From NCBI GenBank assembly GCA_949287245.1, contig CASEFL010000001.1, positions 138,973 to 202,972 on the forward strand: a stretch of 64,000 nucleotides of DNA. Reading direction: 5' to 3'. Positions within the stretch are counted from its first letter, which is position 1. The number at the start of each line of letters is the position of its first letter. Shown piece by piece: positions 1-64,000 of the stretch. Origin of the DNA: an uncultured Bacillota bacterium. Lineage in GTDB: Bacteria > Bacillota_I > Bacilli_A > RFN20 > CAG-826. A program made the position numbers and the translations under genes. The notes beneath the pieces are model-generated. The model made no database searches. It was not told the DNA's origin and saw only the letters and a list, made by a program, of their open reading frames with translations.

Positions 1-475
1 CAAGTAACATATCCGCTTCATCAAGAATGAAATAACGCACATTTTGTAAGGAAAATAAATGACGAGAAAGAAGAACATCTTTCATCCTTCCTGGCGTACC
101 AATGATTAAATGAGGAGGGATAGAACTTCCTTCTAAGTTTTGCGTAACTTCATCTTCAGAAGTATATAAACGAATACGAAATTTAGGAAAATAACGACCA
201 AGTTCGCGAGCAAATTCATAAGTCTGACGCGCAAGTTCTTTTGTAGGAGATAAAACCAAGGCTTGAACACGCGGCAAATGAACATCTACTTTTTCGAAAA
301 TAGGAATAAGAAAAGAATGGGTTTTTCCTGTCCCTGTTGCCGATTGAACAAGTAACGACTCTCCTCTTAAGGCACGAGGAATAATATTCTTTTGTACGGC
401 AGAAGGGTTTTCATAGCCACATTTTGCCAAAGCTTCAATAAGAGAAGAAGAAAGATTAAACGCTTTAAAACTCAT
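1..475 (-). CDS. DEAD-box ATP-dependent RNA helicase (N-terminal part; gene continues beyond window start)
   Basis: Reverse translation from the ATG at 473-475 gives MSFKAFNL...ATGTGKT...LDEADMLL (Q motif, motif I, DEAD box). It lies upstream of ispH, as cshB does in B. subtilis. Confidence 0.85.
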   Translation of the reverse strand, partial: MSFKAFNLSSSLIEALAKCGYENPSAVQKNIIPRALRGESLLVQSATGTGKTHSFLIPIFEKVDVHLPRVQALVLSPTKELARQTYEFARELGRYFPKFRIRLYTSEDEVTQNLEGSSIPPHLIIGTPGRMKDVLLSRHLFSLQNVRYFILDEADMLL

Positions 476-515
476 AACAGCATGATTATAGCGAAGAAAA
501 AGGTATACTTGGGAG

Positions 516-1364
516 ATGAAGGTAATTGTTTTAAATCCTCACGGCTTCTGTCAAGGAGTGTCACGCGCCATAAAACTTGCAGAAGAAATGCACAAAAAGA
601 CGCATCATCTTGGCATTTTAGGGCCTTTGGTTCATAACGAAAGCGTCATGAACGATTTAGAGAAAAAAGGAATTCATTTTTATGCGAAAGAAGAAGATTT
701 TTCTTCTCTTTCCTTTATTCCGAAAGAAGAAACAATTTTATTTTCCGCCCACGGACATGATCCTTCAATCGAAAAGGAATTGGAAAAAAGAGGGATTTCT
801 TATCTAGATGGAACTTGCCCTTTTGTGGCATTAAATGCCAAAAAGATAGACGATGCTCTAAAAAATAATCTACCGGTTATCTATTTAGGCGAAGAGGGAC
901 ACGCGGAATGTAAAGCCGCTTTGGCGCGTTCCCCCCGTGTTCTTCTTTATGGAAGAGACCCTCTTCCTAAAGAAAAAAATATTGTTGTTGTTAGCCAAAC
1001 AACCCTAGAAGAAGAAGTTATTCAACAAGCAATCCGAGACTTAAAAGCGAAAGACTATCGTTTTTCATTAAACGGTCTTGCTCCCTGTGCACCAACAATT
1101 GCAAGAAGAAACGCTATCCTTTCTATGCCAAAAGATATTGATACTTTTCTTGTTTTAGGAAGCGAAAAAAGTAAGAATTCTCGCGCCTTATTATCGTTAG
1201 GACTAAAAGGATATCCTCATCGAAAAGGGTATTTAATTTCTTCTTTATCGCAATTAAAAGCGATTGATTTTTCTTCTACTTCTCTTCTTGCTTTAACAAG
1301 TGGGGCTTCAACGCCAGAATCTTTTTTCCAAGAATGCTACAACTATCTTATTTCTTTAGGATAA
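516..1364 (+). CDS. ispH: 4-hydroxy-3-methylbut-2-enyl diphosphate reductase IspH/LytB
   Basis: 282-aa ORF with the LytB-type motifs 'NPHGFCQGV' and 'SAHGHDPS' and conserved Cys residues. It overlaps the nif3-family gene convergently. Confidence 0.9.
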   Translation: MKVIVLNPHGFCQGVSRAIKLAEEMHKKTHHLGILGPLVHNESVMNDLEKKGIHFYAKEEDFSSLSFIPKEETILFSAHGHDPSIEKELEKRGISYLDGTCPFVALNAKKIDDALKNNLPVIYLGEEGHAECKAALARSPRVLLYGRDPLPKEKNIVVVSQTTLEEEVIQQAIRDLKAKDYRFSLNGLAPCAPTIARRNAILSMPKDIDTFLVLGSEKSKNSRALLSLGLKGYPHRKGYLISSLSQLKAIDFSSTSLLALTSGASTPESFFQECYNYLISLG

Positions 1365-2118
1365 TTTCCCATTCTTTTTCATGATCAAAAGAAATAATTT
1401 CTAAAGAAGGGTCAATTTCTAAAAGCACTTCCTTCATGCGTTCCATAAAAGCGCGTTCAATTTCATGAGGTAAATCTAAATAATTATAATGCGCGTTAAT
1501 GATGTCTCTTCGCACATGATGAGGACAATCGCCAGAAACAAAAATATCATAGCCTTCCTCTTTTGCCATTTTCCAAGAGCGGGAACCAGCTCCCCCTAAA
1601 ATAGCAACGCGATAAACATAAGGAGAAGAGGCAATTAAAGAAGCACTTTCCGAACCAAGTTTATTTAAAGCGTAAGTGGCAAATTCATGAATTTCCATTT
1701 TTTGGGGTAAATGTCCGCCAAAAGCCATTGAATCTCCAACTAAGGGATGAATATCTTCTAACAATAATTTCTTGGCAAGCGCATCGTTCATGCCATATAT
1801 GGCGGCATCAAAATTGGTATGGTAAGAAAAAACCATGATGTTTTCTTTTTCGATTTCCCTTACAAGATTCGCCTTTTCTTCATCTTCCTTTAAAATTTTC
1901 TTTTTGGGTCCAAAGAAAAAAGGATGATGAGTAAATATAGCATCAGGATGAAAATCTTTAGCAAGAGCGAAAGATATAGGATCTAAATCAAGAAGCAAAA
2001 CAACTCTTTTTATCTCTTCCTTCCTCTTTCCTGCCATGAAACCACCATAATCCCAAGGTTCACGAAGGCGTTTTGGGTAAAACTTTGCTAATTTCCGTAA
2101 TAAGGATCGAGTTTTCAT
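1348..2118 (-). CDS. Nif3-family dinuclear metal-centre protein (YqfO-like)
   Basis: 256-aa ORF with His-rich Nif3 motifs (FTHHPFFFGP, GDCPHH). Its start overlaps the trmK stop by 4 nt, with the same trmK–sigA neighbours as B. subtilis yqfO. Confidence 0.8.
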   Translation of the reverse strand: MKTRSLLRKLAKFYPKRLREPWDYGGFMAGKRKEEIKRVVLLLDLDPISFALAKDFHPDAIFTHHPFFFGPKKKILKEDEEKANLVREIEKENIMVFSYHTNFDAAIYGMNDALAKKLLLEDIHPLVGDSMAFGGHLPQKMEIHEFATYALNKLGSESASLIASSPYVYRVAILGGAGSRSWKMAKEEGYDIFVSGDCPHHVRRDIINAHYNYLDLPHEIERAFMERMKEVLLEIDPSLEIISFDHEKEWEIILKK

Positions 2119-2789
2119 AAATTCTCCTGAAGAAAGTGAATATATTGATGAATTTCTTCCTTTTTTTGCAAAGGAAGGGTATGAAGTAAAAGAAGATTGT
2201 TTGCTTGAGAAATCAACTTTTGCACATACTTTTGATAAGCAAGACCTTTCTTAGTTCGCATAATCGGGCCAAAAAGAATATCTTCTTTGCTAACTCCCCA
2301 TTTCAAAGGATCTTTTTTTAATAACAAAGGGTGATAATAAATGTCTTTTTCCCACAAAGCATCTTCATCAACAGGAACAAAACCAAGAGAAGAAAGATAA
2401 GGATAAAGTTTTTCTTCTTCCCCATGAATATCGAGCAATAAATAAGAAATTTCTTTTGTTTTCTTTTCTTCTTTCTGAAGAATATCACGAATCGTTTCTC
2501 CGCCCATCCCGGCGAAAATGGCTACATCAACTTTTTCTTTTATAGGAGTAAGCCCATCGCCTAGATAAAGAGTAATTTGTGAAGCATAAGAAGAAGAGAA
2601 AATGGTTTGTTCACTACGCTTATATGGACCAATTTTATTCTCCACACAAAAACCACGTTTTGCTTTATCTTTTTCGAGCAAAAGAAGAGGCAAATAGGCA
2701 TGATCGCTCCCGATATCAGCAAAAACGGGAGCATCCTTTGGATACAAATTCGCAAGAGTTTCTAGTCGAAGAGAATGCTTCATTATCAA
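2115..2789 (-). CDS. trmK: tRNA (adenine22-N1)-methyltransferase TrmK
   Basis: 224-aa ORF with the 'DIGSDHAYLP' SAM-methyltransferase motif. It lies immediately downstream of sigA, as yqfN does in Bacillus. Confidence 0.8.
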   Translation of the reverse strand: MIMKHSLRLETLANLYPKDAPVFADIGSDHAYLPLLLLEKDKAKRGFCVENKIGPYKRSEQTIFSSSYASQITLYLGDGLTPIKEKVDVAIFAGMGGETIRDILQKEEKKTKEISYLLLDIHGEEEKLYPYLSSLGFVPVDEDALWEKDIYYHPLLLKKDPLKWGVSKEDILFGPIMRTKKGLAYQKYVQKLISQANNLLLLHTLPLQKKEEIHQYIHFLQENL

Positions 2790-2791
2790 AT

Positions 2792-4132
2792 TTAATCCGC
2801 TTTTTTCATTGGTTCAGGACCTGAACTAAAGATTGTGTCTTTATAATCTCCAAGTTGTTTCGCTCTTGTTGGATGACGAAGTTTTTTAATGGCTTTCGCT
2901 TCAATTTGCCGGATGCGTTCTCTTGTAACATTAAATTCTTTTCCGACTTCTTCTAAAGTACGAGGACGGTTGTCGTTTAATCCATAACGAAGAATAAGAA
3001 CTTTTTGTTCCCGGTCACTTAAATCTTGCATGACTTCATAAAGCCGTTCACGGAGGAGAGATTTTGTCGTGTAATCTTCAGGACTTTGGTCTTCTTTATC
3101 TTCGATAAAATCTCCACGATGGCTATCTCCTTCTTCTCCCATTGGGTCATCTAAGGACATTGGATCCATAGCGATCCGTTGAATTTCACGAATTTTTTCA
3201 GGAGTTAAGGTTCCTTCTAACTTTGCAGAAATTTCTTCCGCGGTAGGATCACGCCCTAACTCTTGAACAAGTTGCCGTTGGACACGGTTCATTTTATTAA
3301 TCGTTTCCACCATGTGAACAGGAATACGAATTGTCCTTTCTTGATCGGCAATTGCACGAGTAATGGCTTGACGAATCCACCACGTCGCATAAGTAGAAAA
3401 TTTAAAACCCTTTTGCCAATCAAATTTTTCTACTGCCTTCATTAAACCAAGATTTCCTTCTTGGATAAGGTCTAGTAGATGCATAGCCTTACAACGATTT
3501 TGATAATGTTTGGCAATAGAAATAACTAAACGTAAATTTGCTTGGATAAGCTGATCTTTGGCTTCTTTATCACCATCAGCTACGCGTTGTGCCAAAGCGG
3601 TTTCTTCTGCCGGTTTTAAAAGACTATATTTCCCAATCTCTTTTAAATACATCCGCACCGAGTCGTTAATTTTAACTTCTCCTGATTGATAGCGGCCAAA
3701 GTCTTCAATATTGGCATCATCGCCATCCTTTGCGGAGTCATTTTCTGCGGCAGCGTCAATTTCATCCTCTAAATCGGCAGTTTCATCCGCACGTAGTTGG
3801 TCTTCACTCATTCCGTCAGGACCAAGTTCAGCTTCGCTTTCTTCTTCAGCAAATTCCTCATCTTCACCACGAATAGCCACCCCTTCATCATGGAAGAAGT
3901 TAATTAAATTATCCAAAGACTCCTCATCAAAATCATATTGACGGAAGGCATCCATAACTTCGTCTTGAAGTAAATAACCTTGCTCTTTTCCCTTTTTTAA
4001 GAGATTTTCTTTAATCTTGCTTAAGGAAGGAGAATTCTCGTCAGTCGTAATTCCTTCTTCTGCCTTAGCGGCTTGAACGGCCGCGATAAGCGTTTTTTGT
4101 TCTTTGGTTTGTGCATTTTTCTTCTTTGTCAT
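2792..4132 (-). CDS. sigA: RNA polymerase primary sigma factor (sigma-70/SigA)
   Basis: 446-aa ORF with an acidic N-terminus and conserved regions 2-4 ('[17 protein letters not shown]', '[22 protein letters not shown]'). It lies downstream of dnaG. Confidence 0.95.
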
Positions 4133-4144
4133 AGAAATCTCCTT

Positions 4145-6004
4145 TTAATCTTCTACTGATGCTTTCTTTGCTTTTTCCCATTCTTCGCGCTTTTCCGAGG
4201 CATATTTTTGTAATTCGGATGCGCCTTGCATAGCGGAAGAAGAACGAACAATTTTTCTTACCCTTTCCTCTTCGCTTAATCGCCTGCGAGCCTTTTCGTG
4301 TTTATCTTGCAATAAAGTAATTTCTTTTTCGCTATAGGGCGGATAAGAATAATCTTCATCCAGTTCATAAAGAAGCGAAATCATCTTATTTTGTGCCTCT
4401 AAAGAATGGCCTTTTGCACTCTCTCCAACTTCAATATCATTTGTAAGAAGAGCGACATCAACAGGGTTTTTGCTTTTCATTGCATAATCAAGAATGTAAT
4501 TTGCTAAATCTTGATAAATAGGCACAACAAGAGAACGAAGAGAACGCTGGGCCCAATCAAGAGCTTCCCGATTTTTCACCATATAAGTAAGTATTTCTCG
4601 TTCAATATTGGCTAATTTTTTCTCACGTGGAGGAAGCATGCTAATTTCTTGTCTTGTCTTCTTTTTTGATAAAGAAGAACTTATCTTAATTTCTTCCTTC
4701 TTTACCGGTGTTTTTGTATCTAAAAGTGTTTGCCGAATAGCAGAGGCCTCAAATCCAGTAGCCTGCGCTAAACGAACAATCGCATCTTCCCGAGCAATTC
4801 CCTCAGGAAGCGCTTTTAAACGAGGAAGGAAATAACGTACGGCTTTTTCTTTCTTCTCTTCTGTATTAAGTCCACCAAATTCTCGGAAAAAAGAAAGTTG
4901 GAAATCCATAGCATTTACCAGATGGTTGGCCCATTTTCTTAATCCTTCAGCACCTTCATCTTTAAAAATATCATCGGGATCCCGTAAGTCATTAGGATTA
5001 TGGACAAAACGCACATTAATTCCCGCTTTTTGTAAAGAAGAGATTGCATTCATCATTCCTTTTTGTCCGGCTTCGTCTCCATCTAAGCAAAAACGGATTT
5101 CCGCCCCTAAATGACGGATAGCTTTTATATGAGCATCACTTAAATTAGTTCCCATTAAAGCAACCGCAGAGGAAATTCCTGCTTTATGAAAGGCAATTAC
5201 ATCCATAGGGCCTTCAAGCAAGTAAAGATAACCTTCGCGCCTTGCAAACTCCTTTGCGCGGAAAAAGTTATATAAAATCTCGCTTTTATGGAAAATTTTT
5301 GTTTCAGGAGAATTAATGTATTTTCCTCCCTCCTCGTTACGGAATCTTCTGGCATTAAAACCGACAAGTCGCCCTTCTTTATCGTGAATGAAAAAGATAA
5401 TTCTTCCCGCATTTAAATCGCGAAGAGAGCCTAAATTACCCGTAATTCCTATTCCGTTAATCGCGTGAATCGAATGGCCAAGTGCTTCTAAATATTGAAT
5501 CGTTTTTTCTCCATCTAAGGGAGCATAACCAATAAGAAATTGTTCACGAACGTCTCTTGTTAAACCGCGCGAATCTAAATAAGCAACAGCATCAAATGCT
5601 TCCTGTGTATTTAAAGAGTGAAGATAGTAATTTCCTAAGTCTTCAATTGTCGATCTTAAGGCTAAAGTTTCTTCATCCTCTTTTGGAGTTTCATTAAGAA
5701 GGTGAGAAAGACGTGGATCATCATATCCACAAAGTTCTGCAACTTTCCTTGCCGCTTCTTCAGGGGAAATATGCTCATACTTTTGAACAAAAGAAATTGC
5801 GTTTCCTCCGGTGCCACAACTAAAGCACTTAAAAATTCTCTTTTGAGGATTCACTTGCATAGAGGGATGCTTATCTGGGTGAAAAGGGCATAGGGCAACA
5901 TAAGAATTGCCTTTTTTAATAAGATTAAGACCATATGAGGAAATCACATGCACAATATCGGCATGCGCAAGAATATCTTGATATAATTCTTGACTAATTC
6001 CCAT
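4145..6004 (-). CDS. dnaG: DNA primase DnaG
   Basis: 619-aa ORF with an N-terminal zinc ribbon (CPFHPDKHPSMQV...CFSCG) and a Toprim domain (EGPMDV, LDGDEAG). Confidence 0.95.
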   Translation of the reverse strand: MGISQELYQDILAHADIVHVISSYGLNLIKKGNSYVALCPFHPDKHPSMQVNPQKRIFKCFSCGTGGNAISFVQKYEHISPEEAARKVAELCGYDDPRLSHLLNETPKEDEETLALRSTIEDLGNYYLHSLNTQEAFDAVAYLDSRGLTRDVREQFLIGYAPLDGEKTIQYLEALGHSIHAINGIGITGNLGSLRDLNAGRIIFFIHDKEGRLVGFNARRFRNEEGGKYINSPETKIFHKSEILYNFFRAKEFARREGYLYLLEGPMDVIAFHKAGISSAVALMGTNLSDAHIKAIRHLGAEIRFCLDGDEAGQKGMMNAISSLQKAGINVRFVHNPNDLRDPDDIFKDEGAEGLRKWANHLVNAMDFQLSFFREFGGLNTEEKKEKAVRYFLPRLKALPEGIAREDAIVRLAQATGFEASAIRQTLLDTKTPVKKEEIKISSSLSKKKTRQEISMLPPREKKLANIEREILTYMVKNREALDWAQRSLRSLVVPIYQDLANYILDYAMKSKNPVDVALLTNDIEVGESAKGHSLEAQNKMISLLYELDEDYSYPPYSEKEITLLQDKHEKARRRLSEEERVRKIVRSSSAMQGASELQKYASEKREEWEKAKKASVED

Positions 6005-6080
6005 AAAATGTGATTTCCTTCGATGATATCTAATTTAAATCTACTAATAGTTAACTAAATTAATACTATTTATATACTAA

Positions 6081-7460
6081 TTAATAGAAGCACTTTACTT
6101 TTAAATAAGTGACTAATTCTGTGATAGGAAGACGCGCTTGTTTCATGCTATCGCGGTCACGGATGGTGACGGTTTGGTCTTCTAATGTTTGGAAGTCAAT
6201 GGTAACGCAATAAGGAGTTCCAATTTCATCTTGACGACGATATCTCTTCCCAATTGAACCGGTAACATCCATAGTTAAAGACAAATGTGGAGCAAGAATT
6301 CGGTATACCTCTTCTGCTTTCTCACTGAGTTTTTTTGACAAAGGAAGAATAGCAACTTTATAAGGTGCAAGGAAAGGAGCGATATGCATAATAATTCGCT
6401 TATCCCCTCCTTCAAGTTCCTCTTCATCATAGGAGTCCATCATAATCATAAGCATCAAGCGGTCTAAGCCCATGGAAGGCTCAATAACATAAGGTAAATA
6501 ACGCTCGTTGGTATCAGGATCAAAATACGTTAAGTCCTCGCCAGAATATTCCTCGTGACGTTTTAAATCGTAATCCGTACGATCAGCAACTCCTAAAATT
6601 TCTCCCCAACCCATTGTAGGAAAATGATATTCCACATCGGTTGTCGCCCGAGAATAGAAAGCAAGTTCTTGAGGTTCATGATCGCGGAAACGAAGATTTT
6701 CCTCTTTGCAACCAAGCGATTCAATAAACTTTAAACAATAATCTTTCCAGTACGAGAACCACTCTAAATCCGTTCCTGGTTTGCAGAAAAATTCCATCTC
6801 TAACTGCTCAAATTCTCGTGTTCTAAAAGTAAAATTCCCCGGCGTAATTTCATTGCGGAAACTTTTCCCGGCATTACAAATTCCAAAAGGTAGTTTTCTT
6901 CTTGTACTACGCTGAACGTTTTTAAAGTTTACGAACACCCCTTGCGCGGTTTCTGGACGCAAATAACAGACACTGCTTGCATCTTCCGTCACACCAATAT
7001 GAGTTTTAAACATCATATTAAATTTTCGAATAGGCGTGAAATCGTGACTATGACAATTTGGGCATTCTACCTGATGTTCTTTAATAAAAGCATCCATGTC
7101 TTCAAAAGACATTCCTTCAACATCAGCATCTGGAAATTGCCCTTTAATCAATTCATCCGCACGATGGCGAGCTTTGCAGTGCCGGCAATCAACCATGGGA
7201 TCATTAAAAGTAGATACATGGCCAGTTGCTTCCCACACTTTTGGGTTCATTAAAATAGAAGCATCGATTCCCACGTTATGTTCGGACATTTGAACAAAGC
7301 GTTTCCACCAAGCATCGCGGATATTTCTTTTTAATTCAGCACCTAAAGGCCCGTAATCCCAAGAGTTGGAAAGCCCCCCATAAATTGCTGATCCTGGGTA
7401 AACAAACCCGCTAGTTATTAAGTGAGTTTGAATTGTATTGAAGTCGAACTTATGACTCAC
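6081..7460 (-). CDS. glyQS: Glycyl-tRNA synthetase (alpha2 dimeric type, GlyQS)
   Basis: 459-aa ORF with class II aaRS motifs ('FPGSAIYGGLSNSWDYGPLG', 'FRNEITPGNFTFRTREFEQLEMEFF'). It starts at GTG 7458-7460, preceded by AAAGGAGG. Confidence 0.95.
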   Translation of the reverse strand: MSHKFDFNTIQTHLITSGFVYPGSAIYGGLSNSWDYGPLGAELKRNIRDAWWKRFVQMSEHNVGIDASILMNPKVWEATGHVSTFNDPMVDCRHCKARHRADELIKGQFPDADVEGMSFEDMDAFIKEHQVECPNCHSHDFTPIRKFNMMFKTHIGVTEDASSVCYLRPETAQGVFVNFKNVQRSTRRKLPFGICNAGKSFRNEITPGNFTFRTREFEQLEMEFFCKPGTDLEWFSYWKDYCLKFIESLGCKEENLRFRDHEPQELAFYSRATTDVEYHFPTMGWGEILGVADRTDYDLKRHEEYSGEDLTYFDPDTNERYLPYVIEPSMGLDRLMLMIMMDSYDEEELEGGDKRIIMHIAPFLAPYKVAILPLSKKLSEKAEEVYRILAPHLSLTMDVTGSIGKRYRRQDEIGTPYCVTIDFQTLEDQTVTIRDRDSMKQARLPITELVTYLKVKCFY

Positions 7461-7510
7461 GTTCGTCCTCCTTTATCTCTAATTCGCGGATAAAACCGCA
7501 TACGCGCGAA

Positions 7511-7540
7511 ACTATACTAATTTAATACAGATAATGTCAA
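7511..7540 (-). promoter_or_regulatory. Putative sigmaA promoter of glyQS (-35 TTGACA, 18-nt spacer, -10 TATAGT)
   Basis: The minus-sense sequence reads TTGACA(7540-7535)-18 nt-TATAGT(7516-7511), about 55 nt upstream of the GTG start. A short leader carrying GC-rich hairpins follows. Confidence 0.45.
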
Positions 7541-7622
7541 CCCATTATAATGGACTATTTTAAAGATTGTCAGTAATAGAGATGAAAACAACTATAAAAG
7601 AATGTTTTAAATAAAAAAGGTT

Positions 7623-8360
7623 TTATTTTTTCTCTTTTAAGGAAGAATAAAGATAACTAAATATCTTAATCTTTTTTCCAAGAGTATCTTCAAAATAAAG
7701 GACTAAATCTTTGAAAAACGCAAGAGAATCAGCAAAGGGTAATGATTGACCTTTCCATGAAGCGAGAGGAACTTTAAAGGCAAAATACGCAACTTCCAAG
7801 TACTTTTGTCCTTGTCTTGGAGAGGTACTATTTTCCTTTTCGCAAAGAAAACCTCCATCTTTATAGGATAAAGAAACAATGTTGTGTTTTTCTTTACAAA
7901 AAAGACAATGATCAACAACAAGGCCATAGCCAAGTAAGGATAAAATTTTCGCAAAAAACACAGGAAGAATAGAAGTTGGTGAATTTTTTTCTTTCAATAA
8001 ATTTACCGTTTCTTTCACTAGTGGATAAAGGACATCTCCTTCTATACCTGGCGAAATAATCCATAAAACTTCAGCTAAGAAGCGATAAGAAAGCAAATAC
8101 ATTAATTCTCCTTGGGGAAAGAAAAGCAAGTTTCCTTCTTGAAAACGGTACCCGCCTGCTCTTCCTTCTTTAAGAACAATTTCGCTTGCGGCCATTTCCT
8201 CAAAATTTGCTTGATTGTGACCGCCTTTTTTTCTTATCCCAGAAGCTTTAAATGAAAGATACCCTTCTTGGGTAAGAAATGTCGCAATATAGGAAGTTTC
8301 CTTATAAGGAACAGCCTTAAGACAAAAACCTTTTGTTTTAACGATCTCTCCTCTTGCCAT
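7623..8360 (-). CDS. recO: DNA repair protein RecO
   Basis: 245-aa ORF with an OB-fold N-terminus and a C-terminal Cys zinc-binding cluster (CLFC...C). It lies immediately downstream of era. Confidence 0.85.
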   Translation of the reverse strand: MARGEIVKTKGFCLKAVPYKETSYIATFLTQEGYLSFKASGIRKKGGHNQANFEEMAASEIVLKEGRAGGYRFQEGNLLFFPQGELMYLLSYRFLAEVLWIISPGIEGDVLYPLVKETVNLLKEKNSPTSILPVFFAKILSLLGYGLVVDHCLFCKEKHNIVSLSYKDGGFLCEKENSTSPRQGQKYLEVAYFAFKVPLASWKGQSLPFADSLAFFKDLVLYFEDTLGKKIKIFSYLYSSLKEKK

Positions 8361-9219
8361 ACCCTAATTTACCTAGCATTCGCACATCATCCCGCCAATG
8401 AGGAGAAGCAACAACAAAGCAATGCAATCGCACATGTTTAGAAAAACGTGAACGCAAATCCTTTTCTGCATTAGAGCGAATTTTTTCGATCATTTGGCCG
8501 TTTTTCCCGATAACAATTCCTTTTTGAGAGTCTCTTTCAACATAAATATGAACTTTTGCTTCAATTTCTTTCTCATTTTCCTTACAAGAATCGACATGAA
8601 CAGCGGCTTGATGAGGGACCTCGTTATGAAGAAGCAAAAGCATTTTTTCGCGAATACTTTCTTGAATGAAATAGGAAGTATCTTTATCGGTTGTTGTTCC
8701 TTCTTCATAAAAGGGCAAAGATTCTGGTAGCTGTTTTTCCACCCAAAGGCGCGCATCTTTTAAGCCGAAATTGTTCTTAGCGCTCATCTCAAGATAAGGA
8801 ATTCCAAATAAAGAGGGGATTTTTTCTTTAATTTTTTCCATTTCTGGAGCCGTCATTAAATCAATCTTATTAAGCAATAACAAAATAGGAGCATCACTTT
8901 TTATACGGCGAAAAGCTTTTGCCGCTTCCTCTAAATTTTCATGGACATCTACAAGAAAAAGAATTGCATCTACTCCAGATAAAGCACGCCGTGCTTTCCG
9001 CATCATCTCTTTTTCTAATGAGTTACTTCCTTCCATTAAACCAGGAGTATCAATAAAAGCAATTTGTGCACCACTATCTTCATAAATTCCTAAAATATCT
9101 TCTCTAGTCGTTTGCGCTTTTGGGGTAACAATAGCCACTTTTTTGGATAAAAGAGCATTAAGAAATGTACTTTTTCCTGCATTAGGAAGGCCTAAGATTG
9201 CAACCGTTCCCGCTTTCAT
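8338..9219 (-). CDS. era: GTPase Era
   Basis: 293-aa ORF with G1 'GLPNAGKST' and G3 'DTPG' motifs, an NKID motif and a C-terminal KH domain. It overlaps cdd and recO, indicating an operon. Confidence 0.95.
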   Translation of the reverse strand: MKAGTVAILGLPNAGKSTFLNALLSKKVAIVTPKAQTTREDILGIYEDSGAQIAFIDTPGLMEGSNSLEKEMMRKARRALSGVDAILFLVDVHENLEEAAKAFRRIKSDAPILLLLNKIDLMTAPEMEKIKEKIPSLFGIPYLEMSAKNNFGLKDARLWVEKQLPESLPFYEEGTTTDKDTSYFIQESIREKMLLLLHNEVPHQAAVHVDSCKENEKEIEAKVHIYVERDSQKGIVIGKNGQMIEKIRSNAEKDLRSRFSKHVRLHCFVVASPHWRDDVRMLGKLGYGKRRDR

Positions 9220-9617
9220 TGCATATCCTCTTCTTCAAAAGCATAAGGGAGAAGTTCTTCTATTGTTGTTTGCTGAATATCTCCGCATAAATTTGCTAAA
9301 TATATAGGAGCGCGCAAAGGGAAAAGTTCCGATAATACCTGACGACAAGCCCCACAAGGAGAAACTGGGCGTTTACAGTCAGCAACAATTGCTAAAGCAA
9401 GAAAATCTTCCTTCTTTTTTCCTTCCATTAAGGCATGATATATCGCATTTCTTTCCGCACACATGCATAAAGGATAACTTGCATTTTCCACATTTGCTCC
9501 ATAATAAATAGAACCATCGCTGCATAAAAGAGCAGCCCCGACAGCAAAATGACTATAAGGAGAATAAGACAGTTTTCTTGCGCTTATTGCTTCTTCAATT
9601 AATTGTTTCGTTTCCAT
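9216..9617 (-). CDS. cdd: Cytidine deaminase
   Basis: 133-aa ORF with the zinc-binding motifs 'CAERNAI' and 'PCGACRQ'. Confidence 0.9.
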   Translation of the reverse strand: METKQLIEEAISARKLSYSPYSHFAVGAALLCSDGSIYYGANVENASYPLCMCAERNAIYHALMEGKKKEDFLALAIVADCKRPVSPCGACRQVLSELFPLRAPIYLANLCGDIQQTTIEELLPYAFEEEDMQ

Positions 9618-10077
9618 AATCTCCCCCTAAAATTTCCAAAATTTGATTTTGTAAAGAAAACATTTCTTTTGCCTCTTCATCATTCATGTGATCATAACCT
9701 AACAAATGAAGAAGTCCGTGTGCAAAAAGAAAACAAAGTTCCCTGCCTAAGGAATTACCAATTTCTTCTGCTTGCTTAATTGCCCGAGGAATGCATATAT
9801 AAATCTCACCTAAAATTTGCAAAGCATCTTCCTGGTAACTAAAAGAAACAGGATTTTCCCCATCGTTATAGGCAAAGGAAATCACATCCGTCACTGAATC
9901 CTTATTTCGATAATCACGGTTTAATTGTTGAATCGTATCTTCATCAACAAAGGAAACATCTATCTCATAAGAAGACGGGACGTGTAGTAAAGAAAAAGTA
10001 TATGCAGCTATTTTTTCATAATAAGGAAGGAAGCTTTCATATTTTGGAAAGAATTCAGCATTCAGTTCTATGTTCAT
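9595..10077 (-). CDS. ybeY: rRNA maturation endoribonuclease YbeY
   Basis: 160-aa ORF with the conserved metal-binding 'HGLLHLLGYDH' motif. Confidence 0.9.
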   Translation of the reverse strand: MNIELNAEFFPKYESFLPYYEKIAAYTFSLLHVPSSYEIDVSFVDEDTIQQLNRDYRNKDSVTDVISFAYNDGENPVSFSYQEDALQILGEIYICIPRAIKQAEEIGNSLGRELCFLFAHGLLHLLGYDHMNDEEAKEMFSLQNQILEILGGDYGNETIN

Positions 10078-10102
10078 TATCTATATTTTATTCTTTTTCT
10101 GA

Positions 10103-11275
10103 CTAAGAAAGCGAGAGAAAGCGTTCAAAAAAAGCATCCGCTAATGCCTGTCTTTTCTTTTTCTGCAAAAAATATTGTAAAAAACTACGAAACGTCTTGC
10201 TCAGAATAAAAAGAGATAAAAAAGCGCTAATAAAACCATAAAAGGAACTTCCTTGTTCATTGCCCCATAAGGCAAGAAAAGATAGACCAAATAAAGGAAG
10301 GAGAGAAGACAAATCAAATACCCGCAAGGAAAAAGCAAGTTTTGATGCGGTTTTGCTTAATTCTGCCCCTTTTTTATATGCGAAAGGTTCTTCTAACATT
10401 TTGGCCTCTTTCCTTTCTAGTTTTTCTTTCTCTTTTGTAAAGAAATGTTCAAGGGGAAAATAACAAATTTCTAAAAGCAAGATAAAACAGGAAGCAAGAA
10501 AATAACCAAAGCCAAAAAAAGATACATAGGTAAAAAGACAAAGGGAAACAAGCAACGAGGCAAAAGAAGAGATGGGGCCAAGGAATACGCTTCCCTTATA
10601 ACGTTGGAACAAAAAGTAGTCTTCGCTATTTCCTCTTTCCGGAACAAGAAATAAATGATCTTTTTCAAAACGATTTAAGAAAAGAAAAATCGCTCCTTCC
10701 CTTAATAGAAAGAGGAGAAAAGCGGTTAAAAAGAAGGAAAATGCATATAAAAGACGTGGATCTTCCTCTAGAAAATAAAAACCAATAAGAAAAAACACCA
10801 ATTCAAGAAACAACAAAGAAAGGAGCAGTGGTAGAGTAAAATAATCAATTAATTTCGGTCTTTTTGGAGGAATTTCTTTTCGATCAAAATACCCCTCACC
10901 AAAAATTAACGACCATTTTTTCATCAATTCTTTCCCTTTTATCCAGTATTTTCCTTTTGCAGGATCATCAAGATAAAAATATTCCTTTCTCTTTTTTAAT
11001 AAAACGACAAGATGTCCATCTTTTCCTTCATTTAACAATAAAAGCAAAGGAAAACGTTTTGCTTCCTCTAAACAATTTGCATAACAAGAACGTTTCCAAA
11101 TAAGATTTACTCCAGCCTGTTTGGCTAAAAAACTCAGCTCTTGTAAATCATAAGCACCTTCATGATCCCTTTTTAAATAACGCCATCCTTTTTGTTTAGT
11201 AAAATAAATAAGAAAGGAACGTGTTGCGGCGTATCCACAACTATCGGGTTTTGCTTGATAAACTGTACCATTCAT
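10103..11275 (-). CDS. Peptidase C39 (double-glycine leader peptidase) domain fused to a ~6-TM membrane domain; no ABC ATPase domain
   Basis: The N-terminal ~130 aa carry the C39 motifs Q-x5-C ('YQAKPDSCGYAA'), His ('DGHLVVLL') and 'DDPAKGK'. The following ~240 aa form hydrophobic TM helices. No nucleotide-binding domain is present in the ORF or in neighbouring genes. Confidence 0.7.
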   Translation of the reverse strand: MNGTVYQAKPDSCGYAATRSFLIYFTKQKGWRYLKRDHEGAYDLQELSFLAKQAGVNLIWKRSCYANCLEEAKRFPLLLLLNEGKDGHLVVLLKKRKEYFYLDDPAKGKYWIKGKELMKKWSLIFGEGYFDRKEIPPKRPKLIDYFTLPLLLSLLFLELVFFLIGFYFLEEDPRLLYAFSFFLTAFLLFLLREGAIFLFLNRFEKDHLFLVPERGNSEDYFLFQRYKGSVFLGPISSFASLLVSLCLFTYVSFFGFGYFLASCFILLLEICYFPLEHFFTKEKEKLERKEAKMLEEPFAYKKGAELSKTASKLAFSLRVFDLSSLLPLFGLSFLALWGNEQGSSFYGFISAFLSLFILSKTFRSFLQYFLQKKKRQALADAFFERFLSLS

Positions 11276-11310
11276 ACTCTTATATAGTTCTTATTTACCA
11301 AGAAGTGCCC

Positions 11311-11339
11311 TTAAAAAAGAAAAAGCGCCATAAGGCGCT
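11311..11339 (-). terminator. Rho-independent terminator downstream of rpsU
   Basis: Hairpin AGCGCC-ATAA-GGCGCT (11324-11339) followed on the minus-sense RNA by a U-run (plus-strand A-run 11311-11323). Confidence 0.6.
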
Positions 11340-11357
11340 AATCAAATTCTTTAGAAA

Positions 11358-11543
11358 TTACCACTTTTTACGGCGGGCCATTTCACTTTTTTGCTTCCGG
11401 CGAAGGGCGGTTTTGAGATAAAACTCACGTTTTTTCATTTCCATGACAACACCAGATTTATTCACTGCACGTTTGAAACGACGAATGCCTTCATCAACAT
11501 TTTCATCTTGACGAATTGTTACTTTAATTGCCATTCTCTTCAC
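11358..11543 (-). CDS. rpsU: 30S ribosomal protein S21
   Basis: 61-aa protein 'MAIKVTIRQDENVDEGIRRFKRAVNKSGV...ARRKKW', typical of S21. A GGAGGTG ribosome-binding site precedes it. Confidence 0.95.
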   Translation of the reverse strand: MKRMAIKVTIRQDENVDEGIRRFKRAVNKSGVVMEMKKREFYLKTALRRKQKSEMARRKKW

Positions 11544-11830
11544 CTCCTTCCCAAGACCTTCGCTATCATACTGATTTTTTTTCGAAAAAAAAGAGGAAAA
11601 ACAGCAATTTCCCCTTATTTTTCACTTTATTTAGCAAATTTCTAAAAATCAATTAGGCCATAAATTCCCCTTTCCCTGTCCTAAGAGAAATGATCTTCAA
11701 TAATTTTTACCAAAAGTAAGAACAAAAAGCACAAAATCACCTAAATCACGTCTTTAGGAAGCGAGTAAGATGCTCATTTTTGAGTAAAACTGTATGAATT
11801 TAACTACGCAAAAGCTCTTCGTTACCGTAT

Positions 11831-14257
11831 CTATTCCTCATCCATAAAATTTTTCTTTGAACAAAAATGCTTAATCGCTTTAAAGAAGTGGCCGTTTGCA
11901 ACATCACAAAATCCTCGCGCAAAATGGTAAGGGAACCGATTTTGTGCACACATGCTCATCGAATTTAAGGTGTTATTTTCTAAAATACGATAAAGAAAGA
12001 TAGCCCCTTTTATTTGATTATCCCGTTGAACACCTAAAGGCAGTTTTTTCGCTTTTCGATATTGCTTTTTTGCCATACTCAAAACAGCCAAACGCAAAAT
12101 ATTTCCAAAGAATGAATACTTAAAATCATGAAGTTTCGAATCCAGTGTATAAGGTTTAATTTTTCTTGAAGTAGGAATTTTTATAGGAAGTTCTTCTTCC
12201 AACATAGAAGGAGTAATTTCTCTAATCCTACCAAAGTTATATAAAGCAAGAAGGTTTTGTGAATAAGGAGAAGAAACCTCTTCCCCTTTTATTGTGATTT
12301 CTTCTTCATAACTTGTATCTTCCGCGTGATGAGCAAAAATAATCTTATATTTCCCGTTTAATAAAAGAAAACGATGTTCTTTAAGATGATAGGAGGCAAG
12401 GTCATTAATCGGAAAAGAAAGAGAAACAAACTTTTCTTCCTTTGGCTTTAAATAAACCTTACAAAAAGCTCGCAAATCGCGCTTCGATTGATAGATTTTA
12501 TCATTTGGGGAGGAAGAATATATTTGAACAACATCCGCCCCAGGATATTCACCGATATTTTTAACTTTTAAGAAAAGAAGTATTTTATCCTCTTTTTGCT
12601 CAAGAGAAAAATCAGACCATAAAAACTTGCTATAACTTAATCCATAGCCAAAAGGATATCGCGTAGGAATGTTAGCATTAAGATAGTAACGATACCCAAC
12701 AAGAATTCCTTCTTGATACACTTCATTTGGCGACAAACTATAGGTCTGATGACAAACAACATCACGATAAGAAAGTGGCCAACTTTCCGATAAATGTCCT
12801 GAGGGATTTGCTTTCCCAAAAAGCAAGTTATAGCATGCTTCTCCCCCTCCTTCTCCTGGAAGAAACATCGATAAAAGCGCATCAATTCCATCAATAAAAG
12901 GAAGTTCTACTGGGGAACCACCAAAAAGAACAAAAATAATCTTCTTCCCCAAACGAATAAGTTCATTAAGTAGTTTTATTTGATTCATAGGAAGAGACAT
13001 GTTTTCACGGTCTACGCCCTCACTTTCAATAAGATCAGTTAATCCCCCAAAGAAAAGAATGGGCTCGGTAGCTTCTTTTGCGGCATTTATCGCTTCAGAA
13101 AAGAGGGTATCCTCCCTTTCTCCTGTTTCTTGATAACCGCGACAATAAGCATAACAAACACCCTTTTCATCAAAGGCATCTTTTGGAGTCTTTAAAAAAT
13201 AGGGAAGAATCATGGATGAACCGGCCCCTTGATAACGCATCTTTTGAAATAAGTCCCCAATAACAAGATATTTTTTCTTTTCATTTAAAGGTAAAAGATA
13301 AGATTCATTTTTTAATAAAACAGCAGAATCAGTCGCAACTTTTACCGATAAATCGTAATGTTTTTTAAAATCACAATCATCAGGATAGTCTTTTTGGTAC
13401 TTTTGAATCATTGATAATAGACGATAACAAGCTTCATCAAGTACTTCTTCTTTTAGAAATCCATGATTAAGAGAATATTGAAGCTCTTCTTGGCAGACTA
13501 AGGTATCTCCTGGCATTTCAAGATGGCAGCCTGCTTCCAAACTTTTTTTGCGGCTATGCATGGCGCCCCAATCAGTCATTACTAAACCGTTAAAACCCCA
13601 TTTTTCTTGTAAAATTTCTCTTAAAAGATAGGAATTTTCACTGCAATAGACACCATTTACTTTGTTATATGCAGACATTACTGCGGCAGGATGTCCAATT
13701 TCAATCGCCTTTTGAAAAGAACGAAGATAAAGCTCATGCATGGTTCGCTCATCAACGATAGAATCGCCATTATTTCGGAAATTTTCTGAATTATTTAAGG
13801 CAAAATGCTTGATACATGCGGCAACGCCTTTCCTTTCAATGCCTAAAATCTCATTTCCTGCCATTAAGCCAGATAAATAAGGATCTTCGCTAAAGTACTC
13901 AAAGTTCCTTCCACCAAGGGGAGCGCGTTTAATATTTGCCCCTGGCCCTAAAACAACATGGATTTTGAAATGATGAGCTTCTTCCCCAATTGCCTGCCCA
14001 ATGGAATAAGCATTTTCTACATTCCAAGAAGAGGCTACAGTAACAGCAGTAGGAAAGCATGTTGCAGGAAGTGAGGAGGTTACCCCATTATCCCCCGTTC
14101 CCTTTTGCACCCGTAATCCGTGAGGACCATCTGACATCCTTAAAGAAGAGATTCCGTACTTTTCAAAAGACACGGTATACATAAAATTTGTCCCTGCAAC
14201 AAAACGAATTTTGTCTTCCTTAGGAAGGAGGAAAGTTTTTGAGTCTCTTGCATTCAT
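11831..14257 (-). CDS. Glycoside hydrolase family 3 beta-glucosidase (BglX-like, extended C-terminus)
   Basis: 808-aa ORF with GH3 N-terminal motifs ('MSDGPHGLR', 'KHFALNNSE') and a C-terminal fibronectin-like region. Confidence 0.9.
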   Translation of the reverse strand: MNARDSKTFLLPKEDKIRFVAGTNFMYTVSFEKYGISSLRMSDGPHGLRVQKGTGDNGVTSSLPATCFPTAVTVASSWNVENAYSIGQAIGEEAHHFKIHVVLGPGANIKRAPLGGRNFEYFSEDPYLSGLMAGNEILGIERKGVAACIKHFALNNSENFRNNGDSIVDERTMHELYLRSFQKAIEIGHPAAVMSAYNKVNGVYCSENSYLLREILQEKWGFNGLVMTDWGAMHSRKKSLEAGCHLEMPGDTLVCQEELQYSLNHGFLKEEVLDEACYRLLSMIQKYQKDYPDDCDFKKHYDLSVKVATDSAVLLKNESYLLPLNEKKKYLVIGDLFQKMRYQGAGSSMILPYFLKTPKDAFDEKGVCYAYCRGYQETGEREDTLFSEAINAAKEATEPILFFGGLTDLIESEGVDRENMSLPMNQIKLLNELIRLGKKIIFVLFGGSPVELPFIDGIDALLSMFLPGEGGGEACYNLLFGKANPSGHLSESWPLSYRDVVCHQTYSLSPNEVYQEGILVGYRYYLNANIPTRYPFGYGLSYSKFLWSDFSLEQKEDKILLFLKVKNIGEYPGADVVQIYSSSPNDKIYQSKRDLRAFCKVYLKPKEEKFVSLSFPINDLASYHLKEHRFLLLNGKYKIIFAHHAEDTSYEEEITIKGEEVSSPYSQNLLALYNFGRIREITPSMLEEELPIKIPTSRKIKPYTLDSKLHDFKYSFFGNILRLAVLSMAKKQYRKAKKLPLGVQRDNQIKGAIFLYRILENNTLNSMSMCAQNRFPYHFARGFCDVANGHFFKAIKHFCSKKNFMDEE

Positions 14258-14505
14258 CGCGTTTTCATTTTATATAACAATTAAAAATTTACCTATCGAA
14301 TTTTAAGAAAAGAAATATTTAATCAATTTTCTTAATTATTGCCTAAGAAAAGAATCGTTTCCTATTTCCCTAATTCCCATCAGACAATCTATTTTTACTT
14401 TTGAGACTAAAATATTTTTAAGAATATGAAAAGAATACAAAACTATATACCCATATAAAGATGGGAAAATATAACAAAATAATGAAAAAATTGTCTTTTT
14501 ATGAA

Positions 14506-15339
14506 CTAAAAACAGCAAATGATACCGCCTTCTAAGGAATAAAAGGCCGCTAAACCACGATTTTCGACAACCTTAATTTCTTTAAAAGGATAACGTTCTT
14601 GAATCGCATTTTTTAATGTTAAGGCTAAATCTGGTGCTTCGGTATGAGAAATGATGCACATTCGTTGTTCGAAATCGGAACCCATTTTGCCAATATTAAC
14701 AACAAGGCGTTTGAAAACTCCTTGAATCGTGCGTACTTTTTCTTTGATTTTAATTTCCCCTCCATCCCCATAACAAAGAGGCTTAATCCCAATTAATTGG
14801 GCGATTAAGGCGGTCACCCGGTTCATACGTCCATTTTTGATTAAATTATCAAAACGATTTAAAACAAATAATAAATTTAAAGTATCACGATATCCAAAAA
14901 GACAAGACTTTAACGTTTCAAAATCCGTTCCTTTTTGAATCTCTTCAACCGCTTTTAAGACAAGTTGTTCCATCGTTCCGCAAACAAGTTTTGAATCAAT
15001 CACAAGGACATTATCAGGAAATGCATAGGCTTCTTTTGCTAAACATGCACTTTGATAAGATCCACTTAGTTTTGATGAAATGGTAATGAGGATGTAATAT
15101 TCCGCATCTTTCATTTCCTTTAAATAATCACCAGGCGAAGGACAGGCAGTAGTAGCTTTTCCAGGAAAAGAAGAGAGTTCTTTTAGCATTTTTCCTACAT
15201 CAAGACTTGCATCATCGATATATTCTTTTCCATTAAAGCGGATAGTTAAGGGTGCAACAGCAAAACCAATATCGGAATATCCTGATAAATAAGTAGGAAG
15301 TAAATTTGAGGAGGAATCAACGATAATTTTATATTTCAT
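14506..15339 (-). CDS. DegV-family fatty-acid-binding protein
   Basis: The DegV fold signature is present (start at 'MKYKIIVDSSSNL'). The ORF extends further upstream, but the internal Met is the start. Confidence 0.85.
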   Translation of the reverse strand: MKYKIIVDSSSNLLPTYLSGYSDIGFAVAPLTIRFNGKEYIDDASLDVGKMLKELSSFPGKATTACPSPGDYLKEMKDAEYYILITISSKLSGSYQSACLAKEAYAFPDNVLVIDSKLVCGTMEQLVLKAVEEIQKGTDFETLKSCLFGYRDTLNLLFVLNRFDNLIKNGRMNRVTALIAQLIGIKPLCYGDGGEIKIKEKVRTIQGVFKRLVVNIGKMGSDFEQRMCIISHTEAPDLALTLKNAIQERYPFKEIKVVENRGLAAFYSLEGGIICCF

Positions 15340-15487
15340 ATGCAATTTCCATTTTAAAGATAAATCCGAAAACAACACTAGACGAAAAGAGAAAAAAGGC
15401 AAGCAAAATTAATGAAAAACTTGAAATATTTCGCAAAGTTAAAATGGTTAAGATTTTGTCCCGTTTTTCTTTTTAAAAGAGGAAAAA

Positions 15488-16510
15488 TTAAACGGAATTC
15501 TTATTTTTTAAAGACAAAACCATTTCATAGGTTTCTTTTAATTTTTCCCCAACGCGGAATAAGGAACGTTCTTCGGCTACACGCCAACCCTCTTCTAGAA
15601 TTTCGCAATTTTTTCCCTTTTCCCGAAGTGAAGAAATAATATTCTTAAATTCATAGGGTGTATTTCCCATATAACAATTTTTCTTATCCGTTAACCAAGA
15701 GGAAAATACGGGAATCGGGCGTACAATCAAAGGAGTTTTGCTCGCTAAAGCTTCAAGAGCGACTATGCCTTCTGTTTCTTCATACGTAGGAAAAAGAACC
15801 GCCAAAGCTCCTTGATAACCCCCTTTAATCAAATCTCCTTTGCAATATCCAGGAAATGAGACGTTTTTTGGCGCATTTTTCATTGCTTTTAACACTTTTT
15901 GTTCCGTTAGAATTTTTTGCAGACTCCCTAACCAAAGAAAGCGGACATCAGGAAGTAAGCGGGCGGTTTCAATAAAATCAAAAATCCCCTTACGAACAAA
16001 AGGAAAACCAACACCTAACACATAAGGTTCATCACCTAATTGGAATTTTTCACGAAACAAAGCCACTTTTGTCTCATCCGCGGCATATTCTTCTAAATCA
16101 ATGCCATTTGATATATCTTTTATTTGACTTGGTGCAAGAAATTTTGTTAAAAGTTCTGCTGCATAAGGGGTAGGCGTGATAATAAAATCCGCATTCGTAT
16201 ACATTCTTCTTAAGAAAAAACGATAAAAAGGCTCTATAAGTTTCCAAAAACGGAAACTATTTTGGAAATCTTCATATGTACTATGACCGTGAACAATAAC
16301 AGGGATACCTTTTTTCTTACATTTTCGCAAAAGAGAATAACTTTTTGGCCAATAGGTATTGATATGAACAAGATCAACATCGCATTCTTCAAAAGAAGTA
16401 GTAGTCTCAACACCGGCAAAAGATAGGGCCCGTAATTGATGGGACATTGCGCGCCCAATTCCCGAACGAGCAATATGCTCCTGCCCTTCAAAATAAATAC
16501 AAACTTTCAT
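15488..16510 (-). CDS. GT4-family glycosyltransferase (glycolipid/MGS-like synthase)
   Basis: 340-aa ORF with a GT-B fold and the C-terminal E-x7-E motif ('EETEGIVALEALA'). It overlaps deoC by 4 nt. Confidence 0.8.
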   Translation of the reverse strand: MKVCIYFEGQEHIARSGIGRAMSHQLRALSFAGVETTTSFEECDVDLVHINTYWPKSYSLLRKCKKKGIPVIVHGHSTYEDFQNSFRFWKLIEPFYRFFLRRMYTNADFIITPTPYAAELLTKFLAPSQIKDISNGIDLEEYAADETKVALFREKFQLGDEPYVLGVGFPFVRKGIFDFIETARLLPDVRFLWLGSLQKILTEQKVLKAMKNAPKNVSFPGYCKGDLIKGGYQGALAVLFPTYEETEGIVALEALASKTPLIVRPIPVFSSWLTDKKNCYMGNTPYEFKNIISSLREKGKNCEILEEGWRVAEERSLFRVGEKLKETYEMVLSLKNKNSV

Positions 16511-17184
16511 CGTCTTGCACTAAGAAGTTCTTCCATAATGTCCACAGAAGCAGAACAACCTAAGCGGTTTGCGCCACTATCAATCATCCGATAGGCTTCT
16601 TCTAAAGTATGAATTCCTCCAGAAGCCTTGACGCCCATTGAATCACCAACGGTATTTCGCATTAACAAAACGTCTTTGGCTTTTGCGCCCCATTTTCCAA
16701 AACCAGTGGATGTTTTAACAAAATCAGCACCCGCTCTTTTTGCAGTTAAAGCGCTTTGAATAATTTCTTTCCTTTCTAAATAACAAGTTTCAAGAATAAC
16801 TTTTAATACAATGTGACGGTTGGGAGATACATCTTCTAAAGCTTGTTTGACTTTCAAAATTTCCCCCTCGATAAACTTATATTCCCCAGCATGAACCATG
16901 GCAATATTTTGCACCATATCGATTTCATCGGCTCCCGATAACACCGCTTCTTTTGCCTCACGAGCCTTTTGTTGAGGAGTTGTTTGGCCTAAAGGAAAAC
17001 CAACAACAGTGCAAACCTTAACATCGCTTTTTTGTAAAAGACGTGCGGCAACAGGAACATAAAAAGGATTCACGCATACGCTCATAAATTGATAGCGCAT
17101 CGCCTCATAACATAAACGCGTGATGTCGGCTAAAGTTGCATCAGCCTTCAAATTCGTATGGTCGAAATATTTGCTAAATCTCAT
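16507..17184 (-). CDS. deoC: Deoxyribose-phosphate aldolase
   Basis: 225-aa ORF with a TIM-barrel DeoC signature, including the Schiff-base lysine context 'DFVKTSTGF'. Confidence 0.9.
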   Translation of the reverse strand: MRFSKYFDHTNLKADATLADITRLCYEAMRYQFMSVCVNPFYVPVAARLLQKSDVKVCTVVGFPLGQTTPQQKAREAKEAVLSGADEIDMVQNIAMVHAGEYKFIEGEILKVKQALEDVSPNRHIVLKVILETCYLERKEIIQSALTAKRAGADFVKTSTGFGKWGAKAKDVLLMRNTVGDSMGVKASGGIHTLEEAYRMIDSGANRLGCSASVDIMEELLSARR

Positions 17185-17242
17185 AGGAACTCCCTTCCCG
17201 TAAATCTTTACTAATCATACAACTTTTTAAAATATTCCACAT

Positions 17243-17267
17243 AATAAAAAACGCGCCAAAGCGCGTC
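17243..17267 (-). terminator. Rho-independent terminator downstream of rpmF
   Basis: Hairpin ACGCGC-CAAA-GCGCGT (17251-17266) with a U-run on the minus-sense RNA (plus-strand A-run 17243-17250). T-rich on the plus side too, so possibly bidirectional. Confidence 0.6.
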
Positions 17268-17274
17268 TTTCTTT

Positions 17275-17463
17275 TTATTCTGCGTCCTTCTTCAAATGAA
17301 GAATATCTTTTCCTTTATAGTAGCCACAGGCACGACAAACGTGGTGTGGGCGGACTAAAGCGCCACAATGGGGGCAAGCAATAAGACCAACAGGATTTAA
17401 TTTATAATGTCCACGACGTAGACGTTTTGCCGTCTTACTCGTTCTTCTTTGAGGTACAGCCAT
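17275..17463 (-). CDS. rpmF: 50S ribosomal protein L32
   Basis: 62-aa protein '[19 protein letters not shown]...CPHCG...HHVC' with the L32 zinc-ribbon motif. Confidence 0.95.
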
Positions 17464-17490
17464 TTCTCTTCTCCTTTCAAATCGGTCGCC

Positions 17491-17518
17491 ATTATAAGGA
17501 AAGAATTTTCCTATGCAA
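17491..17518 (-). promoter_or_regulatory. Putative sigmaA promoter of rpmF (-35 TTGCAT, 16-nt spacer, -10 TATAAT)
   Basis: Minus-sense TTGCAT(17518-17513)-16 nt-TATAAT(17496-17491), followed about 26 nt later by the AAAGGAG ribosome-binding site and the ATG. Confidence 0.5.
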
Positions 17519-17570
17519 GTTTAGTTTAGACAATGTATTAATTTACTACAATTTTATTAGATATCATCTT

Positions 17571-18839
17571 TCAAGAATCATACTTATCGACTTCTTCTTT
17601 TTTTATAAGAATAGGCAGAATATCACCAACTTTTGCCCCAATAGCAGGATGAGCAACTCGTAAATAGCAAGAAAGATGACCATAAGCAATCCCTTCTTTA
17701 ACTTTCTCGACAAGAAGAGTTTCTTCCTTCCCATCCATTTCTTGAATATAAATATCTTCTAAATAGGAAGATAAATTCATAATCTCTTTTGTTCTTCCTT
17801 TCCGTACTTCAAAAGGAATATCCGGAAGATAGGAAGAACGTGTACCTTCTCTTTTGCTATAAGGAAAAACATGAATGCGAGAAAACTTCATTTCTTTTAA
17901 AAACGAAAGTGTTTCTTGATGTTCTTCTTCGCTTTCTAAAGGAAAACCAGCGATAACATCGGTAGTAATGCTTATATCAGGACGAACTTCCCTTAAGCGC
18001 TTAATTGAGGATGCGAATTGATCAGGCGTATATTTCCTTTGCATTCTCTCTAGTACGCTTTTTGAACCACTTTGAAGAGGAATATGAAGATGAGCGGCTA
18101 ACCGTTCTTCTTTTTCGTATAAAGATAATAAATCCTCATCTAATTCGCTTTCCTCTAAAGAGCCAAGGCGTAAACGGTGAAGACTTGGGCAAGAAGCTAA
18201 AATTTCTTTGCATAAAGAGGCAAGATTCATTCCTTCTTCTTTCCCATAAAAACCAATATGGGTTCCCGTTAGTACAAGTTCTTTTACCCCAAAAGAAGTG
18301 AGTAAAACCGCTTCCTTAATAACCTCTTCTTTTTTTCTTGAACGAGGATTTCCGCGTAAAAAAGGAATAAGGCAATAAGAACAAAAATTATTACACCCAT
18401 CCTCAATTTTTAGTGTCGCTCTTGCGCCTTCTAGCAAATGAGCAGCACCAAGTTCTTCATACCTTCTCTTTTGCAAAGGAAGCAAAGGAAAATGTGTTTT
18501 TTCATCTTGGTAATAAGCTTTTATAAGAGCTTGAATTGCTTCCTTTCGCGAAGTCGTCCCTAAAAGTACATCACTTTCAAGAAAAGGGTCTTTATGGTGT
18601 TCGGATGCACAGCCCATGACAAGAATTTTTGCCTTTGGAGCAACTCTTTTGAAACGATGAAACATTTGCCGAGATTTCTTTTCCGATAAAGAGGTTACGG
18701 CACAGGTATTAAGAATAATTAAATCAGCATCCTCAGGAATAAAGACGATTTCCCCACCTTTCTCCTTTATTTCTTCTGCTAAAGCGCTTGTTTCATATTC
18801 ATTGGTTTTACAACCTAAAGAATGACAATACACTTTCAT
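17571..18839 (-). CDS. mtaB: Radical-SAM tRNA methylthiotransferase, MtaB/YqeV-like (MiaB family)
   Basis: 422-aa ORF with an N-terminal MTTase Cys triad (C..C..C), the radical SAM 'CNNFCSYC' motif and a C-terminal TRAM domain. Context rsmE...mtaB matches Bacillus yqeU–yqeV. Confidence 0.85.
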   Translation of the reverse strand: MKVYCHSLGCKTNEYETSALAEEIKEKGGEIVFIPEDADLIILNTCAVTSLSEKKSRQMFHRFKRVAPKAKILVMGCASEHHKDPFLESDVLLGTTSRKEAIQALIKAYYQDEKTHFPLLPLQKRRYEELGAAHLLEGARATLKIEDGCNNFCSYCLIPFLRGNPRSRKKEEVIKEAVLLTSFGVKELVLTGTHIGFYGKEEGMNLASLCKEILASCPSLHRLRLGSLEESELDEDLLSLYEKEERLAAHLHIPLQSGSKSVLERMQRKYTPDQFASSIKRLREVRPDISITTDVIAGFPLESEEEHQETLSFLKEMKFSRIHVFPYSKREGTRSSYLPDIPFEVRKGRTKEIMNLSSYLEDIYIQEMDGKEETLLVEKVKEGIAYGHLSCYLRVAHPAIGAKVGDILPILIKKEEVDKYDS

Positions 18840-19645
18840 AATAAATCTTCCTCAATAAGTGATGGCGCGGGAAGAGAAAGGCGTAATCTTGCTTTTCGAT
18901 AACGCATCAGTACTTCACGAGAAACAAGTTTTCCTCCTAAAAGATAACGATAAAAAGAGTCTTGATCGTTATGGAAATAGGCTTCTGCCACACGTTCAAT
19001 CCGCTTCATAACATGGGTTTTGCCAGGGTTTTTTAAAAACCGATCAAAGAAGGCCAAAGAAGCTTCTAATCGGCCTTGAGGAGTAATGAAATAAAGCCGC
19101 TCCGCATCATAATCATACATAGCTAAACTTTCTTGATATTCATATACGCGAACCAGTTTAGTGAAGTAACTATCAAATAAAGATGCTCCCCAATAATCAA
19201 ATGGATCCATAAGGATGGAATCAAAATCTCGTAATAAACGAGTATAAGGAGGAATTTCCATCTTAAAAAAATCAACAGCGTAAATCCGATTTAATGCGCG
19301 AGAAAAAAATGGGATAAAAATCTTTTCCCCTTGGTAATCATAATAAGGGAGTTCCGCCATTGCTTCTTTCATATATATATCAACTGGCAAGTTGTTTTCT
19401 TCTTTCTCAGAAAGTCGAACTTTTGCAAGATAAAGACGTTCAATTACCCTTTTATTTACAAGTGCACGAAGAATAATATTGCTTCGCGTAACCTCAAAAG
19501 AATTCATGGGATGTTGATAAAGTTTAAAGGGCTCATGTGCAGATAAAAGATAAGAATTTTTATCAAAAAAAGTAGCCTCTGTCCCATGGGAAAAAGGGGT
19601 GGCACGTTTATTCTTCTCTAAAAAATCAAAAATATTTAACGCCAT
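18836..19645 (-). CDS. Hypothetical protein (no recognisable domain)
   Basis: 269-aa ORF translationally coupled to both rsmE (10-nt overlap) and mtaB (4-nt overlap). I could recognise no motif. Confidence 0.5.
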   Translation of the reverse strand: MALNIFDFLEKNKRATPFSHGTEATFFDKNSYLLSAHEPFKLYQHPMNSFEVTRSNIILRALVNKRVIERLYLAKVRLSEKEENNLPVDIYMKEAMAELPYYDYQGEKIFIPFFSRALNRIYAVDFFKMEIPPYTRLLRDFDSILMDPFDYWGASLFDSYFTKLVRVYEYQESLAMYDYDAERLYFITPQGRLEASLAFFDRFLKNPGKTHVMKRIERVAEAYFHNDQDSFYRYLLGGKLVSREVLMRYRKARLRLSLPAPSLIEEDLL

Positions 19646-20364
19646 AAACCCTCCATAAAAGCAAAATGAAATAGGCTACATACCGCTATCGAAGCGGTTT
19701 CCGCACGTAAAATCAACGACGATAAAGGCAAAATGATTGCCCCCATTTTCCCTGCAAATTCCCGTTCTTTTTCCGAAAAACCGCCTTCTGGTCCAATAAA
19801 AGCGTCAAAATTCCCCGTCTTTTCTTTAAAAAATTCTTTGTAAGAAAAATCTTCACCGGCACGCTTTTCATCAAAAAACAAACGAATGCCTTTCGCCTCT
19901 TTCATGGAGGTTTCAAAAGAAGTAATAGGAGAAATGTGTGGCAAAAAAGGCGAACCGCATTGATAGGCAGACTCTTTTCCAATCTTTTGAAAACGAGTTT
20001 CTCTTTTTTCGAATTCTTTTTTCGCCTTGGGGCGCGAAATTGTAAATGAGGAAATAAAGGGAGAAAAAGAAAGACAACCAAGTTCAACCCCTTTTTCAAT
20101 AACCCATTCATCATGCCCTCCCTTTAATAAGGCAAAATGAAGAGTAAGGAAAGGATTAGGGTAAGAAGGCATCTCCTCTTCCCTTATAATCTTTAAGCAA
20201 TAGGAGGGAGAAAAAGATATTTCGGTTAAATATTTATGCCCCTCAAAATAAGCAAAAATTCGTTCTTTTTCTTTCGCACGTAAAGAAAAAAATAAGTGCT
20301 TCGTGTCTTCTTCGGATAAAAAAAGATGATTTTCTTTTAAAGAAATGGGATATACCGCTTTCAT
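19636..20364 (-). CDS. rsmE: 16S rRNA (uracil1498-N3)-methyltransferase RsmE
   Basis: The C-terminal motif 'IGPEGGFSEKEREF...ILRAETA' is typical of RsmE. The start is set at the internal ATG 20364 (MKAVYP), which has a GGGGAG ribosome-binding site and forms an ATGA overlap with the upstream gene. Confidence 0.85.
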   Translation of the reverse strand: MKAVYPISLKENHLFLSEEDTKHLFFSLRAKEKERIFAYFEGHKYLTEISFSPSYCLKIIREEEMPSYPNPFLTLHFALLKGGHDEWVIEKGVELGCLSFSPFISSFTISRPKAKKEFEKRETRFQKIGKESAYQCGSPFLPHISPITSFETSMKEAKGIRLFFDEKRAGEDFSYKEFFKEKTGNFDAFIGPEGGFSEKEREFAGKMGAIILPLSSLILRAETASIAVCSLFHFAFMEGLWR

Positions 20365-20798
20365 GAAAGAAGGGTCTCCCCACTTGCATCCCGCACATCT
20401 TTTCCTAACAAAACAATCCCACGAATAAAATGCGCCACATAAATAAGACAAAAAGCAAATAAAAGGGCATACCACCCAAGAGGAGGAACAAAATAAAAAG
20501 CAACGGAAAGAACACAATAGAAAAGTAAAGTTAGAATGAGGCAAAGAACGCCTTTTTTCCCTTTGCCTAAATAAAAATAATCCGCGCCAAAAGGACCAAG
20601 CAAGAAGAGAAATAAAACATATGTTTTTTTGTGCTTTGCCTTTTTTAAGGAACTAACATCACCTTCTACTTTTGAGAAGAATGAAGTCATGTCTTCTGTT
20701 TGATAATCACTAGCAATCGGCGCTAAAGTTCCGCAATATGGACAAATGTCACGGTCAAAGCGAGTAATTTCGCGACCACATTCTTTGCAGCGAGGCAT
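20361..20798 (-). CDS. Zinc-ribbon / TM2-domain membrane protein
   Basis: An N-terminal CxxC...CxxC ribbon ('CKECG...CPYCG') is followed by the TM2-domain signature 'GPFGADYFYLGKGKKG' and two TM helices. Confidence 0.6.
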   Translation of the reverse strand: MPRCKECGREITRFDRDICPYCGTLAPIASDYQTEDMTSFFSKVEGDVSSLKKAKHKKTYVLFLFLLGPFGADYFYLGKGKKGVLCLILTLLFYCVLSVAFYFVPPLGWYALLFAFCLIYVAHFIRGIVLLGKDVRDASGETLLS

Positions 20799-20800
20799 AA

Positions 20801-21268
20801 TTAATATTTTTCACCTCCAATAGAGGCATATTCTTCATATAAGGCAAGACATTCTTCACGCGATAATTCGCGACAGAAATTTTCCCGCTTTTCTTTCTTG
20901 GTTAAAAGTTCATAAAAGGCATTATCACGAAATCCAATCTTGACTTCAGTATCTTCCACATTACATCCATAATAGACGCGGTTAATATTAGCCCAAAGAA
21001 TCGCTCCTAAACACATTGGGCAGGGATAGCCTGTGGTATAAAGTTCTGCACCAGATAAATCAAAACTTCCTAAGTTTTTACAGGCATCATGAATGGCCAT
21101 CATCTCACCGTGACATGTAGGATCTTGCTGATGAATCACTTCATTATGCCCACGACCAATAATTTTTCCTTCTTTTACAATTACCGCGCCAAAAGGACCA
21201 CCATGTCCGGCATGAATTCCTTTTTTGGCTTCAAGAATTGCTTCGTGCATATATTTTTCTTCTGCCAT
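20801..21268 (-). CDS. guaD: Guanine deaminase GuaD-like (CDA-fold nucleoside/nucleobase deaminase)
   Basis: 155-aa ORF with 'GGPFGAVIVKEG', 'DPTCHGEMMAI' and 'PCPMCLGAI', close to B. subtilis GuaD. The zinc motif reads HGE rather than the usual HAE. Confidence 0.75.
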   Translation of the reverse strand: MAEEKYMHEAILEAKKGIHAGHGGPFGAVIVKEGKIIGRGHNEVIHQQDPTCHGEMMAIHDACKNLGSFDLSGAELYTTGYPCPMCLGAILWANINRVYYGCNVEDTEVKIGFRDNAFYELLTKKEKRENFCRELSREECLALYEEYASIGGEKY

Positions 21269-21310
21269 AACAATTTCCTCTTTTTATACTTTAGCATAAC
21301 TATTTGAAAC

Positions 21311-21340
21311 AAGACGAAAAAAGAAGGGCAAAACCCTTCT
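21311..21340 (-). terminator. Rho-independent terminator overlapping the dnaJ stop codon
   Basis: Hairpin AGAAGGG-CAAAA-CCCTTCT (21322-21340) followed on the minus-sense RNA by a U-rich tract (plus-strand A-run 21311-21321). Confidence 0.55.
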
Positions 21341-22481
21341 ACTTTTTCACTTTTTTAAATGGTCCCCAACCCGAACTTTTTCCTTCAGCAATAAATTCTT
21401 GTAAAAGCTGCTTTTGACGTTCGGTCAGGCGTTTTGGAATTTCTATTGATAAATGAACATATTCATCCCCTACGCGACCTGCACTATCCTTAACTCCTTT
21501 TCCCTTAAGTTTTAAGATGGCACCAGGCTGCGTACCTGGGGGCACGGTAACCGATTCTGTTCCATAAACGGTTTTCACAGAAAGTTCTGTACCTAAGGCA
21601 CATTCTGCCATGCCAAGAGAAACTTTTATATGAATGTCATTTCCGTCCCGTTCAAAAGTTGGATCATCACGAACGATGACTTCAACATATAAATCACCAT
21701 TTGCTCCACCATTAATTCCTCGTTCTCCATACCCAGCAATCCGCAATTGGCGGCCACTAGTGATTCCTGCAGGAATCGTTACCGTTAATTTTGTTTTTTC
21801 ATGATGGTAACCGCTTCCCCCACATTCATGACATTTTTCTTTAATAATTTTGCCTAAGCCTTGGCAACGAGGGCAAACGCTCTCACTTTGAAAGGTGCCA
21901 AATAAGGTTTGTTGACGACGAATTACACGCCCACTGCCTCCACAATCAGGACAGGTTTGATAAGCATTAGGAGATTCTGCCCCTGTTCCATGACAATGAG
22001 AGCATGTACGGTCGACATCAACGTTAAGATCGATCTTTCTTCCTAAAATCGCATCCATAAAACTAATTTGGACACGAAGCAAACGATCATTCCCTTTTCT
22101 TGGACCACTACTTCGGCTACGACTTCTTGTATTTCCTCCTCCAAAGAACGAGCTAAAGATATCGCCAAAGTCCATGCCGCCAAAACCTTCACTGCTAAAG
22201 CCACCAAATCCTCCATTTTGGAAAGGATTTCCTGCTCCACCAGTTGAGCTTCCTTGACTAAAAGCCGCCATGCCAAAGCGGTCATATTGAGCACGTTTAT
22301 TATCATCGCTTAAAACGTCATAAGCTTCTTGAACTTCTTCAAATTTTTTCGGGGCGTCAGGAGACTTATTAATGTCTGGATGATATTGTTTAGCTAACTT
22401 TCGATATGCGCTACGGATTTCGTCTTTTGTAGCATTTTTCGAAAGACCTAGAACTTCATAAAAATCCCGTTTTTCTGCCAT
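21339..22481 (-). CDS. dnaJ: Chaperone DnaJ
   Basis: J domain 'DFYEVLGL...HPDIN', a G/F-rich region and four CxxCxGxG zinc-finger repeats. The start is set at MAEKRDFY. Confidence 0.95.
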   Translation of the reverse strand: MAEKRDFYEVLGLSKNATKDEIRSAYRKLAKQYHPDINKSPDAPKKFEEVQEAYDVLSDDNKRAQYDRFGMAAFSQGSSTGGAGNPFQNGGFGGFSSEGFGGMDFGDIFSSFFGGGNTRSRSRSSGPRKGNDRLLRVQISFMDAILGRKIDLNVDVDRTCSHCHGTGAESPNAYQTCPDCGGSGRVIRRQQTLFGTFQSESVCPRCQGLGKIIKEKCHECGGSGYHHEKTKLTVTIPAGITSGRQLRIAGYGERGINGGANGDLYVEVIVRDDPTFERDGNDIHIKVSLGMAECALGTELSVKTVYGTESVTVPPGTQPGAILKLKGKGVKDSAGRVGDEYVHLSIEIPKRLTERQKQLLQEFIAEGKSSGWGPFKKVKK

Positions 22482-22536
22482 TTCGTCCCTCCTTATCAAA
22501 AAAAGATTAGGGGGGATTTACCCCCCTATTTATTTA

Positions 22537-24363
22537 TTAGTTATTTGATCCGTCTGTGAAGTCGGCATCAAAAGGAGCGTCCCCATTTGCTCCTCCCGCA
22601 CTAGAAGAATCATTATTTCCAGCGCTTGAAGCACCTTGAGCCTGAGAAGCCATTCTTGCCGCATCTTCTAAGCGACCAACAATTTCTCTTAACTTATCCA
22701 TATCTTCACTTTGTAAGGCACCTTGAGCTTCATCGCGCAAAGTAGTGAGTTGAGTTTTTTGTTCTTCGCTTAACTTATCGCCTTGCTCAACAAGAGCTTG
22801 GTTAATGTCATCAATATACGTTTGGGCTTTATTTTTCACCTCAATATCGTCTTTTCTCTTTTGGTCAGCAGCCTTGTTTTCCTCCGCTTCTTTCACCATA
22901 CGTTCAATGTCTTCTTGCGATAAACCATTGGAGCCGCTGATGGTAATATCTTGGGCTTTTTGCGTATCAAGATCTTTCGCGGATACTTTCACAATACCAT
23001 TAACGTCAATTGAGAAAGTGACTTCGATTCGTGGTTGACCCCGTCTTGCTGGTTTAATTCCCGTTAAAGAGAAATGACCAAGTAATTTATTGTCATGAGC
23101 CATTGGTCTTTCCCCTTGATAAACCATAATATCTACAGCAGGTTGATTATCTTGTGCCGTTGAGAAAATCTGACTCTTTGTTGTAGGAATCGTTGTATTA
23201 CGTGGAATTAAGACGGTCATGACTCCTCCTAAGGTTTCAATCCCTAAAGAAAGCGGAGTTACGTCAAGTAAAACAACATCTTTTACATCACCTGCAATAA
23301 TAGCGCCTTGGATGGCAGCACCCATAGATACTGCTTCATCAGGGTTCACCGACATATTAAGGTTATGTCCGGTCACGCTTTTTACCATTTCTTGGACAGC
23401 TGGCATACGAATCGAACCACCAATCATTAAGACATCCCCTAAATCCGAATAAGATAATCCAGCATCTTGCATGGCCTTTTCCATTGGGGCTTTGCAGCGT
23501 TCTAATAAATGACGAGTTAAATCTTGGAATTTTGCTCTTGTTAAGGTTCCTTCGTAGTTAATTGGACCATTTGAGCTCATTCCAATGAAGGGTAAACTAA
23601 TCGTTGTGGTTAAACTGCTAGAAAGTTCAATTTTTGCTTTTTCAGCGGCATCAATAAAACGTTGTTCGGCCATTTTGTCAGTTAAATCAAGTCCAAATTG
23701 TGTCTTGATTTCACTACGGATCCAATTGGCAATGACAATATCCCAGTCGTCTCCACCTAAATGAGTATCTCCAGAAGTAGAAAGAACTTGGAAAGTTCCA
23801 TCGCCAATATCAAGAATGGAAACATCTAAGGTGCCTCCACCTAAGTCAAAGACAAGGACGCGTTCGCTTTTATTAGAATCCAAACCATAAGCAAGGCAAC
23901 TTGCCGTTGGCTCGTTAATAATTCTGACTACTTCAAGTCCCGCAATCGTTCCAGCATCTTTTGTTGCTTGCCGTTGAGCATCATTAAAGTAGGCAGGAAC
24001 TGTAATAACGGCTTTTTTAACTGGTTGTCCAATAGACTTTTCTGCATAGCCTTTCATATAAGAGAGAACCTTTGCGGAAATCTCTTGAGGAGTGTAATCC
24101 TTATTTAAACAAGAAATGTGGAATTTTTCTGCGGTCCCCATTTTTCTTTTGGCACTACGAACGGTATCAGGATTTGTAATCATTTGCCGTTTGGCAGAGT
24201 TACCAACAATTTCTTCTCCATTGCCTTTAAAAGCAACAATAGAGGGCGTAGTCATTGTTCCTTCCGGATTTGGAATTACTTTGACTTTTCCGTCAGGTTG
24301 CATGTACGAAATAACTGAATTTGTCGTTCCTAAATCAATACCAACAATAATTTCTTTTGCCAT
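22537..24363 (-). CDS. dnaK: Chaperone DnaK (Hsp70)
   Basis: 608-aa ORF with '[10 protein letters not shown]', 'DLGGGTFD' and other Hsp70 signatures. Confidence 0.97.
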
Positions 24364-24392
24364 ATTCTTTTTCTCCTTTTTTATTTCAATTT

Positions 24393-24927
24393 TTATGCTT
24401 CTATTTTTTGCTCTTCTTTCTTCTTTTGAGCACTAACGGTTACTCTGGCCGCCCGAATAAGACGGTCATGCAGTAAGTAACCTTTGCTTTTGCATTCAAT
24501 TACCTTTCCTGGCTCAATATCGCTTTCTAAAGTCTCAATCGCCTCCATCGTCTTGGGATCAAAATCATCTCCTGTTTTTGGTAAAATATAAGAGATTCCT
24601 TCGGAGGCTAAAGCCTCTTCCAGTTGCCGATAAATGAATTGAAATCCTTGGCGATAATTTCTTGCTTCATCGCCAACTGTTTCTCCTTGTAAAGCTATAT
24701 ATAGACAATCAAGAGAAGGAATCAGTTTTTCTAAGAAACCTGCTGCGCGGTAACGGACGGCTTCGCGATGATCTTCCTCTAGAGATTTTCGTAAATTCTG
24801 CATATCCGCATAACACATATAGTAGAGATTCTTCCACTTTTCGATTTCTTCTTTTGCTTTTACAAGTTCTTCTTCTAAGGAGGGTGTTTTACTCTCCTTT
24901 TGTTCTTCTACTTCTTCTGGACGTTCT
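24393..24927 (-). CDS. grpE: Nucleotide exchange factor GrpE
   Basis: GrpE coiled-coil and beta-domain. The start is set at ATG 24925-24927 (MKKKERPEE), which has a strong GGAAGGAGGGGGA ribosome-binding site. It overlaps the hrcA 3' end by 39 nt. Confidence 0.9.
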
Positions 24928-25968
24928 TTCTTCTTCATCGTCCCCCTCCTTCCCTTTTTCGCTTTCATGGAAATAATCATCAAGTGCGCTTGCAAAATAT
25001 TTAAGGGTGCTAACAGCTTTGTTATAGTCCATTCTTGTCGGACCAACCAAAGTTAAGGCAGCATCATTATTTCCAGGAAGCGTAACTTCGGCAGAAATAA
25101 TGGCAACATCGGGATTCCCGTCCCCTTTCTTAGCAATTCTTACACTCACACCATCCGAACTATCTCCGGCTTCTAATGCTTTTTTTAATCGTTCGGGATC
25201 ATCAAGCAAAGCTAGAATTTCACGAACCTTTTGTGCGTCATTTTGGAACTCTGGTTGACTGAGTAATTCTTCTTTACCATAAGAACTCATCCGTTCGGTA
25301 GCAAAACGAGCAAAGGCTCCTAAAATCGCATCATAAATAATTTCCTGTCCAACCATATATTCATGGAGAACTGGTCGTAAGGCTTCCATTTTCGAACAAA
25401 TTTCCGAAATAGGAGTACCTACTAGACGTTCATTTAATAGCTTTACTCCACGAACAACATCATCAACTTTCAAGGTCTTATCGATTAAAAAAGTTTTATT
25501 TTCAACATAGCCTTGAGAAGTAACAAATATTGCCGTGGCACTATGTCCATTTAATGGAACGATATTTAAGGAAGCAAGACGTTCTTCGCTTACCTTTTTT
25601 CCTAAGACAACGGAAGCAAGATTTGTCATACTTGAAAGAATTTGACAAGACTCCGTAAGCACTTCTTCCACCGATTTTGTCTTATTGGAAAGAAGGACTT
25701 GTAGAGCGTGTTTTGCTCCACCATCAACCTCTCCATTTCGCAAGTTATCGATATAATATTGATAACCTAGAGAACTTGGCGTTCTTCCAGCAGAGGAAAA
25801 ATCTTTCTCCAAAAGACCATCTTTTTCTAGAGCACTCATCTCATTGCGGATTGTTGCCGTAGAATAGTCAAGTCCATACTCTTCTTGAAGAGTTTTGCTC
25901 GACACCGGCTTTGCCGTTTTAATAAAGTACTCGACGATGAGCTTTAAGATTTCATCGCGCCTTGTCAT
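24889..25968 (-). CDS. hrcA: Heat-inducible transcription repressor HrcA
   Basis: 359-aa ORF with an N-terminal wHTH and HrcA C-domain. It is the first gene of the hrcA-grpE-dnaK-dnaJ operon. Confidence 0.9.
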   Translation of the reverse strand: MTRRDEILKLIVEYFIKTAKPVSSKTLQEEYGLDYSTATIRNEMSALEKDGLLEKDFSSAGRTPSSLGYQYYIDNLRNGEVDGGAKHALQVLLSNKTKSVEEVLTESCQILSSMTNLASVVLGKKVSEERLASLNIVPLNGHSATAIFVTSQGYVENKTFLIDKTLKVDDVVRGVKLLNERLVGTPISEICSKMEALRPVLHEYMVGQEIIYDAILGAFARFATERMSSYGKEELLSQPEFQNDAQKVREILALLDDPERLKKALEAGDSSDGVSVRIAKKGDGNPDVAIISAEVTLPGNNDAALTLVGPTRMDYNKAVSTLKYFASALDDYFHESEKGKEGDDEEERTSRRSRRTKGE

Positions 25969-25978
25969 GCTCCCTCCT

Positions 25979-26005
25979 TTGGCAATCTATATTCCTGACT
26001 GCCAA
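25979..26005 (-). promoter_or_regulatory. CIRCE-like HrcA operator variant (TTGGCAGTC-N9-GATTGCCAA) between the -10 and the hrcA ribosome-binding site
   Basis: A 9-N9-9 inverted repeat with 8 of 9 arm complementarity. It has the same architecture and position as canonical CIRCE (TTAGCACTC-N9-GAGTGCTAA), matching it at 7 of 9 positions per arm. Confidence 0.55.
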
Positions 26006-26010
26006 AGAGC

Positions 26011-26038
26011 ATTATAAAGGGCAAATTAGCAGAGTCAA
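26011..26038 (-). promoter_or_regulatory. Putative sigmaA promoter of the hrcA operon (-35 TTGACT, 16-nt spacer, -10 TATAAT)
   Basis: Minus-sense TTGACT(26038-26033)-16 nt-TATAAT(26016-26011). A second degenerate CIRCE-like half-repeat (TTGGCAGTT...CTCTGCTAA, about 26033-26059) overlaps the -35. Confidence 0.55.
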
Positions 26039-26071
26039 CATTGAACTGCCAAAAAGTTCGGTATCTTTCTT

Positions 26072-27187
26072 TTAGTTATCAAAAAAAGGAGAACAGAATA
26101 AAGTTCTTAAAATTCGGTCAAGCAAGTAAATGCCTTCTCTTGTTGCGTGAACTCGACCATATTCGACAACAAGGAGTTTTTTCGTTTCTAATTTCCTTAC
26201 TTCTTCTAAAAAAACAGAAAGAAAAGAGAAAGAAAAACGTTTTTCAAATTCTTCTAAAGCAAAACCTTTTTCTAATCGCAAAGTGGTAAGGAAAAAAGTT
26301 TCTATCGCATCTTGTATTGTGGGAGAGGGTTCGTATTCACGCCCTACTCCATTTAAGTAGGAGGAAAAAGATCGAGTATTTTTATAATGTATGCCATCCA
26401 CATATCCTGCCGCACCAAGACCGATTCCTATATAGGGCTGATCTTCCCAGTACACAAGATTGTGTTTGCACTCAAATGATGGCAAAGCGAAGGAACTTAC
26501 TTCATAACGGATAAATCCATGACTTTCTAATAAGGATAGAATTAGGTCATACTCCAAGCGCGCTTCTTCTTCCTCGGCTTCTTTTATATTTTTATAAGCA
26601 AAAGTTGTGCCCTCTTCAATAATCAAAGAATAAGCGGATATTTGCTGTGGTTTTAAAGAAAGAAAATCATGTAAATCTTTTTCTACATCTAAAGGTGTTT
26701 CTTTTGGCAAAGCATACATTAAATCAAGAGAAATATTTGAAAATCCAACATTTTGAGCGATTTTTACAGCACTTTTTGCGTCAATAAAGCGATGCTTTCG
26801 TCCTAACAATTTTAGATATTTATCTTGTGAAGATTGAATACCAAAAGAGAGACGATTTACCCCATACTTTTTGGCGATAAATGCTTTTTCTTCAGAAAAA
26901 CTTTCAGGATTAATTTCAAGTGACCATTCCCCATCCTTTTTTAAATAAGGCGCAAAAAAAGACAAAAGGGATTCCCATTCCGTTAAAGATAAAGAACTAG
27001 GAGTTCCTCCCCCAATATAGATTGTCTTAAAAGAAGCAAAATTAGGGGAAAAAGAGAGAAATTCCTTCTTAAGAGCAGAAAAATATGGTTCAACCCAATG
27101 TTTTTGATAAATTAATTTTGGAAAATCACAATAGGCACAAATGGCGCGGCAAAAAGGGATATGAATGTATAAAGAGGTCGGAATCAT
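26072..27187 (-). CDS. hemW: Radical SAM heme chaperone HemW (HemN-like coproporphyrinogen oxidase family)
   Basis: 'YIHIPFCRAICAYCDF' radical-SAM motif and HemN C-domain. Its position between lepA and hrcA matches Bacillus. Confidence 0.85.
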   Translation of the reverse strand: MIPTSLYIHIPFCRAICAYCDFPKLIYQKHWVEPYFSALKKEFLSFSPNFASFKTIYIGGGTPSSLSLTEWESLLSFFAPYLKKDGEWSLEINPESFSEEKAFIAKKYGVNRLSFGIQSSQDKYLKLLGRKHRFIDAKSAVKIAQNVGFSNISLDLMYALPKETPLDVEKDLHDFLSLKPQQISAYSLIIEEGTTFAYKNIKEAEEEEARLEYDLILSLLESHGFIRYEVSSFALPSFECKHNLVYWEDQPYIGIGLGAAGYVDGIHYKNTRSFSSYLNGVGREYEPSPTIQDAIETFFLTTLRLEKGFALEEFEKRFSFSFLSVFLEEVRKLETKKLLVVEYGRVHATREGIYLLDRILRTLFCSPFFDN

Positions 27188-27597
27188 CCTTTTTTCTCTT
27201 CTTTTTTATTCTCATCATTTTTAATCGCTTCCTCTTCTTCAGGATGAGAAAGGCGATATTGTTCCATGGCTTCGGCGGTTTTTTCATCTTCCACGGAAGA
27301 TAAGGTTCGTTCTAAGGAGTCGTCATGATAAGAATCCTGTGATTCTTCTTTTTTTCTTTCCTTTTCTAAGGTGTCCGCTTCTTTTTCTAATTCTTCATCT
27401 AAATCTTCAACTAAGCGATCTACTTCTTCTTTTGCGATTTCTTCAGGTGTTTTTACTTTTTCATCGCTTTTAAAGAAAGGGACATATTTCCGCAAAAGAA
27501 ACACTAAGAGGGCAACTAAGCCAAAAACAACTAAGATTAAAACAAGGATAATTCCAGGATTACTCCAAAAATCATCAAAAATAACAGGATTGATCAT
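27184..27597 (-). CDS. Small membrane-anchored protein with an acidic coiled tail (hypothetical)
   Basis: 137-aa ORF with one N-terminal TM helix followed by an E/K/D-rich region. It overlaps the hemW start by 4 nt and abuts the stop of the upstream Fic-like gene. Confidence 0.5.
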   Translation of the reverse strand: MINPVIFDDFWSNPGIILVLILVVFGLVALLVFLLRKYVPFFKSDEKVKTPEEIAKEEVDRLVEDLDEELEKEADTLEKERKKEESQDSYHDDSLERTLSSVEDEKTAEAMEQYRLSHPEEEEAIKNDENKKEEKKG

Positions 27598-27599
27598 AT

Positions 27600-29090
27600 T
27601 TATTCTTGTCCTTTCATCACAGGGGTATATACAAATTTGTTTTTAATTTGACTTTTCTTATAGTAGCCACGTGCCGCAAGCTTATCCATAGAAGTCCGTG
27701 CCGTTTCATAAGAACAACGGGCAAAGCGTTTAAACTGTTGAATCGTATAATATCTTCCTTCAATTAGATGCGAAGCAAGGAAACTTGCTTGTTTTCGTGA
27801 CAAAGAAGGGTCTGTTTCCATTAAATATTGTGTGTATTCCCTTGTTTCTTTCTCGGTTAAGCGCTCCGTTTCAAAAGGCATAAGATTTTGCCCACTAGGG
27901 AAACGAGGAGGAGAGGGAGGAACTTTTCTTTTTTCTTCCATAGGCTGAATTGAAGAATTAGGAATTGTTTCCTCTTCTTTAACTTCCTCAGCAAAAATCG
28001 GCTTAGGTTCATCAAGAGAAATATCGCTCTCCTCTTCCAAAATGGAATAGTTTTCCTTTTCGGGAGAAGATACATTTTCTTCCCTTTGCTCCTCTTCATA
28101 AACCTCTTTTTCCGCATCTTTTTGAGCTTGCAAGAAATCGTTCCAGCAGCGGCGCATCCGACTCATGAAAGTATCAAACAAATAGGTCAAATCCCCTTTT
28201 CGTCGTACTTCTAAAATTAAAAAACGATAATCAGTGCGACGTAATTCTGTTAAAAAGGTTTCAATAGGAAGTAAATACGCCCCAGGGCCAAACTCGGAAG
28301 ACAAAATCTTTTTGGCAACCATTAAAGCAACAACTTCATTATGACTGTCAAAAGGTTTAAACCAATCGATAAAAATTAATGCGGCAAGAGCCTTAACAAT
28401 TAACGATACTTGGTCATTTCCTTGAATTGCATTAAAAAGTTGCGACATGGAATCAGCAATTCTTTCTGCTGGGCAATATCCATAATCGGGCGACTGTTGG
28501 AAACTCCAACGGAGTGCCTCTTTATCAAAATCAGAACTTCGATAAAAAGAAATAAGTTCTTGTGTCCCCTCAATCGCCTCTAATACTTGAGCCATAAAAT
28601 CTTCATTTGGCAAATCGCTTTCACCTTCGCGGAAAAGTTTTTCTAAAAGATCGTGATAGCGCAATAAAGGATCGTGAAATTCTTCATGATTACGATACGT
28701 TCCGTTTAAAACCGCTTTAATCATTAACGGACTCATTTCGCATTCTTCAAAAATATTAATCCCCGCCAAACAAGATTCATAAATCGCACGACGAACGTAT
28801 TCCCCGCGCCTTCCATTTAATGATTCTAATTGTTTCGCAAAATTAGAAATAAGCGATTCAAAAGATTTCAGCCGCTCAAGAATCGTGCTCGTGCCAGTGA
28901 AATAAACTGGTTCGCGGTTTAATGTTTTAAGAGGCGATAACAAAACTTCATGTTCTTTTCGATACTCTAAAACAAGTTTCCAAATCGCCGAAGCACCAAT
29001 CGTCCCAACTTCACGAGAGAATAAAGTTTCCGTTAAATAGTTATCATCAGTGCAACGATAAACAATGGGTTCATACTTATCATATTTCAT
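27600..29090 (-). CDS. Fic-fold protein with degenerate catalytic motif, an acidic/Pro-rich disordered linker and a C-terminal winged-helix domain (hypothetical)
   Basis: The core region '...PAERIADSMSQLFNAI...VSLIVKALAALIFIDWFKPFDSHNEVVALMVAKKIL' matches the Fic helix pattern around HPFx[DE]GNGR. Here that motif reads KPFDSHNEV, so His, Gly-Gly and Arg are lost. The C-terminal ~60 aa look like a wHTH. Confidence 0.45.
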   Translation of the reverse strand: MKYDKYEPIVYRCTDDNYLTETLFSREVGTIGASAIWKLVLEYRKEHEVLLSPLKTLNREPVYFTGTSTILERLKSFESLISNFAKQLESLNGRRGEYVRRAIYESCLAGINIFEECEMSPLMIKAVLNGTYRNHEEFHDPLLRYHDLLEKLFREGESDLPNEDFMAQVLEAIEGTQELISFYRSSDFDKEALRWSFQQSPDYGYCPAERIADSMSQLFNAIQGNDQVSLIVKALAALIFIDWFKPFDSHNEVVALMVAKKILSSEFGPGAYLLPIETFLTELRRTDYRFLILEVRRKGDLTYLFDTFMSRMRRCWNDFLQAQKDAEKEVYEEEQREENVSSPEKENYSILEEESDISLDEPKPIFAEEVKEEETIPNSSIQPMEEKRKVPPSPPRFPSGQNLMPFETERLTEKETREYTQYLMETDPSLSRKQASFLASHLIEGRYYTIQQFKRFARCSYETARTSMDKLAARGYYKKSQIKNKFVYTPVMKGQE

Positions 29091-29191
29091 GATACATGCA
29101 TTATATAAGCAAACTCTAAATAAACACTAAAAAACTACTAAAAAGTTTTAAAAATTAATCATGATCTATAATATTTGTTTCCTCCTTAATA

Positions 29192-29225
29192 TGAAAAAAA
29201 GCACTGATAAACAGTGCTTTTATTA
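29192..29225 (-). terminator. Rho-independent (bidirectional-looking) terminator after the membrane-protein gene
   Basis: Hairpin AGCACTG-ATAAA-CAGTGCT (29200-29218) flanked by an A-run on one side and a T-run on the other. Confidence 0.55.
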
Positions 29226-29234
29226 TCAAGTCAA

Positions 29235-29978
29235 TTAATGTTTTAAGCCAATATCGTAAAGTGCAGAAGCACGATGATCAATTACATAGGGAGCAATCGC
29301 ACAGAAAGCTGCCCCAAGCACATAGAATATGACCATGAAAACAATTTGAATCGTATAAATTGAACCATAAACTAAATCAGGAAGAAGCGGTAACCCAGGA
29401 GAAATTGTTGTTGATGTTGAACCAACAATTAAATAGCCAAAACTCATCATGCTCACCGCCATGGAGAGTAAACCAAATCCAACTGGTAAGGCAGAAAGTT
29501 TCTTTTTCGAAACATAGGCAACAACACCCATGATAAGCGCAACAGCAAAAAGTGCGACAGAAATAATTTGTAAATAGAAACTTGCACCCAACATTTGGGT
29601 ATTACTTAAAAGATAAGTCAATTCACGAACCGACTCATTTCCAGTTGGAGAAACATAAATATAACTACCAGAGGCGGACCATGTATTGGCGAGTAAATCC
29701 AAGAAAGAAAGCATAATTGGGGTGTCTGTGGCCATATTGGCGTCCCAATTAAAGTTTGGATCTGGTTTTACTAATGTCGAAGTAACCGTATCCCATTTCC
29801 CAATGGATATAGATAAAAATCCTGGGGTAGCAACAACAGTAAAATACAATGCCGCAAAAACAATCGCAGCAATACCAACAATAGCCCAAATAATTAAAGT
29901 AATGCGCTCACTGCGCTTAAAGTTAGCTAATTCTTGTTCATCGACAGGCTTGCTAACTTTCATGGTTTCTCTTTCCAT
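29235..29978 (-). CDS. Polytopic membrane protein (hypothetical, ~6 TM)
   Basis: The start is set at ATG 29976-29978 (MERETMKVSKP), which has an AGTGAGGT ribosome-binding site. The longer ORF would overlap the lepA 3' end. Confidence 0.5.
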   Translation of the reverse strand: MERETMKVSKPVDEQELANFKRSERITLIIWAIVGIAAIVFAALYFTVVATPGFLSISIGKWDTVTSTLVKPDPNFNWDANMATDTPIMLSFLDLLANTWSASGSYIYVSPTGNESVRELTYLLSNTQMLGASFYLQIISVALFAVALIMGVVAYVSKKKLSALPVGFGLLSMAVSMMSFGYLIVGSTSTTISPGLPLLPDLVYGSIYTIQIVFMVIFYVLGAAFCAIAPYVIDHRASALYDIGLKH

Positions 29979-30054
29979 GTAGGGTACCTCACTTTTCCGT
30001 TGCTTATTATCGCGCGAAAACAACTTCTTGCAACCGCTTACATAAATTTTTTTC

Positions 30055-31869
30055 TTAATCTTCGCTTTCGTCAAGAGAAAGAACGGCCATGAATGCCTCT
30101 TGAGGAACCTCAACTGAGCCAATTTCTTTCATCCGTTTTTTTCCTTCTCTTTGTTTTTCTAATAATTTCTTTTTTCTTGATATATCTCCCCCGTAACATT
30201 TTGCCAAAACATCTTTTCTTACGCTTTTTATATCGGCACGAGCTATCACTTTTCCGCCAATTGCAGCCTGTACAGGTACCTCAAATAATTGGCGAGGAAT
30301 AATGTCTTTTAATTTCCGTACAATGAGATTACCTCGACGAAAAGCATCTGGTCGGAAAACAATTGAACTTAAAGCATCAATACTTTTCCCATTTAAAAGA
30401 ATATCCATTTTGGCCAAATCACTTTCTTGATATCCAAAAAGTTCATAATCAAGCGAAGCATAACCTTTGCTCATTGATTTTAAGCGGTCGAAAAAGTTAT
30501 AAATAATTTCACTTAGAGGTAATAAATATTTAACAACTTGTCTCGTATCATCAAAATAAATCAAATCTTGATAGATGCCACGCCGACTTTGACAAAGTTC
30601 CATTACACTGCCTACATATTCTCCTGGTGTCATAATGGAGGCAGATACATAAGGTTCAAGAATCCGTTTAATTTTTGTTATCGGAGGCATTGCGCAAGGA
30701 TTATCAAAAAAGACAATAGTTCCATCGGTTAATTCACATTGATAACGAACGCTAGGAGCAGTCAGAATAAGTTCAAGATTGTATTCTCTTTCTAAACGCT
30801 CTTGGATAACATCCATGTGCAAAAGACCTAAAAAACCAGCGCGGAAACCAAACCCTAACGCTTCTGAACTTTCCGGTTCAAAAAGAAGCGAAGAATCATT
30901 AAGAGAAAGTTTTTCTAAAGCATCTTTTAAATCAGGGTATTTGCGTGAATCAACGGGATATAACCCGCAATAAACCATTGGATTAATTTTTCGATAACCA
31001 GGAAGTGGGGTAAGCGCTGGCTCTTTTACCAAAGTAATGGTATCTCCAGGAGTTACGTCTTTAATATCTTTAATGGTAGCTGCTAAATAGCCGACTTCGC
31101 CTGCCTCAAGAGACTCAACAGGAATTTCTTTTGGTGTGCGAATTCCAAGTTCACTAACAACATACCGCTTTCCTGTAGCCATTAAAAGGATTTCGTCCCC
31201 TATTTTTACTGCGCCATTTTTTACGCGAATCAGAGCAACAACTCCACGATAAGAATCATAATGGCTATCAAAAATGAGTGCTTGTAAAGCAGCTTTTGGA
31301 TCACCATCAGGCGGAGGAATTAATTCCACAGCTTTTTCTAACATTTCCTCGATACCGAGACCAGTTTTTGCCGAAACTAAACAACAGTCATTTGTCGATA
31401 AGCCGATGCGCTCTGATATCTCTCGTTTTGCTCGTTGAATATCGGCGGAAGGCAAATCAACCTTATTAATGACAGGAATCACCATTAAATCATTATCAAT
31501 AGCCAAATACACATTCGCTAAAGTTTGTGCTTCTACTCCTTGAGTAGCATCTACAACAAGCAAAGCGCCTTCACAAGCGGCTAAGGAACGAGAAACTTCA
31601 TAGGAAAAGTCAACGTGCCCCGGTGTATCAATAAGGTTAATTAAATATTCTTCACCCTTTTGGTTCTTATAAGAAAGAGAAACAGCATTTAATTTGATGG
31701 TTATCCCCCGTTCTCTTTCTAAATCCATTTCATCGAGCATTTGTGCACGTAGTTGTCTTTTCTCTACTGCTCCAGTTTTCTCTAATATTCGATCACATAG
31801 AGTGCTCTTTCCATGATCAATATGAGCAATCACTGAGAAATTACGTATATGTTTTCTATCAATAGCCAT
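30055..31869 (-). CDS. lepA: Elongation factor 4 (LepA)
   Basis: 604-aa ORF with '[15 protein letters not shown]' and 'DTPGHVDF'. The C-terminal LepA-specific domain is present. Confidence 0.97.
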
Positions 31870-31890
31870 CTTATCTATTATATTCTTCTC

Positions 31891-34233
31891 TTAAGAAAAT
31901 TTTGCATAAAAGGAAGTAACAATCGCTCTTACTTGATTAGCAGAGGTAGCAATCTGATAGCAAGGATGCATACGTGATAATAAAGAACGATAATCGCGAC
32001 TCAAATAGCGATCATCAATTAATAAAACTACCCCCTTATCACTTTCACTACGGATGAGTCTACCTAAGGCTTGCATGACCTTATTCATTCCAGGGTAACG
32101 ATATGCGTAATTGAATCCTTCTTCCCGAGTTTGTTGAAAATGTTCCCTTAATATTTCTCTTTCAAAACTTACCATCGGTAAACCAATTCCAACAATAGCA
32201 ACACCAATAAGACGATCACCAGATAAATCTATCCCTTCAGAAAGCGAACCGCCAATTACCGCAATACCAATTTGTGTCTTATCCTTTTCCTCTGTAAAAT
32301 TCGACAAAAAATCACTTTTTTCTTTATCGGTCATACCTCTTTTTTGAATATAAACATCCGCATCAGCAAAAGATAAAAAAGGAACAATAGATTCTAAATA
32401 AGAAAAAGAAGGCATAAAAAGCAAATAGTTTCCTTTCTTTCCTTGAACAAAAGCTTGGAGATAATCGGCAACATCGCGTTTTGTTTTCTCACGATCTTTA
32501 TATCGAGTAGATACTTTGGAAGCCACAATAATTTTGCAATTTTCTTCGGGAAATGGAGAAGGTAATAGAAGATGCGCCTTCTCTTCACCTGCGATGCTAG
32601 ACATATAATATTCAATCGGAGACAAAGTACCCGAAAATAATGTTGCGCCACGTAAACGCTTTAAATCTTCTTGCAGCATGAAAGAAGCATCTGGACAAAA
32701 TAAACGCAGAGCAAAGCCATTCTCATTTTGGGTAAAGAGAACATCGCTATCACCATATTCTTCATAAATTTTAAAAAACCTATGTGTTTCCCTGGTGAAA
32801 TCTCGAATTTCTTGGCCTAAGGGAGGGACGTTATCTTCTTGCATATAAGCTTGACCCGCTTGTTCAATACGATTTAACGCTTTTTTTAGTGTCTTTCTCT
32901 CTCCTTGAAAATAATGGGTCAAATTCTCACTATTTTTTTCTTCTTTTAGCACTTTTTTCAGCGCTCGAAAAGCGAGATAAAAACTATGCAGTTCCGCCAC
33001 TTTTTTTGAAATTTTAATAACTTTATTTAGTGCTTCTTCTTCAATTGTGGCGCTATAACACTCTCTTGCGCGGTCAATTAAATTATGGGCTTCATCAATA
33101 AGAACATAATGCTTTTTGGCCTCTTCATCTAAGGTGAAAAATCTTTCTAAATAGGCAAAGGGATCAATAAGATAATTATAATCACAAATAATAACGTCAC
33201 TAAAACTAGAAAGGTCTAGACTCAATTCAAAGGGACAAGTTTCATCCTCTTTCGCAAGTTCCTTAATTTTTTGCTCAGAATAATGAAGATTTTTGTCAAA
33301 ATTCTCTTTCAGTATTTTTCTTAGTTTCTCGTAATAATTTTTTGCAAACGGACAACTATCAGGATTACAACTAGAGCCGGGACTGGCGCACATTTTTTCA
33401 CGAGCCAATAATCGCGAAGTGCGCAAAATTGCCCCCCTTTCCTTTAACAATCGAATTGTCTCTTCTGCAGCAATTGCTCCTGAGGTTTTTGCCGTTAAAT
33501 AAAAAATCTTGCCCTCAGACCAATCTCCTTGAGCCCGCAAAGACGGATAAAGAGTACTTACTGTTTTTCCGATTCCGGTGGGTGCTTCAACAAAAAGAAT
33601 TTCGCCTTTTTTAGCTGCACCATAAACATATTTACACATTTCACGTTGTCCTCTTCGAAAGAAAGGATAGGGAAAAGATAAAGCGTGAAGTGATTCGTTT
33701 CTTTCTTTAACATGGTGAAAAATTGATTTCATGAAAATTAAATATTCATGAATTAATTGTCTTACTTCGCTTTCTAATTGTTCTTTTGTTTCTAAAAATT
33801 CTACAAACCACCGATGATGAAAATCTTTTTGATCCAAATATTGAAGACGAATGAGGGCCCGCTCTTTCTTCTCTTGCATAAGATAAAGAAGCGCGTAACA
33901 ACGTGCCTGTCCTAAATGCCATTCTTTCTGTGATTCATGAAAGGCGTATAAATCGCCTACTGTGCTTTTGATCTCTTCAATAATTGGTATTGATCCCTTA
34001 TCAATAATGCCGTCTGCTCTTCCCTCTAAAGTAACAAGATAGTCATCAACGGAAAAACTGCCTTTAAGAAAAACTTCTGAGCAATAAGAAGTAGATTGCG
34101 AACCTTGAAATAGCCGATGAAATTCTGATCCTTTTTTCATCGTTTCTAAGTTATAAATGCGAGAATCGATGTCTCCATTACGTAATAAAAAATCAACTAA
34201 AGCATGGATAGATAAAGTAATCTCTTTTTCCAT
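31891..34233 (-). CDS. DinG/XPD-family Fe-S DNA helicase with an N-terminal PD-(D/E)XK (Cas4/RecB-like) nuclease domain
   Basis: The N-terminal ~180 aa carry D...EIK...Q..Y motifs ('GRADGII', 'IIEEIKST', 'GQARCYALL'). The helicase part carries 'FPYPFFRRGQREM', Walker A 'APTGIGKT', DEAH 'LIDEAHNL' and a four-Cys cluster 'CASPGSSCNPDSCPF'. Confidence 0.8.
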   Translation of the reverse strand: MEKEITLSIHALVDFLLRNGDIDSRIYNLETMKKGSEFHRLFQGSQSTSYCSEVFLKGSFSVDDYLVTLEGRADGIIDKGSIPIIEEIKSTVGDLYAFHESQKEWHLGQARCYALLYLMQEKKERALIRLQYLDQKDFHHRWFVEFLETKEQLESEVRQLIHEYLIFMKSIFHHVKERNESLHALSFPYPFFRRGQREMCKYVYGAAKKGEILFVEAPTGIGKTVSTLYPSLRAQGDWSEGKIFYLTAKTSGAIAAEETIRLLKERGAILRTSRLLAREKMCASPGSSCNPDSCPFAKNYYEKLRKILKENFDKNLHYSEQKIKELAKEDETCPFELSLDLSSFSDVIICDYNYLIDPFAYLERFFTLDEEAKKHYVLIDEAHNLIDRARECYSATIEEEALNKVIKISKKVAELHSFYLAFRALKKVLKEEKNSENLTHYFQGERKTLKKALNRIEQAGQAYMQEDNVPPLGQEIRDFTRETHRFFKIYEEYGDSDVLFTQNENGFALRLFCPDASFMLQEDLKRLRGATLFSGTLSPIEYYMSSIAGEEKAHLLLPSPFPEENCKIIVASKVSTRYKDREKTKRDVADYLQAFVQGKKGNYLLFMPSFSYLESIVPFLSFADADVYIQKRGMTDKEKSDFLSNFTEEKDKTQIGIAVIGGSLSEGIDLSGDRLIGVAIVGIGLPMVSFEREILREHFQQTREEGFNYAYRYPGMNKVMQALGRLIRSESDKGVVLLIDDRYLSRDYRSLLSRMHPCYQIATSANQVRAIVTSFYAKFS

Positions 34234-35180
34234 TATTGGAGCAGCTCTCCTATGTCAAGACGAGCCCCGTTAGCAAAACTTCTGCCATCCATTTGCTTTT
34301 TTCCTGCTGGTTGAACAATTTTTATTAAAAGAGCACCATCTTTAAGTTGAAGATACAAATCTTTTTTAAATATAAATAATGACCCGTTCTCTTTTTGTAT
34401 TGGAAGTTCCGCTAAATCAGCAGAGATAATTTTTAATTTTTCCCCTCGAAAAAGTACATAGGCTGAAGGCTCAGGAGAAAGCGCCCTTATGTAATTTTTT
34501 GCTTCCTTACACGAGATATCTAACGGCAAATGTTCATCATCAGCAGAAATTTTTGAGGCAAAAGTAACTTCATCTTCCTTTTGTTGGATGCCAATATTTT
34601 CCTTATTAGAAGCAGCATTTAAAACTTTAGGAAGATACTCATCTACTAGCGAAATTGCCGCATTACCCATTTTATAAAAAGCATCTTCGCAATTTTCTTC
34701 TTCGCCTAGCGAAAAAGTAACTTTCCCAAACATTTCACCCGCATCCATCGCTTTTACCATGCGCATTAATGTAGCCCCTAAAACCTTATCCCCGTTCATG
34801 ATGGCTCTTTGAATTGGCGCTGCACCTCTATACTTTGGTAATAGTGAACCATGAACGTTATAAGCACCAAACTGAGCAAAGGATAAAAATTCTTCAGGAA
34901 CAATTTGTCCATAAGCAAAGGTTAAAATACAATCAATTTCCAAATCTTTCGCCCATAAATAATCTTTACGTATTTTTGTGGGCTGATAACAAGGAATGTT
35001 ATATTTGTTCGCAATTTCTTTTACAGGAGAGGGAGTTAAAATCCCTTTTCTTCCTTTTGGCCGATCAGGATTGGTTACCACACCAATCACGTTCCAGTTT
35101 TCCAAAATTAAGTGTTCTAAAAGCCGACTCGACATGAAAGGAGTTCCCATATAAAGCAAACGAGATTTTTTTGCATCCAT
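34233..35180 (-). CDS. fmt: Methionyl-tRNA formyltransferase
   Basis: The start is set at ATG 35178-35180 (MDAKKSRLLYMGTP), which has an AAGGAG ribosome-binding site. It carries the 'SLLPKYRGAAPIQ' Fmt motif and overlaps the helicase gene by 1 nt. Confidence 0.9.
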   Translation of the reverse strand: MDAKKSRLLYMGTPFMSSRLLEHLILENWNVIGVVTNPDRPKGRKGILTPSPVKEIANKYNIPCYQPTKIRKDYLWAKDLEIDCILTFAYGQIVPEEFLSFAQFGAYNVHGSLLPKYRGAAPIQRAIMNGDKVLGATLMRMVKAMDAGEMFGKVTFSLGEEENCEDAFYKMGNAAISLVDEYLPKVLNAASNKENIGIQQKEDEVTFASKISADDEHLPLDISCKEAKNYIRALSPEPSAYVLFRGEKLKIISADLAELPIQKENGSLFIFKKDLYLQLKDGALLIKIVQPAGKKQMDGRSFANGARLDIGELLQ

Positions 35181-35271
35181 CGTAATTCTCCTTATATTAT
35201 GTGAAGAATTATACAATTCTTACCCTTAATTAGAATGAGAAGAAAGGTATAATTCGAAAGTTGAGGTTTTT

Positions 35272-37248
35272 ATGAAAAAACGAAATCAAATGGCTGTCGC
35301 CCGTTATGTAGAATCGATTATAAAAGAAATTGAAAATATTCCCCAAACCATGGAGTCTTTATATCTTTTTTTAAAAGCTCATTATTCACAGGAAATATGC
35401 GCATACTTTTTCGATGAGGATGGAAAAAGAAAAAAACAAAGTTATCACGAGTTATTTAGACAAGCCGAATATCTTGGCTCGCATATGAATTCTATCTTTT
35501 CAAAAATAGAATCAACACAACCAATTGCTTTAAAATATCGCAACTCTCCCGAATGGCCTGCATTGTTTTTTGGAATTTTAATGAGCAATCATCCTGTGCT
35601 CCTTTTGGATGCAAAACTACCTGAGGAGAATACAAATAATTTGCTAAAACAAGCAAACGCAGGATCAATCATTTGTAACGAAAGCGAAACCTATCTTGTT
35701 CCCTCTTACCGTCTAAGCGATTTAAAAAAATCGACACCCAAAGAGCCAGTTACTTGGAACGATGAGATTATGTTTTGCTCTTCAGGCACTACAGGTGCAG
35801 CGAAAATTATGGTTTTTGACGGGAAGGCAATTTTTGGACAAATTATCTCGGCAAAAATGGTTGCAAATGAAACAAGCGACATTATCTATGAAGGATCATT
35901 ACGCAACTTTGCTATGATTCCTTTTCATCATATCTTCGGCTTTGTTGCCGTATTTTTATGGTATTCAACCTTAGGAAAAACACTTGTTTATCCTGCAAGT
36001 AATGCAACGAAAGATTTACTTTATGCTATAAAAAAAGGTGAATGCGATCACATTTATAGCGTGCCACTTTTATGGGATGGAATTGCCCAAACTGTTGAGA
36101 GAACTTTCTCACTAAAAAAACCAAAAATCCAGAACTTATTTCATAAAATGATTTCCTATAATTTAGGAGAAATATCTAAAAAAGAAGCAGGTATTGCATC
36201 GTTTTCTTTCTTTCAAAACATAGTTAGAAATCGAATTTTAGGAAATAAACCGGTTTTTTGTATTTCTGGTGGTGGGTATTTATCAAAAGAAACATTGCGC
36301 TTAATTAATGGCCTTGGCTATCCCCTTTATAACGGATATGGAATGACAGAAATTGGAGTTACTTCTGTAGAACTTTCTCCTGATGTAAAGACAAGATTGC
36401 TTGGCTCGATAGGAAAACCATTCTTTGGGGTAAATTATCAACTGCACGAAGGAGAACTGGAAGTTCAATGCCGTTCCATGCATATAGCCTCAATTGTTAA
36501 TGGTGTAAGAGAATCCTTTCCGCGAGATCAATATCTGAAAACAGGCGATATTGCTGAAAAAATTGACGATCGGTGGTACATTCGCGGAAGAAAAAAAGAT
36601 GTCATTATTAATAATGACGGGGAAAATATATACCCTGACGAAATTGAATATTATTTCAAGGAAATTTCGCTTATAAAAAATTGCGTCGCCTTCGGGGTTA
36701 CAGAAGGTCATAAAGAGCATATTGTTCTTATTATTGAATTAACGCAAAGCCCGCGGGAGGAAGTTTTATTCAAAGTAAAAGAAGAATTAACAAACATTAA
36801 TAACAAGTTAAGTTCTTCAAAAAAAGTATCCGAATTCGCGATTTCTTCTAGCAGTTTGCCTTTAGCGAATTCAATGAAAATTAAACGAGGTGAAGTGAAA
36901 AAACTTTATCTAGAAAACCCTGATTCATTCCTTTATTTTGACAAAAAAAGACGCATAAATTATGAAGAAAACATATCTTTTGATGGTTATGACCATGAGG
37001 AAGTAAATGAAATTTTAAATGAAATTCGACGCACTTTCTCTGATAACCTCTCCTTACCGATTGATCAAATTTCTGACGATGCAATCTGGGATAGTGATTT
37101 AGGGGGAGATTCGATGTCTTATATAAGCATGATTGCTGATTTAGATGAACATTTCCAAGTGGATATTCCCGAGGATAAATACGGCAAAGTCGGATCTGTT
37201 AAGGGTTTTACTAAACTTATTCTAGAATTACGTCATGGGAAGAAATAA
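35272..37248 (+). CDS. Standalone adenylation (AMP-binding) – peptidyl/acyl carrier protein didomain
   Basis: 658-aa ORF with A-domain motifs ('SSGTTGAAKIMV', 'YNGYGMTE', 'YLKTGD', 'GRKKDVI'). The C-terminal ~80 aa carry the carrier-protein phosphopantetheine site 'DLGGDSMSYISM'. Confidence 0.75.
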   Translation: MKKRNQMAVARYVESIIKEIENIPQTMESLYLFLKAHYSQEICAYFFDEDGKRKKQSYHELFRQAEYLGSHMNSIFSKIESTQPIALKYRNSPEWPALFFGILMSNHPVLLLDAKLPEENTNNLLKQANAGSIICNESETYLVPSYRLSDLKKSTPKEPVTWNDEIMFCSSGTTGAAKIMVFDGKAIFGQIISAKMVANETSDIIYEGSLRNFAMIPFHHIFGFVAVFLWYSTLGKTLVYPASNATKDLLYAIKKGECDHIYSVPLLWDGIAQTVERTFSLKKPKIQNLFHKMISYNLGEISKKEAGIASFSFFQNIVRNRILGNKPVFCISGGGYLSKETLRLINGLGYPLYNGYGMTEIGVTSVELSPDVKTRLLGSIGKPFFGVNYQLHEGELEVQCRSMHIASIVNGVRESFPRDQYLKTGDIAEKIDDRWYIRGRKKDVIINNDGENIYPDEIEYYFKEISLIKNCVAFGVTEGHKEHIVLIIELTQSPREEVLFKVKEELTNINNKLSSSKKVSEFAISSSSLPLANSMKIKRGEVKKLYLENPDSFLYFDKKRRINYEENISFDGYDHEEVNEILNEIRRTFSDNLSLPIDQISDDAIWDSDLGGDSMSYISMIADLDEHFQVDIPEDKYGKVGSVKGFTKLILELRHGKK

Positions 37249-37265
37249 CTTAACATTGCTCGCAA

Positions 37266-37294
37266 AGGTCTTTAAGAGTATGATTTTTGCGCAA
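37266..37294 (+). promoter_or_regulatory. Putative sigmaA promoter of rpsT (-35 TTGCTC, 17-nt spacer, -10 TATGAT)
   Basis: TTGCTC 37266-37271 and TATGAT 37289-37294. The TGAGGA ribosome-binding site and the ATG at 37322 follow. Confidence 0.45.
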
Positions 37295-37321
37295 AGTTAG
37301 TGAAAAAAATGAGGAAATATT

Positions 37322-37585
37322 ATGCCAAACATTAAAAAACAAATTAAAAGAGCCGCTCTTAACGAACGCCAAGGATCCATTAACAGTGCCGCTCGTAAGG
37401 AGGTTCGCACCGCGATTAAACATGTAGAGACCCTTGTTTCTACTGGAACAAAAGATGATGCTGTTCTCGCTCTCCGTGCTGCAATCTCTCTTTGCGATAA
37501 AGCTGCTCAACAAGGTATCTATAGCAAAGAAAAAATGAACCACGCCAAAGCTCGCCTTGAGCATCTTGTGGCTGGTATGAATTAA
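37322..37585 (+). CDS. rpsT: 30S ribosomal protein S20
   Basis: 87-aa protein 'MPNIKKQIKRAALNERQGSINSAARKEVRTAIKH...' with a typical S20 sequence. Confidence 0.95.
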   Translation: MPNIKKQIKRAALNERQGSINSAARKEVRTAIKHVETLVSTGTKDDAVLALRAAISLCDKAAQQGIYSKEKMNHAKARLEHLVAGMN

Positions 37586-37608
37586 TTCTGACTCAAGAAT
37601 TACCTATA

Positions 37609-37630
37609 ACCCCCCTTTTGGGGGTTTTTA
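37609..37630 (+). terminator. Rho-independent terminator of rpsT (also sits at the 3' end of the convergent phosphoesterase gene)
   Basis: CCCCCC-TTTT-GGGGG hairpin (37610-37624) followed by TTTTT (37625-37629). Confidence 0.75.
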
Positions 37631-38068
37631 TATTGTTTTAAACGAGACGTTTAAAATATCTTCATCAATTTTAATTACAAGATAGGAAGGTGTTCCATCT
37701 CTTGGAAAAGAACAACTCCCCGGGCATAAGACACGAATATTAGAAAGCATAATATCTTCTTTTTTATGCGTATGACCATGAAGGAAGACTCTTACACCCC
37801 TTTTATAAAGTGTTGTTAAATCTTTTTCACTTATCGGTTTATGTTCAGCACGTAAAAGACCAATGGGAGTTTTAATCTCTCGATATAAAGGATAATTTTT
37901 ACTAAAAAAGTCACAATTCCCTTTAACTGCCGCAAAAGGAAAAATATTTTCCTCATATCCCCCAACATCACCCAAATGAAGGTAACAATCGGCATATGGT
38001 TCATTCATTAATATGATTCTTAAAGGCTCAAATTCTCCATGAGTATCCGAAGCGACAACAATTTTCAT
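37628..38068 (-). CDS. Calcineurin-like metallophosphoesterase (YfcE/MJ0936 family)
   Basis: 'IVVASDTHGE', 'LHLGDVGG' and 'FLHGHTHK' metal-ligand motifs. Its start overlaps the holA stop by 4 nt. Confidence 0.75.
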   Translation of the reverse strand: MKIVVASDTHGEFEPLRIILMNEPYADCYLHLGDVGGYEENIFPFAAVKGNCDFFSKNYPLYREIKTPIGLLRAEHKPISEKDLTTLYKRGVRVFLHGHTHKKEDIMLSNIRVLCPGSCSFPRDGTPSYLVIKIDEDILNVSFKTI

Positions 38069-39039
38069 GCATGAAATCCTATAATAAATTTTTCAAAAGC
38101 TTCATCAGCATCCATTTTTCCGGTCATTATGTTTTTCTCACACTCATAAAGATTGTGAAACTGTTTTCCAAATTCCTGCTCATCCAATTCACTAGAACGT
38201 TGCAATAACCGTTTTGCCCGCCAAACATTCATTTTTAAAATATTGCTACAATCCATCTCATCTTTCCCTTCATGAAAAAGATGATTAACCAAAGACTGAT
38301 CACGCATTTGGGTGGATAAAGAATGAATTAACACGATTGGTTCGTTTCCTTGAAAGCGAAGATCACGATACACTTTTAATGCTTCCGCAAAATTATTAGA
38401 AAATAAAGCATTTGCTAGAGCAAAAGAAGAGTCCTCTAAAGGTTCGGGAGTCATTTTTTCTATGTCTTCTTTATGGAGAGTCTTGTCACCAGCATATACG
38501 ATTAATTTATTGGCCTCGCTTATAAAGGTCGCATAATCTCCATGGATTCGACGAAGCAATTCCTTTCGTGCTTCAAAATCAATAGCAACACCACGATTTT
38601 TAAAATATCGTTCCATATACGTGTTCCACTGAGCATCATTGAATTCACTAACCTGTTGAAATAAAGCACCACTTTCTTTTAATACTTTATAAAAATCACA
38701 TTTTTGATCCAATTTATTGCAATATACGAGAATATATAAATCAATATCGTCACTAAGCTCTTCTAAGACATCAAAAAGAGGCTTTTTATCATCACCTTTT
38801 AACAGTTTCTTTTGCTTTTCATCAGATGATAAATAATGGAAATTCTCCGCAATAACAACTTTTTTCTCGACACCTAAGGGTAAATAAGAGCATTCTTCCG
38901 CTAAAGTAAGAAGAGTTTCTTTTCCCATATCTAAGCGACATTCATTCAATCCTTCGCGCACAAAAGAAGATTTTTTTAATAAAACTGATAAATGGCTTTT
39001 AATCATCTGCGATTGCGGTGAAAAAAGAACAGTAATCAT
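38065..39039 (-). CDS. holA: DNA polymerase III delta subunit HolA
   Basis: 324-aa ORF with the HolA/YqeN-like C-terminal helical domain ('NVWRAKRLL'). Its position directly downstream of comEC matches Bacillus. Confidence 0.75.
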   Translation of the reverse strand: MITVLFSPQSQMIKSHLSVLLKKSSFVREGLNECRLDMGKETLLTLAEECSYLPLGVEKKVVIAENFHYLSSDEKQKKLLKGDDKKPLFDVLEELSDDIDLYILVYCNKLDQKCDFYKVLKESGALFQQVSEFNDAQWNTYMERYFKNRGVAIDFEARKELLRRIHGDYATFISEANKLIVYAGDKTLHKEDIEKMTPEPLEDSSFALANALFSNNFAEALKVYRDLRFQGNEPIVLIHSLSTQMRDQSLVNHLFHEGKDEMDCSNILKMNVWRAKRLLQRSSELDEQEFGKQFHNLYECEKNIMTGKMDADEAFEKFIIGFHA

Positions 39040-39065
39040 ATAGGTAAATTATATCTTATTTCCCT

Positions 39066-41137
39066 TTAGATAAATCCAAAATATGTAATCGTTCCTTCCT
39101 CATCTGTTCGTCGAATTTTAATATCAAGATCTTGCAATCGTTTAAGAACCTCGTTATCTGGATGACCATACGAATTTCCTTTTCCTACCGAAATTATTGC
39201 TTCATCAGGTTCAATTGCCTTCAAAAATTCTAAAGATGATGAAGTTATAGATCCGTGATGCCCAATTTTTAACACATCTGCTTTTAAACTTTCATTGTCA
39301 TCTAAAATTTTCTTTTCTATTTCGATAGGAGCATCCCCCATAAACAAGAAGTCACGATTAAGGAAATTTTCTAGATATAGGACTAATGATTTAGAATTTT
39401 CGTCCTCACCTCCATAAATATTTAAGTTATTAAAAGTTAAAGATCCTACTTTTAAAGGAAATTCCTCTTCCTCTCGAACAATATCTTTAATTAAAAAAGA
39501 ATCATACAAAGAAGGTAACGCTCCGTCATGATCAAAATCTCCATGGGTAATAATCACACAATCAAGTTTTTTTATACCACGAGTCTTAAAAAACGGAATT
39601 AAAGTTTCCTCCGCTAAATCAAAAGTTTTAGTTCCCCCTGTATCGATAAGTACAGTAGTTCTGCCCTCACGAATTAATATAGCGTCCCCTTGCCCGACAT
39701 TAAGAAAAGTAACTTCTTTCGTTAAAAAAGAAAAAGAAGGAAAAAGATTAAGAAAAAGAAGAGGCGTTACATATAAAAAGATGCTAATTTTTCCCCAAAA
39801 ATGGAACCCAAGGGAGACCATAAGAAGAAAAATGGCTAAGAAAAAGAAATGAAAGTAGAACGCCCCTTCCGGATATAAAAACGGAACACAAATATCTATT
39901 CTTTCCCATAATTTGGCCATATTCATGAGAAAGGAAGCATAGACATTTAATGCCCCAGGTAACGGCAGGAATAGTCCTAACACACCAAGTAAACAGAAAG
40001 GGGCAACAAAAGGGAAAAAGAGCATAGTTCGCAAAGGAGAGAAAAGCGATAATTCGTTTTTACTAGGAAAAGAAGGAAAAAGAAGAAGAATTAGAAATAC
40101 AAATGAAATCATTTTTCTTTTCCCAGGCGAAAAACGAAGGAAAAGGCCTGAGGATAAAGAAAAGAAAATAGAAAGAAGAAAACTATAAAGAAACCCTTTA
40201 TCCATACACAAAGTGGAATCAATAAGGAGAAAAAGAATTCCTATACAACTAGTAAGGATAAGAGATGGAACGCGCTTTTGATTTTTTAATTCGGCATAAG
40301 AATGCACGCTTTTTGTAAGAAAAATTCTCCAAATTCCCACTTTATGTACTAGAAAAGGAAGAGGCAAAAATGCAAGAACCCAAGTAAGAATTAACGTTGT
40401 TTTGCTCGTTAGAAATCTTCCAAAAACCATGAATTAAACCGATTATATGCCTGATAAATGAAACCACTTGCACTTAAACAATAAATCAATCCGGCCTCTT
40501 GAAATACATCTAGGGCAATAGCTTCATAATCTTTCCGATCAAAAAGTAGGGAATCTAACAGTATCGAGGCTTCTCCTCCTACCCCTTTTAACGCATTTAG
40601 CGACCATTTTCGAAAGCGAAGAGGAAGAGAAAATATGTTGATGATATCTCCTTGGAATGAGGAAGTTACTCCTTTATCTACTAAGTAAGTCGTGAAAGAA
40701 AAGCGACCTTCGTATTCCGTAAAGGATAATGGCGAGAAATTTCCATTTAAAGATAAAATATCCCCAACCTCGCGAAGGCAGTCTTTTTCATATACGTACA
40801 CTCGCGAAAAACCACTTTATAAAAGAAAGTAATTATCTTTTGCACGAACCACAATTCCTGTTATTTCCAACTTTCCCAAAAAATCTTCTTTTGGTAGAAA
40901 GAAAACAATTAATCCGATTAAAGCGCCTAAAAGGTAAACTATATAGCGTTTTTCTTTGCGAAAGAAAAACAAACATAAAAGAAGGGAAAGAAAAACTGGT
41001 AAAGCAGAAAATCTTGGCAATAGTCGCAGAAACAATCCACTAAGGAAAAGGCCGAAAAAAGCGGGAGGGGCAAAAGGGAGAAGAAACTTTGCCCGCTCCT
41101 TAAAACGAGTTAGCGGAGAGTCACAAGATCTTTGCAC
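39066..41137 (-). pseudogene. comEC: comEC/rec2 DNA-uptake channel gene, apparently disrupted (in-frame TAA plus a frameshift)
   Basis: Three consecutive ORFs cover one ComEC-length locus of about 690 aa. ORF 40817-41137 is the N-terminal TM part, ORF 40409-40801 the DUF4131-like OB region, and ORF 39066-40430 the competence TM domain plus an MBL domain ('LNVGQGDA', 'ITHGDFDHDG'). The first two share a frame and are separated only by TAA at 40817-40819. The second and third differ by one nucleotide in the A5/T5 run 40422-40426; a sixth T would restore the frame. Confidence 0.6.
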
Positions 41138-41658
41138 TTTTCAAATGTTGCTGGTCCAATACCCTTAACATCATCAAGCTGTTCAATACATTCAAAAGCA
41201 CCCTTTTCGAGCCGATAATCCACAATGGCTTGGGCAACGGTTTCACTAAAAGCGCTAACCACTTCCCGCAAACGATCTTTGCTATCGGTGTTAATACATG
41301 CTTTTTCAATTGGTTCAGTCGCACAAACGTCACTGTTGTCGTATAAAGGCGCAATATAGAAGCTTGTTCTTGTACCAATTTCTAAATTAGCATCGTAAGC
41401 ACTTGGATCAGCGTTTCCTGTTGCAGACCCGGCAGCCAAAATTAAATCACCTAAAGTAGAATTTGACTCAATAAGATAAGTTCCTTCGCGATTTACTTCA
41501 CCAGTAATCGATACTTGGATTGTTTCTCCATCATTAACAACAATACCATTGCTTACTAAATCGCCATCACTCATCCCGTTATCGACCGCACCTAAAACAA
41601 CTAATCCGATGATGGTCGCGATTACAACACCAATGATGACTTTAATCATTTTTATCAC
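41110..41658 (-). CDS. comEA: ComEA DNA receptor (helix-hairpin-helix competence protein)
   Basis: 182-aa ORF with an N-terminal TM anchor, a SLBB-like domain and a C-terminal tandem HhH ('IEQLDDVKGIGPATFEKCKD'). Confidence 0.85.
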   Translation of the reverse strand: MIKMIKVIIGVVIATIIGLVVLGAVDNGMSDGDLVSNGIVVNDGETIQVSITGEVNREGTYLIESNSTLGDLILAAGSATGNADPSAYDANLEIGTRTSFYIAPLYDNSDVCATEPIEKACINTDSKDRLREVVSAFSETVAQAIVDYRLEKGAFECIEQLDDVKGIGPATFEKCKDLVTLR

Positions 41659-41700
41659 CTCCTACCCTTTTTATAGGGTAGTTTTCTTCCTTTCTGCCCT

Positions 41701-41732
41701 AAAAAGAAAAAACATGCAGAATTTTCTGCATG
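41701..41732 (-). terminator. Rho-independent terminator downstream of greA
   Basis: 8-9 bp hairpin CATGCAGAA/TTCTGCATG (41713-41732) followed on the minus-sense RNA by a U-run (plus-strand A-run 41701-41712). Confidence 0.65.
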
Positions 41733-41751
41733 CCTTTCTTATCCTTTTGAA

Positions 41752-42228
41752 TTAACGTTGCACCAAAGCAGAAGTAATGGTAATCCAGTAAGGTTCATCA
41801 CTTTCCACCAATACTCGGTCGCCTTGAGAGTGTCCGTTTAAAGCTGCTCCTAAAGGACATTCGTTAGAAATTTCAGGATAAGGTTCCGCTAAGGGATCTG
41901 CTTCCACGCTACCAACGATACTAACCGTTGTTTCTTCTCCTGTCGCCTCTTCAACATAGGTTACAGTATAACCAATAGAGATTTTCGAACCAATTTCTGC
42001 AACTCTTGCATGATCAAGAGTTTGTTGAATTTCTTGAATACGAGCTTCAATTTCTGCTTGGCGTTGTCTTGCGGCATCATAGTCAGCATTTTCACTTAAG
42101 TCACCTTGTGCACGGGCCGCTGCTAAGGCCTCTTTATTTTTAGGCGATTCAACATCGAGTAAATGACGAAATTCTTCTTTTAATTCTTCAATTCCTTTTT
42201 CGGTTAATAAGATTTGTTTTTGAGCCAT
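41752..42228 (-). CDS. greA: Transcription elongation factor GreA
   Basis: 158-aa ORF with 'LTEKGIEELKEE' and 'GDLSENADYDAAR' coiled-coil tip motifs, plus the FKBP-like C-domain. Confidence 0.95.
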   Translation of the reverse strand: MAQKQILLTEKGIEELKEEFRHLLDVESPKNKEALAAARAQGDLSENADYDAARQRQAEIEARIQEIQQTLDHARVAEIGSKISIGYTVTYVEEATGEETTVSIVGSVEADPLAEPYPEISNECPLGAALNGHSQGDRVLVESDEPYWITITSALVQR

Positions 42229-42286
42229 TTTCTTTTCTCCTCAATTTCTCCTACGCGATTATATCGATTTTTTAATCAAAGAGCGA

Positions 42287-42571
42287 TTACTTCGCCTCTT
42301 GAATTGTAGGATCTTCTTCATAAGCGGCCAAAACTTCTTCAGCACGCTCCATTTCCTCTTCCTCGATGGGAGCAAGACTTTTCCCATCAAGAGAACCCAT
42401 AACAATTAAAGAATCGGGGTCTTCTTCCTTATAAAGGAAATAGAAAGTTTTTTTCGATTCTTCTTCAACATAATAAAAGTAAATTTTCCAAACTTCTTCT
42501 GTACCATCTTCTTTGGTAATAATCATGTCGTTTCCTTTTGCCTCAATCATGGTTTTTCTCCTTCCGTTCAT
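42287..42571 (-). CDS. DUF1292 (YrzB-like) small acidic protein
   Basis: 94-aa acidic protein that lies between ruvX and greA, as yrzB does after yrrK in B. subtilis. Confidence 0.6.
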   Translation of the reverse strand: MNGRRKTMIEAKGNDMIITKEDGTEEVWKIYFYYVEEESKKTFYFLYKEEDPDSLIVMGSLDGKSLAPIEEEEMERAEEVLAAYEEDPTIQEAK

Positions 42572-42983
42572 ATTCTCTTATAAAATCTTCCAAAATAAGA
42601 CAGGCCGCCGAACAATCAATTCTTTCTTTCCGTTTCTTTCGTGAGTAGCCAAAATAAATCATTTCTTCTTCCGCATTTACAGTAGTTAATCGTTCATCTT
42701 GTAAATAAATATGTAAAGAAGGATTTTCTTTTAATAAAGCGTCACGGAAACGTTCACTTCGTAATGTTCCAGGACTAATACTTCCATCCATATTGAGTGG
42801 ATATCCTAAGACTACATCGCTAATTTCTTCTTTTTTAAGAATTTCTAAAGTATGTGCGACCGCCACGCGATATAAATTTTTTTCAAATCGAAATTCTTCT
42901 CGTGGATGAACAATTCCTAAAATGTCGCTTATGGCAATTCCTAAAGTCCTTGTGCCTAAATCAAGCCCACAAAAACGTTTCAT
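42543..42983 (-). CDS. ruvX: Holliday-junction resolvase-like / pre-16S rRNA nuclease RuvX (YqgF)
   Basis: The start is set at MKRFCGLDLGTRTLGIAISD, the YqgF signature. It overlaps the alaS stop by 4 nt. Confidence 0.85.
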   Translation of the reverse strand: MKRFCGLDLGTRTLGIAISDILGIVHPREEFRFEKNLYRVAVAHTLEILKKEEISDVVLGYPLNMDGSISPGTLRSERFRDALLKENPSLHIYLQDERLTTVNAEEEMIYFGYSRKKRKERIDCSAACLILEDFIREYERKEKNHD

Positions 42984-45598
42984 TCTGGAAGAGAATCCTC
43001 CATATTTTTCTTCCATTCAGCAAATCCTTTAAGCGAATGTAAGACACCCATTGCGGATTCTTCTTTTCCGCCTCCTTTTCCTCCACAAAGCGTAAGAAGA
43101 TTTTTCAGCATATCTCCCGCTTTCATAACGCTTACGCCTTTCCCTTTTGCTAAGCAAAGAACCGGGTATTTCTCTTCGTCTCCACCAATTAAAACGTAAA
43201 GATAATCATGATATTTACTCTTTAATTGATCACCGAAAGCAAAGATGGCCTCTCTTGTCGCACCCTTTTGGTAAAGGAAAAGATAAGAAATTCCTCCTTT
43301 TTCTTTCACTTCTTTTTCAAAGGAAGAGGCTTCTTTTAAAAGAGCGGCTTCTTGCAAAGCTTTAATCTCTTTTTGTTGATTGCGAATCGTTTCTAAAAGA
43401 GCATCAAAACGGGCAGCAAAGGCTTCTTCTTGAACGCCAACTTTGCGCTCCGCTTGAAGTAAAATTCTTCTTGTAGAAGATAAGGCAAGATACGCATTAA
43501 AACCGCAAATCGCGGTAATTCTCCGAACTCCTGAAGCAATTGCTTCTTCGCTAACAATTTCGAAAGGCAAAATATTTCTTGTAGATGAAGTATGTGTTCC
43601 TCCACAAAGCTCTTTACTATAATCTCCAAAAGAAACAACACGGACTTCTTCGCCATATTTTCCTTCAAACTCCATTTCTGCGCCTGACTTTCTTGCTTCT
43701 TCAATCGACATAATCTCCGTTTTTCTTAATAAAGACATGTTCGCAATCTGATTTACACGCGCTTCAACTTCCATTAATTGTTCATTACTTAATGCTTTTG
43801 GATAAGAAAAATCAAAACGCAAATAATCCGGACCAACATAACTTCCTTTTTGGTTAATATGCATTCCTAAAATTTCACATAACGCCTGATGAAGAATGTG
43901 CGTAGCAGAATGGTTTTCCTCGATTTTATTTCGTCTAATTTTGTCAACTTCTAAAGTGAAAGTATCTCCTTCACGAACGGTTCCTTTTTCCACTTTTACA
44001 TGATGGAGAGCTTGTCCATGCGGGGCTGAAGCCATCGCTAAAACAGTAAGGGAACAATTAGAATGATAAATGCTCCCTAAATCCGATACTTGTCCACCCA
44101 TTTCCACGTAAAATGGAGTATCGATAAAAGTAATTTCCCCTTCTTCCCCTTCTTTTAATTCGTCTTGACGGACACCATCTTTAAAAATTCCTGTAACTTT
44201 AGAATCAAGAGTTGTTGTTTCATAATGGAAAGAGGAAGGGGTATTAAAGGCTAATAAATCCGCACTTTGCTTGTGGAAACTTTCTACGTCGCTTCGTGCA
44301 TTTCTTGCCATTTCTTTTTGCTTTTCCATTAACGATAAAAAGCCATCCATATCGACAGCAATCCCCTTCTCTTCCGCAATTTCCTTTGTTAAAGAGGCGG
44401 GAAAACCATAGGTATCATATAGTTTAAAAACAACATCCCCGGTTAGTTTCTTATGATTCATTAAGTAACGGGCGAGATTTTCTTCTCCTGCTTCTAAAGT
44501 CTTTAAAAACCGTTCTTCTTCTAGTCGAGTTTCTTCTTTCACGCGGCCTAGTTCCGTTTTTAAATTCGGATAAAAATCGCCATATTCTTCCGCGATAACA
44601 TCAAGCAAACGATAAACAAAAGGCTCATGAAGACCGAGTTTTCTACCATAACGCATCGCGCGACGGATGAGTCTTCTTAAAACATATCCTCTTCCTTCAT
44701 TAGAAAAAGAAGCCCCATCGGATAAAGCGAAAGCCAAACAACGAGAATGATCAGCAATTACACGGAAAGGCAAGGCGAAGGAGGGTGAATATTTTTTCAT
44801 CGAAACCTTTTCCGTTTCCTTAATGATTGGCATGAAAAGATCAGTTTCAAAATTCGTTTCGCATTCTTGTAAAATGCAGGCAATTCTTTCTAACCCTGCA
44901 CCGGTATCAATATTTTTACTAGGAAGTTCTTTATAATCTTTCCGGTCAACCCCATTCACCGCATTAAACTGTGAGAAAACAATTCCCCAAATTTCAATAT
45001 AACGATCATTTTCAATTTCATCTTGAAGCATTTTTACCCCAAGATGCTCAGGATCATATTTCTCTCCCCTATCATAAAAAACTTCTGTATTTGGACCACA
45101 AGGGCCTTCCCCGATTTGCCAATAATTGCTTTCTAAGGCAATTAAATGATCTTTTGAGATACCTTGTTTTTGCCAAGTCTCATAAGCTTCAAGATCGCTA
45201 GGATTATAAGTAACATAAAGACGCTTTGGGTCCATACCAAAGCCTTCAACGGGATTAGTTAAAATCTCATAGGCCCACTGAATCACCTCTTTACGGAAAT
45301 AATCACCAATCGAAAAATTACCTAACATCTCAAAGAAGGTATGATGACGAGCAGTATGACCAACATTTTCAATATCGTTTGTCCGAATGGATTTTTGAAC
45401 ATTTACAATCCTTCGACAAGGAGGAACTTCACTTCCATCGAAATATTTCTTTAATCCCGTAACTCCAGCATTCACCCATAAAAGACTTTTGTCTCCATGA
45501 GGAATTAAATTAACTCCAGGAATATATTGGTGGCCGCGGCTTTCAAAAAATGCTATCCAACGCCGACGAATTTCTTTTCCGCTTAATTTTTCCATGCC
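42980..45598 (-). CDS. alaS: Alanyl-tRNA synthetase
   Basis: The start is set at ATG 45596-45598 (MEKLSGKEIRRRW), which has an AAAAGGAGTG ribosome-binding site. Class II motifs are present, along with the editing domain, its HxxxH...CGGTH zinc site, and a C-terminal DHHA1 domain. Confidence 0.95.
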   Translation of the reverse strand, partial: GMEKLSGKEIRRRWIAFFESRGHQYIPGVNLIPHGDKSLLWVNAGVTGLKKYFDGSEVPPCRRIVNVQKSIRTNDIENVGHTARHHTFFEMLGNFSIGDYFRKEVIQWAYEILTNPVEGFGMDPKRLYVTYNPSDLEAYETWQKQGISKDHLIALESNYWQIGEGPCGPNTEVFYDRGEKYDPEHLGVKMLQDEIENDRYIEIWGIVFSQFNAVNGVDRKDYKELPSKNIDTGAGLERIACILQECETNFETDLFMPIIKETEKVSMKKYSPSFALPFRVIADHSRCLAFALSDGASFSNEGRGYVLRRLIRRAMRYGRKLGLHEPFVYRLLDVIAEEYGDFYPNLKTELGRVKEETRLEEERFLKTLEAGEENLARYLMNHKKLTGDVVFKLYDTYGFPASLTKEIAEEKGIAVDMDGFLSLMEKQKEMARNARSDVESFHKQSADLLAFNTPSSFHYETTTLDSKVTGIFKDGVRQDELKEGEEGEITFIDTPFYVEMGGQVSDLGSIYHSNCSLTVLAMASAPHGQALHHVKVEKGTVREGDTFTLEVDKIRRNKIEENHSATHILHQALCEILGMHINQKGSYVGPDYLRFDFSYPKALSNEQLMEVEARVNQIANMSLLRKTEIMSIEEARKSGAEMEFEGKYGEEVRVVSFGDYSKELCGGTHTSSTRNILPFEIVSEEAIASGVRRITAICGFNAYLALSSTRRILLQAERKVGVQEEAFAARFDALLETIRNQQKEIKALQEAALLKEASSFEKEVKEKGGISYLFLYQKGATREAIFAFGDQLKSKYHDYLYVLIGGDEEKYPVLCLAKGKGVSVMKAGDMLKNLLTLCGGKGGGKEESAMGVLHSLKGFAEWKKNMEDSLPE

Positions 45599-45669
45599 CA
45601 CTCCTTTTGCCTTAATCGCGGCAAAGTATAGCGCGCGTCGCGCGTGCAAGAAAGAGAAAAGCACTTTTC

Positions 45670-47025
45670 TTATTTTTTTATGGAAAAATAAGAGAATTTA
45701 AGAGACGAACCTTTCACTTGATGGATATAACATTCATTTTTGGGATAAAAAAGAGAAGTCATCCATACTCGTCCTTTGCCCAAAACAACCTCAATCACAC
45801 TATGATCGACAATAATTTCAATTTCTTCTTGTGGGAGAACTTTCACGCATCGCTCCCCGGGATAAGTTAGATTTATACCTTCTTTTTCGTAAAGACTTCC
45901 ATGGGCATCCATGGTCAAAACCATGCTTCTTTCATCATAAGAAAGAAGAAATTCTTCCTTTTGATTTTTAAAAAAGGAACAAGTGAAATCTTTATACGAA
46001 GAAAAATGAAGATATAAAAATTGATGATCATCAATTTCAAAGAAATCCCCATCAAAATCCCCTTCTTTTTTTAGATTTTCATAAAAAGAGGGCATAATCT
46101 CTTGGCAAAAATCTCCATTTTTTAAAGTAAGTTTACGGGGTAAACCCATCGTACCAATATAGCCTTCCTCTTTACTAGGAATGCTTCCTAAATCTTTATC
46201 CCAAAGACAATTCCAGCCGATCATAGCCGCACACTTTTCATCGATTTGACAAGGCAGTGCAGCGTAAAAGTCATAACCATAATCTAATGAAGTTAATGAA
46301 GAAGTGGAGACAAATTTTAAATGTTCGTCAATTTTGCCTTTTCGCATTAAATTTGGATGTAAGCCCCACTTTTCCTTATTTAAACCCATGGGAGAGAAAA
46401 ACAAGAAGCATTCCCCTTCAAGAAAAATAAGCGAAGGACATTCCAACATATAGGTTCCTTCTTCTTGATAAAAAATTCCCATGTAAGATAAAGAAGTCCC
46501 ATTTCTTTCATATAAGAGAATAGAACCTACCTTACCCACTTGTGCCCCTACAAGAACATAGTTTTTTTCTTCGTAAGAAAAAGCAAAAGGGTCGCGAAAA
46601 TATTCTTTCGGAACAAAAGGAGGAGGAGAGATAAGGTTAATTGCAGAATCAAGAAAATAATACGAGTGATAAGGCCGTGCGAATGCTAAATATTCACCAT
46701 TTATCGAACATGCGGTATATAGCAAATATTCATCCTCGTTTTCTTTGATATAAGTTCCGCTCCAGCAACCGCCCCACAAAGGTTTAATCCCTACGCCTTC
46801 AAAAGAAGAAGAAGGAATTAAAGAAGCACCAAAATCATGAAAATTTATTAGGTCTTTGCTTGTTGCCTTTCCCCAATCAATGAGAACATCGCCACTAAGA
46901 GCGTTATGGTGTTGATAAAAAAGAGTGTAAACACCATTTTTTGAATCAAAAGAAAAGCCATTTGGATCGTTCATCCATCCAATTTTGGGAGAAAAATGAA
47001 GTTCAGGCCGAAAAGTTTTTTTCAT
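45670..47025 (-). CDS. Glycoside hydrolase family 32 (sucrose-6-phosphate hydrolase/invertase-like)
   Basis: The 'WMNDPNG' catalytic nucleophile motif sits near the N-terminus, and an 'EC' motif ('YMLECPSL') is present. No signal peptide. Confidence 0.85.
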   Translation of the reverse strand: MKKTFRPELHFSPKIGWMNDPNGFSFDSKNGVYTLFYQHHNALSGDVLIDWGKATSKDLINFHDFGASLIPSSSFEGVGIKPLWGGCWSGTYIKENEDEYLLYTACSINGEYLAFARPYHSYYFLDSAINLISPPPFVPKEYFRDPFAFSYEEKNYVLVGAQVGKVGSILLYERNGTSLSYMGIFYQEEGTYMLECPSLIFLEGECFLFFSPMGLNKEKWGLHPNLMRKGKIDEHLKFVSTSSLTSLDYGYDFYAALPCQIDEKCAAMIGWNCLWDKDLGSIPSKEEGYIGTMGLPRKLTLKNGDFCQEIMPSFYENLKKEGDFDGDFFEIDDHQFLYLHFSSYKDFTCSFFKNQKEEFLLSYDERSMVLTMDAHGSLYEKEGINLTYPGERCVKVLPQEEIEIIVDHSVIEVVLGKGRVWMTSLFYPKNECYIHQVKGSSLKFSYFSIKK

Positions 47026-47714
47026 ATCTTAATTGTTTCTGCGCTTTCTCTAGTTCCAAAAATTTGGGCCATCGTTTTTGTTCCCCCAAAGGGAGTGCCC
47101 CAACCACCTGGATAATTATAAAATTCTGAAAAACGATCATAATGGTCTTCTGTGTAATAAATCACAGGAATTCCTTCCCCGTAATCCGTAATTCCCTCAA
47201 CAACAATAACAAGACGTCCAGCCCCGCGAGAAGTAGGACTATAAACACCATCAATATCGATATCAAGCTCTAAATATTCTCCTCGATATTCACAAAATGT
47301 TCCTAAAGATTCTGTATAAGAATTGGAACCTTGATAATCCCCTTGATGATAAGACTTCCATAACCGTCCTTCTCTTCCATACGCTTGCGCTAACTCTTTC
47401 CCGTTCCCTTCATTTTCAAAATAGTTCATGGGTGTGGTATGAAAAGCAAGATAAAAAAGCGCAACTTCTTCAAAATCAGTATAAGGCTCATAAAGATTTA
47501 AGGTGTATTGATATTCTTTCTTAAAACTCTCACCATCATTAGAAATAGAGTAAATATCTGCATTTTCTCCATCTAAAGAAATTTGAGGATTAATTCGATA
47601 AAAGGTATTTTCGTGAATAGAAGAAGAGGAAGAGGATGGGGACGCTTTATATTCACAAGAAGCAAATACAAGAGAGAATAAAGTGAGAATACAAAGAAGA
47701 AAATTTCTTTTCAT
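47022..47714 (-). CDS. Secreted lipoprotein ribonuclease, barnase/RNase Sa/T1 (N1/T1) family
   Basis: The start is set at MKRNFLLCILTLFSLVFASC, which gives a lipobox. A Ser-rich linker follows. The catalytic region 'FENEGNGKE...RGAGRLVIVVEG...YYTEDHYDRF' aligns with RNase Sa 'FQNRESVLP...RGTRRIICGE...YYTGDHYATF'. Confidence 0.75.
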   Translation of the reverse strand: MKRNFLLCILTLFSLVFASCEYKASPSSSSSSIHENTFYRINPQISLDGENADIYSISNDGESFKKEYQYTLNLYEPYTDFEEVALFYLAFHTTPMNYFENEGNGKELAQAYGREGRLWKSYHQGDYQGSNSYTESLGTFCEYRGEYLELDIDIDGVYSPTSRGAGRLVIVVEGITDYGEGIPVIYYTEDHYDRFSEFYNYPGGWGTPFGGTKTMAQIFGTRESAETIKI

Positions 47715-47715
47715 A

Positions 47716-48633
47716 TTATTCACCAAAAACCCAGTCGATCGCGGAAGGATTATCCACATATGGATTGCGGTTTCCTTGAATTTCATAAACTGCTTCGTTT
47801 CGATCAATTTCTTTTTGAGAAACAGGGTCTTCCTTTGCCCATTTAACAAACATTGTTTGACTCCAAGTAGTTAAACCTAAAGAACGTGTTGGGGTAATAT
47901 TTTGCCTTTGGTTATTCACCCAAGAATTGTGCGAGGAATAACAAGTAACAAAATAAAAGTAAATTCTTGCAAAATCCCCTTTATACTCATCAATGGGTTC
48001 AAAAACTGTTCCCGTATAAGCAGGATCAGAAGACTTCCCTAGTTTTGAACCATTTTTAGAGGTATAGGTGGCACTTCCTACTTCACCAAGAGGGAAATTA
48101 CTACGTTTCCCGTTCACATATCCGTCTGTAGGAATAATATGATGCAAATCGGTATACATGGGGTTTGCATCATCAAACCAACTTTTTGGCACACTATGTT
48201 CGCGGTTATAGCAATCCCCCTCGTTTTTGTAATTTCCACATTGTTGGCCTGTTTTGGTCCATTTTTCATCACTATACATGTCCCAAAGGCTTCCATCTTC
48301 GCGAACATCGGTTTCCCAAAAAGCGCTCCATAATTCTTTATAAGAAAGCTGCGTATGGGGACGAATCGTTGAGGTTAAAGACTTCATTAAAGATACGCCG
48401 CGTAACGACCAATCAACATCTTCATAATACCTTTCAACTTCTATGGGAAAATCAGGCAATGAAAAAGAAAAAGAGGTGTTAGAAGAAGAATTTTCAGTAA
48501 AAGAGCTACTTTCTTTAGAAGAAGGATCAAAAGAAGAGAAAGAAGAACTCTCTCCCCAAACACAGCCGCTTAAACTAAAGATTCCCATTAAACTTAGAAG
48601 GATAATCTTTTTTGATACTTTCATAGTCTTCAT
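47716..48633 (-). CDS. Extracellular endonuclease I family DNase (EndA/Vvn-like), lipoprotein
   Basis: Signal peptide plus lipobox (LSGC) and a Ser-rich linker, with the endonuclease I motifs 'NREHSVPKSW' and 'QGNRNPYVDNP'. Confidence 0.8.
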   Translation of the reverse strand: MKTMKVSKKIILLSLMGIFSLSGCVWGESSSFSSFDPSSKESSSFTENSSSNTSFSFSLPDFPIEVERYYEDVDWSLRGVSLMKSLTSTIRPHTQLSYKELWSAFWETDVREDGSLWDMYSDEKWTKTGQQCGNYKNEGDCYNREHSVPKSWFDDANPMYTDLHHIIPTDGYVNGKRSNFPLGEVGSATYTSKNGSKLGKSSDPAYTGTVFEPIDEYKGDFARIYFYFVTCYSSHNSWVNNQRQNITPTRSLGLTTWSQTMFVKWAKEDPVSQKEIDRNEAVYEIQGNRNPYVDNPSAIDWVFGE

Positions 48634-48636
48634 CCA

Positions 48637-49905
48637 TTATGCGTTTTGCCAAGCAAGAGGCATCTGACGGTTATTTTTAAACCATTCAGTGTCCTTTAAT
48701 TTTAGTGAATTATTAGAAAACTTCCACGTCTCTTTTCCCACTTCATCATATTCGACAACAACCGTACCATTCATGGGTCGATAAAAACGAGAATCTTCCC
48801 ATGACCCTTCTTGCGTAACATAAACGCGGTCAGTATAAGGCGCGATGCGGTCAATTGTCTCTTGGGCAGGAAAACTGTGATTGGGATCAGAGGCATATTC
48901 TTTAGTCCCTGCTGTACATTCAAAAACAATAGCGTCAGGACTTGTCGCCTTTAAAAGTTCCTCCCCTGTCGCGGTATAAGAACCATGATGGCCACCCTTA
49001 TATAAAACAACATTCGCAGGCAAATTATTTTCCTTCACTAAAGAATGCTCGCTCCAAGCCTCCGAATCTCCTGTAAAAAGCATGCTTTTCTTTCCTTGAT
49101 GAAAAAGAACGGAAATAGAATAGTCGTTTTCTTCACTAAAACTACCTCCGACTTCTGGATAGTCATTTTTAAAGTCAGTACGGTCATGGTCATAAAAGTA
49201 GTTATAAAGTACTTCCATAGAAGTTCCTTCACCAAAGTTAAAAATCCTTTTTGCCCCATTATTTTCTTTTACGCAGTCCAAAGCAGTATAAACTTCCGTC
49301 CCTCTTTCTTTCAAAAAGTTCACGGCCTCTAAATAATCTTTATAAATTTGAGTTGAGGCATCCGTAAGAGGAAATTGAATTAATGTATCCACCGCAAAAT
49401 TATAAAAGACACCTGTTCGTCCATTAGGAAGAGAATCGTCTTGATTCCCAACAAAACCAGCAATATGGTCTTGATGAGCATGAGTAGCAATCACCAGTTC
49501 AAGTTTTTTATCTGGAACATATTGATTTAAATATTCACAAATAACGGCTCCTGAACCTTTTCTAGCGCCCGCATCAATTAAAATGTCGTAATCTCCAGCC
49601 TTAATGTATGTGCAGTCGCCCGTATACTGTGTATTTAAATCAAGAAAATGAAAAGATATTGGAGTGAAACCATCCTCGGCACCCGTACTAGAACTCGTTG
49701 AGTTTGTTGACGTATTTAGAGAACTTGACGAACTCGAACCTTCATTTCCACTACCTGATGAAAGTGAGGAAGAAAAAAGAGGAAGGATAAAGGTGTAGGC
49801 AACATATACGCTAACAGCAAGCAAAACAATCAAAAGTAATGACAATAAAGCGTAGACAAGTTTTTTCTGTTTTCTTTTTCTTTTTGGCATAATTATATTA
49901 TCCAA
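48637..49905 (-). CDS. Membrane-anchored extracellular MBL-fold metallo-hydrolase (ComEC-C-terminal-like)
   Basis: N-terminal TM helix, a Ser-rich linker and the MBL motif 'ATHAHQDHIAGF'. Confidence 0.7.
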   Translation of the reverse strand: MDNIIMPKRKRKQKKLVYALLSLLLIVLLAVSVYVAYTFILPLFSSSLSSGSGNEGSSSSSSLNTSTNSTSSSTGAEDGFTPISFHFLDLNTQYTGDCTYIKAGDYDILIDAGARKGSGAVICEYLNQYVPDKKLELVIATHAHQDHIAGFVGNQDDSLPNGRTGVFYNFAVDTLIQFPLTDASTQIYKDYLEAVNFLKERGTEVYTALDCVKENNGAKRIFNFGEGTSMEVLYNYFYDHDRTDFKNDYPEVGGSFSEENDYSISVLFHQGKKSMLFTGDSEAWSEHSLVKENNLPANVVLYKGGHHGSYTATGEELLKATSPDAIVFECTAGTKEYASDPNHSFPAQETIDRIAPYTDRVYVTQEGSWEDSRFYRPMNGTVVVEYDEVGKETWKFSNNSLKLKDTEWFKNNRQMPLAWQNA

Positions 49906-49931
49906 AAAAATAATGCGTTTTTACATAGTTT

Positions 49932-51062
49932 TTAGGATATTTGTTTCTCTTTACGGTAGACTTTATCAATAATACCCCCACCAAGAAGTATGCCTTCTTT
50001 TGTATAAATTGCCGCCCATTGGCCAGGAGTAACCGCTTTTGCTAAATTTTTATGAGTCAAATAAGCAGTTGTGCCCTTAAGAGAAAGTAGACACGGAATA
50101 TCCTTACTTCGGTAGCGGAATTTAACAAAACATTCGCTATTCTCTTCAGGAAGTGGTTCGATAAAATTGCATTCTTCTAATATTGAAGCATCCGAATATA
50201 AAAGTTCTTCTTGATCCCCTTGTGCGACATGAAGAACATTATTTCCAACATCTTTTCGATACACATACCATCGACCGTCGTTATGATGAGAAATACCACC
50301 AATCCCCAAGCCTTTTCGTTGTCCTAAGGTATAAAACATGACTCCTTCATGTTGTCCCAAGATCGATCCGTTTTCCCCTTCCACAATATTCCCTTTTTGA
50401 GCAGGCATATAGTTTTCTAAAAAGGGGCGAAAATTCCGTTCACCAATAAAACAAATTCCTGTTGAACCATGTTTCGCCTCGCATTCAACAAGCCCTAAAT
50501 CATGCGCCAAAAATCGTGCTTCTTTTTTTGTAATTTTATCCATAGGAAAAAGAGAAAACGCAATTTGCTCTTCGGTCAAATTGCAAAGAAAATACGTTTG
50601 GTCTTTTTCTAAATCCAAAGGTTTTGCTAAATGATAGTGGCCTTTATAGAAAACTTTTTTGGCATAATGACCCATGGCAATTGCCCCAAAACCATGTTCT
50701 TTTGCGTATTTTAAAAACGGGCCGAACTTGATTTCGCTATTACAAAGAATATCCGGATTGGGTGTACGTCCTTTTTTATATTCGGACAAAAAATTCTCAA
50801 AAACATCTCGCCAATACTCTTTGACAAAATCAATGCGAATCAAAGGTATATCAAGTCTTTTTGCTAGTTTTTGAGCATCTTGATAATCTTTTTCTTGTGG
50901 GCATTGATCCGCGCTCACATCAGGATTACCTAAATAATCATTATTGAGTAAAGAATCCCAATTCCGCATAAAAGCACCGGTAACTTCATGACCTTCTTTT
51001 TTTAGCAAATATGCCGCAATTGAGGAATCAACTCCACCAGAAAAACCTAATAAAACTTTCAT
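49932..51062 (-). CDS. mnmA: tRNA-specific 2-thiouridylase MnmA
   Basis: 'GFSGGVDSS' PP-loop motif plus the conserved MnmA C-domains. Confidence 0.95.
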   Translation of the reverse strand: MKVLLGFSGGVDSSIAAYLLKKEGHEVTGAFMRNWDSLLNNDYLGNPDVSADQCPQEKDYQDAQKLAKRLDIPLIRIDFVKEYWRDVFENFLSEYKKGRTPNPDILCNSEIKFGPFLKYAKEHGFGAIAMGHYAKKVFYKGHYHLAKPLDLEKDQTYFLCNLTEEQIAFSLFPMDKITKKEARFLAHDLGLVECEAKHGSTGICFIGERNFRPFLENYMPAQKGNIVEGENGSILGQHEGVMFYTLGQRKGLGIGGISHHNDGRWYVYRKDVGNNVLHVAQGDQEELLYSDASILEECNFIEPLPEENSECFVKFRYRSKDIPCLLSLKGTTAYLTHKNLAKAVTPGQWAAIYTKEGILLGGGIIDKVYRKEKQIS

Positions 51063-51520
51063 TTATGCTCCTTAAATAAGGCTACCGAATCAAGAATTAA
51101 AGTAAAGGGACCATCATTGATAGAAGAAACCTCCATATCTTCTCCAAAAACTCCTGTTTGGAGCCTTGGATAAGAAAGACGAAGAAAAGAATTAAAATAA
51201 TGATAAAGAGCAGATGCTCTTTCTGGCGATAATGCTTCAACAAAACTAGGACGATTTCCTTCCTTTACGTTTCCATATAAAGTGAACTGACTAACTGAAA
51301 GGATATTTCCATTAACGGCAGTCAAAGAAAGATTTGTTTTCCCTTTTTCATCCTCAAAAATACGTAAATTAATCACTTTTTTAACCATCTTTTCAACGAT
51401 TTCTTCGTTATCGCCATAAGTAAACCCAACAAGAAGTAAAAAACCTTGATCAATGGAAGCGTGAAGTATTTTATCAATATACACTTCCGCTTTTTTAACG
51501 CGCGTAAGAACGATTCTCAT
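51059..51520 (-). CDS. dtd: D-aminoacyl-tRNA deacylase
   Basis: The start is set at MRIVLTRVKKAEV. The 'SQFTLYG' and 'NGPFT' DTD motifs are present. Confidence 0.9.
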   Translation of the reverse strand: MRIVLTRVKKAEVYIDKILHASIDQGFLLLVGFTYGDNEEIVEKMVKKVINLRIFEDEKGKTNLSLTAVNGNILSVSQFTLYGNVKEGNRPSFVEALSPERASALYHYFNSFLRLSYPRLQTGVFGEDMEVSSINDGPFTLILDSVALFKEHK

Positions 51521-51521
51521 C

Positions 51522-52823
51522 TTAACGAATATAATCAAGAAGAATAGAAGGTGCAGCAATTTTTTCTTTTTTAATTAAGAAAGCATCGCTTGCATCATCT
51601 TTTGCTCTTCCGATATCCTCCTTATTCGTATAAAGGGTGCAAAGTACATCTCCTTTTTGAACAAAGTCTCCAACCTTTTTTGCTAAAACAATTCCTGAGG
51701 AATGATCAATTTCATCTTGCATGGTTGCTCTTCCTGCTCCAAGACGCATAGCCGTTAAACCGATAGCTAAGCTATCAATATGGTGAACATAACCATCTTT
51801 TTCAGCATAAACAGGAATAATCAGAGAAGAAATAGGGAATTTGCAGGGATTTTCAATATAAGAAACATCTCCTCCTTGCTTTATTACCATTTCTTTTAAT
51901 TTTTCTAAACCTTTCCGATTATCAATCGCTTCCTGTATTTTCCTTTCCCCTTCTTCTTCTGTTTTTGCAATTTTTGCTTGGCAAAGCATAATTGACCCTG
52001 CCTTTAAAATTAACTCGTGGAAATCTTTTGGCCCATGTCCATTAAGCTCATCGATTGCTTCTTTTACTTCTAAGGCATTTCCTACGGCATAGCCAAGCGG
52101 TTCTTCCATCCCGGTTAAAATCGCCCTTGTATCACGATTTAAGTGTTTCCCGATTTTTACCATGAGATGCGCCAATTCTTGTGCAGACTTTTTTGTTTTC
52201 ATAAATGCGCCTGCACCAACTTTTACGTCTAATAAAATGGTATCCGCCCCTGCAGCAAGTTTTTTACTCATAATAGAAGAGGCAATTAATGGGATAGATT
52301 CAACCGTTCCTGTAACATCACGAAGCGCATAAAGCTTTTTATCTGCAGGATCAACTTCTTTTGTTTGTCCAACAATGGCCAAACCGATTTCGTTCACCTG
52401 ATGAATAAAGTCATCAATGCTTAATTGAATTTTAAAACCCGGAATAGATTCTAATTTATCTAAAGTTCCCCCGGTATGACCAAGACCTCTTCCCGACATT
52501 TTAGCTAATTTTGCCCCACAAGAGGCTACCAAAGGTCCTAAAGCAAGAGATGTTTTATCTCCGACACCACCCGTTGAGTGCTTATCAACAGTCGCCCCTT
52601 GAATTTTTGAAAGATTAATCGTCTCGCCGCTATGTTCCATAGCGTCTGTTAAAAAGGAAGTTTCTTCTTCATTCATTCCTTGAAACAAAACAGTCATTAA
52701 GAATGCGCTCGTCTGGTAATCAGGAATCGAACCATTACTTACTCCACGAATAAAATATTGAATCTCGTCTTTGGTCAATATTTTTCCATCTCTTTTTTTC
52801 TCGATTAAATCAACCATTCTCAT
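51522..52823 (-). CDS. pdp: Pyrimidine-nucleoside (thymidine) phosphorylase
   Basis: The start is set at MRMVDLIEKKRDG, which has an AGGGAG ribosome-binding site. The 'DKHSTGGVGD' phosphate-binding motif is present. Confidence 0.9.
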   Translation of the reverse strand: MRMVDLIEKKRDGKILTKDEIQYFIRGVSNGSIPDYQTSAFLMTVLFQGMNEEETSFLTDAMEHSGETINLSKIQGATVDKHSTGGVGDKTSLALGPLVASCGAKLAKMSGRGLGHTGGTLDKLESIPGFKIQLSIDDFIHQVNEIGLAIVGQTKEVDPADKKLYALRDVTGTVESIPLIASSIMSKKLAAGADTILLDVKVGAGAFMKTKKSAQELAHLMVKIGKHLNRDTRAILTGMEEPLGYAVGNALEVKEAIDELNGHGPKDFHELILKAGSIMLCQAKIAKTEEEGERKIQEAIDNRKGLEKLKEMVIKQGGDVSYIENPCKFPISSLIIPVYAEKDGYVHHIDSLAIGLTAMRLGAGRATMQDEIDHSSGIVLAKKVGDFVQKGDVLCTLYTNKEDIGRAKDDASDAFLIKKEKIAAPSILLDYIR

Positions 52824-52875
52824 AAACGAAACACTCCCTATCACATCTAACTCTTTTTTCAAGTATAATTATAGT

Positions 52876-54213
52876 ATGGATTTTTGGACATCCCTATTGA
52901 ATCATCTGCCCGAAGCAGAAATTACTCCCTTAAAAGAAGCAATTGAAACAAAAGAAGCTACACATTGTCTCCTTCTGAATCCTCGGAAAATCTCCGATGA
53001 GGAATTTATTTCTCATTTTCCTCATGTTGCTGCTCATCCCTTTGTAAAAGGTGCTTATTTATATTCAAAAGAAGAATATGAATTTGGAAAAAGTATCCTT
53101 TATGACTGTGGTTGTTACTCTATTGAAGATAGTGCAGCCATGATGCCAATCTTTTTCCTTAACCCCGAGCCAGGAGAAGTTATCTACGATATGTGTGCTG
53201 CTCCCGGAGGGAAAGCATTAGCCGCTTCAATCTTCATGAAAGATCAAGGGGTGGTTGTTGCTAATGATGTTGCCTTTCCAAGAGCCCATGCTTTATCGCA
53301 AAACGTCGAACGAATGGGACGGGGAAACATGATTATTACGAGTAATGATGTTTCTTTTAATCATGAATCATATCCTGATGTTTTTGACAAAATTATTGTC
53401 GATGCCCCTTGTTCTGGCTCTGCCATGTTCCGCAAAAGTGCAGCAATGAAGGAAGATTGGTCGGAACGGAAGGTTATGGCCAACCACTCCAAACAAGTGG
53501 AACTTCTCCATTATGCCTATGAAATGGTAAAACCCGGAGGAACGATTGTTTATAGTACTTGTTCTTTTTCTTATCAAGAAAATGAGGGAACGCTCTTAGA
53601 ATTTAAAAGAACACATCGCGATGCTATCTTTCTTCCTTTGCCGGAAAACCCTATGTTCTATCATCCACAGGATGTTCCTGAAGCCATTTATTTATTCCCT
53701 CACCGCTTCCCTGGAGAAGGCCAATTTATTGCCTTAATCCATAAACCTGGTACGTTAATTCCTTCACCGAAAAAAATTATTCCTCTTGCTCCTTATTCAA
53801 AATATCGTGTTTTTATTCAAGATTACGGCCTTGAAGAAAGGAGCAATGAGTTCCACCGCGATAAGTTTTATAGTCTCGAACGCTCCTTTGATGTTTCCCA
53901 TATGAATATTCTCCGTTATGGGGTGAAACTTCTTGAAATGCGTAGCAGCAATATTTATATTCCCGATCACCACCTTGCCGCCTATTTAGACGCGGAATAT
54001 TCTATTCCTGTGACCTCAGAGGAAGCAAAAGCCTATATTCAAGGATTGACCTTTCCTTTAAAACGTATGGATAATTTTATTATCATCTCGTATATGGGGC
54101 TCAATTTGGGATTTGTAAAAGTGGTAAAAGAGGTCGCAAAAAACCATTATCCAAAAGGTTTAAGAAGACCGGATTGGGATCCATTAAACGATTTAGCAAA
54201 AGACTTTCGTTAA
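52876..54213 (+). CDS. rsmF: rRNA cytosine-C5 methyltransferase, RsmF/RsmB (NOL1/NOP2/Sun) family
   Basis: The start is set at MDFWTSLL. 'DMCAAPGGK' and 'DAPCSGSAMFRK' are present, with catalytic Cys residues in 'DAPCSG' and 'STCS'. Confidence 0.8.
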   Translation: MDFWTSLLNHLPEAEITPLKEAIETKEATHCLLLNPRKISDEEFISHFPHVAAHPFVKGAYLYSKEEYEFGKSILYDCGCYSIEDSAAMMPIFFLNPEPGEVIYDMCAAPGGKALAASIFMKDQGVVVANDVAFPRAHALSQNVERMGRGNMIITSNDVSFNHESYPDVFDKIIVDAPCSGSAMFRKSAAMKEDWSERKVMANHSKQVELLHYAYEMVKPGGTIVYSTCSFSYQENEGTLLEFKRTHRDAIFLPLPENPMFYHPQDVPEAIYLFPHRFPGEGQFIALIHKPGTLIPSPKKIIPLAPYSKYRVFIQDYGLEERSNEFHRDKFYSLERSFDVSHMNILRYGVKLLEMRSSNIYIPDHHLAAYLDAEYSIPVTSEEAKAYIQGLTFPLKRMDNFIIISYMGLNLGFVKVVKEVAKNHYPKGLRRPDWDPLNDLAKDFR

Positions 54214-54215
54214 GA

Positions 54216-54244
54216 AAAGTGAGGAATGAACCTCACTTTTTTTA
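54216..54244 (+). terminator. Bidirectional rho-independent terminator shared by convergent rsmF and plsC
   Basis: AAAGTGAGG-AATGAA-CCTCACTTT hairpin (54216-54239) followed by a T-run. The plsC stop codon lies inside the T-run. Confidence 0.7.
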
Positions 54245-55045
54245 GCGAACCTTTTTCCCGTTTTGATAAGGAATCTTTTGCAAGCCTAAGGCGAAATACT
54301 CTTCCTGTCTTTTTAGAAGATTGCTATAGGCTTCTTGACTAATTTTTTGACAATATTCGGCAAGTTCAACCGTTCCTTTCTCGTGTAATTCTTCCTTCTT
54401 TGTCGAAAGAACTTCAACAAAGGAAATATCGACTGGATAGCGGGCATAACTACTAAAATCAAGAACTTTTTCCGAACCTTTAATGACGGCAACAAGAATT
54501 GGTTTTTCACTTAAAAGTGCAGCTTTAAAAGAGCCAGGATGATAAGGAAGTAAAGGTGAGGATAAGTCTTTTCTCCTTGTTCCCTCCGGGAAAATTCCCC
54601 AGTTACAATCATTCTTTTCTAAATTATTTTCTAGTTTACGAATCACGGCAATAGAACCCCGCAAATCATCACGGTCTAAATACAAGCCTTCAATCGCGCC
54701 TAAAATCGTGGGGATTAAAGGATACTTTTCGACTTCCTTTTTCGCGACAAAACTAATCGGCTTTTCCGAAAGGAAAATCATAAAAAGAGGGTCAAGAAAA
54801 GAAATGTGGTTACAAACAAGCAGAAAGGATTGATTCTTTTTTTCTAATTGATGAAGGGAAGAAAGATGATCGATAGAAAAATCAACATGAAAAGCACGGA
54901 TTAGACGCAAAACCAAACGTCTGACTCTTCGATAACGAACTTCTAAAGGTGTTTTTTCAGGATGATGCTTATAAAAAAGAAAAATAGGCCAATTCCACAA
55001 TAGGTGCGGCAAGATAAGAAAAATGACACGAAGATATTTCCACAT
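54242..55045 (-). CDS. plsC: 1-acyl-sn-glycerol-3-phosphate acyltransferase (PlsC family)
   Basis: H-x4-D motif 'CNHISFLD' and 'FPEGTR'. The start is set at MWKYLRV, because the longer ORF would overlap the upstream gene. Confidence 0.75.
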   Translation of the reverse strand: MWKYLRVIFLILPHLLWNWPIFLFYKHHPEKTPLEVRYRRVRRLVLRLIRAFHVDFSIDHLSSLHQLEKKNQSFLLVCNHISFLDPLFMIFLSEKPISFVAKKEVEKYPLIPTILGAIEGLYLDRDDLRGSIAVIRKLENNLEKNDCNWGIFPEGTRRKDLSSPLLPYHPGSFKAALLSEKPILVAVIKGSEKVLDFSSYARYPVDISFVEVLSTKKEELHEKGTVELAEYCQKISQEAYSNLLKRQEEYFALGLQKIPYQNGKKVR

Positions 55046-55052
55046 GTCTTTA

Positions 55053-55331
55053 TTATACCGATTTCTCGTTGTAAGGTACCATCTCATCTAATTCTGCCAC
55101 AATAATTAGGCCATACTTCTCATCCATTTCTAATCTTCCTTTAATAACGATTAAAGACCCATTCGGAGCGCTCATAAACCGTCCTTTTGGCCCATATAAG
55201 CCCCGGCAAGGAAAACGGTCCGTAAGAAATTTGCCTGTTGGTCCTGGAATAACGCGATCTACTTCAACATAACGAATCTTTTCATCCACCTTATCCCCTA
55301 AATGGCCCGTAAGAAAAACACTGGAGATCAT
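55053..55331 (-). CDS. Small hypothetical protein
   Basis: 92-aa ORF with plausible coding statistics. I could recognise no motif. Confidence 0.35.
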   Translation of the reverse strand: MISSVFLTGHLGDKVDEKIRYVEVDRVIPGPTGKFLTDRFPCRGLYGPKGRFMSAPNGSLIVIKGRLEMDEKYGLIIVAELDEMVPYNEKSV

Positions 55332-55359
55332 AAACTCCTCCTATTCTAGAGAAAATCTC

Positions 55360-57489
55360 TTAATGAATAGATTTCTTCTTTACTCCTACACCAATTAGAG
55401 TTTCTTTTGGGATAAAAAGACGCCTTGTTTTAAATTCGGGCTTAGAAACATCGCCCGTATTATCTAAAACAAGAATATGATCTTCTTTGCATTCATAGGT
55501 AAGAGGCTCTCTTGCCGGATTAAAGAAGAAATCTAGTTCCTCCCATTTTCCTAAACCATCGCCACTTAAATGAACATGTAAGGCTGCGCCAAGATCCTCA
55601 AAGTCCACCTTCGGTCCAATAAGGGACGCGTCATAATCAGCTAAGGCAGGAATCCCTTTGCGGAAACGAATGAGGGAACATACATAATCGTACATCTCTT
55701 TTCGTTCATCGAGGATGCGATATGGCATTTGGTTATAAATATCGGGTGAATTATACGTATTTGGACGACCAAATTTGGTTAAACCAAGTTCTTGACCCAT
55801 GTGAATAAAAGGCATTCCCCGTGAAAGCAAAATAAAAGCAATTCCTAATTTTGCAAGTTCAAGCTTTTCTTCGCTTGGTAAATCAGGACGAGCCTCACTT
55901 AGCCAGTCAAAAAAAGTTTTATCATCATGGCACTCAATATAGTTTACCGATTGATTGGCGGTTTTAAACTTTGCCCCAAGATAACCATAAGGATGACAAG
56001 AACCTAAATAACTATATTTAATGGCGTCTTTAACCGACATATCACAAGCTAAAAATTTCTTTACTGTTTCCCGGAAGAAATCATTAAAAAAGCCAAAACC
56101 AGGAAGAAGAGAAGCATTATCCATGTGTCCTAAAGGTACATTGACTTCTCCACCCATATTCCATCCTTCTCCATATAAAAGGAAGGATGAATCTTTGCTT
56201 TTGCCGTATCGTTCGATGGCTTTTAACGTATCCACATCAACAATACCCATTAAATCAAAACGGAAACCATTCACACCGTAAAAATCAATCCAGTGTTTCG
56301 CACTATCGACAATTAATTTCCGTACCATGGTCCGTTCGCTTGCAACATCGTCTCCACAATAGGAAGTATTCGCCATTCTCCCGTCTTTTTTTCTTCGGAA
56401 ATAGTAATTCGGAACTATTTTTTCAAAGGAAGAACGCTGATATTCATAAACGTGGTTGTATACGGCATCCATGATGACGCGGATTCCCTTTTTATGAAGG
56501 GTATCAATCATTTGCCGGCATTCATTAATTCTAGATAAGGGATTTTCTACATCTTGGGAATAAGAACCTTCCGGAACAAAATATTGTTGAGGATCATACC
56601 CCCAGTTATAAGAGGAAAGAGGGTGCCGTTCATCAATGGTGGCAAAATCATAAAAGGGGAGAATTTGCACGTGAGTGACTCCCAAAGAGAGAAGATAATC
56701 AAGTCCTGCTGGATTCCCTCCCTTGCTTTTTCTGCCTTCTTCTACTAAGCCAAGATACTGCGCTTTATGAAAAATATTGCTGTCTTTATTCACCGAAATA
56801 TCACGAATGGATGTTTCATATACAATAGCGGAGGTTGGGGAAGGATAAGAAGGTAAATCTTTTGTTTCTACGCTTAATGGCGTGCATAAAGTAGGATTTA
56901 AAACAACAGAATATTCTCCATTTGGTCCAGAAGCTTTCGCATAGGGATCAATGGCTTCAATTGTTACTTCACTATTGGTGACAACAAAAGAGTAACGGGC
57001 CAAGGAATAATCTCCTTTAAGGCGCAAGCGCCATACACCATGTTCTCCCCGCTCCATCTCGCGGAAATGCCAACGTCCGGTAAGGTTATCGCGTCTTCGT
57101 ACTTTTAAAACAACTGAGCTTGCAAGAGGTGCCCAAAGAACAAAATCGGTGTAATCTTCATGCCAAGTGGCCCCTAAATCGTTTCCGTGATACGCATATT
57201 GCCGATCAAAATCAGGAAAAGAAGTGGCTTCAGATACATCAAGGGGAATTAAGGGATAGTTATAAATGGATAAGGCATAACTATGACCAAGTTCTAAAGG
57301 CGAAGAAAGATGATATTCCGCAATTAAAACATTCGATGTGCTATTAATACGGCTAGCTTTTAAAGGAAGATAGTTTTTCTTATCCACAAGCAAAAGAGCA
57401 TCAAAAGGCTCATAAGAAAGCGAACTAAATAAGACTAAACGAATAAGACTTGGTTCCACAAGTCGTGCTGAGAGAAATGTATCTTTCAT
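55360..57489 (-). CDS. pulA: Type I pullulanase (GH13), cytoplasmic
   Basis: 709-aa ORF with GH13 regions 'DAVYNHV', 'GFRFDLMG', 'EGW' and 'YIECHDD'. No signal peptide. Confidence 0.9.
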   Translation of the reverse strand: MKDTFLSARLVEPSLIRLVLFSSLSYEPFDALLLVDKKNYLPLKASRINSTSNVLIAEYHLSSPLELGHSYALSIYNYPLIPLDVSEATSFPDFDRQYAYHGNDLGATWHEDYTDFVLWAPLASSVVLKVRRRDNLTGRWHFREMERGEHGVWRLRLKGDYSLARYSFVVTNSEVTIEAIDPYAKASGPNGEYSVVLNPTLCTPLSVETKDLPSYPSPTSAIVYETSIRDISVNKDSNIFHKAQYLGLVEEGRKSKGGNPAGLDYLLSLGVTHVQILPFYDFATIDERHPLSSYNWGYDPQQYFVPEGSYSQDVENPLSRINECRQMIDTLHKKGIRVIMDAVYNHVYEYQRSSFEKIVPNYYFRRKKDGRMANTSYCGDDVASERTMVRKLIVDSAKHWIDFYGVNGFRFDLMGIVDVDTLKAIERYGKSKDSSFLLYGEGWNMGGEVNVPLGHMDNASLLPGFGFFNDFFRETVKKFLACDMSVKDAIKYSYLGSCHPYGYLGAKFKTANQSVNYIECHDDKTFFDWLSEARPDLPSEEKLELAKLGIAFILLSRGMPFIHMGQELGLTKFGRPNTYNSPDIYNQMPYRILDERKEMYDYVCSLIRFRKGIPALADYDASLIGPKVDFEDLGAALHVHLSGDGLGKWEELDFFFNPAREPLTYECKEDHILVLDNTGDVSKPEFKTRRLFIPKETLIGVGVKKKSIH

Positions 57490-57806
57490 GGAATTATTAC
57501 TACCGCTACTGCGTATCCTCCGTCATGACTAATTGATAAAGGGTAAATTTCCCCACAAACTTCTAGGCTTGGACCCTCATTTTCATAATGATGCACCATA
57601 ATTTCTTTAAAGGGAAGAAAACCAAGACCTTTTTGTATGGCTTTTAAATAGGCTTCTTTTGCTGCCCAAATGCCCGCAAGAGTAGAAGAAGGATGGGATG
57701 AGTTTTCATAATAGGCATGTTCTTCTTCCGTTAAAATCCGATTTAGAAAATGAGAAGAGGGCGAGGAAAGGCGTGAAATTTTAACTAAATCAATTCCCAC
57801 CTTCAT
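57486..57806 (-). CDS. acpS: Holo-[acyl-carrier-protein] synthase (4'-phosphopantetheinyl transferase, AcpS type)
   Basis: 106-aa ORF with an 'MKVGIDLVKISR' start, a 'WAAKEAYLKA' region and 'SISHDGGYAVAVV'. Confidence 0.85.
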   Translation of the reverse strand: MKVGIDLVKISRLSSPSSHFLNRILTEEEHAYYENSSHPSSTLAGIWAAKEAYLKAIQKGLGFLPFKEIMVHHYENEGPSLEVCGEIYPLSISHDGGYAVAVVIIP

Positions 57807-60540
57807 CGCTTTTCTCCTCTAAAAGACGTAAAGAAGCTTCTAATTCTTCCTCCGTATGAATCAGTACTTTGCTTCCTTTTGCGGAAGTACTTGTGGGCCC
57901 GCTAGCAACAATTCCTTCCTTTTTTAAACGATCAAAAATGCTCCCGGCCTTAGGAAAACCAATCCCATACACTCTTCTTAAGGCGCTAACCGAGCAATAA
58001 TCTAGCGTCATAACATAAGCGCGAACTTCTTCGTAAAATTCATTATCCGTTGCTTGTTTTAAGGAAGCGTGATCGACTTTTGGAGCGGTCGCAACCGTGA
58101 TAATACTTTCTTCTTTTTCTTCTAAATTTAAAAATTTAGGATCGTAATTTGCCGACCTCTCTTGACGAATAAAATCGCAAACTTCACGAATTTCTCTTCC
58201 GGAAACATAGCAGCCTTGAGCACGGACAAGACCTGTTCTTGATAATTGAGCACAAGAAATCAACATATCTCCATGCCCAACAAGATTTTCTGCGCCTCCT
58301 TGGTCAAGAATCGTATTACTATCCACATAAGAAGATACAGCCAAAGCGACACGAACAAGTAAATTTGCCTTAATTGTGCCATTAATTACGTTTACACTAG
58401 GACGCTGAGTTGCGACAACAAGATGAATACCCGCAGCCCGAGCCTTTTGGGCAAGTTTAACCACCGGTTCCCCAATCATTTTGCAGCTATCCACTAAGTC
58501 TGCATATTCATCGATAAAGCAAACAATGACAGGAAGTGGCTCTAAATCATAATCCGGTGCATAATCGCGGTTAAATTCATTAATGCTACTCACATCCGCT
58601 GCCGAGATAATATCGAAGCGTCGCTCCATTTCATCGCATAAACGGTCAAGCGCAACTTTAGCCTGTTGAGCATCGGTGATAATAGGACAAAGAAGATGAG
58701 GAAGTTCGCGATATTTATTAAGTTCTGCTTTCTTAGGATCAATCATTAAAAGGCGCAAGTCTTCAGGACGATTTCTCATGATTAAAGACATGATTAAACC
58801 ATGCATGAATACGGATTTTCCTGAACCAGAAGTTCCCGCGACTAACATATGAGGGAAATCTCCTAAATCTCCTGAAACGCATTCCCCGGAAATTGTTTTA
58901 CCAAAAGGAACCGCCAAAGGCAATTTTTCCCTAGGCTTCATGTGTTCCATCATTTCCCGTAAGCCAACCGTTGTTGTTTCGGTATTGGCAATTTCTAAGC
59001 CACTATAAGGAGAACCCATAACAACTTCTTCATAACGGGTTTGTACTCCACCAAGACGCACTGATAAATCTTTCACAAAACGGGTAACGGTAGAAACAGA
59101 AACGTTTTTCTCAGTTTGAATATCATAACGCGTTACCGAAGGACCAATCGTATATCCAGCAATAGAAGCCCCAACCCCTAAATCCATAAAGGCTTGATTG
59201 ATTGCGTCTTTTCTTACCTCGCATTCTTTATGAATTTCTTCTTCATTTTCTAAAGAACCATACGCTTTTAATAAGTCCAAAGAAGGAAATTCATAAGAGG
59301 CGCGTTCTTTTCTCTTTCCCTGCCCTAACTTCATTAAAGTAATTTCTTCTTCGCTTAATGCTGGTCCTAAATCCACCTCAGGAAGAGGGAGAGTTTCTTC
59401 CTTTTTTTCTTCTAAAGTAACAGGACGTGTCTCTTCTTGTTCGTTTGGTAAATTGGGAAGAGTAACGGATTCAGCTTCTTTTTTAAGAGGAGCCTCTTCT
59501 AAAGAAGAAGAAAGAGACACATTTTCTTCTTTCTTTTCTTCCTTAGAAGAATCATAAGGAGTTTCTTTTAAAAGAGGGCTTTCATCTTTCTTCTCGATAG
59601 AAGAAAGGACACTCTCTTTAATCTCTTCCTTTCTAGATCTTTCAAAAGAATCATCAAAGGAAGGGGCTTTTTCTTCTTTTCTTAGGGTAGATTCCCCTGT
59701 CTTGATAGAAGAAGGCTCTTCTTTAGAAGATGGCGTTACATCTTGAGCATGGACTATTTTTTGCGAAACGGATTCCTTATTTTCATCGAAATAAACAGGT
59801 TTTAAACCATCATCATGAGCCGCTTCTGAATAACGTTTTGGCGGGGCGATAAATTCTTCCGCTACATCAACTTTTGGTAAGTCCATATAAAGTTCACTTC
59901 GAGAAGTTGAACTTTTCTCTTCTTCTACTTTTAAAGTAGGAACCTCTTGGGGAGAATTCGTCATCTCTTCGTGAGGGAGGTAGCTTTTCTTTTCTTCTTG
60001 GAAACGAAGACGCGATTTATATAAATCCATCCATAAAAAGAAATAAGGAAAAAGAAAGGAAACAATACCAAGCAACAAAAGCAAAGAACCAATAAAGTAG
60101 GATAAAGGAAGGCCTCCAAGAGAAAATAAACTCATTAAGCCATAACCTAAAATTCCTCCTCCGGCATCAAGAGAAAAATACATTTTGATGGCTTCTTCTT
60201 CCTTAAGAAATTGAACAAGGGACTCACTATAGGAAGAAAAATCAGATAAGGAAGTGGTAAAAAGAAGGGAAAATCCAAGTAAGAGAAAGAAAAAAGCAAG
60301 AAAAGCATTCCCACAAAATCTCTTCTTTGGAAGGGAGTGATAAATCACAAGAATCACACCCGTAACCATAAAAAAAGGAAGAACAAACCAAATTCCTGCT
60401 AAACCAAAAAGATAAAAAAGAGGAAAAACAAGATAACAAAAAGAGGTGCCGGGAGCTAAAAAGAGCAGCAAAGAAAACAAAAGGAGTGTGGCTCCAAGAG
60501 CAGAAGTTACTTTATCTTTCCCGTATACGCGTTTACTCAT
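57790..60540 (-). CDS. ftsK: DNA translocase FtsK/SpoIIIE
   Basis: 916-aa ORF with N-terminal TM helices, a long acidic linker, the motor domain with Walker A 'GTSGSGKS', and the C-terminal gamma wHTH. Confidence 0.9.
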   Translation of the reverse strand: MSKRVYGKDKVTSALGATLLLFSLLLFLAPGTSFCYLVFPLFYLFGLAGIWFVLPFFMVTGVILVIYHSLPKKRFCGNAFLAFFFLLLGFSLLFTTSLSDFSSYSESLVQFLKEEEAIKMYFSLDAGGGILGYGLMSLFSLGGLPLSYFIGSLLLLLGIVSFLFPYFFLWMDLYKSRLRFQEEKKSYLPHEEMTNSPQEVPTLKVEEEKSSTSRSELYMDLPKVDVAEEFIAPPKRYSEAAHDDGLKPVYFDENKESVSQKIVHAQDVTPSSKEEPSSIKTGESTLRKEEKAPSFDDSFERSRKEEIKESVLSSIEKKDESPLLKETPYDSSKEEKKEENVSLSSSLEEAPLKKEAESVTLPNLPNEQEETRPVTLEEKKEETLPLPEVDLGPALSEEEITLMKLGQGKRKERASYEFPSLDLLKAYGSLENEEEIHKECEVRKDAINQAFMDLGVGASIAGYTIGPSVTRYDIQTEKNVSVSTVTRFVKDLSVRLGGVQTRYEEVVMGSPYSGLEIANTETTTVGLREMMEHMKPREKLPLAVPFGKTISGECVSGDLGDFPHMLVAGTSGSGKSVFMHGLIMSLIMRNRPEDLRLLMIDPKKAELNKYRELPHLLCPIITDAQQAKVALDRLCDEMERRFDIISAADVSSINEFNRDYAPDYDLEPLPVIVCFIDEYADLVDSCKMIGEPVVKLAQKARAAGIHLVVATQRPSVNVINGTIKANLLVRVALAVSSYVDSNTILDQGGAENLVGHGDMLISCAQLSRTGLVRAQGCYVSGREIREVCDFIRQERSANYDPKFLNLEEKEESIITVATAPKVDHASLKQATDNEFYEEVRAYVMTLDYCSVSALRRVYGIGFPKAGSIFDRLKKEGIVASGPTSTSAKGSKVLIHTEEELEASLRLLEEKSDEGGN

Positions 60541-60601
60541 GCTTATTTATTATAAAAGGATTTTCATCCTTAAGCGCGGATTCTTCACCAATTTTTAAAA
60601 T

Positions 60602-62275
60602 TTAAGGAACTTCTACAAGAAGCGGAATAATAAGGGGTTCCATTTGACAGCGCCCTCTTAAATAACGAACGCATTTATCATAAAGATCACTTTTCATTGT
60701 GGGTAAATCCACTTCTTTTCTTTTTAAGCCTTCTTCGACAATACTGCGGGCAATTTTATTCATTTCTCGTCTTAAAGGCTCAGTCTCTTTTAAATAGGCA
60801 AGACCGCGAATTTCTACTTCTGGTCCAGCAAGAAGAAGCCGCCGTTTTTTAGATAAAGTAAGCCCAATAAGAATGGTTCCTCCGGCTAATTTTTCACGGT
60901 CTTGAATGACTTCTTTGCCGACATCACCCACGCTACTTCCATCAATTAAAACATTGCCGTGTGGTATCCCTTCATCAAGAGTCCGTAATCCTGTTTCGTC
61001 AAAAATCGCCGTAATTCCGTCATCTAAAATACAAATATTTTTGTGAGTTAAGCCAATACCCATAGAAGAGATAAGTTGAGCATTCGCAAGTAAATCTTTA
61101 TAAAATCCTTTCACAGGTAAATAGTACTTTGGCTTAAGCAAAGCCGCCATCATCTTTAAATCTTCTTCCGAAGCATGCATACGCCATAATTGTTTCTTAG
61201 ATAAAGAAAGCACCCGTACACCGCTTCGATAAAGTTCATCAAGAGCATCAGTAGCCTCAATTTCAGTATTATCGTTTCCTGGGGCCGCCATAATAAAGGT
61301 ATCAGTTTCCTTTAAATAGCACTTATGCGTTTCATTGGTCCCAGCCGCTAAAAGAGCGATTTTTCCATATAAATCTCGTCCCGCCCCTAAAATTAAGACA
61401 ACAATGTCTTTGTCACGCAGGCGATGTAAATCTTCATAAGGAGCATAATTGTTTTTTGGAATAAGTAATTGATGGACTTCTGCAGCGCTTTCTAATAAAG
61501 AACGAGTTTCTTCATCATAAGGAATAATCTTTTTTCCTGTTTCTTTAGCAATACGAATCAGTTCGTCAATATTGAAATAATTCGAGGAGAAAAGAGCACA
61601 AAAAACTCGACCTGGAGCATCTTTTATGGCTACATCAATGTGTGAGGAAATTCGGTGTTTTGGTGCGGTATAACCAGGTTTTTCAGCGTAAGAGGATTCT
61701 GAAAGCAAGACCAAAGTAGGAGTTTCAGCTAACCGCGCGATGGCGTTAATATCGTGCAAATAATTGGGATCTGCAGAGTTTTCAACAACAAAATCACCGG
61801 TAAAAACAACATGCCCCAAACTCGTTTCAATCGCAAGACCACTACTTTTAGCAATGGAATGGGCCGTAGAAAAGAAATGAATTTTTCTTCCTGCCACAAC
61901 AAAATCGGCACTACTAGCAACGGGATGTTCATCAAAAACAAGATCGCTTTTCCCAACGGATTTTGCAAATAAATGGAGCATGGCAAGGGTCACATCTGAG
62001 CCATAAATAGGGGCTGGCGCGCGGTTATAAACATAAACAAGCGCACCAATTTCATCATCGTGTCCGTGCAAAAGAAAATACGCTTTAATACGCTCTTTGT
62101 TCTCAAGCAAATAACTTAAATCTGGGGCGACATAATCCACTCCAGGCATTGTGCGATCTGGGAAGCGTAAACCACAACCAATGACAAATAAATCCCCGTT
62201 GATATCAACGCAATAACAGTCTTTCCCTGATTCGTCTAAGCCTCCAAGAGCAAATATTTTAACGACATCCTTCAT
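60602..62275 (-). CDS. rnj: Ribonuclease J
   Basis: 557-aa ORF with the 'HGHDDEIG' MBL motif and the beta-CASP and C-terminal domains. Confidence 0.95.
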   Translation of the reverse strand: MKDVVKIFALGGLDESGKDCYCVDINGDLFVIGCGLRFPDRTMPGVDYVAPDLSYLLENKERIKAYFLLHGHDDEIGALVYVYNRAPAPIYGSDVTLAMLHLFAKSVGKSDLVFDEHPVASSADFVVAGRKIHFFSTAHSIAKSSGLAIETSLGHVVFTGDFVVENSADPNYLHDINAIARLAETPTLVLLSESSYAEKPGYTAPKHRISSHIDVAIKDAPGRVFCALFSSNYFNIDELIRIAKETGKKIIPYDEETRSLLESAAEVHQLLIPKNNYAPYEDLHRLRDKDIVVLILGAGRDLYGKIALLAAGTNETHKCYLKETDTFIMAAPGNDNTEIEATDALDELYRSGVRVLSLSKKQLWRMHASEEDLKMMAALLKPKYYLPVKGFYKDLLANAQLISSMGIGLTHKNICILDDGITAIFDETGLRTLDEGIPHGNVLIDGSSVGDVGKEVIQDREKLAGGTILIGLTLSKKRRLLLAGPEVEIRGLAYLKETEPLRREMNKIARSIVEEGLKRKEVDLPTMKSDLYDKCVRYLRGRCQMEPLIIPLLVEVP

Positions 62276-62844
62276 CGTTCATTCCTCCGAAAGGCTTGAT
62301 ATTTTCTCATCATTTTTCCATCGCTTAACCGATGAAGTTCAATTTTCCAATCTTCGTGAATAATCATATACGTGGGTTCATTTCCATTTTTAGGAAAACC
62401 AAGCGAACCAGGATTTAAAAATAGTCCTTCTTTTGTATCATCTATTAAATAAAGGTGGGTGTGGCCGAAACAATAAACATCATAAGAACGGGAAGAAAGC
62501 ATAAGAAGAGATTCTTCGTGTCCATGAAATAAGGCCACTCTTTTTTGGTTTAAATCAATTTCCGAAAATAAAGGAACCGCAAAAGGAATTTCATCTTCCA
62601 TTCTGTCGCAGTTCCCCTTTACCGAAAAAAAGTTCCCTTGTTCATAAAGCCCTTTTAAAGCCTCTCGTACATAGGCTTCGTCTAGATCATCAGGAATTCC
62701 ATTTCGTGGCCCATAATAAATTAAATCGCCGGCCATAAGAATAGCATCTGGCTTTTCTTCTTTAATCCTTTCAAGAAAAGAGATGCAGCGCTCTTTACGC
62801 CCATGTAAATCACTCGCAAAGAGTATTTTTCCGTTTATGTTCAT
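62272..62844 (-). CDS. Calcineurin-like metallophosphoesterase (YfcE-like)
   Basis: 'LFASDLHG', 'MAGDLIY' and 'FHGHEE...GHTH' motifs. It overlaps the rnj start by 4 nt. Confidence 0.75.
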   Translation of the reverse strand: MNINGKILFASDLHGRKERCISFLERIKEEKPDAILMAGDLIYYGPRNGIPDDLDEAYVREALKGLYEQGNFFSVKGNCDRMEDEIPFAVPLFSEIDLNQKRVALFHGHEESLLMLSSRSYDVYCFGHTHLYLIDDTKEGLFLNPGSLGFPKNGNEPTYMIIHEDWKIELHRLSDGKMMRKYQAFRRNER

Positions 62845-62896
62845 AGTCGTTCCTCGTTTCTATTATACAAAAAGAATCACCTTCTTAGGGTAAAAA

Positions 62897-63625
62897 TTAG
62901 AGAAGTGGCATCTTTTGTACACCAAGAATGCATTCTAATCCTGCATAAAGATTACTTCCCCGTTCATATGCGTGATCTAAAAGATAAGATTCTTGCCAAG
63001 AGGCAAGATAGTCTTCTCTTCCTTTTCCTAACTCTTCTAATAATTTCTTAAAAGCAGAAGCATCTTCTGCAAATTCTTCTTCAAAACGGAAAGCGAATTC
63101 TTTCTTTTCATGCGTACGACAATTTGCTTCTCCATAAAGAGCATGTTCTAAATTAATCGAAAAATAACAAAGAAGATGAGGGATTTTTCTTCTTTTTATC
63201 CATAAAGTTCTTCCTTCTACAAGAAAAAGTAAATTGTCCGCCTTTCTTTTTCTTGAAAAATATAAGCTTTCCTTTTCTTCTACATAAACTAGGCACTCCT
63301 CCGGAACATAAGTTTGACGAGAAATGCTTTTGCTTTCAATATAGGTGGACTTTGGGGCAAAAGAAGCATCTAAATCCGTAAGTTGAACAATCACATCAAT
63401 ATCTTTGATGGTGAGTTTTTTCTCTTGGCAAAAAGTCTCGATTTCTTTTTTGATGCCATCGCGCGTGGAAGTTCCTTTCTTTCCCCCTTTCGCGGTTAAA
63501 TCCCCATTGGCAGGATGGAAAAATAAAGGACGCTCTTCTCCAAGAGTAAGAAACAAATTGATTAAGGGACTTTCTAAGGTGGTTTGATCAGTCACCCCTT
63601 CGACTAGAAAAAGAAGAACGCCCAT
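62897..63625 (-). CDS. Toprim-like protein (RloB/DUF4276/DUF4435-type), predicted nuclease partner of the upstream ATPase
   Basis: 242-aa ORF with an N-terminal 'LLFLVEGVTDQ' (conserved Glu) and a DxD motif 'LTDLDASF', together a Toprim signature. Its start abuts the ATPase stop codon. Confidence 0.5.
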   Translation of the reverse strand: MGVLLFLVEGVTDQTTLESPLINLFLTLGEERPLFFHPANGDLTAKGGKKGTSTRDGIKKEIETFCQEKKLTIKDIDVIVQLTDLDASFAPKSTYIESKSISRQTYVPEECLVYVEEKESLYFSRKRKADNLLFLVEGRTLWIKRRKIPHLLCYFSINLEHALYGEANCRTHEKKEFAFRFEEEFAEDASAFKKLLEELGKGREDYLASWQESYLLDHAYERGSNLYAGLECILGVQKMPLL

Positions 63626-64000
63626 TTATTCTCCTTTTCCTAATTTTGACGCTCGTCTCATAAAAGAAGGAATATCTTCCCCGGGATATTCTTCTTTTAA
63701 GGCTAAGGAACGGAGATAAGCATCCCGTAAATTCGCCCCTTTTCGCACGGATAATTCAAAAAACCGTCCGGCGACAAGCAAAGAGGCAAAGCGGGCATGA
63801 TGATGAGGCAAAGTTTCAAGTGTCCGTAAATTATGGGAAGTAAAAATAAGAGAACCTTTTCCTCTTATGTATAAAGATTTCATCAATTCTCCAAATAAAT
63901 ATTCAAAAATCCCTGCATCTACTTCATCTAAAATTACCCATTCTTTTGAAGAAGATAAATAGGCACTTAAAGGGAGGAAAAGAGAAAGTAATTTTCTTGT
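63626..64000 (-). CDS. AAA_21/ABC-type ATPase (C-terminal part; gene continues past the window end)
   Basis: An open frame runs from the window end to the stop at 63626-63628, with a Walker B/D-loop 'WVILDEVDAGIF' and an H-loop 'SLIFTSHNL'. The listed ORF 63626..63886 is just the in-frame tail; its 'start' is a TTG inside the gene. Confidence 0.6.
   Translation of the reverse strand, partial: TRKLLSLFLPLSAYLSSSKEWVILDEVDAGIFEYLFGELMKSLYIRGKGSLIFTSHNLRTLETLPHHHARFASLLVAGRFFELSVRKGANLRDAYLRSLALKEEYPGEDIPSFMRRASKLGKGE

Follow-up and report, generated by a model that had tools for sequence, protein, structure and literature searches.

A probable NBD-less derivative of peptidase-containing ABC transporters encoded upstream of ybeY in uncultured low-GC Bacilli

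In textbooks, the coupling of ATP hydrolysis to leader cleavage and peptide export is exemplified by peptidase-containing ABC transporters (PCATs). What, then, is a protein that carries the protease and the membrane domain of such a transporter and ends before the ATPase? The stretch of DNA analyzed here (i.e., the window; 64 kb) encodes such a protein in a 390-aa ORF with an ATG start (10103 to 11275, minus strand; exactly the coordinates given by an earlier, sequence-only reading), which consists of a C39 peptidase domain and a six-helix ABC-exporter-type membrane domain without a nucleotide-binding domain (NBD). We conclude with high confidence that the gene encodes a naturally NBD-less PCAT derivative, in which a C39 protease is docked on a six-helix type-IV exporter domain. 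The combination of a C39 domain and a PCAT-type membrane domain without an ABC ATPase had been proposed by the sequence-only reading, and HMM scans, profile-profile alignments, structure prediction, and fold searches all bear it out. For its function, the best explanation overall (i.e., that the protein cleaves its cargo and perhaps passes it across the membrane without ATP) has, in our estimation, an even chance of being correct.

The N-terminal part of the protein (residues 1 to 130, predicted to be cytoplasmic; 10886 to 11275, minus strand) is a C39 double-glycine peptidase domain with the papain-like C39 fold. A Pfam scan matched PF03412 (Peptidase_C39) to residues 4 to 122 (39.4 bits; E = 6.4e-10), well above the gathering cutoff of 22 bits, and the same model matched all 45 tested representatives of the family described below (best E = 1e-24). 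The oxyanion-hole Gln7 of the Q-x5-C motif (QAKPDSC; codon at 11255 to 11257) is kept in 40 of the 45 representatives. The catalytic nucleophile Cys13 (11237 to 11239) is Cys in 43, i.e., in every sequence covering this column, the other two being N-terminally truncated. The catalytic His88 (in DGHLVV; 11012 to 11014) and the third triad member Asp104 (in the D-P motif of DDPAKG; 10964 to 10966) are invariant (45/45; all codons on the minus strand), and Pro105 is conserved at 96%. Conservation in the family as a whole peaks at these catalytic residues. The motifs noticed in the earlier reading are real, catalytic ones, and the conserved residues predict an active-looking protease domain. An N-terminal domain other than C39, which would have refuted the earlier reading, is thereby contradicted by the HMM result. 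In a PDB sequence search, only the C39 part of the protein was matched, with the LahT150 structure (6mpz) among the top matches. The LahT150 construct and FapD are C39 proteins without an ABC-type membrane domain, whereas the family has one. The inactive C39-like domain of HlyB has no catalytic Cys and belongs to a complete ABC transporter, while the family keeps Cys13 and has no NBD.

Behind the C39 domain, hydropathy analysis revealed six hydrophobic helices, which the AlphaFold model places at residues 147 to 171, 175 to 210, 217 to 252, 256 to 295, 300 to 335, and 345 to 370. They make up a membrane domain (residues 141 to 370; 10166 to 10855, minus strand) with the type-IV ABC exporter fold and are followed by a C-terminal amphipathic helix (residues 372 to 388; 89% conservation of Phe382) and the stop codon (10103 to 10165, minus strand). 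The earlier description of about six TM helices and then a stop was accurate apart from this one short additional helix. The pLDDT of the model was 94.5, which we take to reflect strong co-variation. The Pfam ABC_membrane HMM (PF00664), which the earlier reading had named for identifying this domain, did not match the protein; despite this silence, profile-profile and fold comparisons identify an ABC-exporter membrane domain. The full family profile was aligned by hhalign with PCATs at Prob 99.7 (family positions 3 to 405 on PCAT positions 5 to 465 of 716). A TM-only profile of 45 sequences was aligned with the PCAT membrane domain at Prob 87 to 90 (E = 2 to 4e-6), compared with E values of 0.25 to 0.28 for the reversed control and 0.64 for the NBD control. 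A significant, control-validated TM-only alignment was obtained only with this 45-sequence profile; a 6-sequence profile gave a nonsignificant result (Prob 1.1%; E = 0.048). Structure prediction and fold search further indicate that the fold and the way in which it docks with the C39 domain match those of transport-competent PCAT1.

PCATs (i.e., PCAT1 of Clostridium [Acetivibrio] thermocellum, ComA, LahT, and CvaB; "AMS/PCAT") and the family share an N-terminal C39 domain with the Gln, Cys, His, and Asp residues and a six-helix type-IV exporter membrane domain, and their profiles are collinear up to the junction between the membrane domain and the NBD. However, PCATs are approximately 700 aa long with an NBD and coupling loops, whereas the members of the family are approximately 390 aa long, have no NBD, and have these loops trimmed to short turns. 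In the AlphaFold model, the ICLs are reduced to tight 6- and 4-residue turns (residues 211 to 216 and 296 to 299), and the hhalign gaps coincide exactly with the ICL1 (the PCAT "LPxxFFexrkxGdIxSRf" region) and ICL2 coupling regions. Judging from the alignment and the secondary structure, the NBD-engaging coupling helices of PCATs appear to be absent. Glu290 (10406 to 10408), at the cytoplasmic end of TM4 just ahead of the ICL2 turn, is the sole residue outside the C39 domain that is invariant among the 45 representatives. Position 204 (10664 to 10666), in an F-D/E motif near the cytoplasmic tip of TM2, is acidic in all 45 (Asp in 96% of the family and Glu in the window protein), and position 227 (10595 to 10597; all three codons on the minus strand), in the cytoplasmic part of TM3, is Lys in 96%. 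The two conserved acids are predicted to lie in cytoplasmic extensions of the helices and not in the bilayer.

The protein stops where the NBD of a PCAT would begin (approximately PCAT position 465 in the alignment), and its ORF contains neither a Walker A nor an ABC signature motif. Since the stop codon lies 25 bp from the start of ybeY, a frameshifted NBD would not fit in between, the finding that the earlier reading had said would count against it. Every ORF of the 64-kb window lacks the ABC signature motif, and no ABC ATPase gene was found there; the only ORFs with a Walker A motif are Era, a 916-aa FtsK, and a chance match in GlyRS. The absence of an NBD from the ORF and its neighbors, as first read from the sequence, consequently holds for the window as a whole. 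One alternative is a split ABC transporter, in which this protein is the peptidase/permease half and the ATPase is made from a gene of its own in another part of the genome. Such a separation is common in ABC systems (e.g., the YddA relatives, whose membrane domain and NBD are encoded by different genes of one operon according to the SbmA study [PMC13316013]), and our inspection covered only 64 kb of the source genome. However, no NBD gene lies beside the C39-TM gene in 13 looked-up family loci and approximately 26 survey loci (mostly 5 to 10 kb of flank), the window itself is devoid of ABC ATPases, both NBD-coupling loops are cut to turns of four to six residues, and the C terminus has gained a conserved helix of its own (Phe382). 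We consider a split transporter improbable.

An exhaustive HMMER search with a TM-only profile against 1.84 billion representatives identified 48 family proteins. Nearly all are 385 to 420 aa long and match over approximately residues 130 to 395; none is near 700 aa, and all 48 are too short to accommodate an NBD. The exhaustive search was needed to reveal the family, as word-indexed homologue searches returned only 7 full-length relatives and fragments; a search with a C39-only profile returned four fragments and no PCATs. The dN/dS ratios ranged from 0.04 to 0.27 across both domains (0.04 to 0.19 for the C39 domain and 0.11 to 0.14 for the membrane domain in unsaturated pairs; 0.27 and 0.22, respectively, in another pair). 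Judged from these sequence comparisons, the NBD-less architecture is a family trait under purifying selection in both domains, and the gene encodes a conserved working protein in a group of uncultured gut-type low-GC Bacilli. We regard the window protein, with the same strong confidence as for its identity as a whole, as a founding-type member of a small, fast-evolving, selectively maintained family. A literature search found no paper on NBD-less PCAT-like proteins. They are currently unnamed in annotation and recognizable only as "C39 domain" proteins, and their membrane domain is invisible to Pfam.

These data also bear on whether the gene is a decaying remnant, i.e., a functionless PCAT that was cut short recently by a deletion or only looks so through an assembly artifact. 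Only the missing NBD and a weak Shine-Dalgarno sequence (aagagt ahead of the ATG) speak for it. The architecture of approximately 390 aa recurs in 48 representative clusters and in dozens of independent assemblies, and the invariant catalytic residues, the low dN/dS ratios, and the high pLDDT likewise contradict decay. A remnant is effectively refuted by the family-wide architecture, the conserved catalytic residues, and the dN/dS ratios, and we assign it next to no probability. The earlier suggestion of a "degenerate PCAT" is right as to an origin from a PCAT and wrong as to degeneration, since the architecture is that of a conserved family under purifying selection. A plasmid tblastn search with the 390-aa protein gave no match, and there is therefore no sign that the C39-TM gene is plasmid-borne; an Rfam scan of the 64-kb window gave no matches.

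On the minus strand, the genes are ordered rpsU, the C39-TM gene, ybeY, cdd, era, recO, glyS, and dnaG. The gene for ribosomal protein S21 (rpsU; 11358 to 11534; PF01165, E = 7e-15) is always the upstream neighbor or a near neighbor in the family loci. Directly 3' of rpsU, a consensus scan located a terminator-like GC hairpin followed by a T-run (AGCGCC-TTAT-GGCGCT; 11314 to 11339, minus strand), and equivalents that differ in sequence were present in all six family loci examined. The co-oriented ybeY (9595 to 10077, minus strand; PF02130, E = 4e-43) begins 25 bp downstream of the C39-TM gene, a gap without a terminator-like site (10 to 64 bp in seven family loci), and is probably co-transcribed with it. 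The reading frames of cdd, era, and recO (7623 to 9617, minus strand; assigned by Pfam matches) overlap or abut, and promoter-like sites appear only after recO (7573 to 7511). The placement within an rpsU-ybeY-era operon, as originally described, is correct in gene order; because the terminator-like hairpin separates rpsU, the C39-TM gene is better called the first gene of the ybeY-era unit. In the 13 looked-up family loci (L001 to L015), it is the gene immediately upstream of ybeY, being one ORF away in one subclade, and the same arrangement was found in approximately 26 of the 80 loci of a ybeY-anchored metagenome survey. Upstream of ybeY, the survey also found ORFs with a Walker A motif (approximately 330 aa) and ORFs with an HDxGK motif (approximately 720 aa); in canonical Firmicutes (e.g., in the B. 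subtilis gene order), PhoH-like and PgpH-like genes fill this slot.

The position at the head of ybeY-cdd-era-recO is strictly kept across members that are only 17 to 25% identical, which would suit a ribosome-biogenesis accessory, i.e., a protease whose target would be a ribosomal protein or an assembly protein, much as L27 is trimmed by the Prp protease in Firmicutes. However, the operon includes cdd and recO and is therefore of mixed function, so that guilt by association is weak, and other genes occupy the slot in canonical Firmicutes. The fold and the docking geometry are, moreover, those of a peptide exporter. S21 was rejected as a substrate on the basis of its sequence, which has no N-terminal extension, leader, or Gly-Gly site. 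We regard such a ribosomal role as very improbable.

In low-GC genomes that are more distant, seven loci of the survey have in the slot upstream of ybeY a full PCAT with C39, membrane, and NBD domains (656 to 699 aa stop to stop; 643 to 692 aa from the first start), in the same order as in the NBD-less family (i.e., X-ybeY-cdd-era-recO...glyS-dnaG). Their Walker A and B motifs are intact, and their signature is atypical (LSxGQ/E). The NCBIfam model of a mycoplasma PCAT ("Mbov_0121 family"; NF045998) was the top match of all five ybeY-linked full PCATs scanned (L029, L042, L047, L050, and L093) and the model most often matched in the NBD-less family (43 of 45 members). On the window protein, it scored 44.4 bits over residues 44 to 166 only, below the curated cutoff of 500 for a whole-protein equivalog. 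The family most likely arose by NBD loss from a PCAT occupying the ybeY slot in related lineages. In-situ loss rests on position and the shared best NCBIfam model, because the profiles show no special closeness, and the shared model could partly reflect low-GC composition. In hhalign comparisons, the family was not closer to the ybeY-linked PCATs (Prob 6 to 10%) than to generic PCATs (90%), and C39 HMM scores for the two groups were mixed; a special sequence affinity to the ybeY-linked PCATs is unsupported by either measure.

The "Mbov_0121 family" (including MG_390, or "sunT," of M. genitalium) keeps the NBD that the NBD-less family does not have. In M. genitalium, MG_390 presumably lies near ybeY and era in the order MG387 (era)-MG388 (ybeY)-MG389-MG390. 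A putative transporter for peptide secretion, MG_390 shares its transcript with a hypothetical gene downstream of it (PMC4446450, PMC6105099). In mollicute-like bacteria, the full PCATs linked to ybeY are a positional counterpart of the NBD-less family, and this relationship may help find the cargo of the mycoplasma transporters, among them MG_390, a protein with an influence on recombination-dependent transformation.

A scan of the 64-kb window for GG-leader motifs yielded no credible double-glycine-leader ORF, and no such ORF was found beside family members. Neither the window nor the flanks of family members contained accessory or immunity genes. The plasmid PCATs taken for comparison do have adjoining cargo, accessory, and immunity genes; unlike PCATs, the family has a membrane domain that escapes PF00664 and lies in a housekeeping operon. 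The earlier judgment that this is not a bacteriocin locus was correct for the rpsU/ybeY/era region in which the gene lies. The family shares the lack of neighboring cargo genes with the "Mbov_0121 family" and the ybeY-linked full PCATs; the loci of the latter gave nothing credible in a GG-leader scan. In one subclade (L003, L008, and L009), a 63-aa ORF with the sequence "...EQLxYIINSVGG|KDPSPES..." lies upstream of the C39-TM gene. As a general cargo, this ORF was rejected: its hydrophobic register misfits the leader consensus (-4, -7, -12, -15), it has no Pfam match, and neither the window nor most family members have it.

How might such a protein work? We tentatively propose, at slightly less than even probability and by analogy with PCAT1, stepwise cleavage and export. 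The protein would be expected to form a homodimer, as PCAT1 and all type-IV exporters do. A cargo encoded elsewhere in the genome and bearing an N-terminal double-glycine-type leader would bind the C39 domain while the membrane domain faces inward, and the leader would be cut off by Cys13, His88, and Asp104. In PCAT1, leader cleavage occurs in the nucleotide-free inward-facing state. Alternating access of the membrane domain would then carry the cargo across without ATP, probably driven by the proton gradient, for which SbmA/BacA and MsbA lacking its NBD are the models, or with the cargo moving downhill. A cytoplasmic gate or a docking surface for the C39 domain could be formed by D/E204, K227, and E290, which lie at the cytoplasmic ends of the helices.

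ABC-exporter membrane domains that work without an NBD have precedents. LmrA-MD and MsbA-MD are engineered NBD-less ABC exporters, i.e., laboratory truncations that have small-molecule substrates and no peptidase, whereas the family is natural and maintained by selection. MsbA without its NBD still carries out delta-pH-dependent efflux (PMC4979069). The documented natural case is SbmA/BacA (SLiPT), whose ancestor was a full ABC transporter that lost both the NBD and the coupling helices (PMC13316013). Like the family, SbmA/BacA has a type-IV-like membrane domain without these parts, and its substrates are peptides, as would be those of the family. However, SbmA/BacA are proton-driven peptide importers without a protease domain, and their origin (YddA-type, in Gram-negatives) is independent of that of the family (PCAT-type, in Bacilli). 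Each SbmA protomer contains eight TM helices (including an extra TM0a/TM0b pair), whereas the family has six after a soluble C39 domain. The SbmA/BacA sequence families were not matched in Pfam or NCBIfam scans, and the nearest sequence relatives are PCATs. The cavity of SbmA is lined by a "glutamate ladder" (E193, E203, E269, E276, E287, and E378), whereas E290 and D/E204 are the only conserved acids in the membrane domain of the family; because there is no such ladder and the conserved acids lie in cytoplasmic extensions, a proton-coupling path is not evident.

The lack of an evident ladder and of any encoded energy source would suit the main rival, the "membrane protease with a different role" that the sequence-only reading had already suggested as possible. 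Here, the protein would be a membrane-anchored maturation protease only; its membrane domain would be an anchor, a dimerization scaffold, or a substrate platform, and nothing would cross. The concentration of conservation on the catalytic residues is consistent with this reading, as is the existence of stand-alone C39 proteases that only process their substrates (LahT150, the top-match structure noted above, and FapD, whose model is matched by 29 of the 45 family members). However, the whole six-helix domain is under purifying selection (omega of approximately 0.11 to 0.22), its fold and C39 docking geometry match those of transport-competent PCAT1, and a simple anchor needs neither 250 residues nor conserved tip residues (D/E204, K227, and E290). 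We regard a processing-only protease as a serious but rather unlikely possibility. The broader proposal that the family is a secondary-active or otherwise ATP-independent peptide processing-and-export machine, and the second independent NBD-less case after SbmA/BacA, now in the export direction, is likewise speculative and perhaps unlikely; in such a machine, the cutting of the leader by the C39 domain would be linked to translocation, for which the proton gradient or cleavage and unfolding as such, and not ATP, would supply the drive.

In the NBD-less PCAT derivatives, protease and translocation domain persist and dock on each other as in PCAT1, while the ATPase and the coupling helices are gone. 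This leaves two options: the membrane domain of a peptide exporter can function without ATP, or it now serves another purpose. In SbmA/BacA, an ABC-type membrane domain has turned into an importer driven by protons, and the family would be an independent natural experiment on the exporter side, with a built-in protease as a convenient read-out in a protein of 390 aa that has a high-confidence model, catalytic residues, and three conserved charged residues. If the export reading is true, an ABC exporter would have become an NBD-less exporter in Gram-positive-type Bacilli with its cargo-recognizing protease still attached. Given its constant position at the head of the ybeY-era-recO operon, the family would then be a housekeeping route by which mollicute-like gut bacteria with reduced genomes secrete one or more peptides for signaling or for the envelope.

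The gene at 10103..11275 (-), taken from the ORF listing, encodes a 390-aa protein (the C39-TM protein) and lies between rpsU upstream (11358..11534, -) and ybeY (9595..10077, -), cdd (9216..9617, -), era (8338..9219, -), and recO (7623..8360, -) downstream, with glyS and dnaG further downstream on the same strand; these neighbors were all confirmed with Pfam. Residues 4 to 122 match PF03412 (Peptidase_C39; E = 6.4e-10; 39.4 bits; gathering cut-off, 22), the sole Pfam match of the protein; PF00664 was not detected. The motifs quoted in a sequence-only reading are the catalytic ones (i.e., Gln7-x5-Cys13, His88, and Asp104-Pro105). A hydropathy scan identified six hydrophobic segments between residues 141 and 370, and the positively charged loops on the cytoplasmic side place the C39 domain in the cytoplasm. 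The 25 bp between the stop codon and the ybeY start leave no room for a nucleotide-binding domain (NBD). Within the 64-kb window, a Walker A motif occurs only in Era, in a 916-aa FtsK, and, by chance, in GlyRS, and the ABC signature motif is absent from every ORF. The sequence-only reading, which had described a C39 domain with about six transmembrane (TM) segments and no NBD in an rpsU/ybeY/era setting, is therefore correct in every particular.

Word-indexed protein searches returned only seven full-length relatives (24 to 54% identical; 354 to 415 aa). In an exhaustive search, a profile of the membrane part (residues ~128 to 390, i.e., with C39 excluded) was compared with 1.84 billion representative proteins and matched 48 at E < 1e-3. 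Nearly all of these are 385 to 420 aa long and align over residues ~130 to 395, and none of the 48 has the length of a peptidase-containing ABC transporter (PCAT; ~700 aa). PF03412 was found in all 45 aligned members (best E, 1e-24), among which His88 and Asp104 are invariant, Gln7 is kept in 40, and Cys13 is kept in every sequence covering that column; judged by its residues, the active site appears intact. Beyond the protease domain, Glu290 never varies, all members have an acidic residue at position 204 (Asp in 96%), and 96% have Lys227. Nei-Gojobori dN/dS values for orthologs from related MAGs (pairs with unsaturated dS) were 0.04 to 0.19 for the C39 part and 0.11 to 0.14 for the membrane part, while another ortholog pair gave 0.27 and 0.22, respectively. 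These low values indicate that both halves are maintained by selection and exclude the reading of the protein as a decaying remnant.

By sequence alone, the membrane part had no match in Pfam, NCBIfam, or PDB, and a 6-sequence family profile gave no significant alignment to PCATs. The full 45-sequence profile matched a profile of five bona fide plasmid PCATs (from Bacillus, Enterococcus mundtii, Rhizobium, E. coli [CvaB], and Pantoea) with Prob 99.7 and E = 2.7e-25, aligning family positions 3 to 405 with PCAT positions 5 to 465 of 716. A TM-only 45-sequence profile matched the PCAT membrane domain (TMD) or the full PCAT (Prob, 87 to 90; E = 2 to 4e-6) over 222 collinear columns from TM2 to the TMD/NBD junction, whereas reversed-profile controls gave E = 0.25 to 0.28 and the PCAT NBD gave E = 0.64. 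The alignment gaps coincide with intracellular loops 1 and 2, from which the NBD-coupling helices of ABC exporters are built. An AlphaFold2 run with 6 sequences was poor; the model from the 45-sequence alignment (pLDDT, 94.5; pTM, 0.88) has predicted cytoplasmic links between the long TM helices of only 6 (211 to 216) and 4 (296 to 299) residues. PCAT1 chains accounted for the best 13 Foldseek matches of this model (E as low as 2e-12), with a best TM-score of 0.63 to substrate-bound inward-facing PCAT1 (6v9z) and 0.52 to the ATP-bound outward-facing form (7t54). The model thus predicts a PCAT-type membrane domain docked to C39 as in inward-facing PCAT1. That an ATPase encoded in trans serves the protein is unlikely, because the coupling loops are trimmed and no NBD gene occurs in any family locus examined.

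The family loci that we fetched (L001 to L015, of which L004 to L007 are from uncultured Bacilli or Firmicutes MAGs) share the order rpsU, C39-TM, ybeY-cdd-era-recO-glyS-dnaG(-sigA), and this order holds for members just 17 to 26% identical to the window protein. The whole region retains the ancestral Firmicutes order dnaK-dnaJ ... rpsU ... ybeY ... era-recO-glyS-dnaG-sigA; in this order, which is that of B. subtilis, the slot before ybeY normally holds phoH and pgpH. In six of the six loci examined, the 79- to 94-bp gap after rpsU contains a GC-rich hairpin, different in sequence in each, followed by a T-run, and the gap between the C39-TM gene and ybeY is 10 to 64 bp. On the basis of these features, the C39-TM gene is best regarded as leading a ybeY-cdd-era-recO unit that follows an rpsU terminator. 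These neighbors could suggest a part in ribosome biogenesis, but the argument is weak, since the operon is functionally mixed in Firmicutes.

The C39-TM start codon in the window (11276-11300, -) and in its closest relative (L004:7975-8000) is preceded by a common ACTATAT-N6-ATG and by no good Shine-Dalgarno sequence, while rpsU has GGAAGGAGG. TATAT, if it serves as a -10 box, would give an almost leaderless mRNA. More distant members do not keep the motif, and L011 has a strong AGGAGG. In the very AT-rich L011 locus, ybeY and cdd were called as one 281-aa product with both Pfam domains (L011:1673-2518), reflecting either fused genes or an overlooked stop or start. The 71-aa ybeY of L013 (3681-3896), compared with 155 aa in the near-identical L012 (4015-4482), is probably due to a frameshift in, or misassembly of, one of the metagenome contigs.

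Insertions seem to recur in the interval from rpsU to the C39-TM gene: L001 has two large secreted proteins there, and L003 and L008 have IS elements together with a PBECR4 gene (L003:5497-7564 and L008:1-1209; PBECR4 domain by Pfam; transposases judged by eye from translations as zinc-ribbon IS1595-like and IS110-like, respectively). The P0006/P0007 subclade (L003, L008, L009, and L031) carries a conserved 63-aa ORF upstream of the C39-TM gene (L003:7706-7897, L008:1366-1557, and L009:1391-1582) and an extra ~350-aa membrane protein between that gene and ybeY (L003:9259-10314 and L008:2919-3971; also in L031), both absent from the window. The small ORF (...EQLxYIINSVGGKDPSPESKxIIHxYxIGEIDFETAES...) has no Pfam match and an internal Gly-Gly that does not match the canonical GG-leader register; its C-terminal half gives the impression of a small antitoxin-type helix pair. 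In the larger protein, a Lys/Pro/Glu-rich linker connects a soluble N-domain to a C-terminal region with multiple TM segments. The two could be partners or cargo specific to this subclade.

Elsewhere in the window, genes for an 808-aa GH3 beta-glucosidase-like protein and a DegV-family protein (11831-15402, -) lie between a GT4 glycosyltransferase/deoC block and rpsU; since deoC (with or without glycosyltransferase genes) directly precedes rpsU in L006, L010, and L014, the pair looks like a lineage-specific insertion. A 496-aa ORF among housekeeping genes (27600-29090, -) matches no Pfam family at E <= 1e-5. The gene at 35272-37248 (+), on a strand that carries very few of the window's genes, encodes a 658-aa protein in which an AMP-binding enzyme is joined to a phosphopantetheine-binding carrier domain; it is either a fusion of the DltA type or an adenylation-carrier protein that stands alone.

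Among NCBIfam PCAT models, NF045998 (the "Mbov_0121 family" of mycoplasmas) matches 43 of the 45 family members (best E, 8e-21), while TIGR03796 matches 29 and TIGR01193 matches 4. The C39-ABC transporter MG_390 of M. genitalium presumably lies near era and ybeY, and we therefore scanned 80 ybeY-anchored metagenome loci, classifying the upstream gene with local HMMs. The NBD-less form was found at 25 loci plus L031, where one ORF intervenes (GlyRS 67 to 78% identical to that of the window), and a full C39+TMD+NBD PCAT at seven (GlyRS, 60 to 64%). Most of the remaining 47 loci (GlyRS, 56 to 66%) have other genes there, encoding, where the sequence permitted a call, a ~720-aa HDxGK (PgpH-like) or a ~330-aa Walker A (PhoH-like) protein. 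Five of the full PCATs are complete (L029:3063-4994, L042:1841-3919, L047:2977-4995, L050:2931-4940, and L093:2912-4966; 656 to 699 aa stop to stop), and two are fragments (L035 and L079). The five share the operon setting of the C39-TM gene, have intact Walker A and B motifs, and carry LSRGQ, FSRGE, LSLGE, LSKGQ, and LSSGQ instead of LSGGQ. The best NCBIfam match of all five is NF045998, over nearly the whole model (191 to 340 bits; cut-off, 500). Upstream of them are lysine-biosynthesis-like genes rather than cargo genes. Some low-GC Bacilli thus have a mycoplasma-type PCAT in the slot before ybeY, where the window's clade has the NBD-less form, and loss of the NBD in place is the parsimonious reading. 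In sequence profiles, the family is no closer to the ybeY-linked PCATs than to generic PCATs, so the two are tied by position and common best model and are not demonstrated sister groups. MG_390 ("sunT"), a putative transporter for peptide secretion, is sigma-20 regulated and cotranscribed with MG_389, and deletion of MG_390 lowers recombination-dependent transformation about 10-fold (PMC4446450, PMC6105099).

The ATPase is absent from this protein, its coupling loops are trimmed, it is selectively maintained, and its location beside ybeY is conserved. By analogy with other type IV exporters, it would dimerize, bind a cargo with a double-glycine-type leader, and cut the leader off; in PCAT1, leader cleavage occurs in the nucleotide-free inward-facing state. 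The cargo would then cross the membrane domain without ATP. Such passage is plausible given that SbmA/BacA are proton-driven peptide transporters with the same fold as this membrane domain (PMC13316013) and that NBD-stripped MsbA retains delta-pH-dependent efflux (PMC4979069). The lack of an SbmA-like glutamate ladder in the family membrane domain counts against a proton-driven version. The sole conserved charged residues of that domain (D/E204, K227, and E290) lie near the predicted cytoplasmic helix tips and may instead form a gate or a protease docking surface. Neither the window nor the surroundings of family members or of the full ybeY-linked PCATs yielded a cargo gene. In the main rival explanation, the membrane domain now serves a maturation protease just as its anchor or scaffold.

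The C39-TM protein is a PCAT by descent and would be PCAT-like in its working. Because it lacks the defining NBD, neither "PCAT" nor "ABC transporter" is a suitable label for it. The protein resembles the SbmA/BacA-like peptide transporters (SLiPTs) in principle, both having an NBD-less type IV TMD; however, SLiPTs have eight helices and a glutamate ladder, whereas this family has six helices, no ladder, and a different ancestry, and is not a member of that group. We found no description of NBD-less PCAT-like proteins in the searchable literature, the family members are unnamed in the source databases, and the membrane domain is covered by none of the Pfam or NCBIfam models. The family poses a clean, testable question, i.e., whether an exporter domain can operate independently of ATP, and is therefore of real interest to the fields of ABC transport and peptide secretion.

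Follow-up and report, generated by a model that had tools for sequence, protein, structure and literature searches.

FicL, a Fic-fold protein whose family has abandoned catalysis in all sampled members, keeps its fold, its DNA-binding tail, a partner gene (tm137) and a cis element under selection at one chromosomal site, and the reading that we favour, tentatively, is that of a catalytically dead SoFic/CccR-type protein with a C-terminal winged helix (wHTH) autoregulating the ficL-tm137-hemW operon. To our knowledge, nearly all work on Fic proteins has treated them as enzymes (AMPylases, toxins, effectors). FicL would be a clear natural example of a regulator that arose from a pseudoenzyme, and it comes with a ready-made candidate operator sequence.

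The ficL-tm137-hemW module and its neighbourhood

In the window (the whole 64-kb stretch of DNA that was analysed) the gene order on the minus strand is lepA (30055-31869), a 247-aa membrane gene with its terminator, ficL, tm137, hemW and hrcA. The membrane gene, mem247 (29235..29978), encodes a four-helix protein and owns the hairpin plus T-run terminator at 29197-29221; ficL (27600..29090) encodes the 496-aa degenerate Fic-fold protein, tm137 (27184..27597) a 137-aa bitopic membrane protein, and hemW (26072..27187) a member of the radical-SAM heme chaperone family (TIGR00539, E=1.9e-80). The tm137 start lies 2 nt past the ficL stop, and the tm137 TGA overlaps the hemW ATG (ATGA). All features described in an earlier reading of this DNA, made from the sequence only, were found in place on the minus strand. 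The start of mem247 at 29978 is that of the public gene call; a longer TTG-started ORF from 30122 overlaps lepA.

Synteny was sampled by fetching 80 related species-level loci with ~13 kb per relative, which makes 81 loci with the window. The genes ficL, tm137 and hemW stand together in all 80 fetched species genomes, at FicL identities of 30-50% (down to about 30%), and hemW is directly 3' of tm137 in every fetched locus whose contig reaches that far. In most of the 80 related loci the ficL stop and the tm137 start overlap or are a few nt apart, and the overlap of tm137 stop and hemW start, from which co-transcription had been proposed in the window, recurs as a coupling in most of them as well. 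A search for a terminator inside the ficL-tm137-hemW unit found none. The described features are much more than chance would give: at least 397 full-length homologues of FicL exist, the family forms 290 clusters at 50% identity (E<=1e-30), and relatives occur in 429 species-level genomes. The hosts are uncultured small-genome Bacilli, abundant in gut and rumen, with one complete chromosome of 1.06 Mb.

The third gene has a different history. Among the fetched loci, mem247 has homologues in L001 and L002 (51-53% identity) and, in part, in L008, but in no others, and a profile search for a family match gave none; the gene is a later arrival, specific to its clade, which separates lepA from the FicL promoter and is outside the conserved module. 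The sequence-only reading had taken all three genes as an insertion between lepA and hemW: the genes are present, but they are not one unit, since ficL and tm137 are found in all 80 loci and mem247 only in the closest relatives. As two of the three genes are lineage-wide, without an annotated housekeeping function, that claim is weakened, not refuted. The GC content of ficL, tm137 and mem247 (0.33-0.39) is like that of the flanks, so that a compositional sign of recent acquisition is absent, and ficL and tm137, followed by hemW, are an old, vertically kept module and not a recent insertion.

The module is kept where lepA is absent upstream (L004, L026, L031, L041, L043) and where hrcA is displaced (L016, L041, L043), and hrcA(-grpE-dnaK) has its own promoter and CIRCE-like operator. 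The module is tied to hemW and not to lepA or the heat-shock genes, and the formerly suggested connection with the heat-shock regulon is not supported, the proximity to dnaK being due to the ancestral lepA-hemW-hrcA order.

The partner protein tm137 begins with a short N-terminus ahead of a single transmembrane helix; basic residues follow the helix, and then a conserved acidic cytoplasmic tail with the consensus KxFKxxEKPKSDKEIAEEELxRLL. At least 238 homologues are present, all named hypothetical or mis-named. The profile TIGR04561 / PF27867 ('Membra_charge') scored 18.5 bits against tm137, under the curated cut-off of 30, and matched at E<=0.01 in only 5 of 37 orthologues; the precomputed Pfam match is marked weak.

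Domain structure and degenerate active site of FicL

FicL, whose length varies across the family from 430 to 590 aa, consists of an N-terminal domain of three helices and a beta-hairpin (residues 8-65, by AlphaFold topology), a Fic core (67-341), an acidic disordered linker (342-410) and a basic winged helix (411-496). Neither the N-terminal extra domain nor the conserved upstream DNA element had been mentioned in the sequence-only reading. The core has the all-alpha Fido fold, and the Fic assignment made there is borne out by alignment to solved Fic proteins and by Foldseek, in which the best structural matches over Fic core and winged helix are SoFic and CbFic2, with alignments of ~430 SoFic columns. 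Against Pfam PF02661 FicL reaches 19.2 bits, under the gathering cut-off of 24, and a precomputed PF02661 match exists on some homologues; the DUF4172 N-terminal dimerisation region gave no Pfam match in FicL at E<=1.

The active-site loop KPFDSHNEV (residues 245-253; 28332..28358, minus strand) replaces the HPFx[D/E]GN[G/K]R motif and aligns with HPFaDGNGR of 4rgl, 8cil and 7cb8. In 120 homologues residue 245 is K (73), M (13), A (9), S (9), R (7) or Q (5) and never His, and both glycines and the arginine of the motif are lost, with P246 kept in 120, F247 in 118 and N251 in 116 of them. When 121 further representatives are included, the canonical motif is found in 0/241 homologues and a first-position His in 2/241; the degeneracy noticed in the window is therefore family-wide. 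At the place of the class II inhibitory motif (S/T)xxxE(G/N) FicL aligns the segment NIFEE, where the inhibitory Glu115 is kept in 86/120 homologues, the S/T position is A, N or S and the last position is K, N or G. In the best model the ancestor of FicL is a class II Fic AMP-transferase (SoFic/CccR/CbFic2 type, with a Fic core and a C-terminal winged helix), and with the catalytic His and the nucleotide-binding GNGR loop lost it presumably no longer modifies proteins.

The linker (net charge -9; E 15, P 11 and S 8 of 69 residues) is predicted to be disordered and varies from 51 to 195 aa across the family. The winged helix (27603..27860, minus strand), with recognition helix YETARTSMDKL and wing KNKFVYTP, is matched by the PADLOC SoFic model at residues 416-492 (E=3e-5) and weakly by Pfam Penicillinase_R at residues 457-494, and its AlphaFold topology over residues 413-490 is H-H-H-H-beta-beta. 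Composition, PADLOC model and AlphaFold topology together support the linker and the C-terminal winged helix proposed earlier. The latter has a net charge of +7, a length fixed across homologues and a family median pI of 9.5; its mean majority fraction is 0.78 vs 0.46 for the Fic core, and YETARTSM does not vary among the homologues (120/120), nor among the 80 fetched loci and the window. Judged by this conservation, the basic winged helix is the part of FicL under strongest selection.

Promoter and conserved upstream DNA element

A -10 box TATAAT (29100..29105, minus strand) is located 9 nt upstream of the FicL ATG at 29090, and neither a Shine-Dalgarno sequence nor an alternative in-frame start for FicL was found in the window. 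The distance from the end of an exact TATAAT to the orthologous ATG is 6-11 nt in 33/81 loci, and other clades have a leader of 13-26 nt, typically with a Shine-Dalgarno sequence. The leaderless start suggested previously is in keeping with this spacing, and it is plausible that the FicL mRNA is leaderless or near-leaderless in this genome.

Next to this promoter a conserved cis element was found, which is a new result of the present analysis. Located at 29124..29142 (minus strand), the element (A/T)TTAGTAGTTTTTTAGTG is a direct repeat TTAGTAG-N4-TTAGTKR with an 11-bp period and a candidate FicL operator; the 18-bp direct-repeat form (A)TTAGTAGTTTTTTRGTTG abuts the FicL promoter. The 64-kb window contains a single real match, the exact 16-mer at 29126-29141. 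At <=3 mismatches the element stands at the same place in 72/81 loci, compared with a chance rate of about 0.004 per locus derived from shuffles, while 9/81 loci are without a good match; no further copy at <=2 mismatches was found elsewhere in the 892 kb of loci, a search that covered the 64-kb window and, for each relative, about 13 kb. In the alignment the element forms 18 informative columns between unconserved flanks, and where other genes part FicL from lepA it travels with FicL.

The 3' end of the element in the window is about 19 nt upstream of TATAAT, i.e. where the -35 would sit, and no good -35 hexamer is present at the FicL promoter there. Across loci the upstream distance of the element from TATAAT is 20-23 or 29-32 nt, the two classes being about one helical turn apart. 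The association between motif variants and winged-helix residues is weak and confounded by phylogeny. From its position and conservation the element is probably FicL's own operator; it could instead serve another regulator or be a promoter UP-like element.

Relatives of FicL provide models for such binding. The Fic-HTH protein CccR uses its C-terminal HTH to repress its own promoter at sites near -35/-10, and as a dimer it recognises inverted repeats with a spacing of 26 bp (PMC9755527), and CbFic2 of Coxiella burnetii (8cil) binds DNA through its C-terminal winged helix (PMC10628234). With a direct repeat of 11-bp period in place of inverted repeats, the binding geometry of FicL must differ from that of CccR, which moreover is active in AMPylation (His192), is secreted as a T6SS toxin and is without a long linker. 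In FicL the catalytic His and GNGR are missing, and it differs further by its extra N-terminal domain, acidic linker, direct-repeat element, fixed housekeeping neighbourhood and membrane partner. From its title and date, we take PDB entry 7xux to be CccR of Yersinia pseudotuberculosis. In SoFic (Shewanella oneidensis, 3eqx/3zcn) and CbFic2 the motif is intact and both proteins are active as (de)AMPylases; their N-terminus is a DUF4172 region, for which FicL gave no match.

Proposed role and competing explanations

Starting from what is observed directly (fold, motif loss, conservation of domains and DNA element, gene order and gene coupling), we infer FicL as the binder of the element, and the sign of regulation and any tm137 contact belong to the same conjectural part. 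The winged helix would bind TTAGTAG-N4-TTAGTKR at or just upstream of the -35 position of FicL's own promoter and in this way autoregulate the three-gene operon, while the dead Fic core, in which the target-binding flap is retained, and the acidic linker would serve as an input module that binds a partner protein or peptide and sets the amount of FicL free for DNA. The most obvious partner candidate would be the co-translated tm137, through its conserved acidic cytoplasmic tail, and a second one, in many orthologues, the sliding clamp. The sequence-only reading had also considered that the Fic-like protein could be a regulator, and it is this possibility that we favour, with reserve. In genomes of this small size it is unlikely that a 500-aa protein would be conserved without a function.

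The same parts may be assembled otherwise, and an unlikely alternative is that FicL is a DNA- and replisome-associated scaffold and not a dedicated autoregulator, tethered to the sliding clamp DnaN by a linker motif, with a winged helix of little or different DNA specificity and a core holding a partner such as a topoisomerase subunit (on which bacterial FicT toxins usually act), the element then being another factor's or a promoter feature. The motif Q[LMI][STDN][LIFM][FLI] occurs at a fixed offset in the linker of 49/120 homologues (QLSLF in 15, QMSLL in 7, and others) against a mean of 0.18 matches in shuffled linkers, and further homologues have QLSLPL or QLTLDSFL. It corresponds to the clamp-binding consensus QL[S/D]LF, and the same penta- and hexapeptides of PolC (QLSLF) and Hda (QLSLPL) recur in the disordered segment of many FicL orthologues (PMC12309361); CbFic2 binds DNA without clear sequence specificity (PMC10628234). 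However, the motif is clade-restricted: the FicL of the window has the non-canonical NYSIL at the aligned place, and among the 121 more distant representatives only 10 carry a clamp-like motif anywhere in the protein, so that putative clamp binding cannot be the core function of the family, and the invariant, gene-tied DNA element is left unexplained. It is improbable that FicL acts as a protein-binding pseudoenzyme on the products of its neighbours, localised by the membrane partner and holding DnaK or HemW unmodified in the manner of FICD, an enzyme that has the Hsp70 BiP as binding partner and substrate. FICD/HYPE is active, has TPR domains and lacks a winged helix, unlike FicL, in which the basic winged helix and not the Fic core is most conserved; in addition, hrcA-grpE-dnaK, with a promoter and operator of its own, is parted from the module in some loci.

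The near-invariant P246, F247 and N251, the acidic residue that often follows F247 and the inhibitory-glutamate position kept in 86/120 might speak for a new active site formed by the nearly invariant Lys, Pro, Phe and Asn, as variant-motif Fic enzymes are established (Doc is a kinase and AnkX a phosphocholine transferase). Catalysis through such non-canonical residues is nevertheless very improbable, since the general-base His is absent in 239/241 homologues, bulky or acidic residues have taken the place of both anion-hole glycines and the arginine, and there is free variation at position 245 (K/M/A/S/R/Q). The idea that a Fic toxin-antitoxin or SoFic-type anti-phage defence module landed between lepA and hemW and left a remnant there, which takes up the toxin-derived module considered earlier, agrees with the PADLOC SoFic match of the C-terminal domain and with the fact that Fic-HTH proteins are often toxins (PMC9755527), but we regard it as extremely improbable: the place beside hemW is fixed across 80 species without compositional anomaly, mobile-element genes and an antitoxin-like neighbour are absent, the neighbours are without a PADLOC match, the catalytic site is dead, and the winged helix is strongly selected, unlike in a decaying remnant.

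The autoregulation that we favour may also be extended, in a speculative and distinctly unlikely form, to ficL-tm137 as a lineage-wide housekeeping switch, in which the former AMPylase would be a ligand- or partner-sensing transcription factor checked by the tm137 acidic tail and in many clades also by the sliding clamp, coupling membrane or replication status to hemW expression, as a counterpart of MMSYN1_0805. The conserved link with hemW may help to explain what HemW does in organisms without heme synthesis. A Fic-plus-HTH protein from a reduced-genome relative of the Bacilli, MMSYN1_0805 (JCVI-syn3.0 / Mycoplasma mycoides) was described in 2026 as an inactivated AMPylase with the catalytic His changed to Ser; it is annotated as 'transcription factor', and its apparent essentiality was ascribed to polar effects (PMC13621843, PMC6755753). 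Likened to it by description and shared superfamily, FicL is also a presumably inactive Fic protein with an HTH, and gives context to this protein of the JCVI minimal cell; MMSYN1_0805 has 391 aa and lies upstream of rpoB, whereas FicL has 430-590 aa with a linker and lies upstream of hemW.

Gene order between lepA and hrcA

All genes of the region are located on the minus strand, where a 780 aa DinG/XPD-like helicase (31891-34233; DEAD_2, HBB, and Helicase_C_2) is followed by lepA (30055-31869), a 247 aa four-helix membrane protein (mem247; 29235-29978) with a terminator (hairpin and T-run; 29197-29221, same strand) at its 3' side, the 496 aa Fic-fold/winged-helix protein (FicL; 27600-29090), the 137 aa single-pass membrane protein (tm137; 27184-27597), hemW (26072-27187; TIGR00539, E=1.9e-80), and then hrcA, grpE, and dnaK. 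The hemW start is overlapped by the tm137 stop (ATGA), the GC content of the genes does not differ from that of the flanks, and the ORFs are the same as those in the public annotation of the contig. The layout described in the sequence-only reading is confirmed, down to the TATAAT ahead of the FicL start. The tiny ORF MINF following AAGGAGG in the mem247-FicL spacer was judged to be a chance occurrence, because the AAGGAGG spacing is 18 nt. The N-terminal approximately 180 aa of the helicase have no Pfam match and by eye carry a PD-(D/E)xK-like signature (GRADGI...IEEIKS), and synteny between the helicase gene and lepA is kept in almost every related locus.

In Bacillus subtilis lepA is followed by hemN/hemW and then by hrcA, and relative to this order the proposed insertion stands. 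When the spacing was compared in related genomes a recent event was not upheld: FicL relatives were found in 429 genomes (one genome per species), and the 80 best loci repeat the arrangement helicase-lepA-FicL-tm137-hemW-hrcA-grpE-dnaK at only 30–50% FicL identity, against 68–90% for LepA, so it is old. These loci (designated with L numbers) come from uncultured Bacilli of gut, rumen, and sediment, whose records bear the labels Bacilli, Bacillales, Erysipelotrichaceae, Mollicutes, or Candidatus Enteromonas and include one complete chromosome of 1.06 Mb, OX437086.1, which carries L008. The metagenome-assembled records of L012, L036, L045, L053, L056, L062, and L070 bear titles that name Escherichia coli, Prevotella, Bacteroides uniformis, Roseburia hominis, Hallerella, Sodaliphilus, or Alistipes; as they carry this Bacilli locus, they are evidently mislabelled bins, and therefore organism names for the FicL family in public records are unreliable.

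The three genes also do not behave as one insert, since among the 80 loci mem247 is confined to L001, L002, and partly L008, while FicL and tm137 stay with hemW. Other extra DNA occupies the lepA-FicL gap in L032 and L073, and in five loci (L004, L026, L031, L041, and L043) the upstream lepA match is absent with FicL-tm137-hemW intact. At the FicL-tm137 junction most loci have a 4-nt overlap of stop and start or a gap of a few nt, and the hemW start overlaps or directly adjoins the tm137 stop, in agreement with the coupling of tm137 to hemW that had been proposed. Attachment of this module as a unit to the adjoining heat-shock regulon was not sustained, because hrcA is served by a strong promoter of its own (TTGACT-16-TATAAT; 26011-26038, minus strand) and, between promoter and start, by its own HrcA operator, the variant CIRCE TTGGCAGTC-N9-GATTGCCAA (25979-26005, minus strand), and is separated from hemW by about 3 kb in L016, L041, and L043. 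Since the genes never part among the loci compared, their stops and starts overlap or lie close together, and hrcA has its own promoter and operator, ficL-tm137-hemW is probably a conserved operon rather than part of a three-gene insert beside the heat-shock regulon. The variant CIRCE is common to the window, L001, and L002; its changes fall at mirrored positions of both arms, a hint of co-evolution with HrcA. Canonical CIRCE (TTAGCACTC-N9-GAGTGCTAA) is matched within 3 mismatches in 57 of 81 related loci.

Fic fold and active site of FicL

By Pfam alone the Fic match to FicL is sub-threshold (19.2 bits versus a cut-off of 24) and the winged-helix match is weak. The profile of 120 homologues matches the solved Fic proteins 4rgl (E=2e-12) and CbFic2 (8cil; 1.4e-11) as well as 7cb8, FICD, and SoFic, with kPFdekNeev aligned to HPFaDGNGR, and the AlphaFold2 model built from the same alignment (pLDDT 89.3, pTM 0.85) consists of a three-helix domain with a β-hairpin (residues 8-65; 28896-29069, minus strand), a helical core (residues 67-341), a disordered stretch (residues about 346-405), and a helix-rich domain with a terminal β-hairpin (residues 413-490). 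These matches and the model confirm the Fic fold that had been noticed from the sequence; FicL belongs to the Fic/Fido fold with the architecture of the SoFic/CccR/CbFic2 subclass, known Fic proteins with a C-terminal winged helix.

In Fic enzymes the motif His is the general base, and GNGR binds phosphates. In FicL homologues the first motif position is K, M, A, S, R, or Q and never His (0/120); Pro, Phe, and Asn hardly vary, while other residues stand in place of both Gly and the Arg. A search across 1.84 billion cluster representatives supplied 121 further ones, of which none has the canonical motif and only 2 have His at the first position. Thus the degenerate motif described earlier was borne out as a family trait: judged by these alignments, the catalytic base and the phosphate-binding loop are lost family-wide, which is not a defect of the window copy alone. 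Because both His and GNGR are absent, canonical AMP transfer by FicL is excluded on sequence grounds, and, failing both the catalytic motif and the Pfam threshold, the protein is to be filed as a Fic-fold pseudoenzyme, not a Fic enzyme.

The strongest conservation is found in the C-terminal domain, which has a fixed length of 84–86 aa, a net charge of +7, and 78% majority identity versus 46% in the Fic core (acidic, net -11) and 29% in the likewise acidic linker (51–195 residues among homologues). Its predicted recognition helix, YETARTSM, is invariant in 120 of 120 homologues and in all 80 related loci and the window. The N-terminal domain (residues 8-65) has winged-helix-like topology with near-invariant T14, D15, Y18, W37, Y43, and R44, and no match among the Pfam families searched; it occupies the place of the DUF4172 region in SoFic-type proteins and may serve as an additional domain for DNA binding or for dimerisation.

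Direct-repeat element and start of FicL

Upstream of nearly every orthologous FicL start (70 nt printed per locus) there is an 18-bp DNA element, TTAGTAGTTTTTTAGT or close variants; it was overlooked in the sequence-only reading and is a candidate FicL operator, with TTAGTAGTTTTTTAGTG as the proposed operator sequence. Allowing up to 3 mismatches, 72 of the 81 loci have it, in every case on the coding strand and upstream of the FicL start; where the match is clean it ends 22–56 nt ahead of the ATG. Shuffles predict a 3-mismatch match in a 200-nt AT-rich spacer in about 0.4% of loci. The exact 16-mer is single in the 64 kb searched (29126-29141, minus strand), the only other window match, at 3 mismatches, being within chance expectation, and no copies with up to 2 mismatches were found elsewhere in 892 kb of loci. 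When aligned at the motif, the loci display 18 columns of 0.6–2.5 bits each, values somewhat inflated by the selection step, with flanks near 0.

The element is a direct repeat of 11-bp period, TTAGTAG-TTTT-TTAGTTR; in one clade (L004, L026, L031, and L041) it is perfect with one extra T (TTAGTAG-TTTTT-TTAGTAG), and L043 carries another variant. TATAAT lies downstream at either 20–23 nt, where the element 3' end overlaps the -35, or 29–32 nt, where the element sits one helical turn further upstream. A loose association of motif variants with winged-helix residues (TTGGTTG with TIQD) was set aside as confounded by phylogeny.

The element is not a lepA 3' feature, because it travels with FicL where other genes separate FicL from lepA. 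Nor is it a known RNA, since the Rfam scan of 24000-32000 gave just a sub-threshold miRNA match. The known-operator check did not find canonical CIRCE at up to 3 mismatches, and the element is not known to resemble the CtsR, DnaA-box, WalR, or PhoP consensus sequences. A metagenome-contig scan with TTAGTAGTTTTYTRGTT gave at least 120 matches; those listed are mostly chance matches in unrelated AT-rich environmental DNA, only 3 being beside FicL, each in the expected place, and therefore they are uninformative on regulon size.

The TATAAT of FicL (29105-29100, minus strand) lies 9 nt before the ATG, and neither a Shine-Dalgarno sequence nor an alternative in-frame start was found for this gene. 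In 33 of 81 loci the ATG of the FicL orthologue follows the end of an exact TATAAT by 6–11 nt and lacks a functionally spaced Shine-Dalgarno sequence, while about 20 loci of other clades have a leader of 13–26 nt, usually with a Shine-Dalgarno sequence of GGAGG or GAGG type. This pattern supports the leaderless start suggested previously for the window genome, an arrangement conserved in several clades and not a family constant.

Candidate role of FicL and tm137

The most economical reading, held tentatively and at a little less than an even chance, is autoregulation by FicL, because the basic winged helix is near-invariant, the element at its own promoter is near-invariant, and the element is absent elsewhere in the sequence available. 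These three observations fit the DNA-binding precedent of CbFic2, whose C-terminal HTH binds DNA (PMC10628234), and of CccR, which represses its own promoter via sites near -35/-10 that it binds by means of its C-terminal domain (PMC9755527). The CccR sites are widely spaced inverted repeats, whereas the element consists of direct repeats. The direct-repeat geometry suggests that FicL may bind in tandem, as OmpR/PhoB-type winged helices do. The dead Fic core might, speculatively, serve as the input domain.

The linkers of 49 of 120 homologues contain Q[LMI][STDN][LIFM][FLI] (QLSLF in 15, QMSLL in 7, and others including QLSFL), and those of other homologues QLSLPL or QLTLDSFL, corresponding to the sliding-clamp-binding consensus QL[S/D]LF and the PolC (QLSLF) and Hda (QLSLPL) motifs (PMC12309361). 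The motif is always placed 17–32 residues beyond the alignment column that holds residue 335 of the window protein (alignment A2), while shuffled linkers gave a mean of 0.18 matches (maximum 2). It supports a DNA-associated role for FicL. Clamp binding cannot be the core function as far as motif distribution indicates, since the motif is clade-specific: the window protein has NYSIL at the aligned place (residues ~347-351; 28038-28052, minus strand), and a clamp-like motif anywhere in the protein occurs in just 10 of the 121 more distant representatives.

An inactive Fic-HTH protein of JCVI-syn3.0, MMSYN1_0805 (391 aa, His to Ser, upstream of rpoB), was described in a 2026 analysis as having an unknown role, with its apparent essentiality ascribed to polar effects (PMC13621843, PMC6755753); compared by description only, FicL differs from it in length, linker, and gene context. 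No paper on the FicL family, on the operator-like element, or on the membrane partner was found in the literature searches, and in databases the proteins are named "Fic family protein" or "hypothetical". They form a large, coherent family with a candidate operator that is concrete and testable.

The tm137 orthologues have one transmembrane helix followed by basic residues, from which, by the positive-inside rule, the tail is predicted to be cytoplasmic; it contains the conserved segment KxFKxxEKPKSDKEIAEEELxRLL and might, speculatively, be a ligand of the Fic core or a DNA mimic recognised by the basic winged helix. The profile search collected at least 238 proteins, each annotated as hypothetical or under a wrong name. 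The match of tm137 to TIGR04561/PF27867 "Membra_charge" is below threshold, and AuxB, FtsL, ZipA, and Membra_charge were rejected as families for tm137 and mem247 because the NCBIfam and Pfam matches are compositional only. In longer tm137 proteins (alignment A3) there is a second copy of the acidic helix motif [ST]xxE[IV]AxEE[LV]xR and a conserved C-terminal AMxxYxxxHPEE, while short orthologues of 72–95 aa carry the first acidic-helix copy only.

Follow-up and report, generated by a model that had tools for sequence, protein, structure and literature searches.

The comEC/rec2 gene encodes a membrane channel and nuclease through which single-stranded DNA is taken up in natural transformation. 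In Bacillus subtilis, the gene lies in the comE operon, with comEA upstream and holA and rpsT downstream, and the comE region of Firmicutes has the order greA, comEA, comEC, holA, a metallophosphoesterase gene and (rpsT). In the cryo-EM structure of ComEC from Neomoorella carbonis, the OB fold is preceded by three transmembrane (TM) helices (PMC13539106). Strain-level pseudogenisation of competence genes has also been documented, for example for the comM and pilQ genes of Acinetobacter baumannii and Legionella pneumophila (PMC11472951). These species contain a mix of intact genes and pseudogenes, which implies a recent and probably recurrent loss of transformability. The locus described here lies on the minus strand, at positions 39066–41137 of a 64-kb stretch of DNA from an uncultured Bacillota bacterium (this whole stretch of 64,000 nucleotides is called the window). 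It resembles the A. baumannii and L. pneumophila cases in that intact and disrupted alleles occur within one species, and differs from them in that comEC itself was hit, by point lesions instead of the insertion of a mobile element, and in that the organism is uncultured and its phenotype is predicted. The comEC/rec2 copy in the window is very probably a genuine and evolutionarily recent pseudogene allele carrying two hits.

Inspection of the sequence and of its ORF listing showed that a ComEC-length frame running from 41137 to 39066 on the minus strand is broken twice. Three minus-strand ORFs are present at 40817–41137 (106 aa), 40409–40801 (130 aa) and 39066–40430 (454 aa). The first two are in one frame (41137 − 40801 = 336 = 112 × 3) and have only a TAA at 40819–40817 and the sense codons for five residues (SGFSR) between them; translated in that frame, the whole stretch reads ...KDNYFLL-stop-SGFSRVYVYEKD.... 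The third ORF is one base out of register, and the switch point is the minus-strand sequence TGG TTTTT GG with its T5 run at 40426–40422. Insertion of one T in silico joined the three pieces in a 690-codon frame reading ...NSWFFGRFLTSK..., and the resulting WFFGRFLTSK is the sequence found at this place in a 690-aa protein from another assembly (P0122). The initial annotation had described a ComEC locus of about 690 aa split into three ORFs, the second and third of which would be fused by a sixth T; its coordinates were confirmed to the base, and T6 is indeed the state of the intact allele from the assembly L002.

Read against the 690 codons, fragment 1 (40817–41137, minus strand) comprises codons 1–106 and the premature stop, and codes for three N-terminal helices followed by the first OB-fold strands. 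From its GTG start, it shares 28 nt with the end of comEA; this start is identical to the one called for the intact allele (L002, 4209–6281), and the N-terminus MQ.S.D..L..F is common to fragment 1 and the homologues P0003 and P0004 in the alignment. The nonsense codon TAA (40817–40819, minus strand) occupies codon 107, where the ancestral codon is CAA (Gln) according to the comparison with L002 and with P0002–P0005. Fragment 2 (40421–40816, minus strand; mechanical ORF 40409–40801) continues in the frame of fragment 1 with codons 108–238, which encode the remainder of the OB fold, non-spanning helices and, with the conserved SASG motif, the first TM helix beyond that fold. The T5 homopolymer (40422–40426, minus strand; A5 on the plus strand) marks a 1-nt deletion relative to the T6 of the intact allele (TGG TTT TTT GGA, W F F G). 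Fragment 3 (39066–40420, minus strand; mechanical ORF 39066–40430) contains codons 239–690 in the −1 frame and encodes the remaining TM helices of the competence domain and the C-terminal metallo-beta-lactamase (MBL) nuclease domain. An uninterrupted frame of about 650–700 codons is thus absent from the window allele, where codon 107 is TAA and the frame shifts by −1 nt at codon 238, and present in L002 (P0122).

The repaired protein matched the ComEC_Rec2 model TIGR00361 with E = 1.5e-44, over model positions 80–663 of 663 and protein residues 143–682, and its score of 152.2 bits missed the equivalog threshold (curated cut-off 190.05). In Pfam, it matched Lactamase_B, for which fragment 3 gave E = 1.9e-19, and marginally DUF4131 (E = 0.55). 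PF03772 (Competence) gave no match at E <= 1; a helical TM domain is present at 175–465 in the AlphaFold2 model, arranged as described from cryo-EM (PMC13539106). In precomputed annotation, PF03772 is present in P0004 (50% identity) and in relatives of about 40% identity (P0012, P0014, P0017 and others), and the closest full-length homologues, P0002, P0003 and P0005–P0011, carry PF00753 only. The weak Pfam and TIGR00361 scores are a trait of the whole divergent clade and no sign of decay. A sequence search of solved structures retrieved the full-length ComEC chains 9vc6, 30bt and 9vc9 and the beta-lactamase-like domain 9ic4.

The AlphaFold2 model of the intact allele, obtained with an 80-sequence alignment, had a pLDDT of 91.2 and a pTM of 0.87. 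It consists of N-terminal helices (residues 2–79, with helices at 2–39, 46–59 and 64–79), an OB-fold beta-barrel (88–169, with strands at 88–99, 103–108, 111–116, 127–136 and 157–169), a helical membrane domain (175–465) and the MBL domain (473–690). The best fold match in the PDB was the ComEC beta-lactamase-like domain 9ic4 (E = 2.8e-13, TMt 0.73), in a Foldseek set in which ComEC is represented by the MBL domain alone, without full-length chains. An OB fold following the TM helices is seen in the predicted structure while falling below the Pfam threshold for DUF4131, so that the DUF4131-like segment named in the initial annotation is only marginal by Pfam and holds as a fold. The TAA was correctly placed there, between flanks in the same frame, but it does not separate a TM segment from the OB/DUF4131 segment; residue 107 is part of the second beta-strand of that fold. 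The catalytic motifs of the MBL domain (THGDFDH, GHHGS and YGHP) are intact in fragment 3. Residues H532, D536, H537, H627, H628 and H659 are invariant across the 80 homologues, and D534 is conserved in at least 90% of them.

Compared with ComEC/Rec2 as known from TIGR00361, B. subtilis and N. carbonis (PMC13539106), the intact allele has the same three-domain plan and an MBL nuclease with a motif of the H-x-D-x-D-H type (THGDFDH). The window copy differs in being interrupted twice, so that the full protein is not encodable, the clade differs in its divergence below the TIGR00361 cut-off, and comEB is missing between comEA and comEC of the window. Homology, architecture, catalytic motifs and synteny all identify the locus as a divergent member of the ComEC/Rec2 family.

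The surroundings of comEC have the gene context of the B. subtilis comE operon. The order in the window is greA-comEA-comEC-holA-metallophosphoesterase-(rpsT), and the order comEA-comEC-holA is kept in the relatives L004, L006 and L022. The DNA receptor gene comEA (minus strand, longest ORF 41110–41658) is intact and probably starts at ATG 41649, giving 179 aa as called in the assemblies L001–L003; this ATG is preceded by a GGAGG Shine-Dalgarno sequence, and a terminator-like hairpin lies 5' of the gene at 41738–41707. Its product matches HHH_3 (E = 1.1e-15) and SLBB (E = 4.5e-6) in Pfam and the ComEA HhH region in NCBIfam (TIGR00426, E = 8e-14). The holA gene for the DNA polymerase III delta subunit (38065–39039, minus strand), 26 nt downstream of comEC, is likewise intact, with matches to DNA_pol3_delta_C (E = 5.5e-20) and DNA_pol3_delta (E = 6.5e-8), and differs from L002 at only 2 positions, both synonymous. 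The initial annotation was right that comEA and holA are intact, both being full ORFs with family matches, and that comEB is absent: since comEA and comEC overlap by 28 nt, none lies between them, and the only other deaminase genes found in the 64-kb window are cdd (9216–9617) and a TadA-like gene (20801–21268), neither of which is comEB.

The other ORFs of the window, about 60 in number, proved in Pfam and NCBIfam scans to be full-length families or long intact ORFs. The full-length families include ispH, sigA, dnaG, glyS, recO, era, cdd, ybeY, dnaK, dnaJ, grpE, hrcA, lepA, fmt, alaS, ruvX, greA, mnmA, dtd, ftsK and RNase J. The one sizeable ORF gap holds a 61-aa ORF (11358–11543), which we take to be rpsU. 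Rfam and tRNA scans of the window gave no matches. Surface nucleases are encoded at 47716–49905. The only split gene in the 64 kb is comEC, an argument against decay of the whole genome as well as against poor assembly quality.

Related assemblies contain both the intact and the disrupted allele. The 90%-identity protein cluster around the third ORF has five members, namely two of 454 aa, one of 130 aa, one of 106 aa and one of 690 aa (P0122); the protein P0123 is identical to the third ORF of the window. The 690-aa protein comes from L002 (ENA ERZ17292903) and reads ...NYFLLQSGFSR... and ...NSWFFGRFLTSK..., so that it equals the repaired protein with Gln at the position of the stop. Alignment of the L002 contig with the window extends over 7.5 kb at 99.4% identity and contains 43 mismatches and a single gap. 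This gap, at 40427, is the homopolymer deficit, a base being missing in the window and L001 where L002 has T. On the minus strand, the window and L001 share a T at window position 40819 (TAA) where L002 has C (CAA). Comparison with comEC of a related strain, as the initial annotation had proposed, has given a sense codon, CAA, and the sixth T in a single 690-aa ORF. Both lesions are found in L001 (ENA ERZ17292900, a 231-kb k87 contig), which has 4 SNPs relative to the window in 17.4 kb and represents another strain or sample, and in L003 (a Logan assembly of ERR10610680), which is 100% identical to the window over 13.6 kb and may derive from the same reads, so that L001 is the one case of clear independence. 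The ENA accession numbers of L001 and the intact L002 are adjacent, and one study may have produced both.

Gln at codon 107 is kept in P0122 and in the four closest orthologues (P0002–P0005) in the alignment. Orthologues of 34–60% identity have a single ORF of about 650–700 aa; the homologues listed are without exception single proteins of about 600–700 aa, save for the 383-aa fragment P0056, and in L004 and L006 one ORF fills the space between comEA and holA. Together with L002, the single-ORF homologues and the conserved Gln-107 point to an ancestral state of one ORF with CAA and T6. An allele with a single lesion was absent from the 90% cluster (n = 5), which contained no product of 241 aa or of about 579 aa, so that either mutation may have come first. 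A scan of genome contigs with the intact protein did not retrieve the species itself, the best match being 51% identical, and a scan of JGI metagenomes for the T5/T6 site gave 0 matches. Two candidates for recurrent decay in a sister species (the P0002 cluster) were set aside. The split in L022 falls on an NN gap in the scaffold and is artefactual, and the L023 comEC ends at aa 351 beside whiA on a scaffold of 5.7 kb and, as a possible rearrangement or misassembly, was left uncounted.

These assemblies bear directly on the possibility that the lesions are sequencing or assembly artefacts and that the true genome has CAA and T6 with an intact comEC. One lesion does lie in a homopolymer, a classic site of long-read indel errors, the window comes from an uncultured organism and probably from a metagenome-assembled genome, and L003 may share its reads. 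The two lesions are nevertheless of unrelated types, the substitution being no homopolymer error, and both are reproduced in the k87 contig L001 of another ENA assembly despite its 4 SNPs. A different sample of the same ENA series has the intact allele, which means that the lesions are not a systematic product of the pipeline, and no further gene is split in the 64 kb despite 183 homopolymer runs of 6 and 59 of 7. An artefact is very unlikely, L001 having a consensus different from that of the window and L002 of the same series having the intact allele. The initial annotation had argued that two independent lesions speak for real gene decay rather than a single error, and the recurrence of both in L001 and L003 beside the intact allele in L002 bears this out.

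The initial annotation had also offered phase-variable competence, in which slipped-strand mispairing in the T tract would switch comEC on and off. In the phase-variable genes of Neisseria, Haemophilus and Campylobacter, a 1-nt change in the length of a homopolymer likewise shifts the frame of an ORF. Typical contingency tracts are 8 nt or more in length. The T5 and T6 alleles of comEC both occur in nature, and the lesion is in a homopolymer, but the tract is of 5–6 nt only and such runs are ordinary here: 8 of at least 6 nt occur in the intact comEC and 244 in the window, where lengths of 5, 6, 7 and 8 are represented 493, 183, 59 and 2 times. The WFFG encoded at the site is not conserved, the orthologues of sister species having WLLG, WCLA and WFLA. 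Unlike in contingency genes, an irreversible nonsense codon stands alongside; the TAA, 131 codons upstream and linked with T5 in the window, L001 and L003, cannot revert by slippage and keeps the gene off at any tract length. Phase variation is thus highly improbable at this locus, and that suggestion is dropped in favour of a two-hit pseudogene.

The age of the pseudogene can be judged from its divergence from the intact allele. In comEC the two alleles differ by 15 synonymous and 9 non-synonymous changes, the nonsense change included, with pN/pS = 0.18. This ratio shows that most of the divergence from the intact allele arose under purifying selection, with no statistical signal of neutral drift yet. 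Values of pS and pN are 0.032 and 0.0056 in comEC and 0.015 and 0.0005 in the flanks; the higher divergence of comEC is suggestive of weaker constraint, though not specific to the pseudogene branch. The catalytic and invariant ComEC residues are all retained in the window copy. Polarisation of the 8 amino-acid differences with outgroups showed no asymmetry: the derived state belongs to the window in 3 cases and to the intact allele in 2, the remaining 3 being ambiguous. Three of the four SNPs between the window and L001 fall in comEC, an excess that is not significant (about p = 0.1 by our own estimate, with synonymous-equivalent sites as the null) and that would be compatible with neutral drift after inactivation. 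The retained residues, the pN/pS of 0.18 and the lack of excess change on the pseudogene branch together indicate that inactivation of comEC was probably recent.

The two-hit pseudogene very probably arose as follows. In the OB fold, Gln-107 (CAA) became TAA by a C>T transition, and at codon 238, within a TM helix of the competence domain, the T6 run lost one T and the frame was shifted. The two are independent mutations with a predicted loss of function, now fixed in the strain lineage of the window. Presumably one of them inactivated comEC and the second accumulated under the relaxed selection that followed. With a sister strain of the same species still carrying the intact allele, the loss of competence appears to be a within-species polymorphism and not lineage-wide. 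Real decay, as the initial annotation had proposed, agrees with the intact allele in L002 and with the presence of both lesions in L001 and L003.

In the AlphaFold2 model, codon 107 is in the second OB-fold strand (103–108), and codon 238 is in the TM helix 224–240 of the competence domain, which begins with a conserved S-x-S-G motif; S222 of this motif is invariant in an 11-sequence alignment (A1), and S224 and G225 are conserved in at least 90% of the sequences of an 80-sequence alignment (A2). Translation from the native GTG halts after 106 residues. A search for Shine-Dalgarno sequences before the internal starts GTG 40801 and ATG 40430 found no GGAGG-like motif, in contrast to comEA and greA with their clear GGAGG or GAGGAG motifs, and the two downstream pieces are for this reason probably not made in useful amounts. 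With native translation limited to 106 residues and the internal starts lacking Shine-Dalgarno sequences, we infer that no functional channel is formed and that carriers of the allele would be unable to import DNA through ComEC. That the locus still functions, by programmed recoding (read-through of TAA and a −1 ribosomal frameshift) or as a split protein such as the 454-aa C-terminal fragment, might be argued from the intact catalytic MBL motifs and conserved channel residues, from the overlap of the third ORF's ATG with the end of the second ORF and from the annotation of the pieces as genes by gene callers, but it is scarcely probable, given that the split is not conserved (the sister strain and the orthologues have one uninterrupted ORF), that TGG TTT TTG in the zero frame does not fit the X XXY YYZ pattern of a slippery heptamer, that neither internal start has a Shine-Dalgarno sequence, that the stop cuts an OB-fold beta-strand and the frameshift a TM helix by the SASG motif, and that the retention of motifs is accounted for by recency.

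A stronger reading of the same polymorphism is that the loss-of-competence allele is selectively maintained, beyond drift, in a natural population of an uncultured, reduced-genome species of gut Bacilli. We consider this unlikely. If it were true, the reason might be, for example, the avoided costs of DNA uptake, or that surface nucleases (47716–49905) suffice for scavenging, and CAA+T6 and TAA+T5 would be the coexisting haplotypes of a balanced polymorphism. In a weaker variant, the 454-aa C-terminal fragment may still be made and act as a membrane-anchored nuclease.

The comEC pseudogene of the window is, in its simplest reading, a further example of a known phenomenon in an uncultured lineage, an ordinary strain-level loss of natural competence, and its general importance is little. 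A literature search on RF39 together with comEC found nothing. The practical consequence for annotation is that the three ORFs should be marked as one pseudogene. Since this ComEC clade falls below the thresholds of PF03772 and TIGR00361, it may be undercounted by domain surveys that find no ComEC in Erysipelotrichaceae- or Acholeplasma-like lineages (PMC6299819). The locus provides a clean, datable case in uncultured low-GC Bacilli, in which intact and two-hit null alleles of comEC are about 0.6% apart, and it fits the known picture in which natural transformability is often gained and lost within species.

The GTG start of comEC lies within the last 28 nt of comEA (41110–41137), and no Shine-Dalgarno sequence proper to this start was found there. 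The N-terminal peptide MQ.S.D..L..F of ComEC is kept in relatives at 50% identity. The overlap, the missing ribosome-binding site and the conserved peptide together suggest that comEC is translationally coupled to comEA in the clade to which the window protein belongs. Comparison over 17.4 kb with L001, a contig carrying both comEC lesions, revealed four SNPs, three of them inside the pseudogene (39915, 39626, and 39525). Two of the three are synonymous and one exchanges Ser and Thr; at 39626 and 39525, the L001 state is that of the intact allele of a sister strain (L002). Either relaxed constraint or a small patch of recombination would fit this pattern.

A possible further disruption of comEC was observed in the 60%-identical sister species. 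On one scaffold (L023, positions 3001–4432; ENA ERZ16268121 scaffold_11582), comEC stops after residue 351 and its truncated end directly adjoins whiA in opposite orientation, with no Ns present. This could represent a second, independent disruption by rearrangement, or the scaffold could be chimeric. The apparent split of comEC on another sister-species contig (L022) is artefactual: it falls at an NN scaffold gap.

Two adjoining minus-strand genes (47716–49905), identified by Pfam and TIGR matches and by signal or anchor features, likely encode surface-exposed nucleases. The first product is homologous to Endonuclease I (PF04231, E = 1.5e-76); it has a signal of the lipoprotein type (…FSLSGC) and a linker rich in Ser. 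The second is 422 aa long and carries a TM anchor at its N-terminus, together with a Ser-rich linker and an MBL domain (motif HAHQDH). Among the matches of this MBL domain is the nuclease domain of ComEC (TIGR00361 positions 549–630, E = 1e-13). Taken together with pdp (51522–52862), cdd (9216–9617), and deoC (16507–17184), this pair suggests ComEC-independent extracellular DNA degradation and nucleoside salvage.

The window also encodes a 390-aa protein (10103–11275, minus strand) whose N-terminal C39 peptidase domain precedes hydrophobic segments. Its resemblance to the Mbov_0121-family peptidase-ABC transporters (profile length 673) is confined to their N-terminal part, and it lacks an ATPase domain. 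A 658-aa stand-alone adenylation (AMP-binding) and carrier (PP-binding) protein is encoded at 35272–37248 by the sole long plus-strand gene in an otherwise minus-strand block, a position conserved in L001, in the window-identical contig L003 and in the sister species (L022). The acpS gene lies at 57486–57806.

The ComEC clade, comprising the window locus (39066–41137) and the homologues P0002, P0003, and P0005–P0011, is missed by standard domain detection: none of these has a match to Pfam Competence (PF03772), and TIGR00361 scores fall under the model's cut-off. Despite these sub-threshold scores, the three-domain ComEC model of the intact allele is confident (pLDDT 91). Loss of ComEC in Erysipelotrichaceae or Acholeplasmataceae has been reported (PMC6299819); Pfam-based censuses of this kind could overlook proteins such as those of the present clade.

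Follow-up and report, generated by a model that had tools for sequence, protein, structure and literature searches.

A group of three packed nuclease genes in an uncultured Bacilli, Mollicutes-like lineage of gut or rumen type raises the question of what its products are for: feeding on external nucleic acids, competition with neighbouring cells, DNA uptake, or the breakdown of nucleic-acid matrices. Analysis of the 64-kb window, which is the whole stretch of DNA considered here, suggests that the three genes probably form a surface nuclease set for scavenging external nucleic acids.

Gene order at the locus

All of the genes concerned are on the minus strand, in the order mnmA, the three tightly packed genes for an MBL-fold hydrolase, an endonuclease I and an RNase, and then a GH32 gene. 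With their coordinates and the basis of each assignment, the features are:

51522-52862, minus strand: pdp, pyrimidine-nucleoside phosphorylase (Pfam)
51059-51559, minus strand: dtd (Pfam)
49932-51062, minus strand: mnmA (Pfam)
48637-49890, minus strand: membrane-anchored MBL hydrolase (Pfam Lactamase_B, N-terminal hydrophobic segment)
47716-48624, minus strand: Endonuclease_1 (PF04231) lipoprotein (Pfam, lipobox)
47022-47714, minus strand: barnase-fold RNase lipoprotein (profile-profile comparison, lipobox)
45670-47025, minus strand: signal-less GH32 beta-fructofuranosidase (Pfam Glyco_hydro_32N / 32C)

The gaps between MBL and endonuclease, endonuclease and RNase, and RNase and GH32 are 12, 1 and -4 bp. 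In the last case the RNase stop and the GH32 start share ATGA, an overlap by which translation of the GH32 is predicted to be coupled to that of the RNase. An earlier, sequence-only reading of this DNA had described three consecutive, packed and co-oriented genes with a GH32 overlapping by ATGA at their 3' end; this arrangement is present on the minus strand, and the peptides quoted in support (NREHSVP, QGNRNPYVD, FENEGNGKE and YYTEDHYDRF) are all found in the translations.

The genes pdp, dtd and mnmA (49932-52862, minus strand) form a co-oriented 5' flank of the nuclease cluster that is conserved in 19 of 19 genome loci. A scan for promoters and terminators between pdp-dtd-mnmA and the cluster genes found nothing convincing, and the nuclease trio is likely to be co-transcribed with the upstream genes as one string. 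For salvage, the window encodes pdp, cdd and deoC. About 5 kb downstream of the cluster, comEA and comEC lie on the same strand in a comEA-comEC-holA-rpsT block, with alaS, ruvX and greA standing in between. The comEC of this genome has an in-frame stop and a frameshift and looks disrupted, while the nuclease genes are intact.

The GH32 protein is 451 aa and matches the Pfam families Glyco_hydro_32N (E = 1.3e-50) and 32C (E = 5.4e-8); its translation shows the WMNDPNG, RDP and EC motifs, and its TIGR01322 scrB_fam score of 193 bits is under the cut-off of 356. Hydropathy shows no N-terminal hydrophobic segment, in line with the earlier description of the protein as cytoplasmic. As judged from these features, it is an unrelated cytoplasmic sugar hydrolase, a neighbour that stands outside the nuclease function.

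Three predicted exported enzymes

Export signals were called with a PROSITE-style lipobox pattern (PS51257-type) together with hydropathy. The endonuclease has the lipobox SLMGIFSLSGC, ending at Cys21, and the RNase has LTLFSLVFASC, ending at Cys20. Both proteins carry the features of a bacterial lipoprotein signal, with a positively charged n-region, a hydrophobic h-region and a lipobox Cys within about 35 residues of the start. The MBL protein has no match to the lipobox pattern; its N-terminus opens with MPKRKRKQKK and continues into a hydrophobic stretch about 29 residues long. The presence of lipoboxes and a signal anchor had been set beforehand as a test that could overturn the sequence-only reading, and on re-analysis by pattern and hydropathy they are there, as are the Ser-rich linkers that it had placed after each anchor (41-44% Ser in all three exported proteins). 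At the family level, a lipobox is present in 58% of RNase members and an N-terminal hydrophobic segment in 77%, while 89% of the MBL family have an N-terminal hydrophobic segment. No further nuclease family in Pfam is matched by any of the three proteins at E <= 0.01.

The MBL protein is 417 aa from the ATG at 49890 in the public gene call, the gene ending at 48637. The open reading frame list instead starts it at a TTG at 49905, 5 codons upstream of the ATG. The MPKRKRKQKK segment, predicted to be cytoplasmic, is followed by the single TM segment, a Ser/Thr/Asn/Gly-rich linker, the catalytic domain and, at the C-terminus, a further conserved region some 90 aa long. The Pfam Lactamase_B match (E = 2.8e-9), the metal motifs and the N-terminal hydrophobic anchor agree with its earlier description as a TM-anchored MBL-fold hydrolase. 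In an alignment of 35 homologues, H137-A-H139-Q-D141-H142, G274-D275 and H301-H302-G-S are invariant or nearly so. The best NCBIfam matches are generic N-terminal MBL matches (Avs1a, 51.7 bits; blaAHM, 51.3), with TIGR00361 ComEC_Rec2 third at 50.2 bits, a partial match to the C-terminal half of the domain. When the profile of the 35 homologues was compared with PDB, the six best matches were all ComEC (9vc6, 9ic4, 30bt, 9vcb, 9vcf and 9vc9), with E-values from 4.9e-12 (9vc6) to 1.7e-7, the similarity lying mainly in the C-terminal half of the domain and the scores being modest (22-48 bits). More than 3165 homologues exist, named by their sources either 'competence protein ComEC' or 'MBL fold metallo-hydrolase'. 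Identification as a full ComEC/Rec2 was rejected: the 50.2 bits fall far below the cut-off of 190, there is one TM segment only, and the Competence domain is missing. By these comparisons the protein is a homologue of the ComEC domain and not a ComEC. The C-terminal domain of ComEC itself is an extracellular, Mn2+-dependent phosphodiesterase/DNase (PMC8579336).

The endonuclease is 302 aa (public call, ATG at 48624), with a Ser-rich linker of about 35 aa behind Cys21 and a catalytic domain at residues 83-296. It matches Endonuclease_1 (PF04231, His-Me finger) at E = 1.5e-76 and 257.7 bits against a cut-off of 25, over profile positions 6-234 of 235, and in PDB it matches Vibrio endonuclease I and Vvn (E = 1e-8 to 2e-5). 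In a MAFFT alignment the REH of NREHSVP falls on the WEH of Vvn (Glu79-His80), and VNGKRSNF falls on VNGDRSNF (Asn127), so that the equivalents of Glu79, His80 and Asn127 are all kept. The Vvn reference sequence used is identical to 1OUP except for the H80A mutation of the latter. Of the earlier description as an endonuclease I-family DNase lipoprotein, the family, the lipobox and the His80 equivalent stand, but 'DNase' may be too narrow: B. subtilis Bsn, of the same family, is an RNase (PMC5714182), and membership does not settle a preference for DNA over RNA (the sugar).

The RNase is 230 aa, with a short Ser-rich linker behind Cys20 and a domain of about 195 aa in which a barnase core is flanked by a beta-hairpin at the N-terminus and, at the C-terminus, by a conserved extension (FSEFYNYPGGWG...). 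Its score against the Pfam Ribonuclease family PF00545 is 23.7 bits, where the gathering cut-off is 24, and a precomputed PF00545 match is carried by a minority of its homologues only. Comparison of profiles with hhalign gives a probability of 96.4% and E = 1.3e-9 against barnase, a family HMM built from 153 sequences scores 32.7 bits on barnase residues 6-107, and the protein has the barnase alpha+beta fold. Residues E149, R163, R167 and H191 align with E73, R83, R87 and H102 of barnase and with E54, R65, R69 and H85 of RNase Sa. A failure of RNase Sa E54, R69 and H85, or of Vvn His80, to align had been set beforehand as a further test that could overturn the sequence-only reading, and all four have their counterparts here. 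The assignment of this predicted enzyme to the barnase family is thus solid by profile methods despite the sub-threshold Pfam score, and the earlier description as a barnase/RNase Sa-family lipoprotein stands, the catalytic Glu, Arg and His aligning and the lipobox being in place.

Among the 153 family representatives, which are members of 50%-identity clusters, these four residues are kept in 153, 151, 153 and 153. Such near invariance implies selection for activity. The guanine-recognition loop (N58-R59-E60 in barnase, N39-R40-E41 in RNase Sa) is not conserved: the aligned residues are E135-S136-L137, which vary across the family, and the only residue kept in this region is the preceding aromatic, Y133 (150 of 153). 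Base and substrate specificity may therefore differ from those of barnase and cannot be assumed. Clustering at 50% identity divides the branch into at least 540 clusters, most of them from uncultured Bacilli, Mollicutes and Erysipelotrichaceae, and the homologues are all named 'hypothetical protein' by their sources. In the wider family the domain is often C-terminal in large surface proteins with Big_2, Listeria-Bacteroides repeat or collagen-like regions.

Conservation and possible functions

The MBL-RNase pair is at the same place (mnmA-MBL-...-RNase-alaS) in 19 of the 19 related genomes found and in several metagenome contigs. Across these loci the RNase is 38-57% identical and AlaS 56-66%. 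The endonuclease I and GH32 genes were found in this subclade only, and the GH32 is missing from more distant genomes that retain MBL-RNase-alaS. By this distribution, the MBL-RNase pair is the conserved core, and the endonuclease I and GH32 genes are later insertions in this subclade. Retention of the pair may be plain vertical synteny rather than functional coupling, as all of the flanking housekeeping genes are conserved along with it. At four distant loci (L030, L031, L033 and L034), members of the RNase family stand alone with no MBL neighbour. The related contigs derive from gut and rumen metagenome bins.

A barnase-barstar toxin/inhibitor pair would call for a barstar-family (PF01337) inhibitor gene in the genome, as a rule close by. 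With barstar as the phmmer query, no open reading frame of at least 40 aa, in the window or at 27 loci, scored better than E = 2.8. Pfam gave no match at all for the small and antisense open reading frames near the cluster, and there is no PF01337 in the gene tables of loci L028-L035. Overall, downstream of the RNase the window and 35 related loci show neither a barstar-like gene nor any other small conserved open reading frame, which extends the earlier observation that no immunity gene is adjacent. This bears upon the alternative, raised at the outset, that the RNase lipoprotein, alone or together with the other nucleases, attacks neighbouring cells as an antibacterial competition toxin, its immunity protein being encoded elsewhere. 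Barnase-fold domains do serve as C-terminal toxin modules of polymorphic toxin systems (PMC3482391), and the placement of the wider-family domain at the end of large surface proteins would fit. However, the RNase here has a lipoprotein anchor and no toxin-delivery domain known to Pfam, and its gene keeps a fixed place among housekeeping genes and has diverged in parallel with these, which indicates vertical inheritance rather than the cassette-swapping of polymorphic toxins. With this position held in 19 of 19 related genomes and no immunity gene in the window or the related loci searched, a toxin is very improbable, and the reading of the genes as a scavenging battery is favoured over it.

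For such scavenging, the MBL protein would take the type II orientation in the membrane, its N-terminus facing the cytoplasm, and the endonuclease and RNase would be exported by Sec and lipid-modified at Cys21 and Cys20. [quoted passage not shown] RNA would be cleaved by the barnase-fold enzyme through Glu/His acid-base transesterification, leaving 2',3'-cyclic and then 3'-phosphate ends, and further breakdown, of DNA or of the oligonucleotides so formed, would fall to the ComEC-type MBL. What is released would enter the salvage of nucleosides/nucleotides, phosphate or carbon. Scavenging is supported by the export signals, which all three nucleases have and the GH32 lacks, and by the salvage genes pdp, cdd and deoC in the window. 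It also has a precedent in mycoplasmas, where lipoprotein nucleases serve nucleotide salvage (PMC11729948, PMC9740415).

The similarity to ComEC invites the suggestion that the nucleases are accessories of natural competence, cutting incoming DNA at the membrane and feeding the nearby ComEA and ComEC, much as B. subtilis NucA and S. pneumoniae EndA; membrane nucleases are known in transformation (PMC8579336). Besides the homology of the MBL protein, the location of comEA and comEC on the same strand would favour this, but the com block is set apart by three genes and its adjacency is conserved together with that of every other housekeeping gene. DNA uptake offers no role for an RNase, and relatives encode a complete ComEC, MBL domain included, besides the stand-alone MBL. 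The disrupted look of comEC here, next to intact nucleases, implies that these do not serve only competence, and the accessory role is unlikely. For extracellular matrices of nucleic acid, such as the eDNA of biofilms or the DNA traps of host neutrophils or mucosa, a set whose main task is to remodel or escape them, with feeding secondary, has similarly low odds. Surface and secreted nucleases act in this way in mycoplasmas and other bacteria (PMC9740415, PMC5758888), and the gut and rumen origin of the related contigs would suit it. Sequence does not separate such a role from scavenging, with which it is not exclusive, but an RNase is less obviously of use against a DNA matrix.

Within the scavenging interpretation, a bolder and rather doubtful extension is that the RNase represents a large, unannotated and barstar-independent branch of the barnase superfamily and is the obligate two-step partner of the MBL phosphodiesterase. 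The additional elements at the N- and C-termini, or obligatory export as a lipoprotein, might then keep the RNase harmless inside its producer. It would make 2',3'-cyclic or 3'-phosphate oligonucleotides that the MBL would convert to importable units.

Comparison with known systems

The RNase differs from barnase, binase and RNase Sa (RNase N1/T1 superfamily, PF00545) in being lipid-anchored where they are freely secreted. Relative to barnase it has the extra N-terminal beta-hairpin, a beta3-beta4 hairpin longer by 8 residues and the conserved C-terminal extension of about 35 residues, and it does not conserve the N58-R59-E60 loop. Unlike in the barnase-barstar pair, no barstar gene adjoins it.

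The endonuclease resembles the Endonuclease I family (E. coli EndA, Vibrio Vvn / EndA and B. subtilis RNase Bsn) in its full-length PF04231 match, its equivalents of Vvn Glu79, His80 and Asn127 and its predicted extracytoplasmic location. It differs in being a Gram-positive-type lipoprotein with a Ser-rich tether, and from Vvn in that 43 inserted residues precede the catalytic His and most of the Vvn cysteines are missing.

For the MBL protein, the best solved relative is the C-terminal MBL domain of ComEC (B. subtilis, Moorella thermoacetica; PMC8579336, PMC12455585). The HxHxDH, GD and HHGS motifs are common to both, and the protein here is likewise predicted to be extracytoplasmic. In contrast to ComEC, it is stand-alone, has a single TM anchor without competence channel or OB domain, carries the additional C-terminal region of about 90 residues, and belongs to a lineage that also has a normal ComEC.

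Mycoplasma membrane nucleases are mostly of the staphylococcal-nuclease type or of other folds. The trio follows the same logic as MnuA and its relatives, that of surface lipoprotein nucleases of a Mollicutes-type cell linked to nucleotide salvage (PMC11729948, PMC9740415), although the enzyme families differ and the organism is an uncultured gut/rumen Bacilli lineage rather than a mycoplasma. The enzyme types are all known already, while the RNase branch, without an adjacent inhibitor gene, is so far unnamed. The nuclease trio is a modest new form of a known theme.

Gene layout and export signals

The cluster occupies 45670-49905 on the minus strand, where four co-oriented genes follow one another with spacing near zero. 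This arrangement, including the overlap of GH32, had already been described in the sequence-only reading, and the peptide strings quoted there are all found in the translations.

mnmA, stop at 49932, minus strand, directly 5' of the MBL gene
MBL-fold hydrolase gene, 49890 (ATG) to 48637, minus strand, 100% identical to public call P0155 (417 aa)
Endonuclease I gene, 48624-47716, minus strand, public call of 302 aa
RNase gene, 47714-47022, minus strand, 230 aa from the lipoprotein start
GH32 gene, 47025-45670, minus strand, its ATG overlapping the RNase TGA as ATGA

The TTG at 49905, given as the start of the MBL gene by the ORF tool, lies 5 codons upstream of the ATG. In the public RNase call (P0001, 245 aa), translation begins 15 codons before the lipoprotein start (47714-47759), and the call runs into the endonuclease gene; the start that gives 230 aa agrees better with the homologues.

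Two of the proteins contain a lipobox that fits a PROSITE-style pattern, the endonuclease at Cys21 (SLMGIFSLSGC) and the RNase at Cys20 (LTLFSLVFASC). The MBL protein has none; its N-terminus is MPKRKRKQKK, after which come ~29 hydrophobic residues. By the positive-inside rule, this segment would be a signal anchor that places the catalytic domain on the extracellular side. Beyond the anchors, Ser makes up 41-44% of the linker residues, and the GH32 protein is without a hydrophobic N-terminus. The cluster as first described, with its anchors, Ser-rich linkers and a GH32 predicted to be cytoplasmic, is confirmed. Across the RNase family, a lipobox is found in 58% and a hydrophobic N-terminus in 77% of proteins; the latter is found in 89% of the MBL family. 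This suggests that both families are generally exported.

The gene order is glgB, a small ORF, plsC, rsmB (opposite strand), pdp, dtd, mnmA and the MBL gene, continuing with endonuclease I, RNase, GH32, alaS, ruvX, a small ORF, greA, comEA, comEC and holA. One gene string is shared by the nucleases and pdp (51522-52862), and cdd (9216-9617) and deoC (16507-17184) are also encoded in the window; all three are nucleoside salvage and catabolism genes. A promoter and terminator scan inside the cluster gave no convincing signals, with fewer promoter-like sites than in shuffled sequence, which is compatible with transcription running through from the genes upstream. A perfect GC-only hairpin, CGCGCGACGCGCG, lies at 45631-45644 (minus strand) in the ~70-nt spacer that separates the GH32 stop from the likely start of alaS; it lacks a U-tract and matches nothing in Rfam. 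Scans of the window for Rfam families and tRNAs were empty. Elsewhere, a 269-aa ORF at 18836-19645 (minus strand) has no Pfam match, and a 390-aa protein at 10103-11275 (minus strand) has an N-terminal Peptidase_C39 domain only, with no ABC transporter part.

Identity of the three enzymes

The RNase was at first the least secure of the gene assignments, scoring 23.7 bits against PF00545, for which the cut-off is 24. There was no NCBIfam match, and a single-sequence phmmer search of the PDB returned nothing relevant. The first homologue search found five close homologues only, and the PDB matches of their profile were almost exclusively barnase and binase, covering barnase residues 5-107. An exhaustive HMM search brought the family to 540 representative clusters at E <= 1e-3, of which 179 reach E <= 1e-10. 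The family HMM, built from 153 representatives, gives barnase a score of 32.7 bits and can be aligned with RNase Sa as well. When a 43-sequence alignment was compared with barnase by hhalign, the probability was 96.4% (E = 1.3e-9). The profile alignments place E149, R167 and H191 on RNase Sa E54, R69 and H85, the catalytic residues named in the sequence-only reading.

Residues of the RNase aligned with barnase and RNase Sa, and their conservation among the family representatives (one per 50%-identity cluster)
E149: barnase E73; RNase Sa E54; kept in 153/153
R163: barnase R83; RNase Sa R65; kept in 151/153
R167: barnase R87; RNase Sa R69; kept in 153/153
H191: barnase H102; RNase Sa H85; kept in 153/153
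Y192: barnase Y103; RNase Sa equivalent not recorded; kept in 152/153

Together, the profile matches and the conserved, aligned catalytic residues identify the protein as a genuine barnase-fold enzyme whose catalytic set is intact. A first structure model, from the 5-sequence alignment, had a pLDDT of 59.7 and meaningless Foldseek matches, and was dropped; the prediction was redone on a 100-sequence alignment. In contrast to barnase, the window RNase has an added N-terminal beta-hairpin, a longer beta3-beta4 hairpin and a conserved C-terminal extension of ~35 residues, and has lost the guanine-recognition motif N58-R59-E60. Many members of the family are 400-480 aa or larger with the RNase domain at the C-terminus, some bearing Big_2, Listeria-Bacteroides or collagen-like repeats. 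Where the homologues are named in their sources (Erysipelotrichaceae, Acholeplasmatales and Bacilli MAGs), the name is 'hypothetical protein'. In related locus L028 (6994-9290), two barnase-like paralogues of 300 aa and 429 aa lie 3' of the MBL gene, the larger with a ~190-aa uncharacterised N-terminal region that is common across the wider family.

The assignment of the endonuclease to the endonuclease I family stands, with a nearly full-length match to Pfam Endonuclease_1 (E = 1.5e-76). Its solved relatives in the PDB are Vvn and Vibrio endonuclease I; the N-terminal half alone had no phmmer match there. In a MAFFT alignment, Glu79-His80 of Vvn align with the E-H of NREHSVP, so that the catalytic His is the one expected, and VNGKRSNF aligns with VNGDRSNF, the Vvn segment holding Asn127. 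The Vvn sequence used differs from 1OUP solely at the H80A mutation of that entry, which confirms the residue assignment. The family includes Bsn of B. subtilis, a Mg2+-activated RNase (PMC5714182), and the earlier label 'DNase' is therefore better widened to 'nuclease'.

The MBL protein matches Pfam Lactamase_B (E = 2.8e-9) and, partially and far below the NCBIfam cut-off, the C-terminal part of ComEC_Rec2. It has more than 3165 homologues, mostly of 400-470 aa, named 'competence protein ComEC' or 'MBL fold metallo-hydrolase' in their sources. In 35 of these homologues, H137xH139xD141H142, G274-D275 and H301-H302-G-S show no variation or almost none. The best six PDB matches of a 35-sequence profile are ComEC structures (E 4.9e-12 to 1.7e-7). 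The C-terminal domain of ComEC is an extracellular, Mn2+-dependent phosphodiesterase and DNase (PMC8579336; also PMC5031224, PMC12455585). The window protein is a homologue of this domain that stands alone behind a single TM segment, and is not itself a ComEC; relatives show that the lineage also encodes a normal ComEC besides it. PADLOC gave generic N-terminal MBL-fold matches only (LmuA, Avs1a, RTasMBL; ~60 residues), and no matches for the remaining cluster proteins. A defence role for the MBL protein was rejected, as its domain is predicted to be extracellular and a partner protease or ATPase is absent.

The comEC of the window itself (39066-41137, minus strand) is broken into three ORFs by an in-frame TAA near 40814 and a frameshift. 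The 692-aa ComEC of a relative aligns in two frames, 41137-40394 (frame -1) and 40415-39072 (frame -3), and comEC in relatives is a single ORF of 656-692 aa. The window comEC appears to be a pseudogene, through either real competence decay or an assembly error; comEA (41110-41658) is intact.

The locus in related genomes

When one genome of each species was scanned, 19 loci were seen to encode a relative of the RNase, all from uncultured Bacilli, Mollicutes or Erysipelotrichaceae-type bins. Some related loci are in mislabelled 'cleanbin' records (L012, L014, L019-L021, L023, L025, L026), bearing names such as Escherichia coli, Prevotella, Bacteroides uniformis and Faecalibacterium. With window proteins as tblastn queries, the order pdp-dtd-mnmA-MBL, then RNase and alaS, is found in every locus of sufficient length. 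The closest relatives (RNase identity 55-57%) have two endonuclease I paralogues and GH32. These paralogues are in tandem, of ~466 aa and 314 aa (L002 3465-5859; L008 7602-9999; L009-L011), against a single copy in the window, the larger with an uncharacterised N-terminal extension of ~150 aa. In more distant relatives (38-49%), MBL is followed directly by RNase and then alaS. The MBL-RNase pair is thus ancestral at this site, and endonuclease I and GH32 entered it within the subclade to which the window belongs; of the cluster as first proposed, it is the pair that is kept across relatives. Other, more distant RNase-family members (414-483 aa) stand alone among unrelated genes, making the coupling lineage-specific, and the pairing may simply reflect conserved synteny. 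A functional link between GH32 and the nucleases was rejected, GH32 being cytoplasmic and missing from most genomes that keep the pair.

The sequence-only reading had also reported no adjacent barstar-like ORF, and this holds in the window and at related loci. A barstar phmmer search of all ORFs of at least 40 aa in the window and 27 loci found none (best E 2.8), at limited sensitivity; Pfam found no barstar match in small intergenic and antisense ORFs, and PF01337 is absent from the gene tables of the remaining related loci. Within this genome the search covered the 64-kb window. Gene packing in the cluster is too tight for another hidden ORF. The barnase branch to which the RNase belongs is sizeable, unannotated and structurally decorated, with no barstar gene alongside.

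Probable salvage of extracellular nucleic acids, and alternatives

The best-supported reading, and probably the correct one, is that of a membrane-tethered nuclease set degrading extracellular RNA and DNA for salvage. The scavenging battery of the sequence-only reading is preferred given the predicted export, the conserved catalytic residues and the salvage genes in the window. The other suggestion made there, that the RNase is a contact or competition toxin, is unlikely: no immunity gene is present at the loci searched, the gene is vertically inherited at a housekeeping site, and the protein is without a delivery domain. It is similarly unlikely that the nucleases serve mainly as a competence accessory, since the set includes an RNase, comEC is disrupted in the window, and relatives keep an intact ComEC with an MBL domain of its own. 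Degradation of matrix or NETs is compatible with scavenging, the two being inseparable by sequence.

If salvage is correct, these bacteria would feed on extracellular DNA and RNA via tethered enzymes, a concrete and testable nutritional mechanism for poorly known Bacilli of the gut and rumen that are uncultured and show Mollicutes-like features, and one that could guide the design of culture media. If the RNase assignment is correct, a family of several hundred clusters, now 'hypothetical', gains a name as divergent lipid-anchored barnases. It also raises the question of how a barnase-type RNase is tolerated without an adjacent barstar.

Existing knowledge is extended rather than overturned. 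Each of the enzymes adds a new member to a family already known, and as a set they vary a lifestyle strategy that is itself familiar. It can be likened to the lipoprotein nucleases of mycoplasmas (PMC11729948, PMC9740415), with the same logic and different enzyme families.
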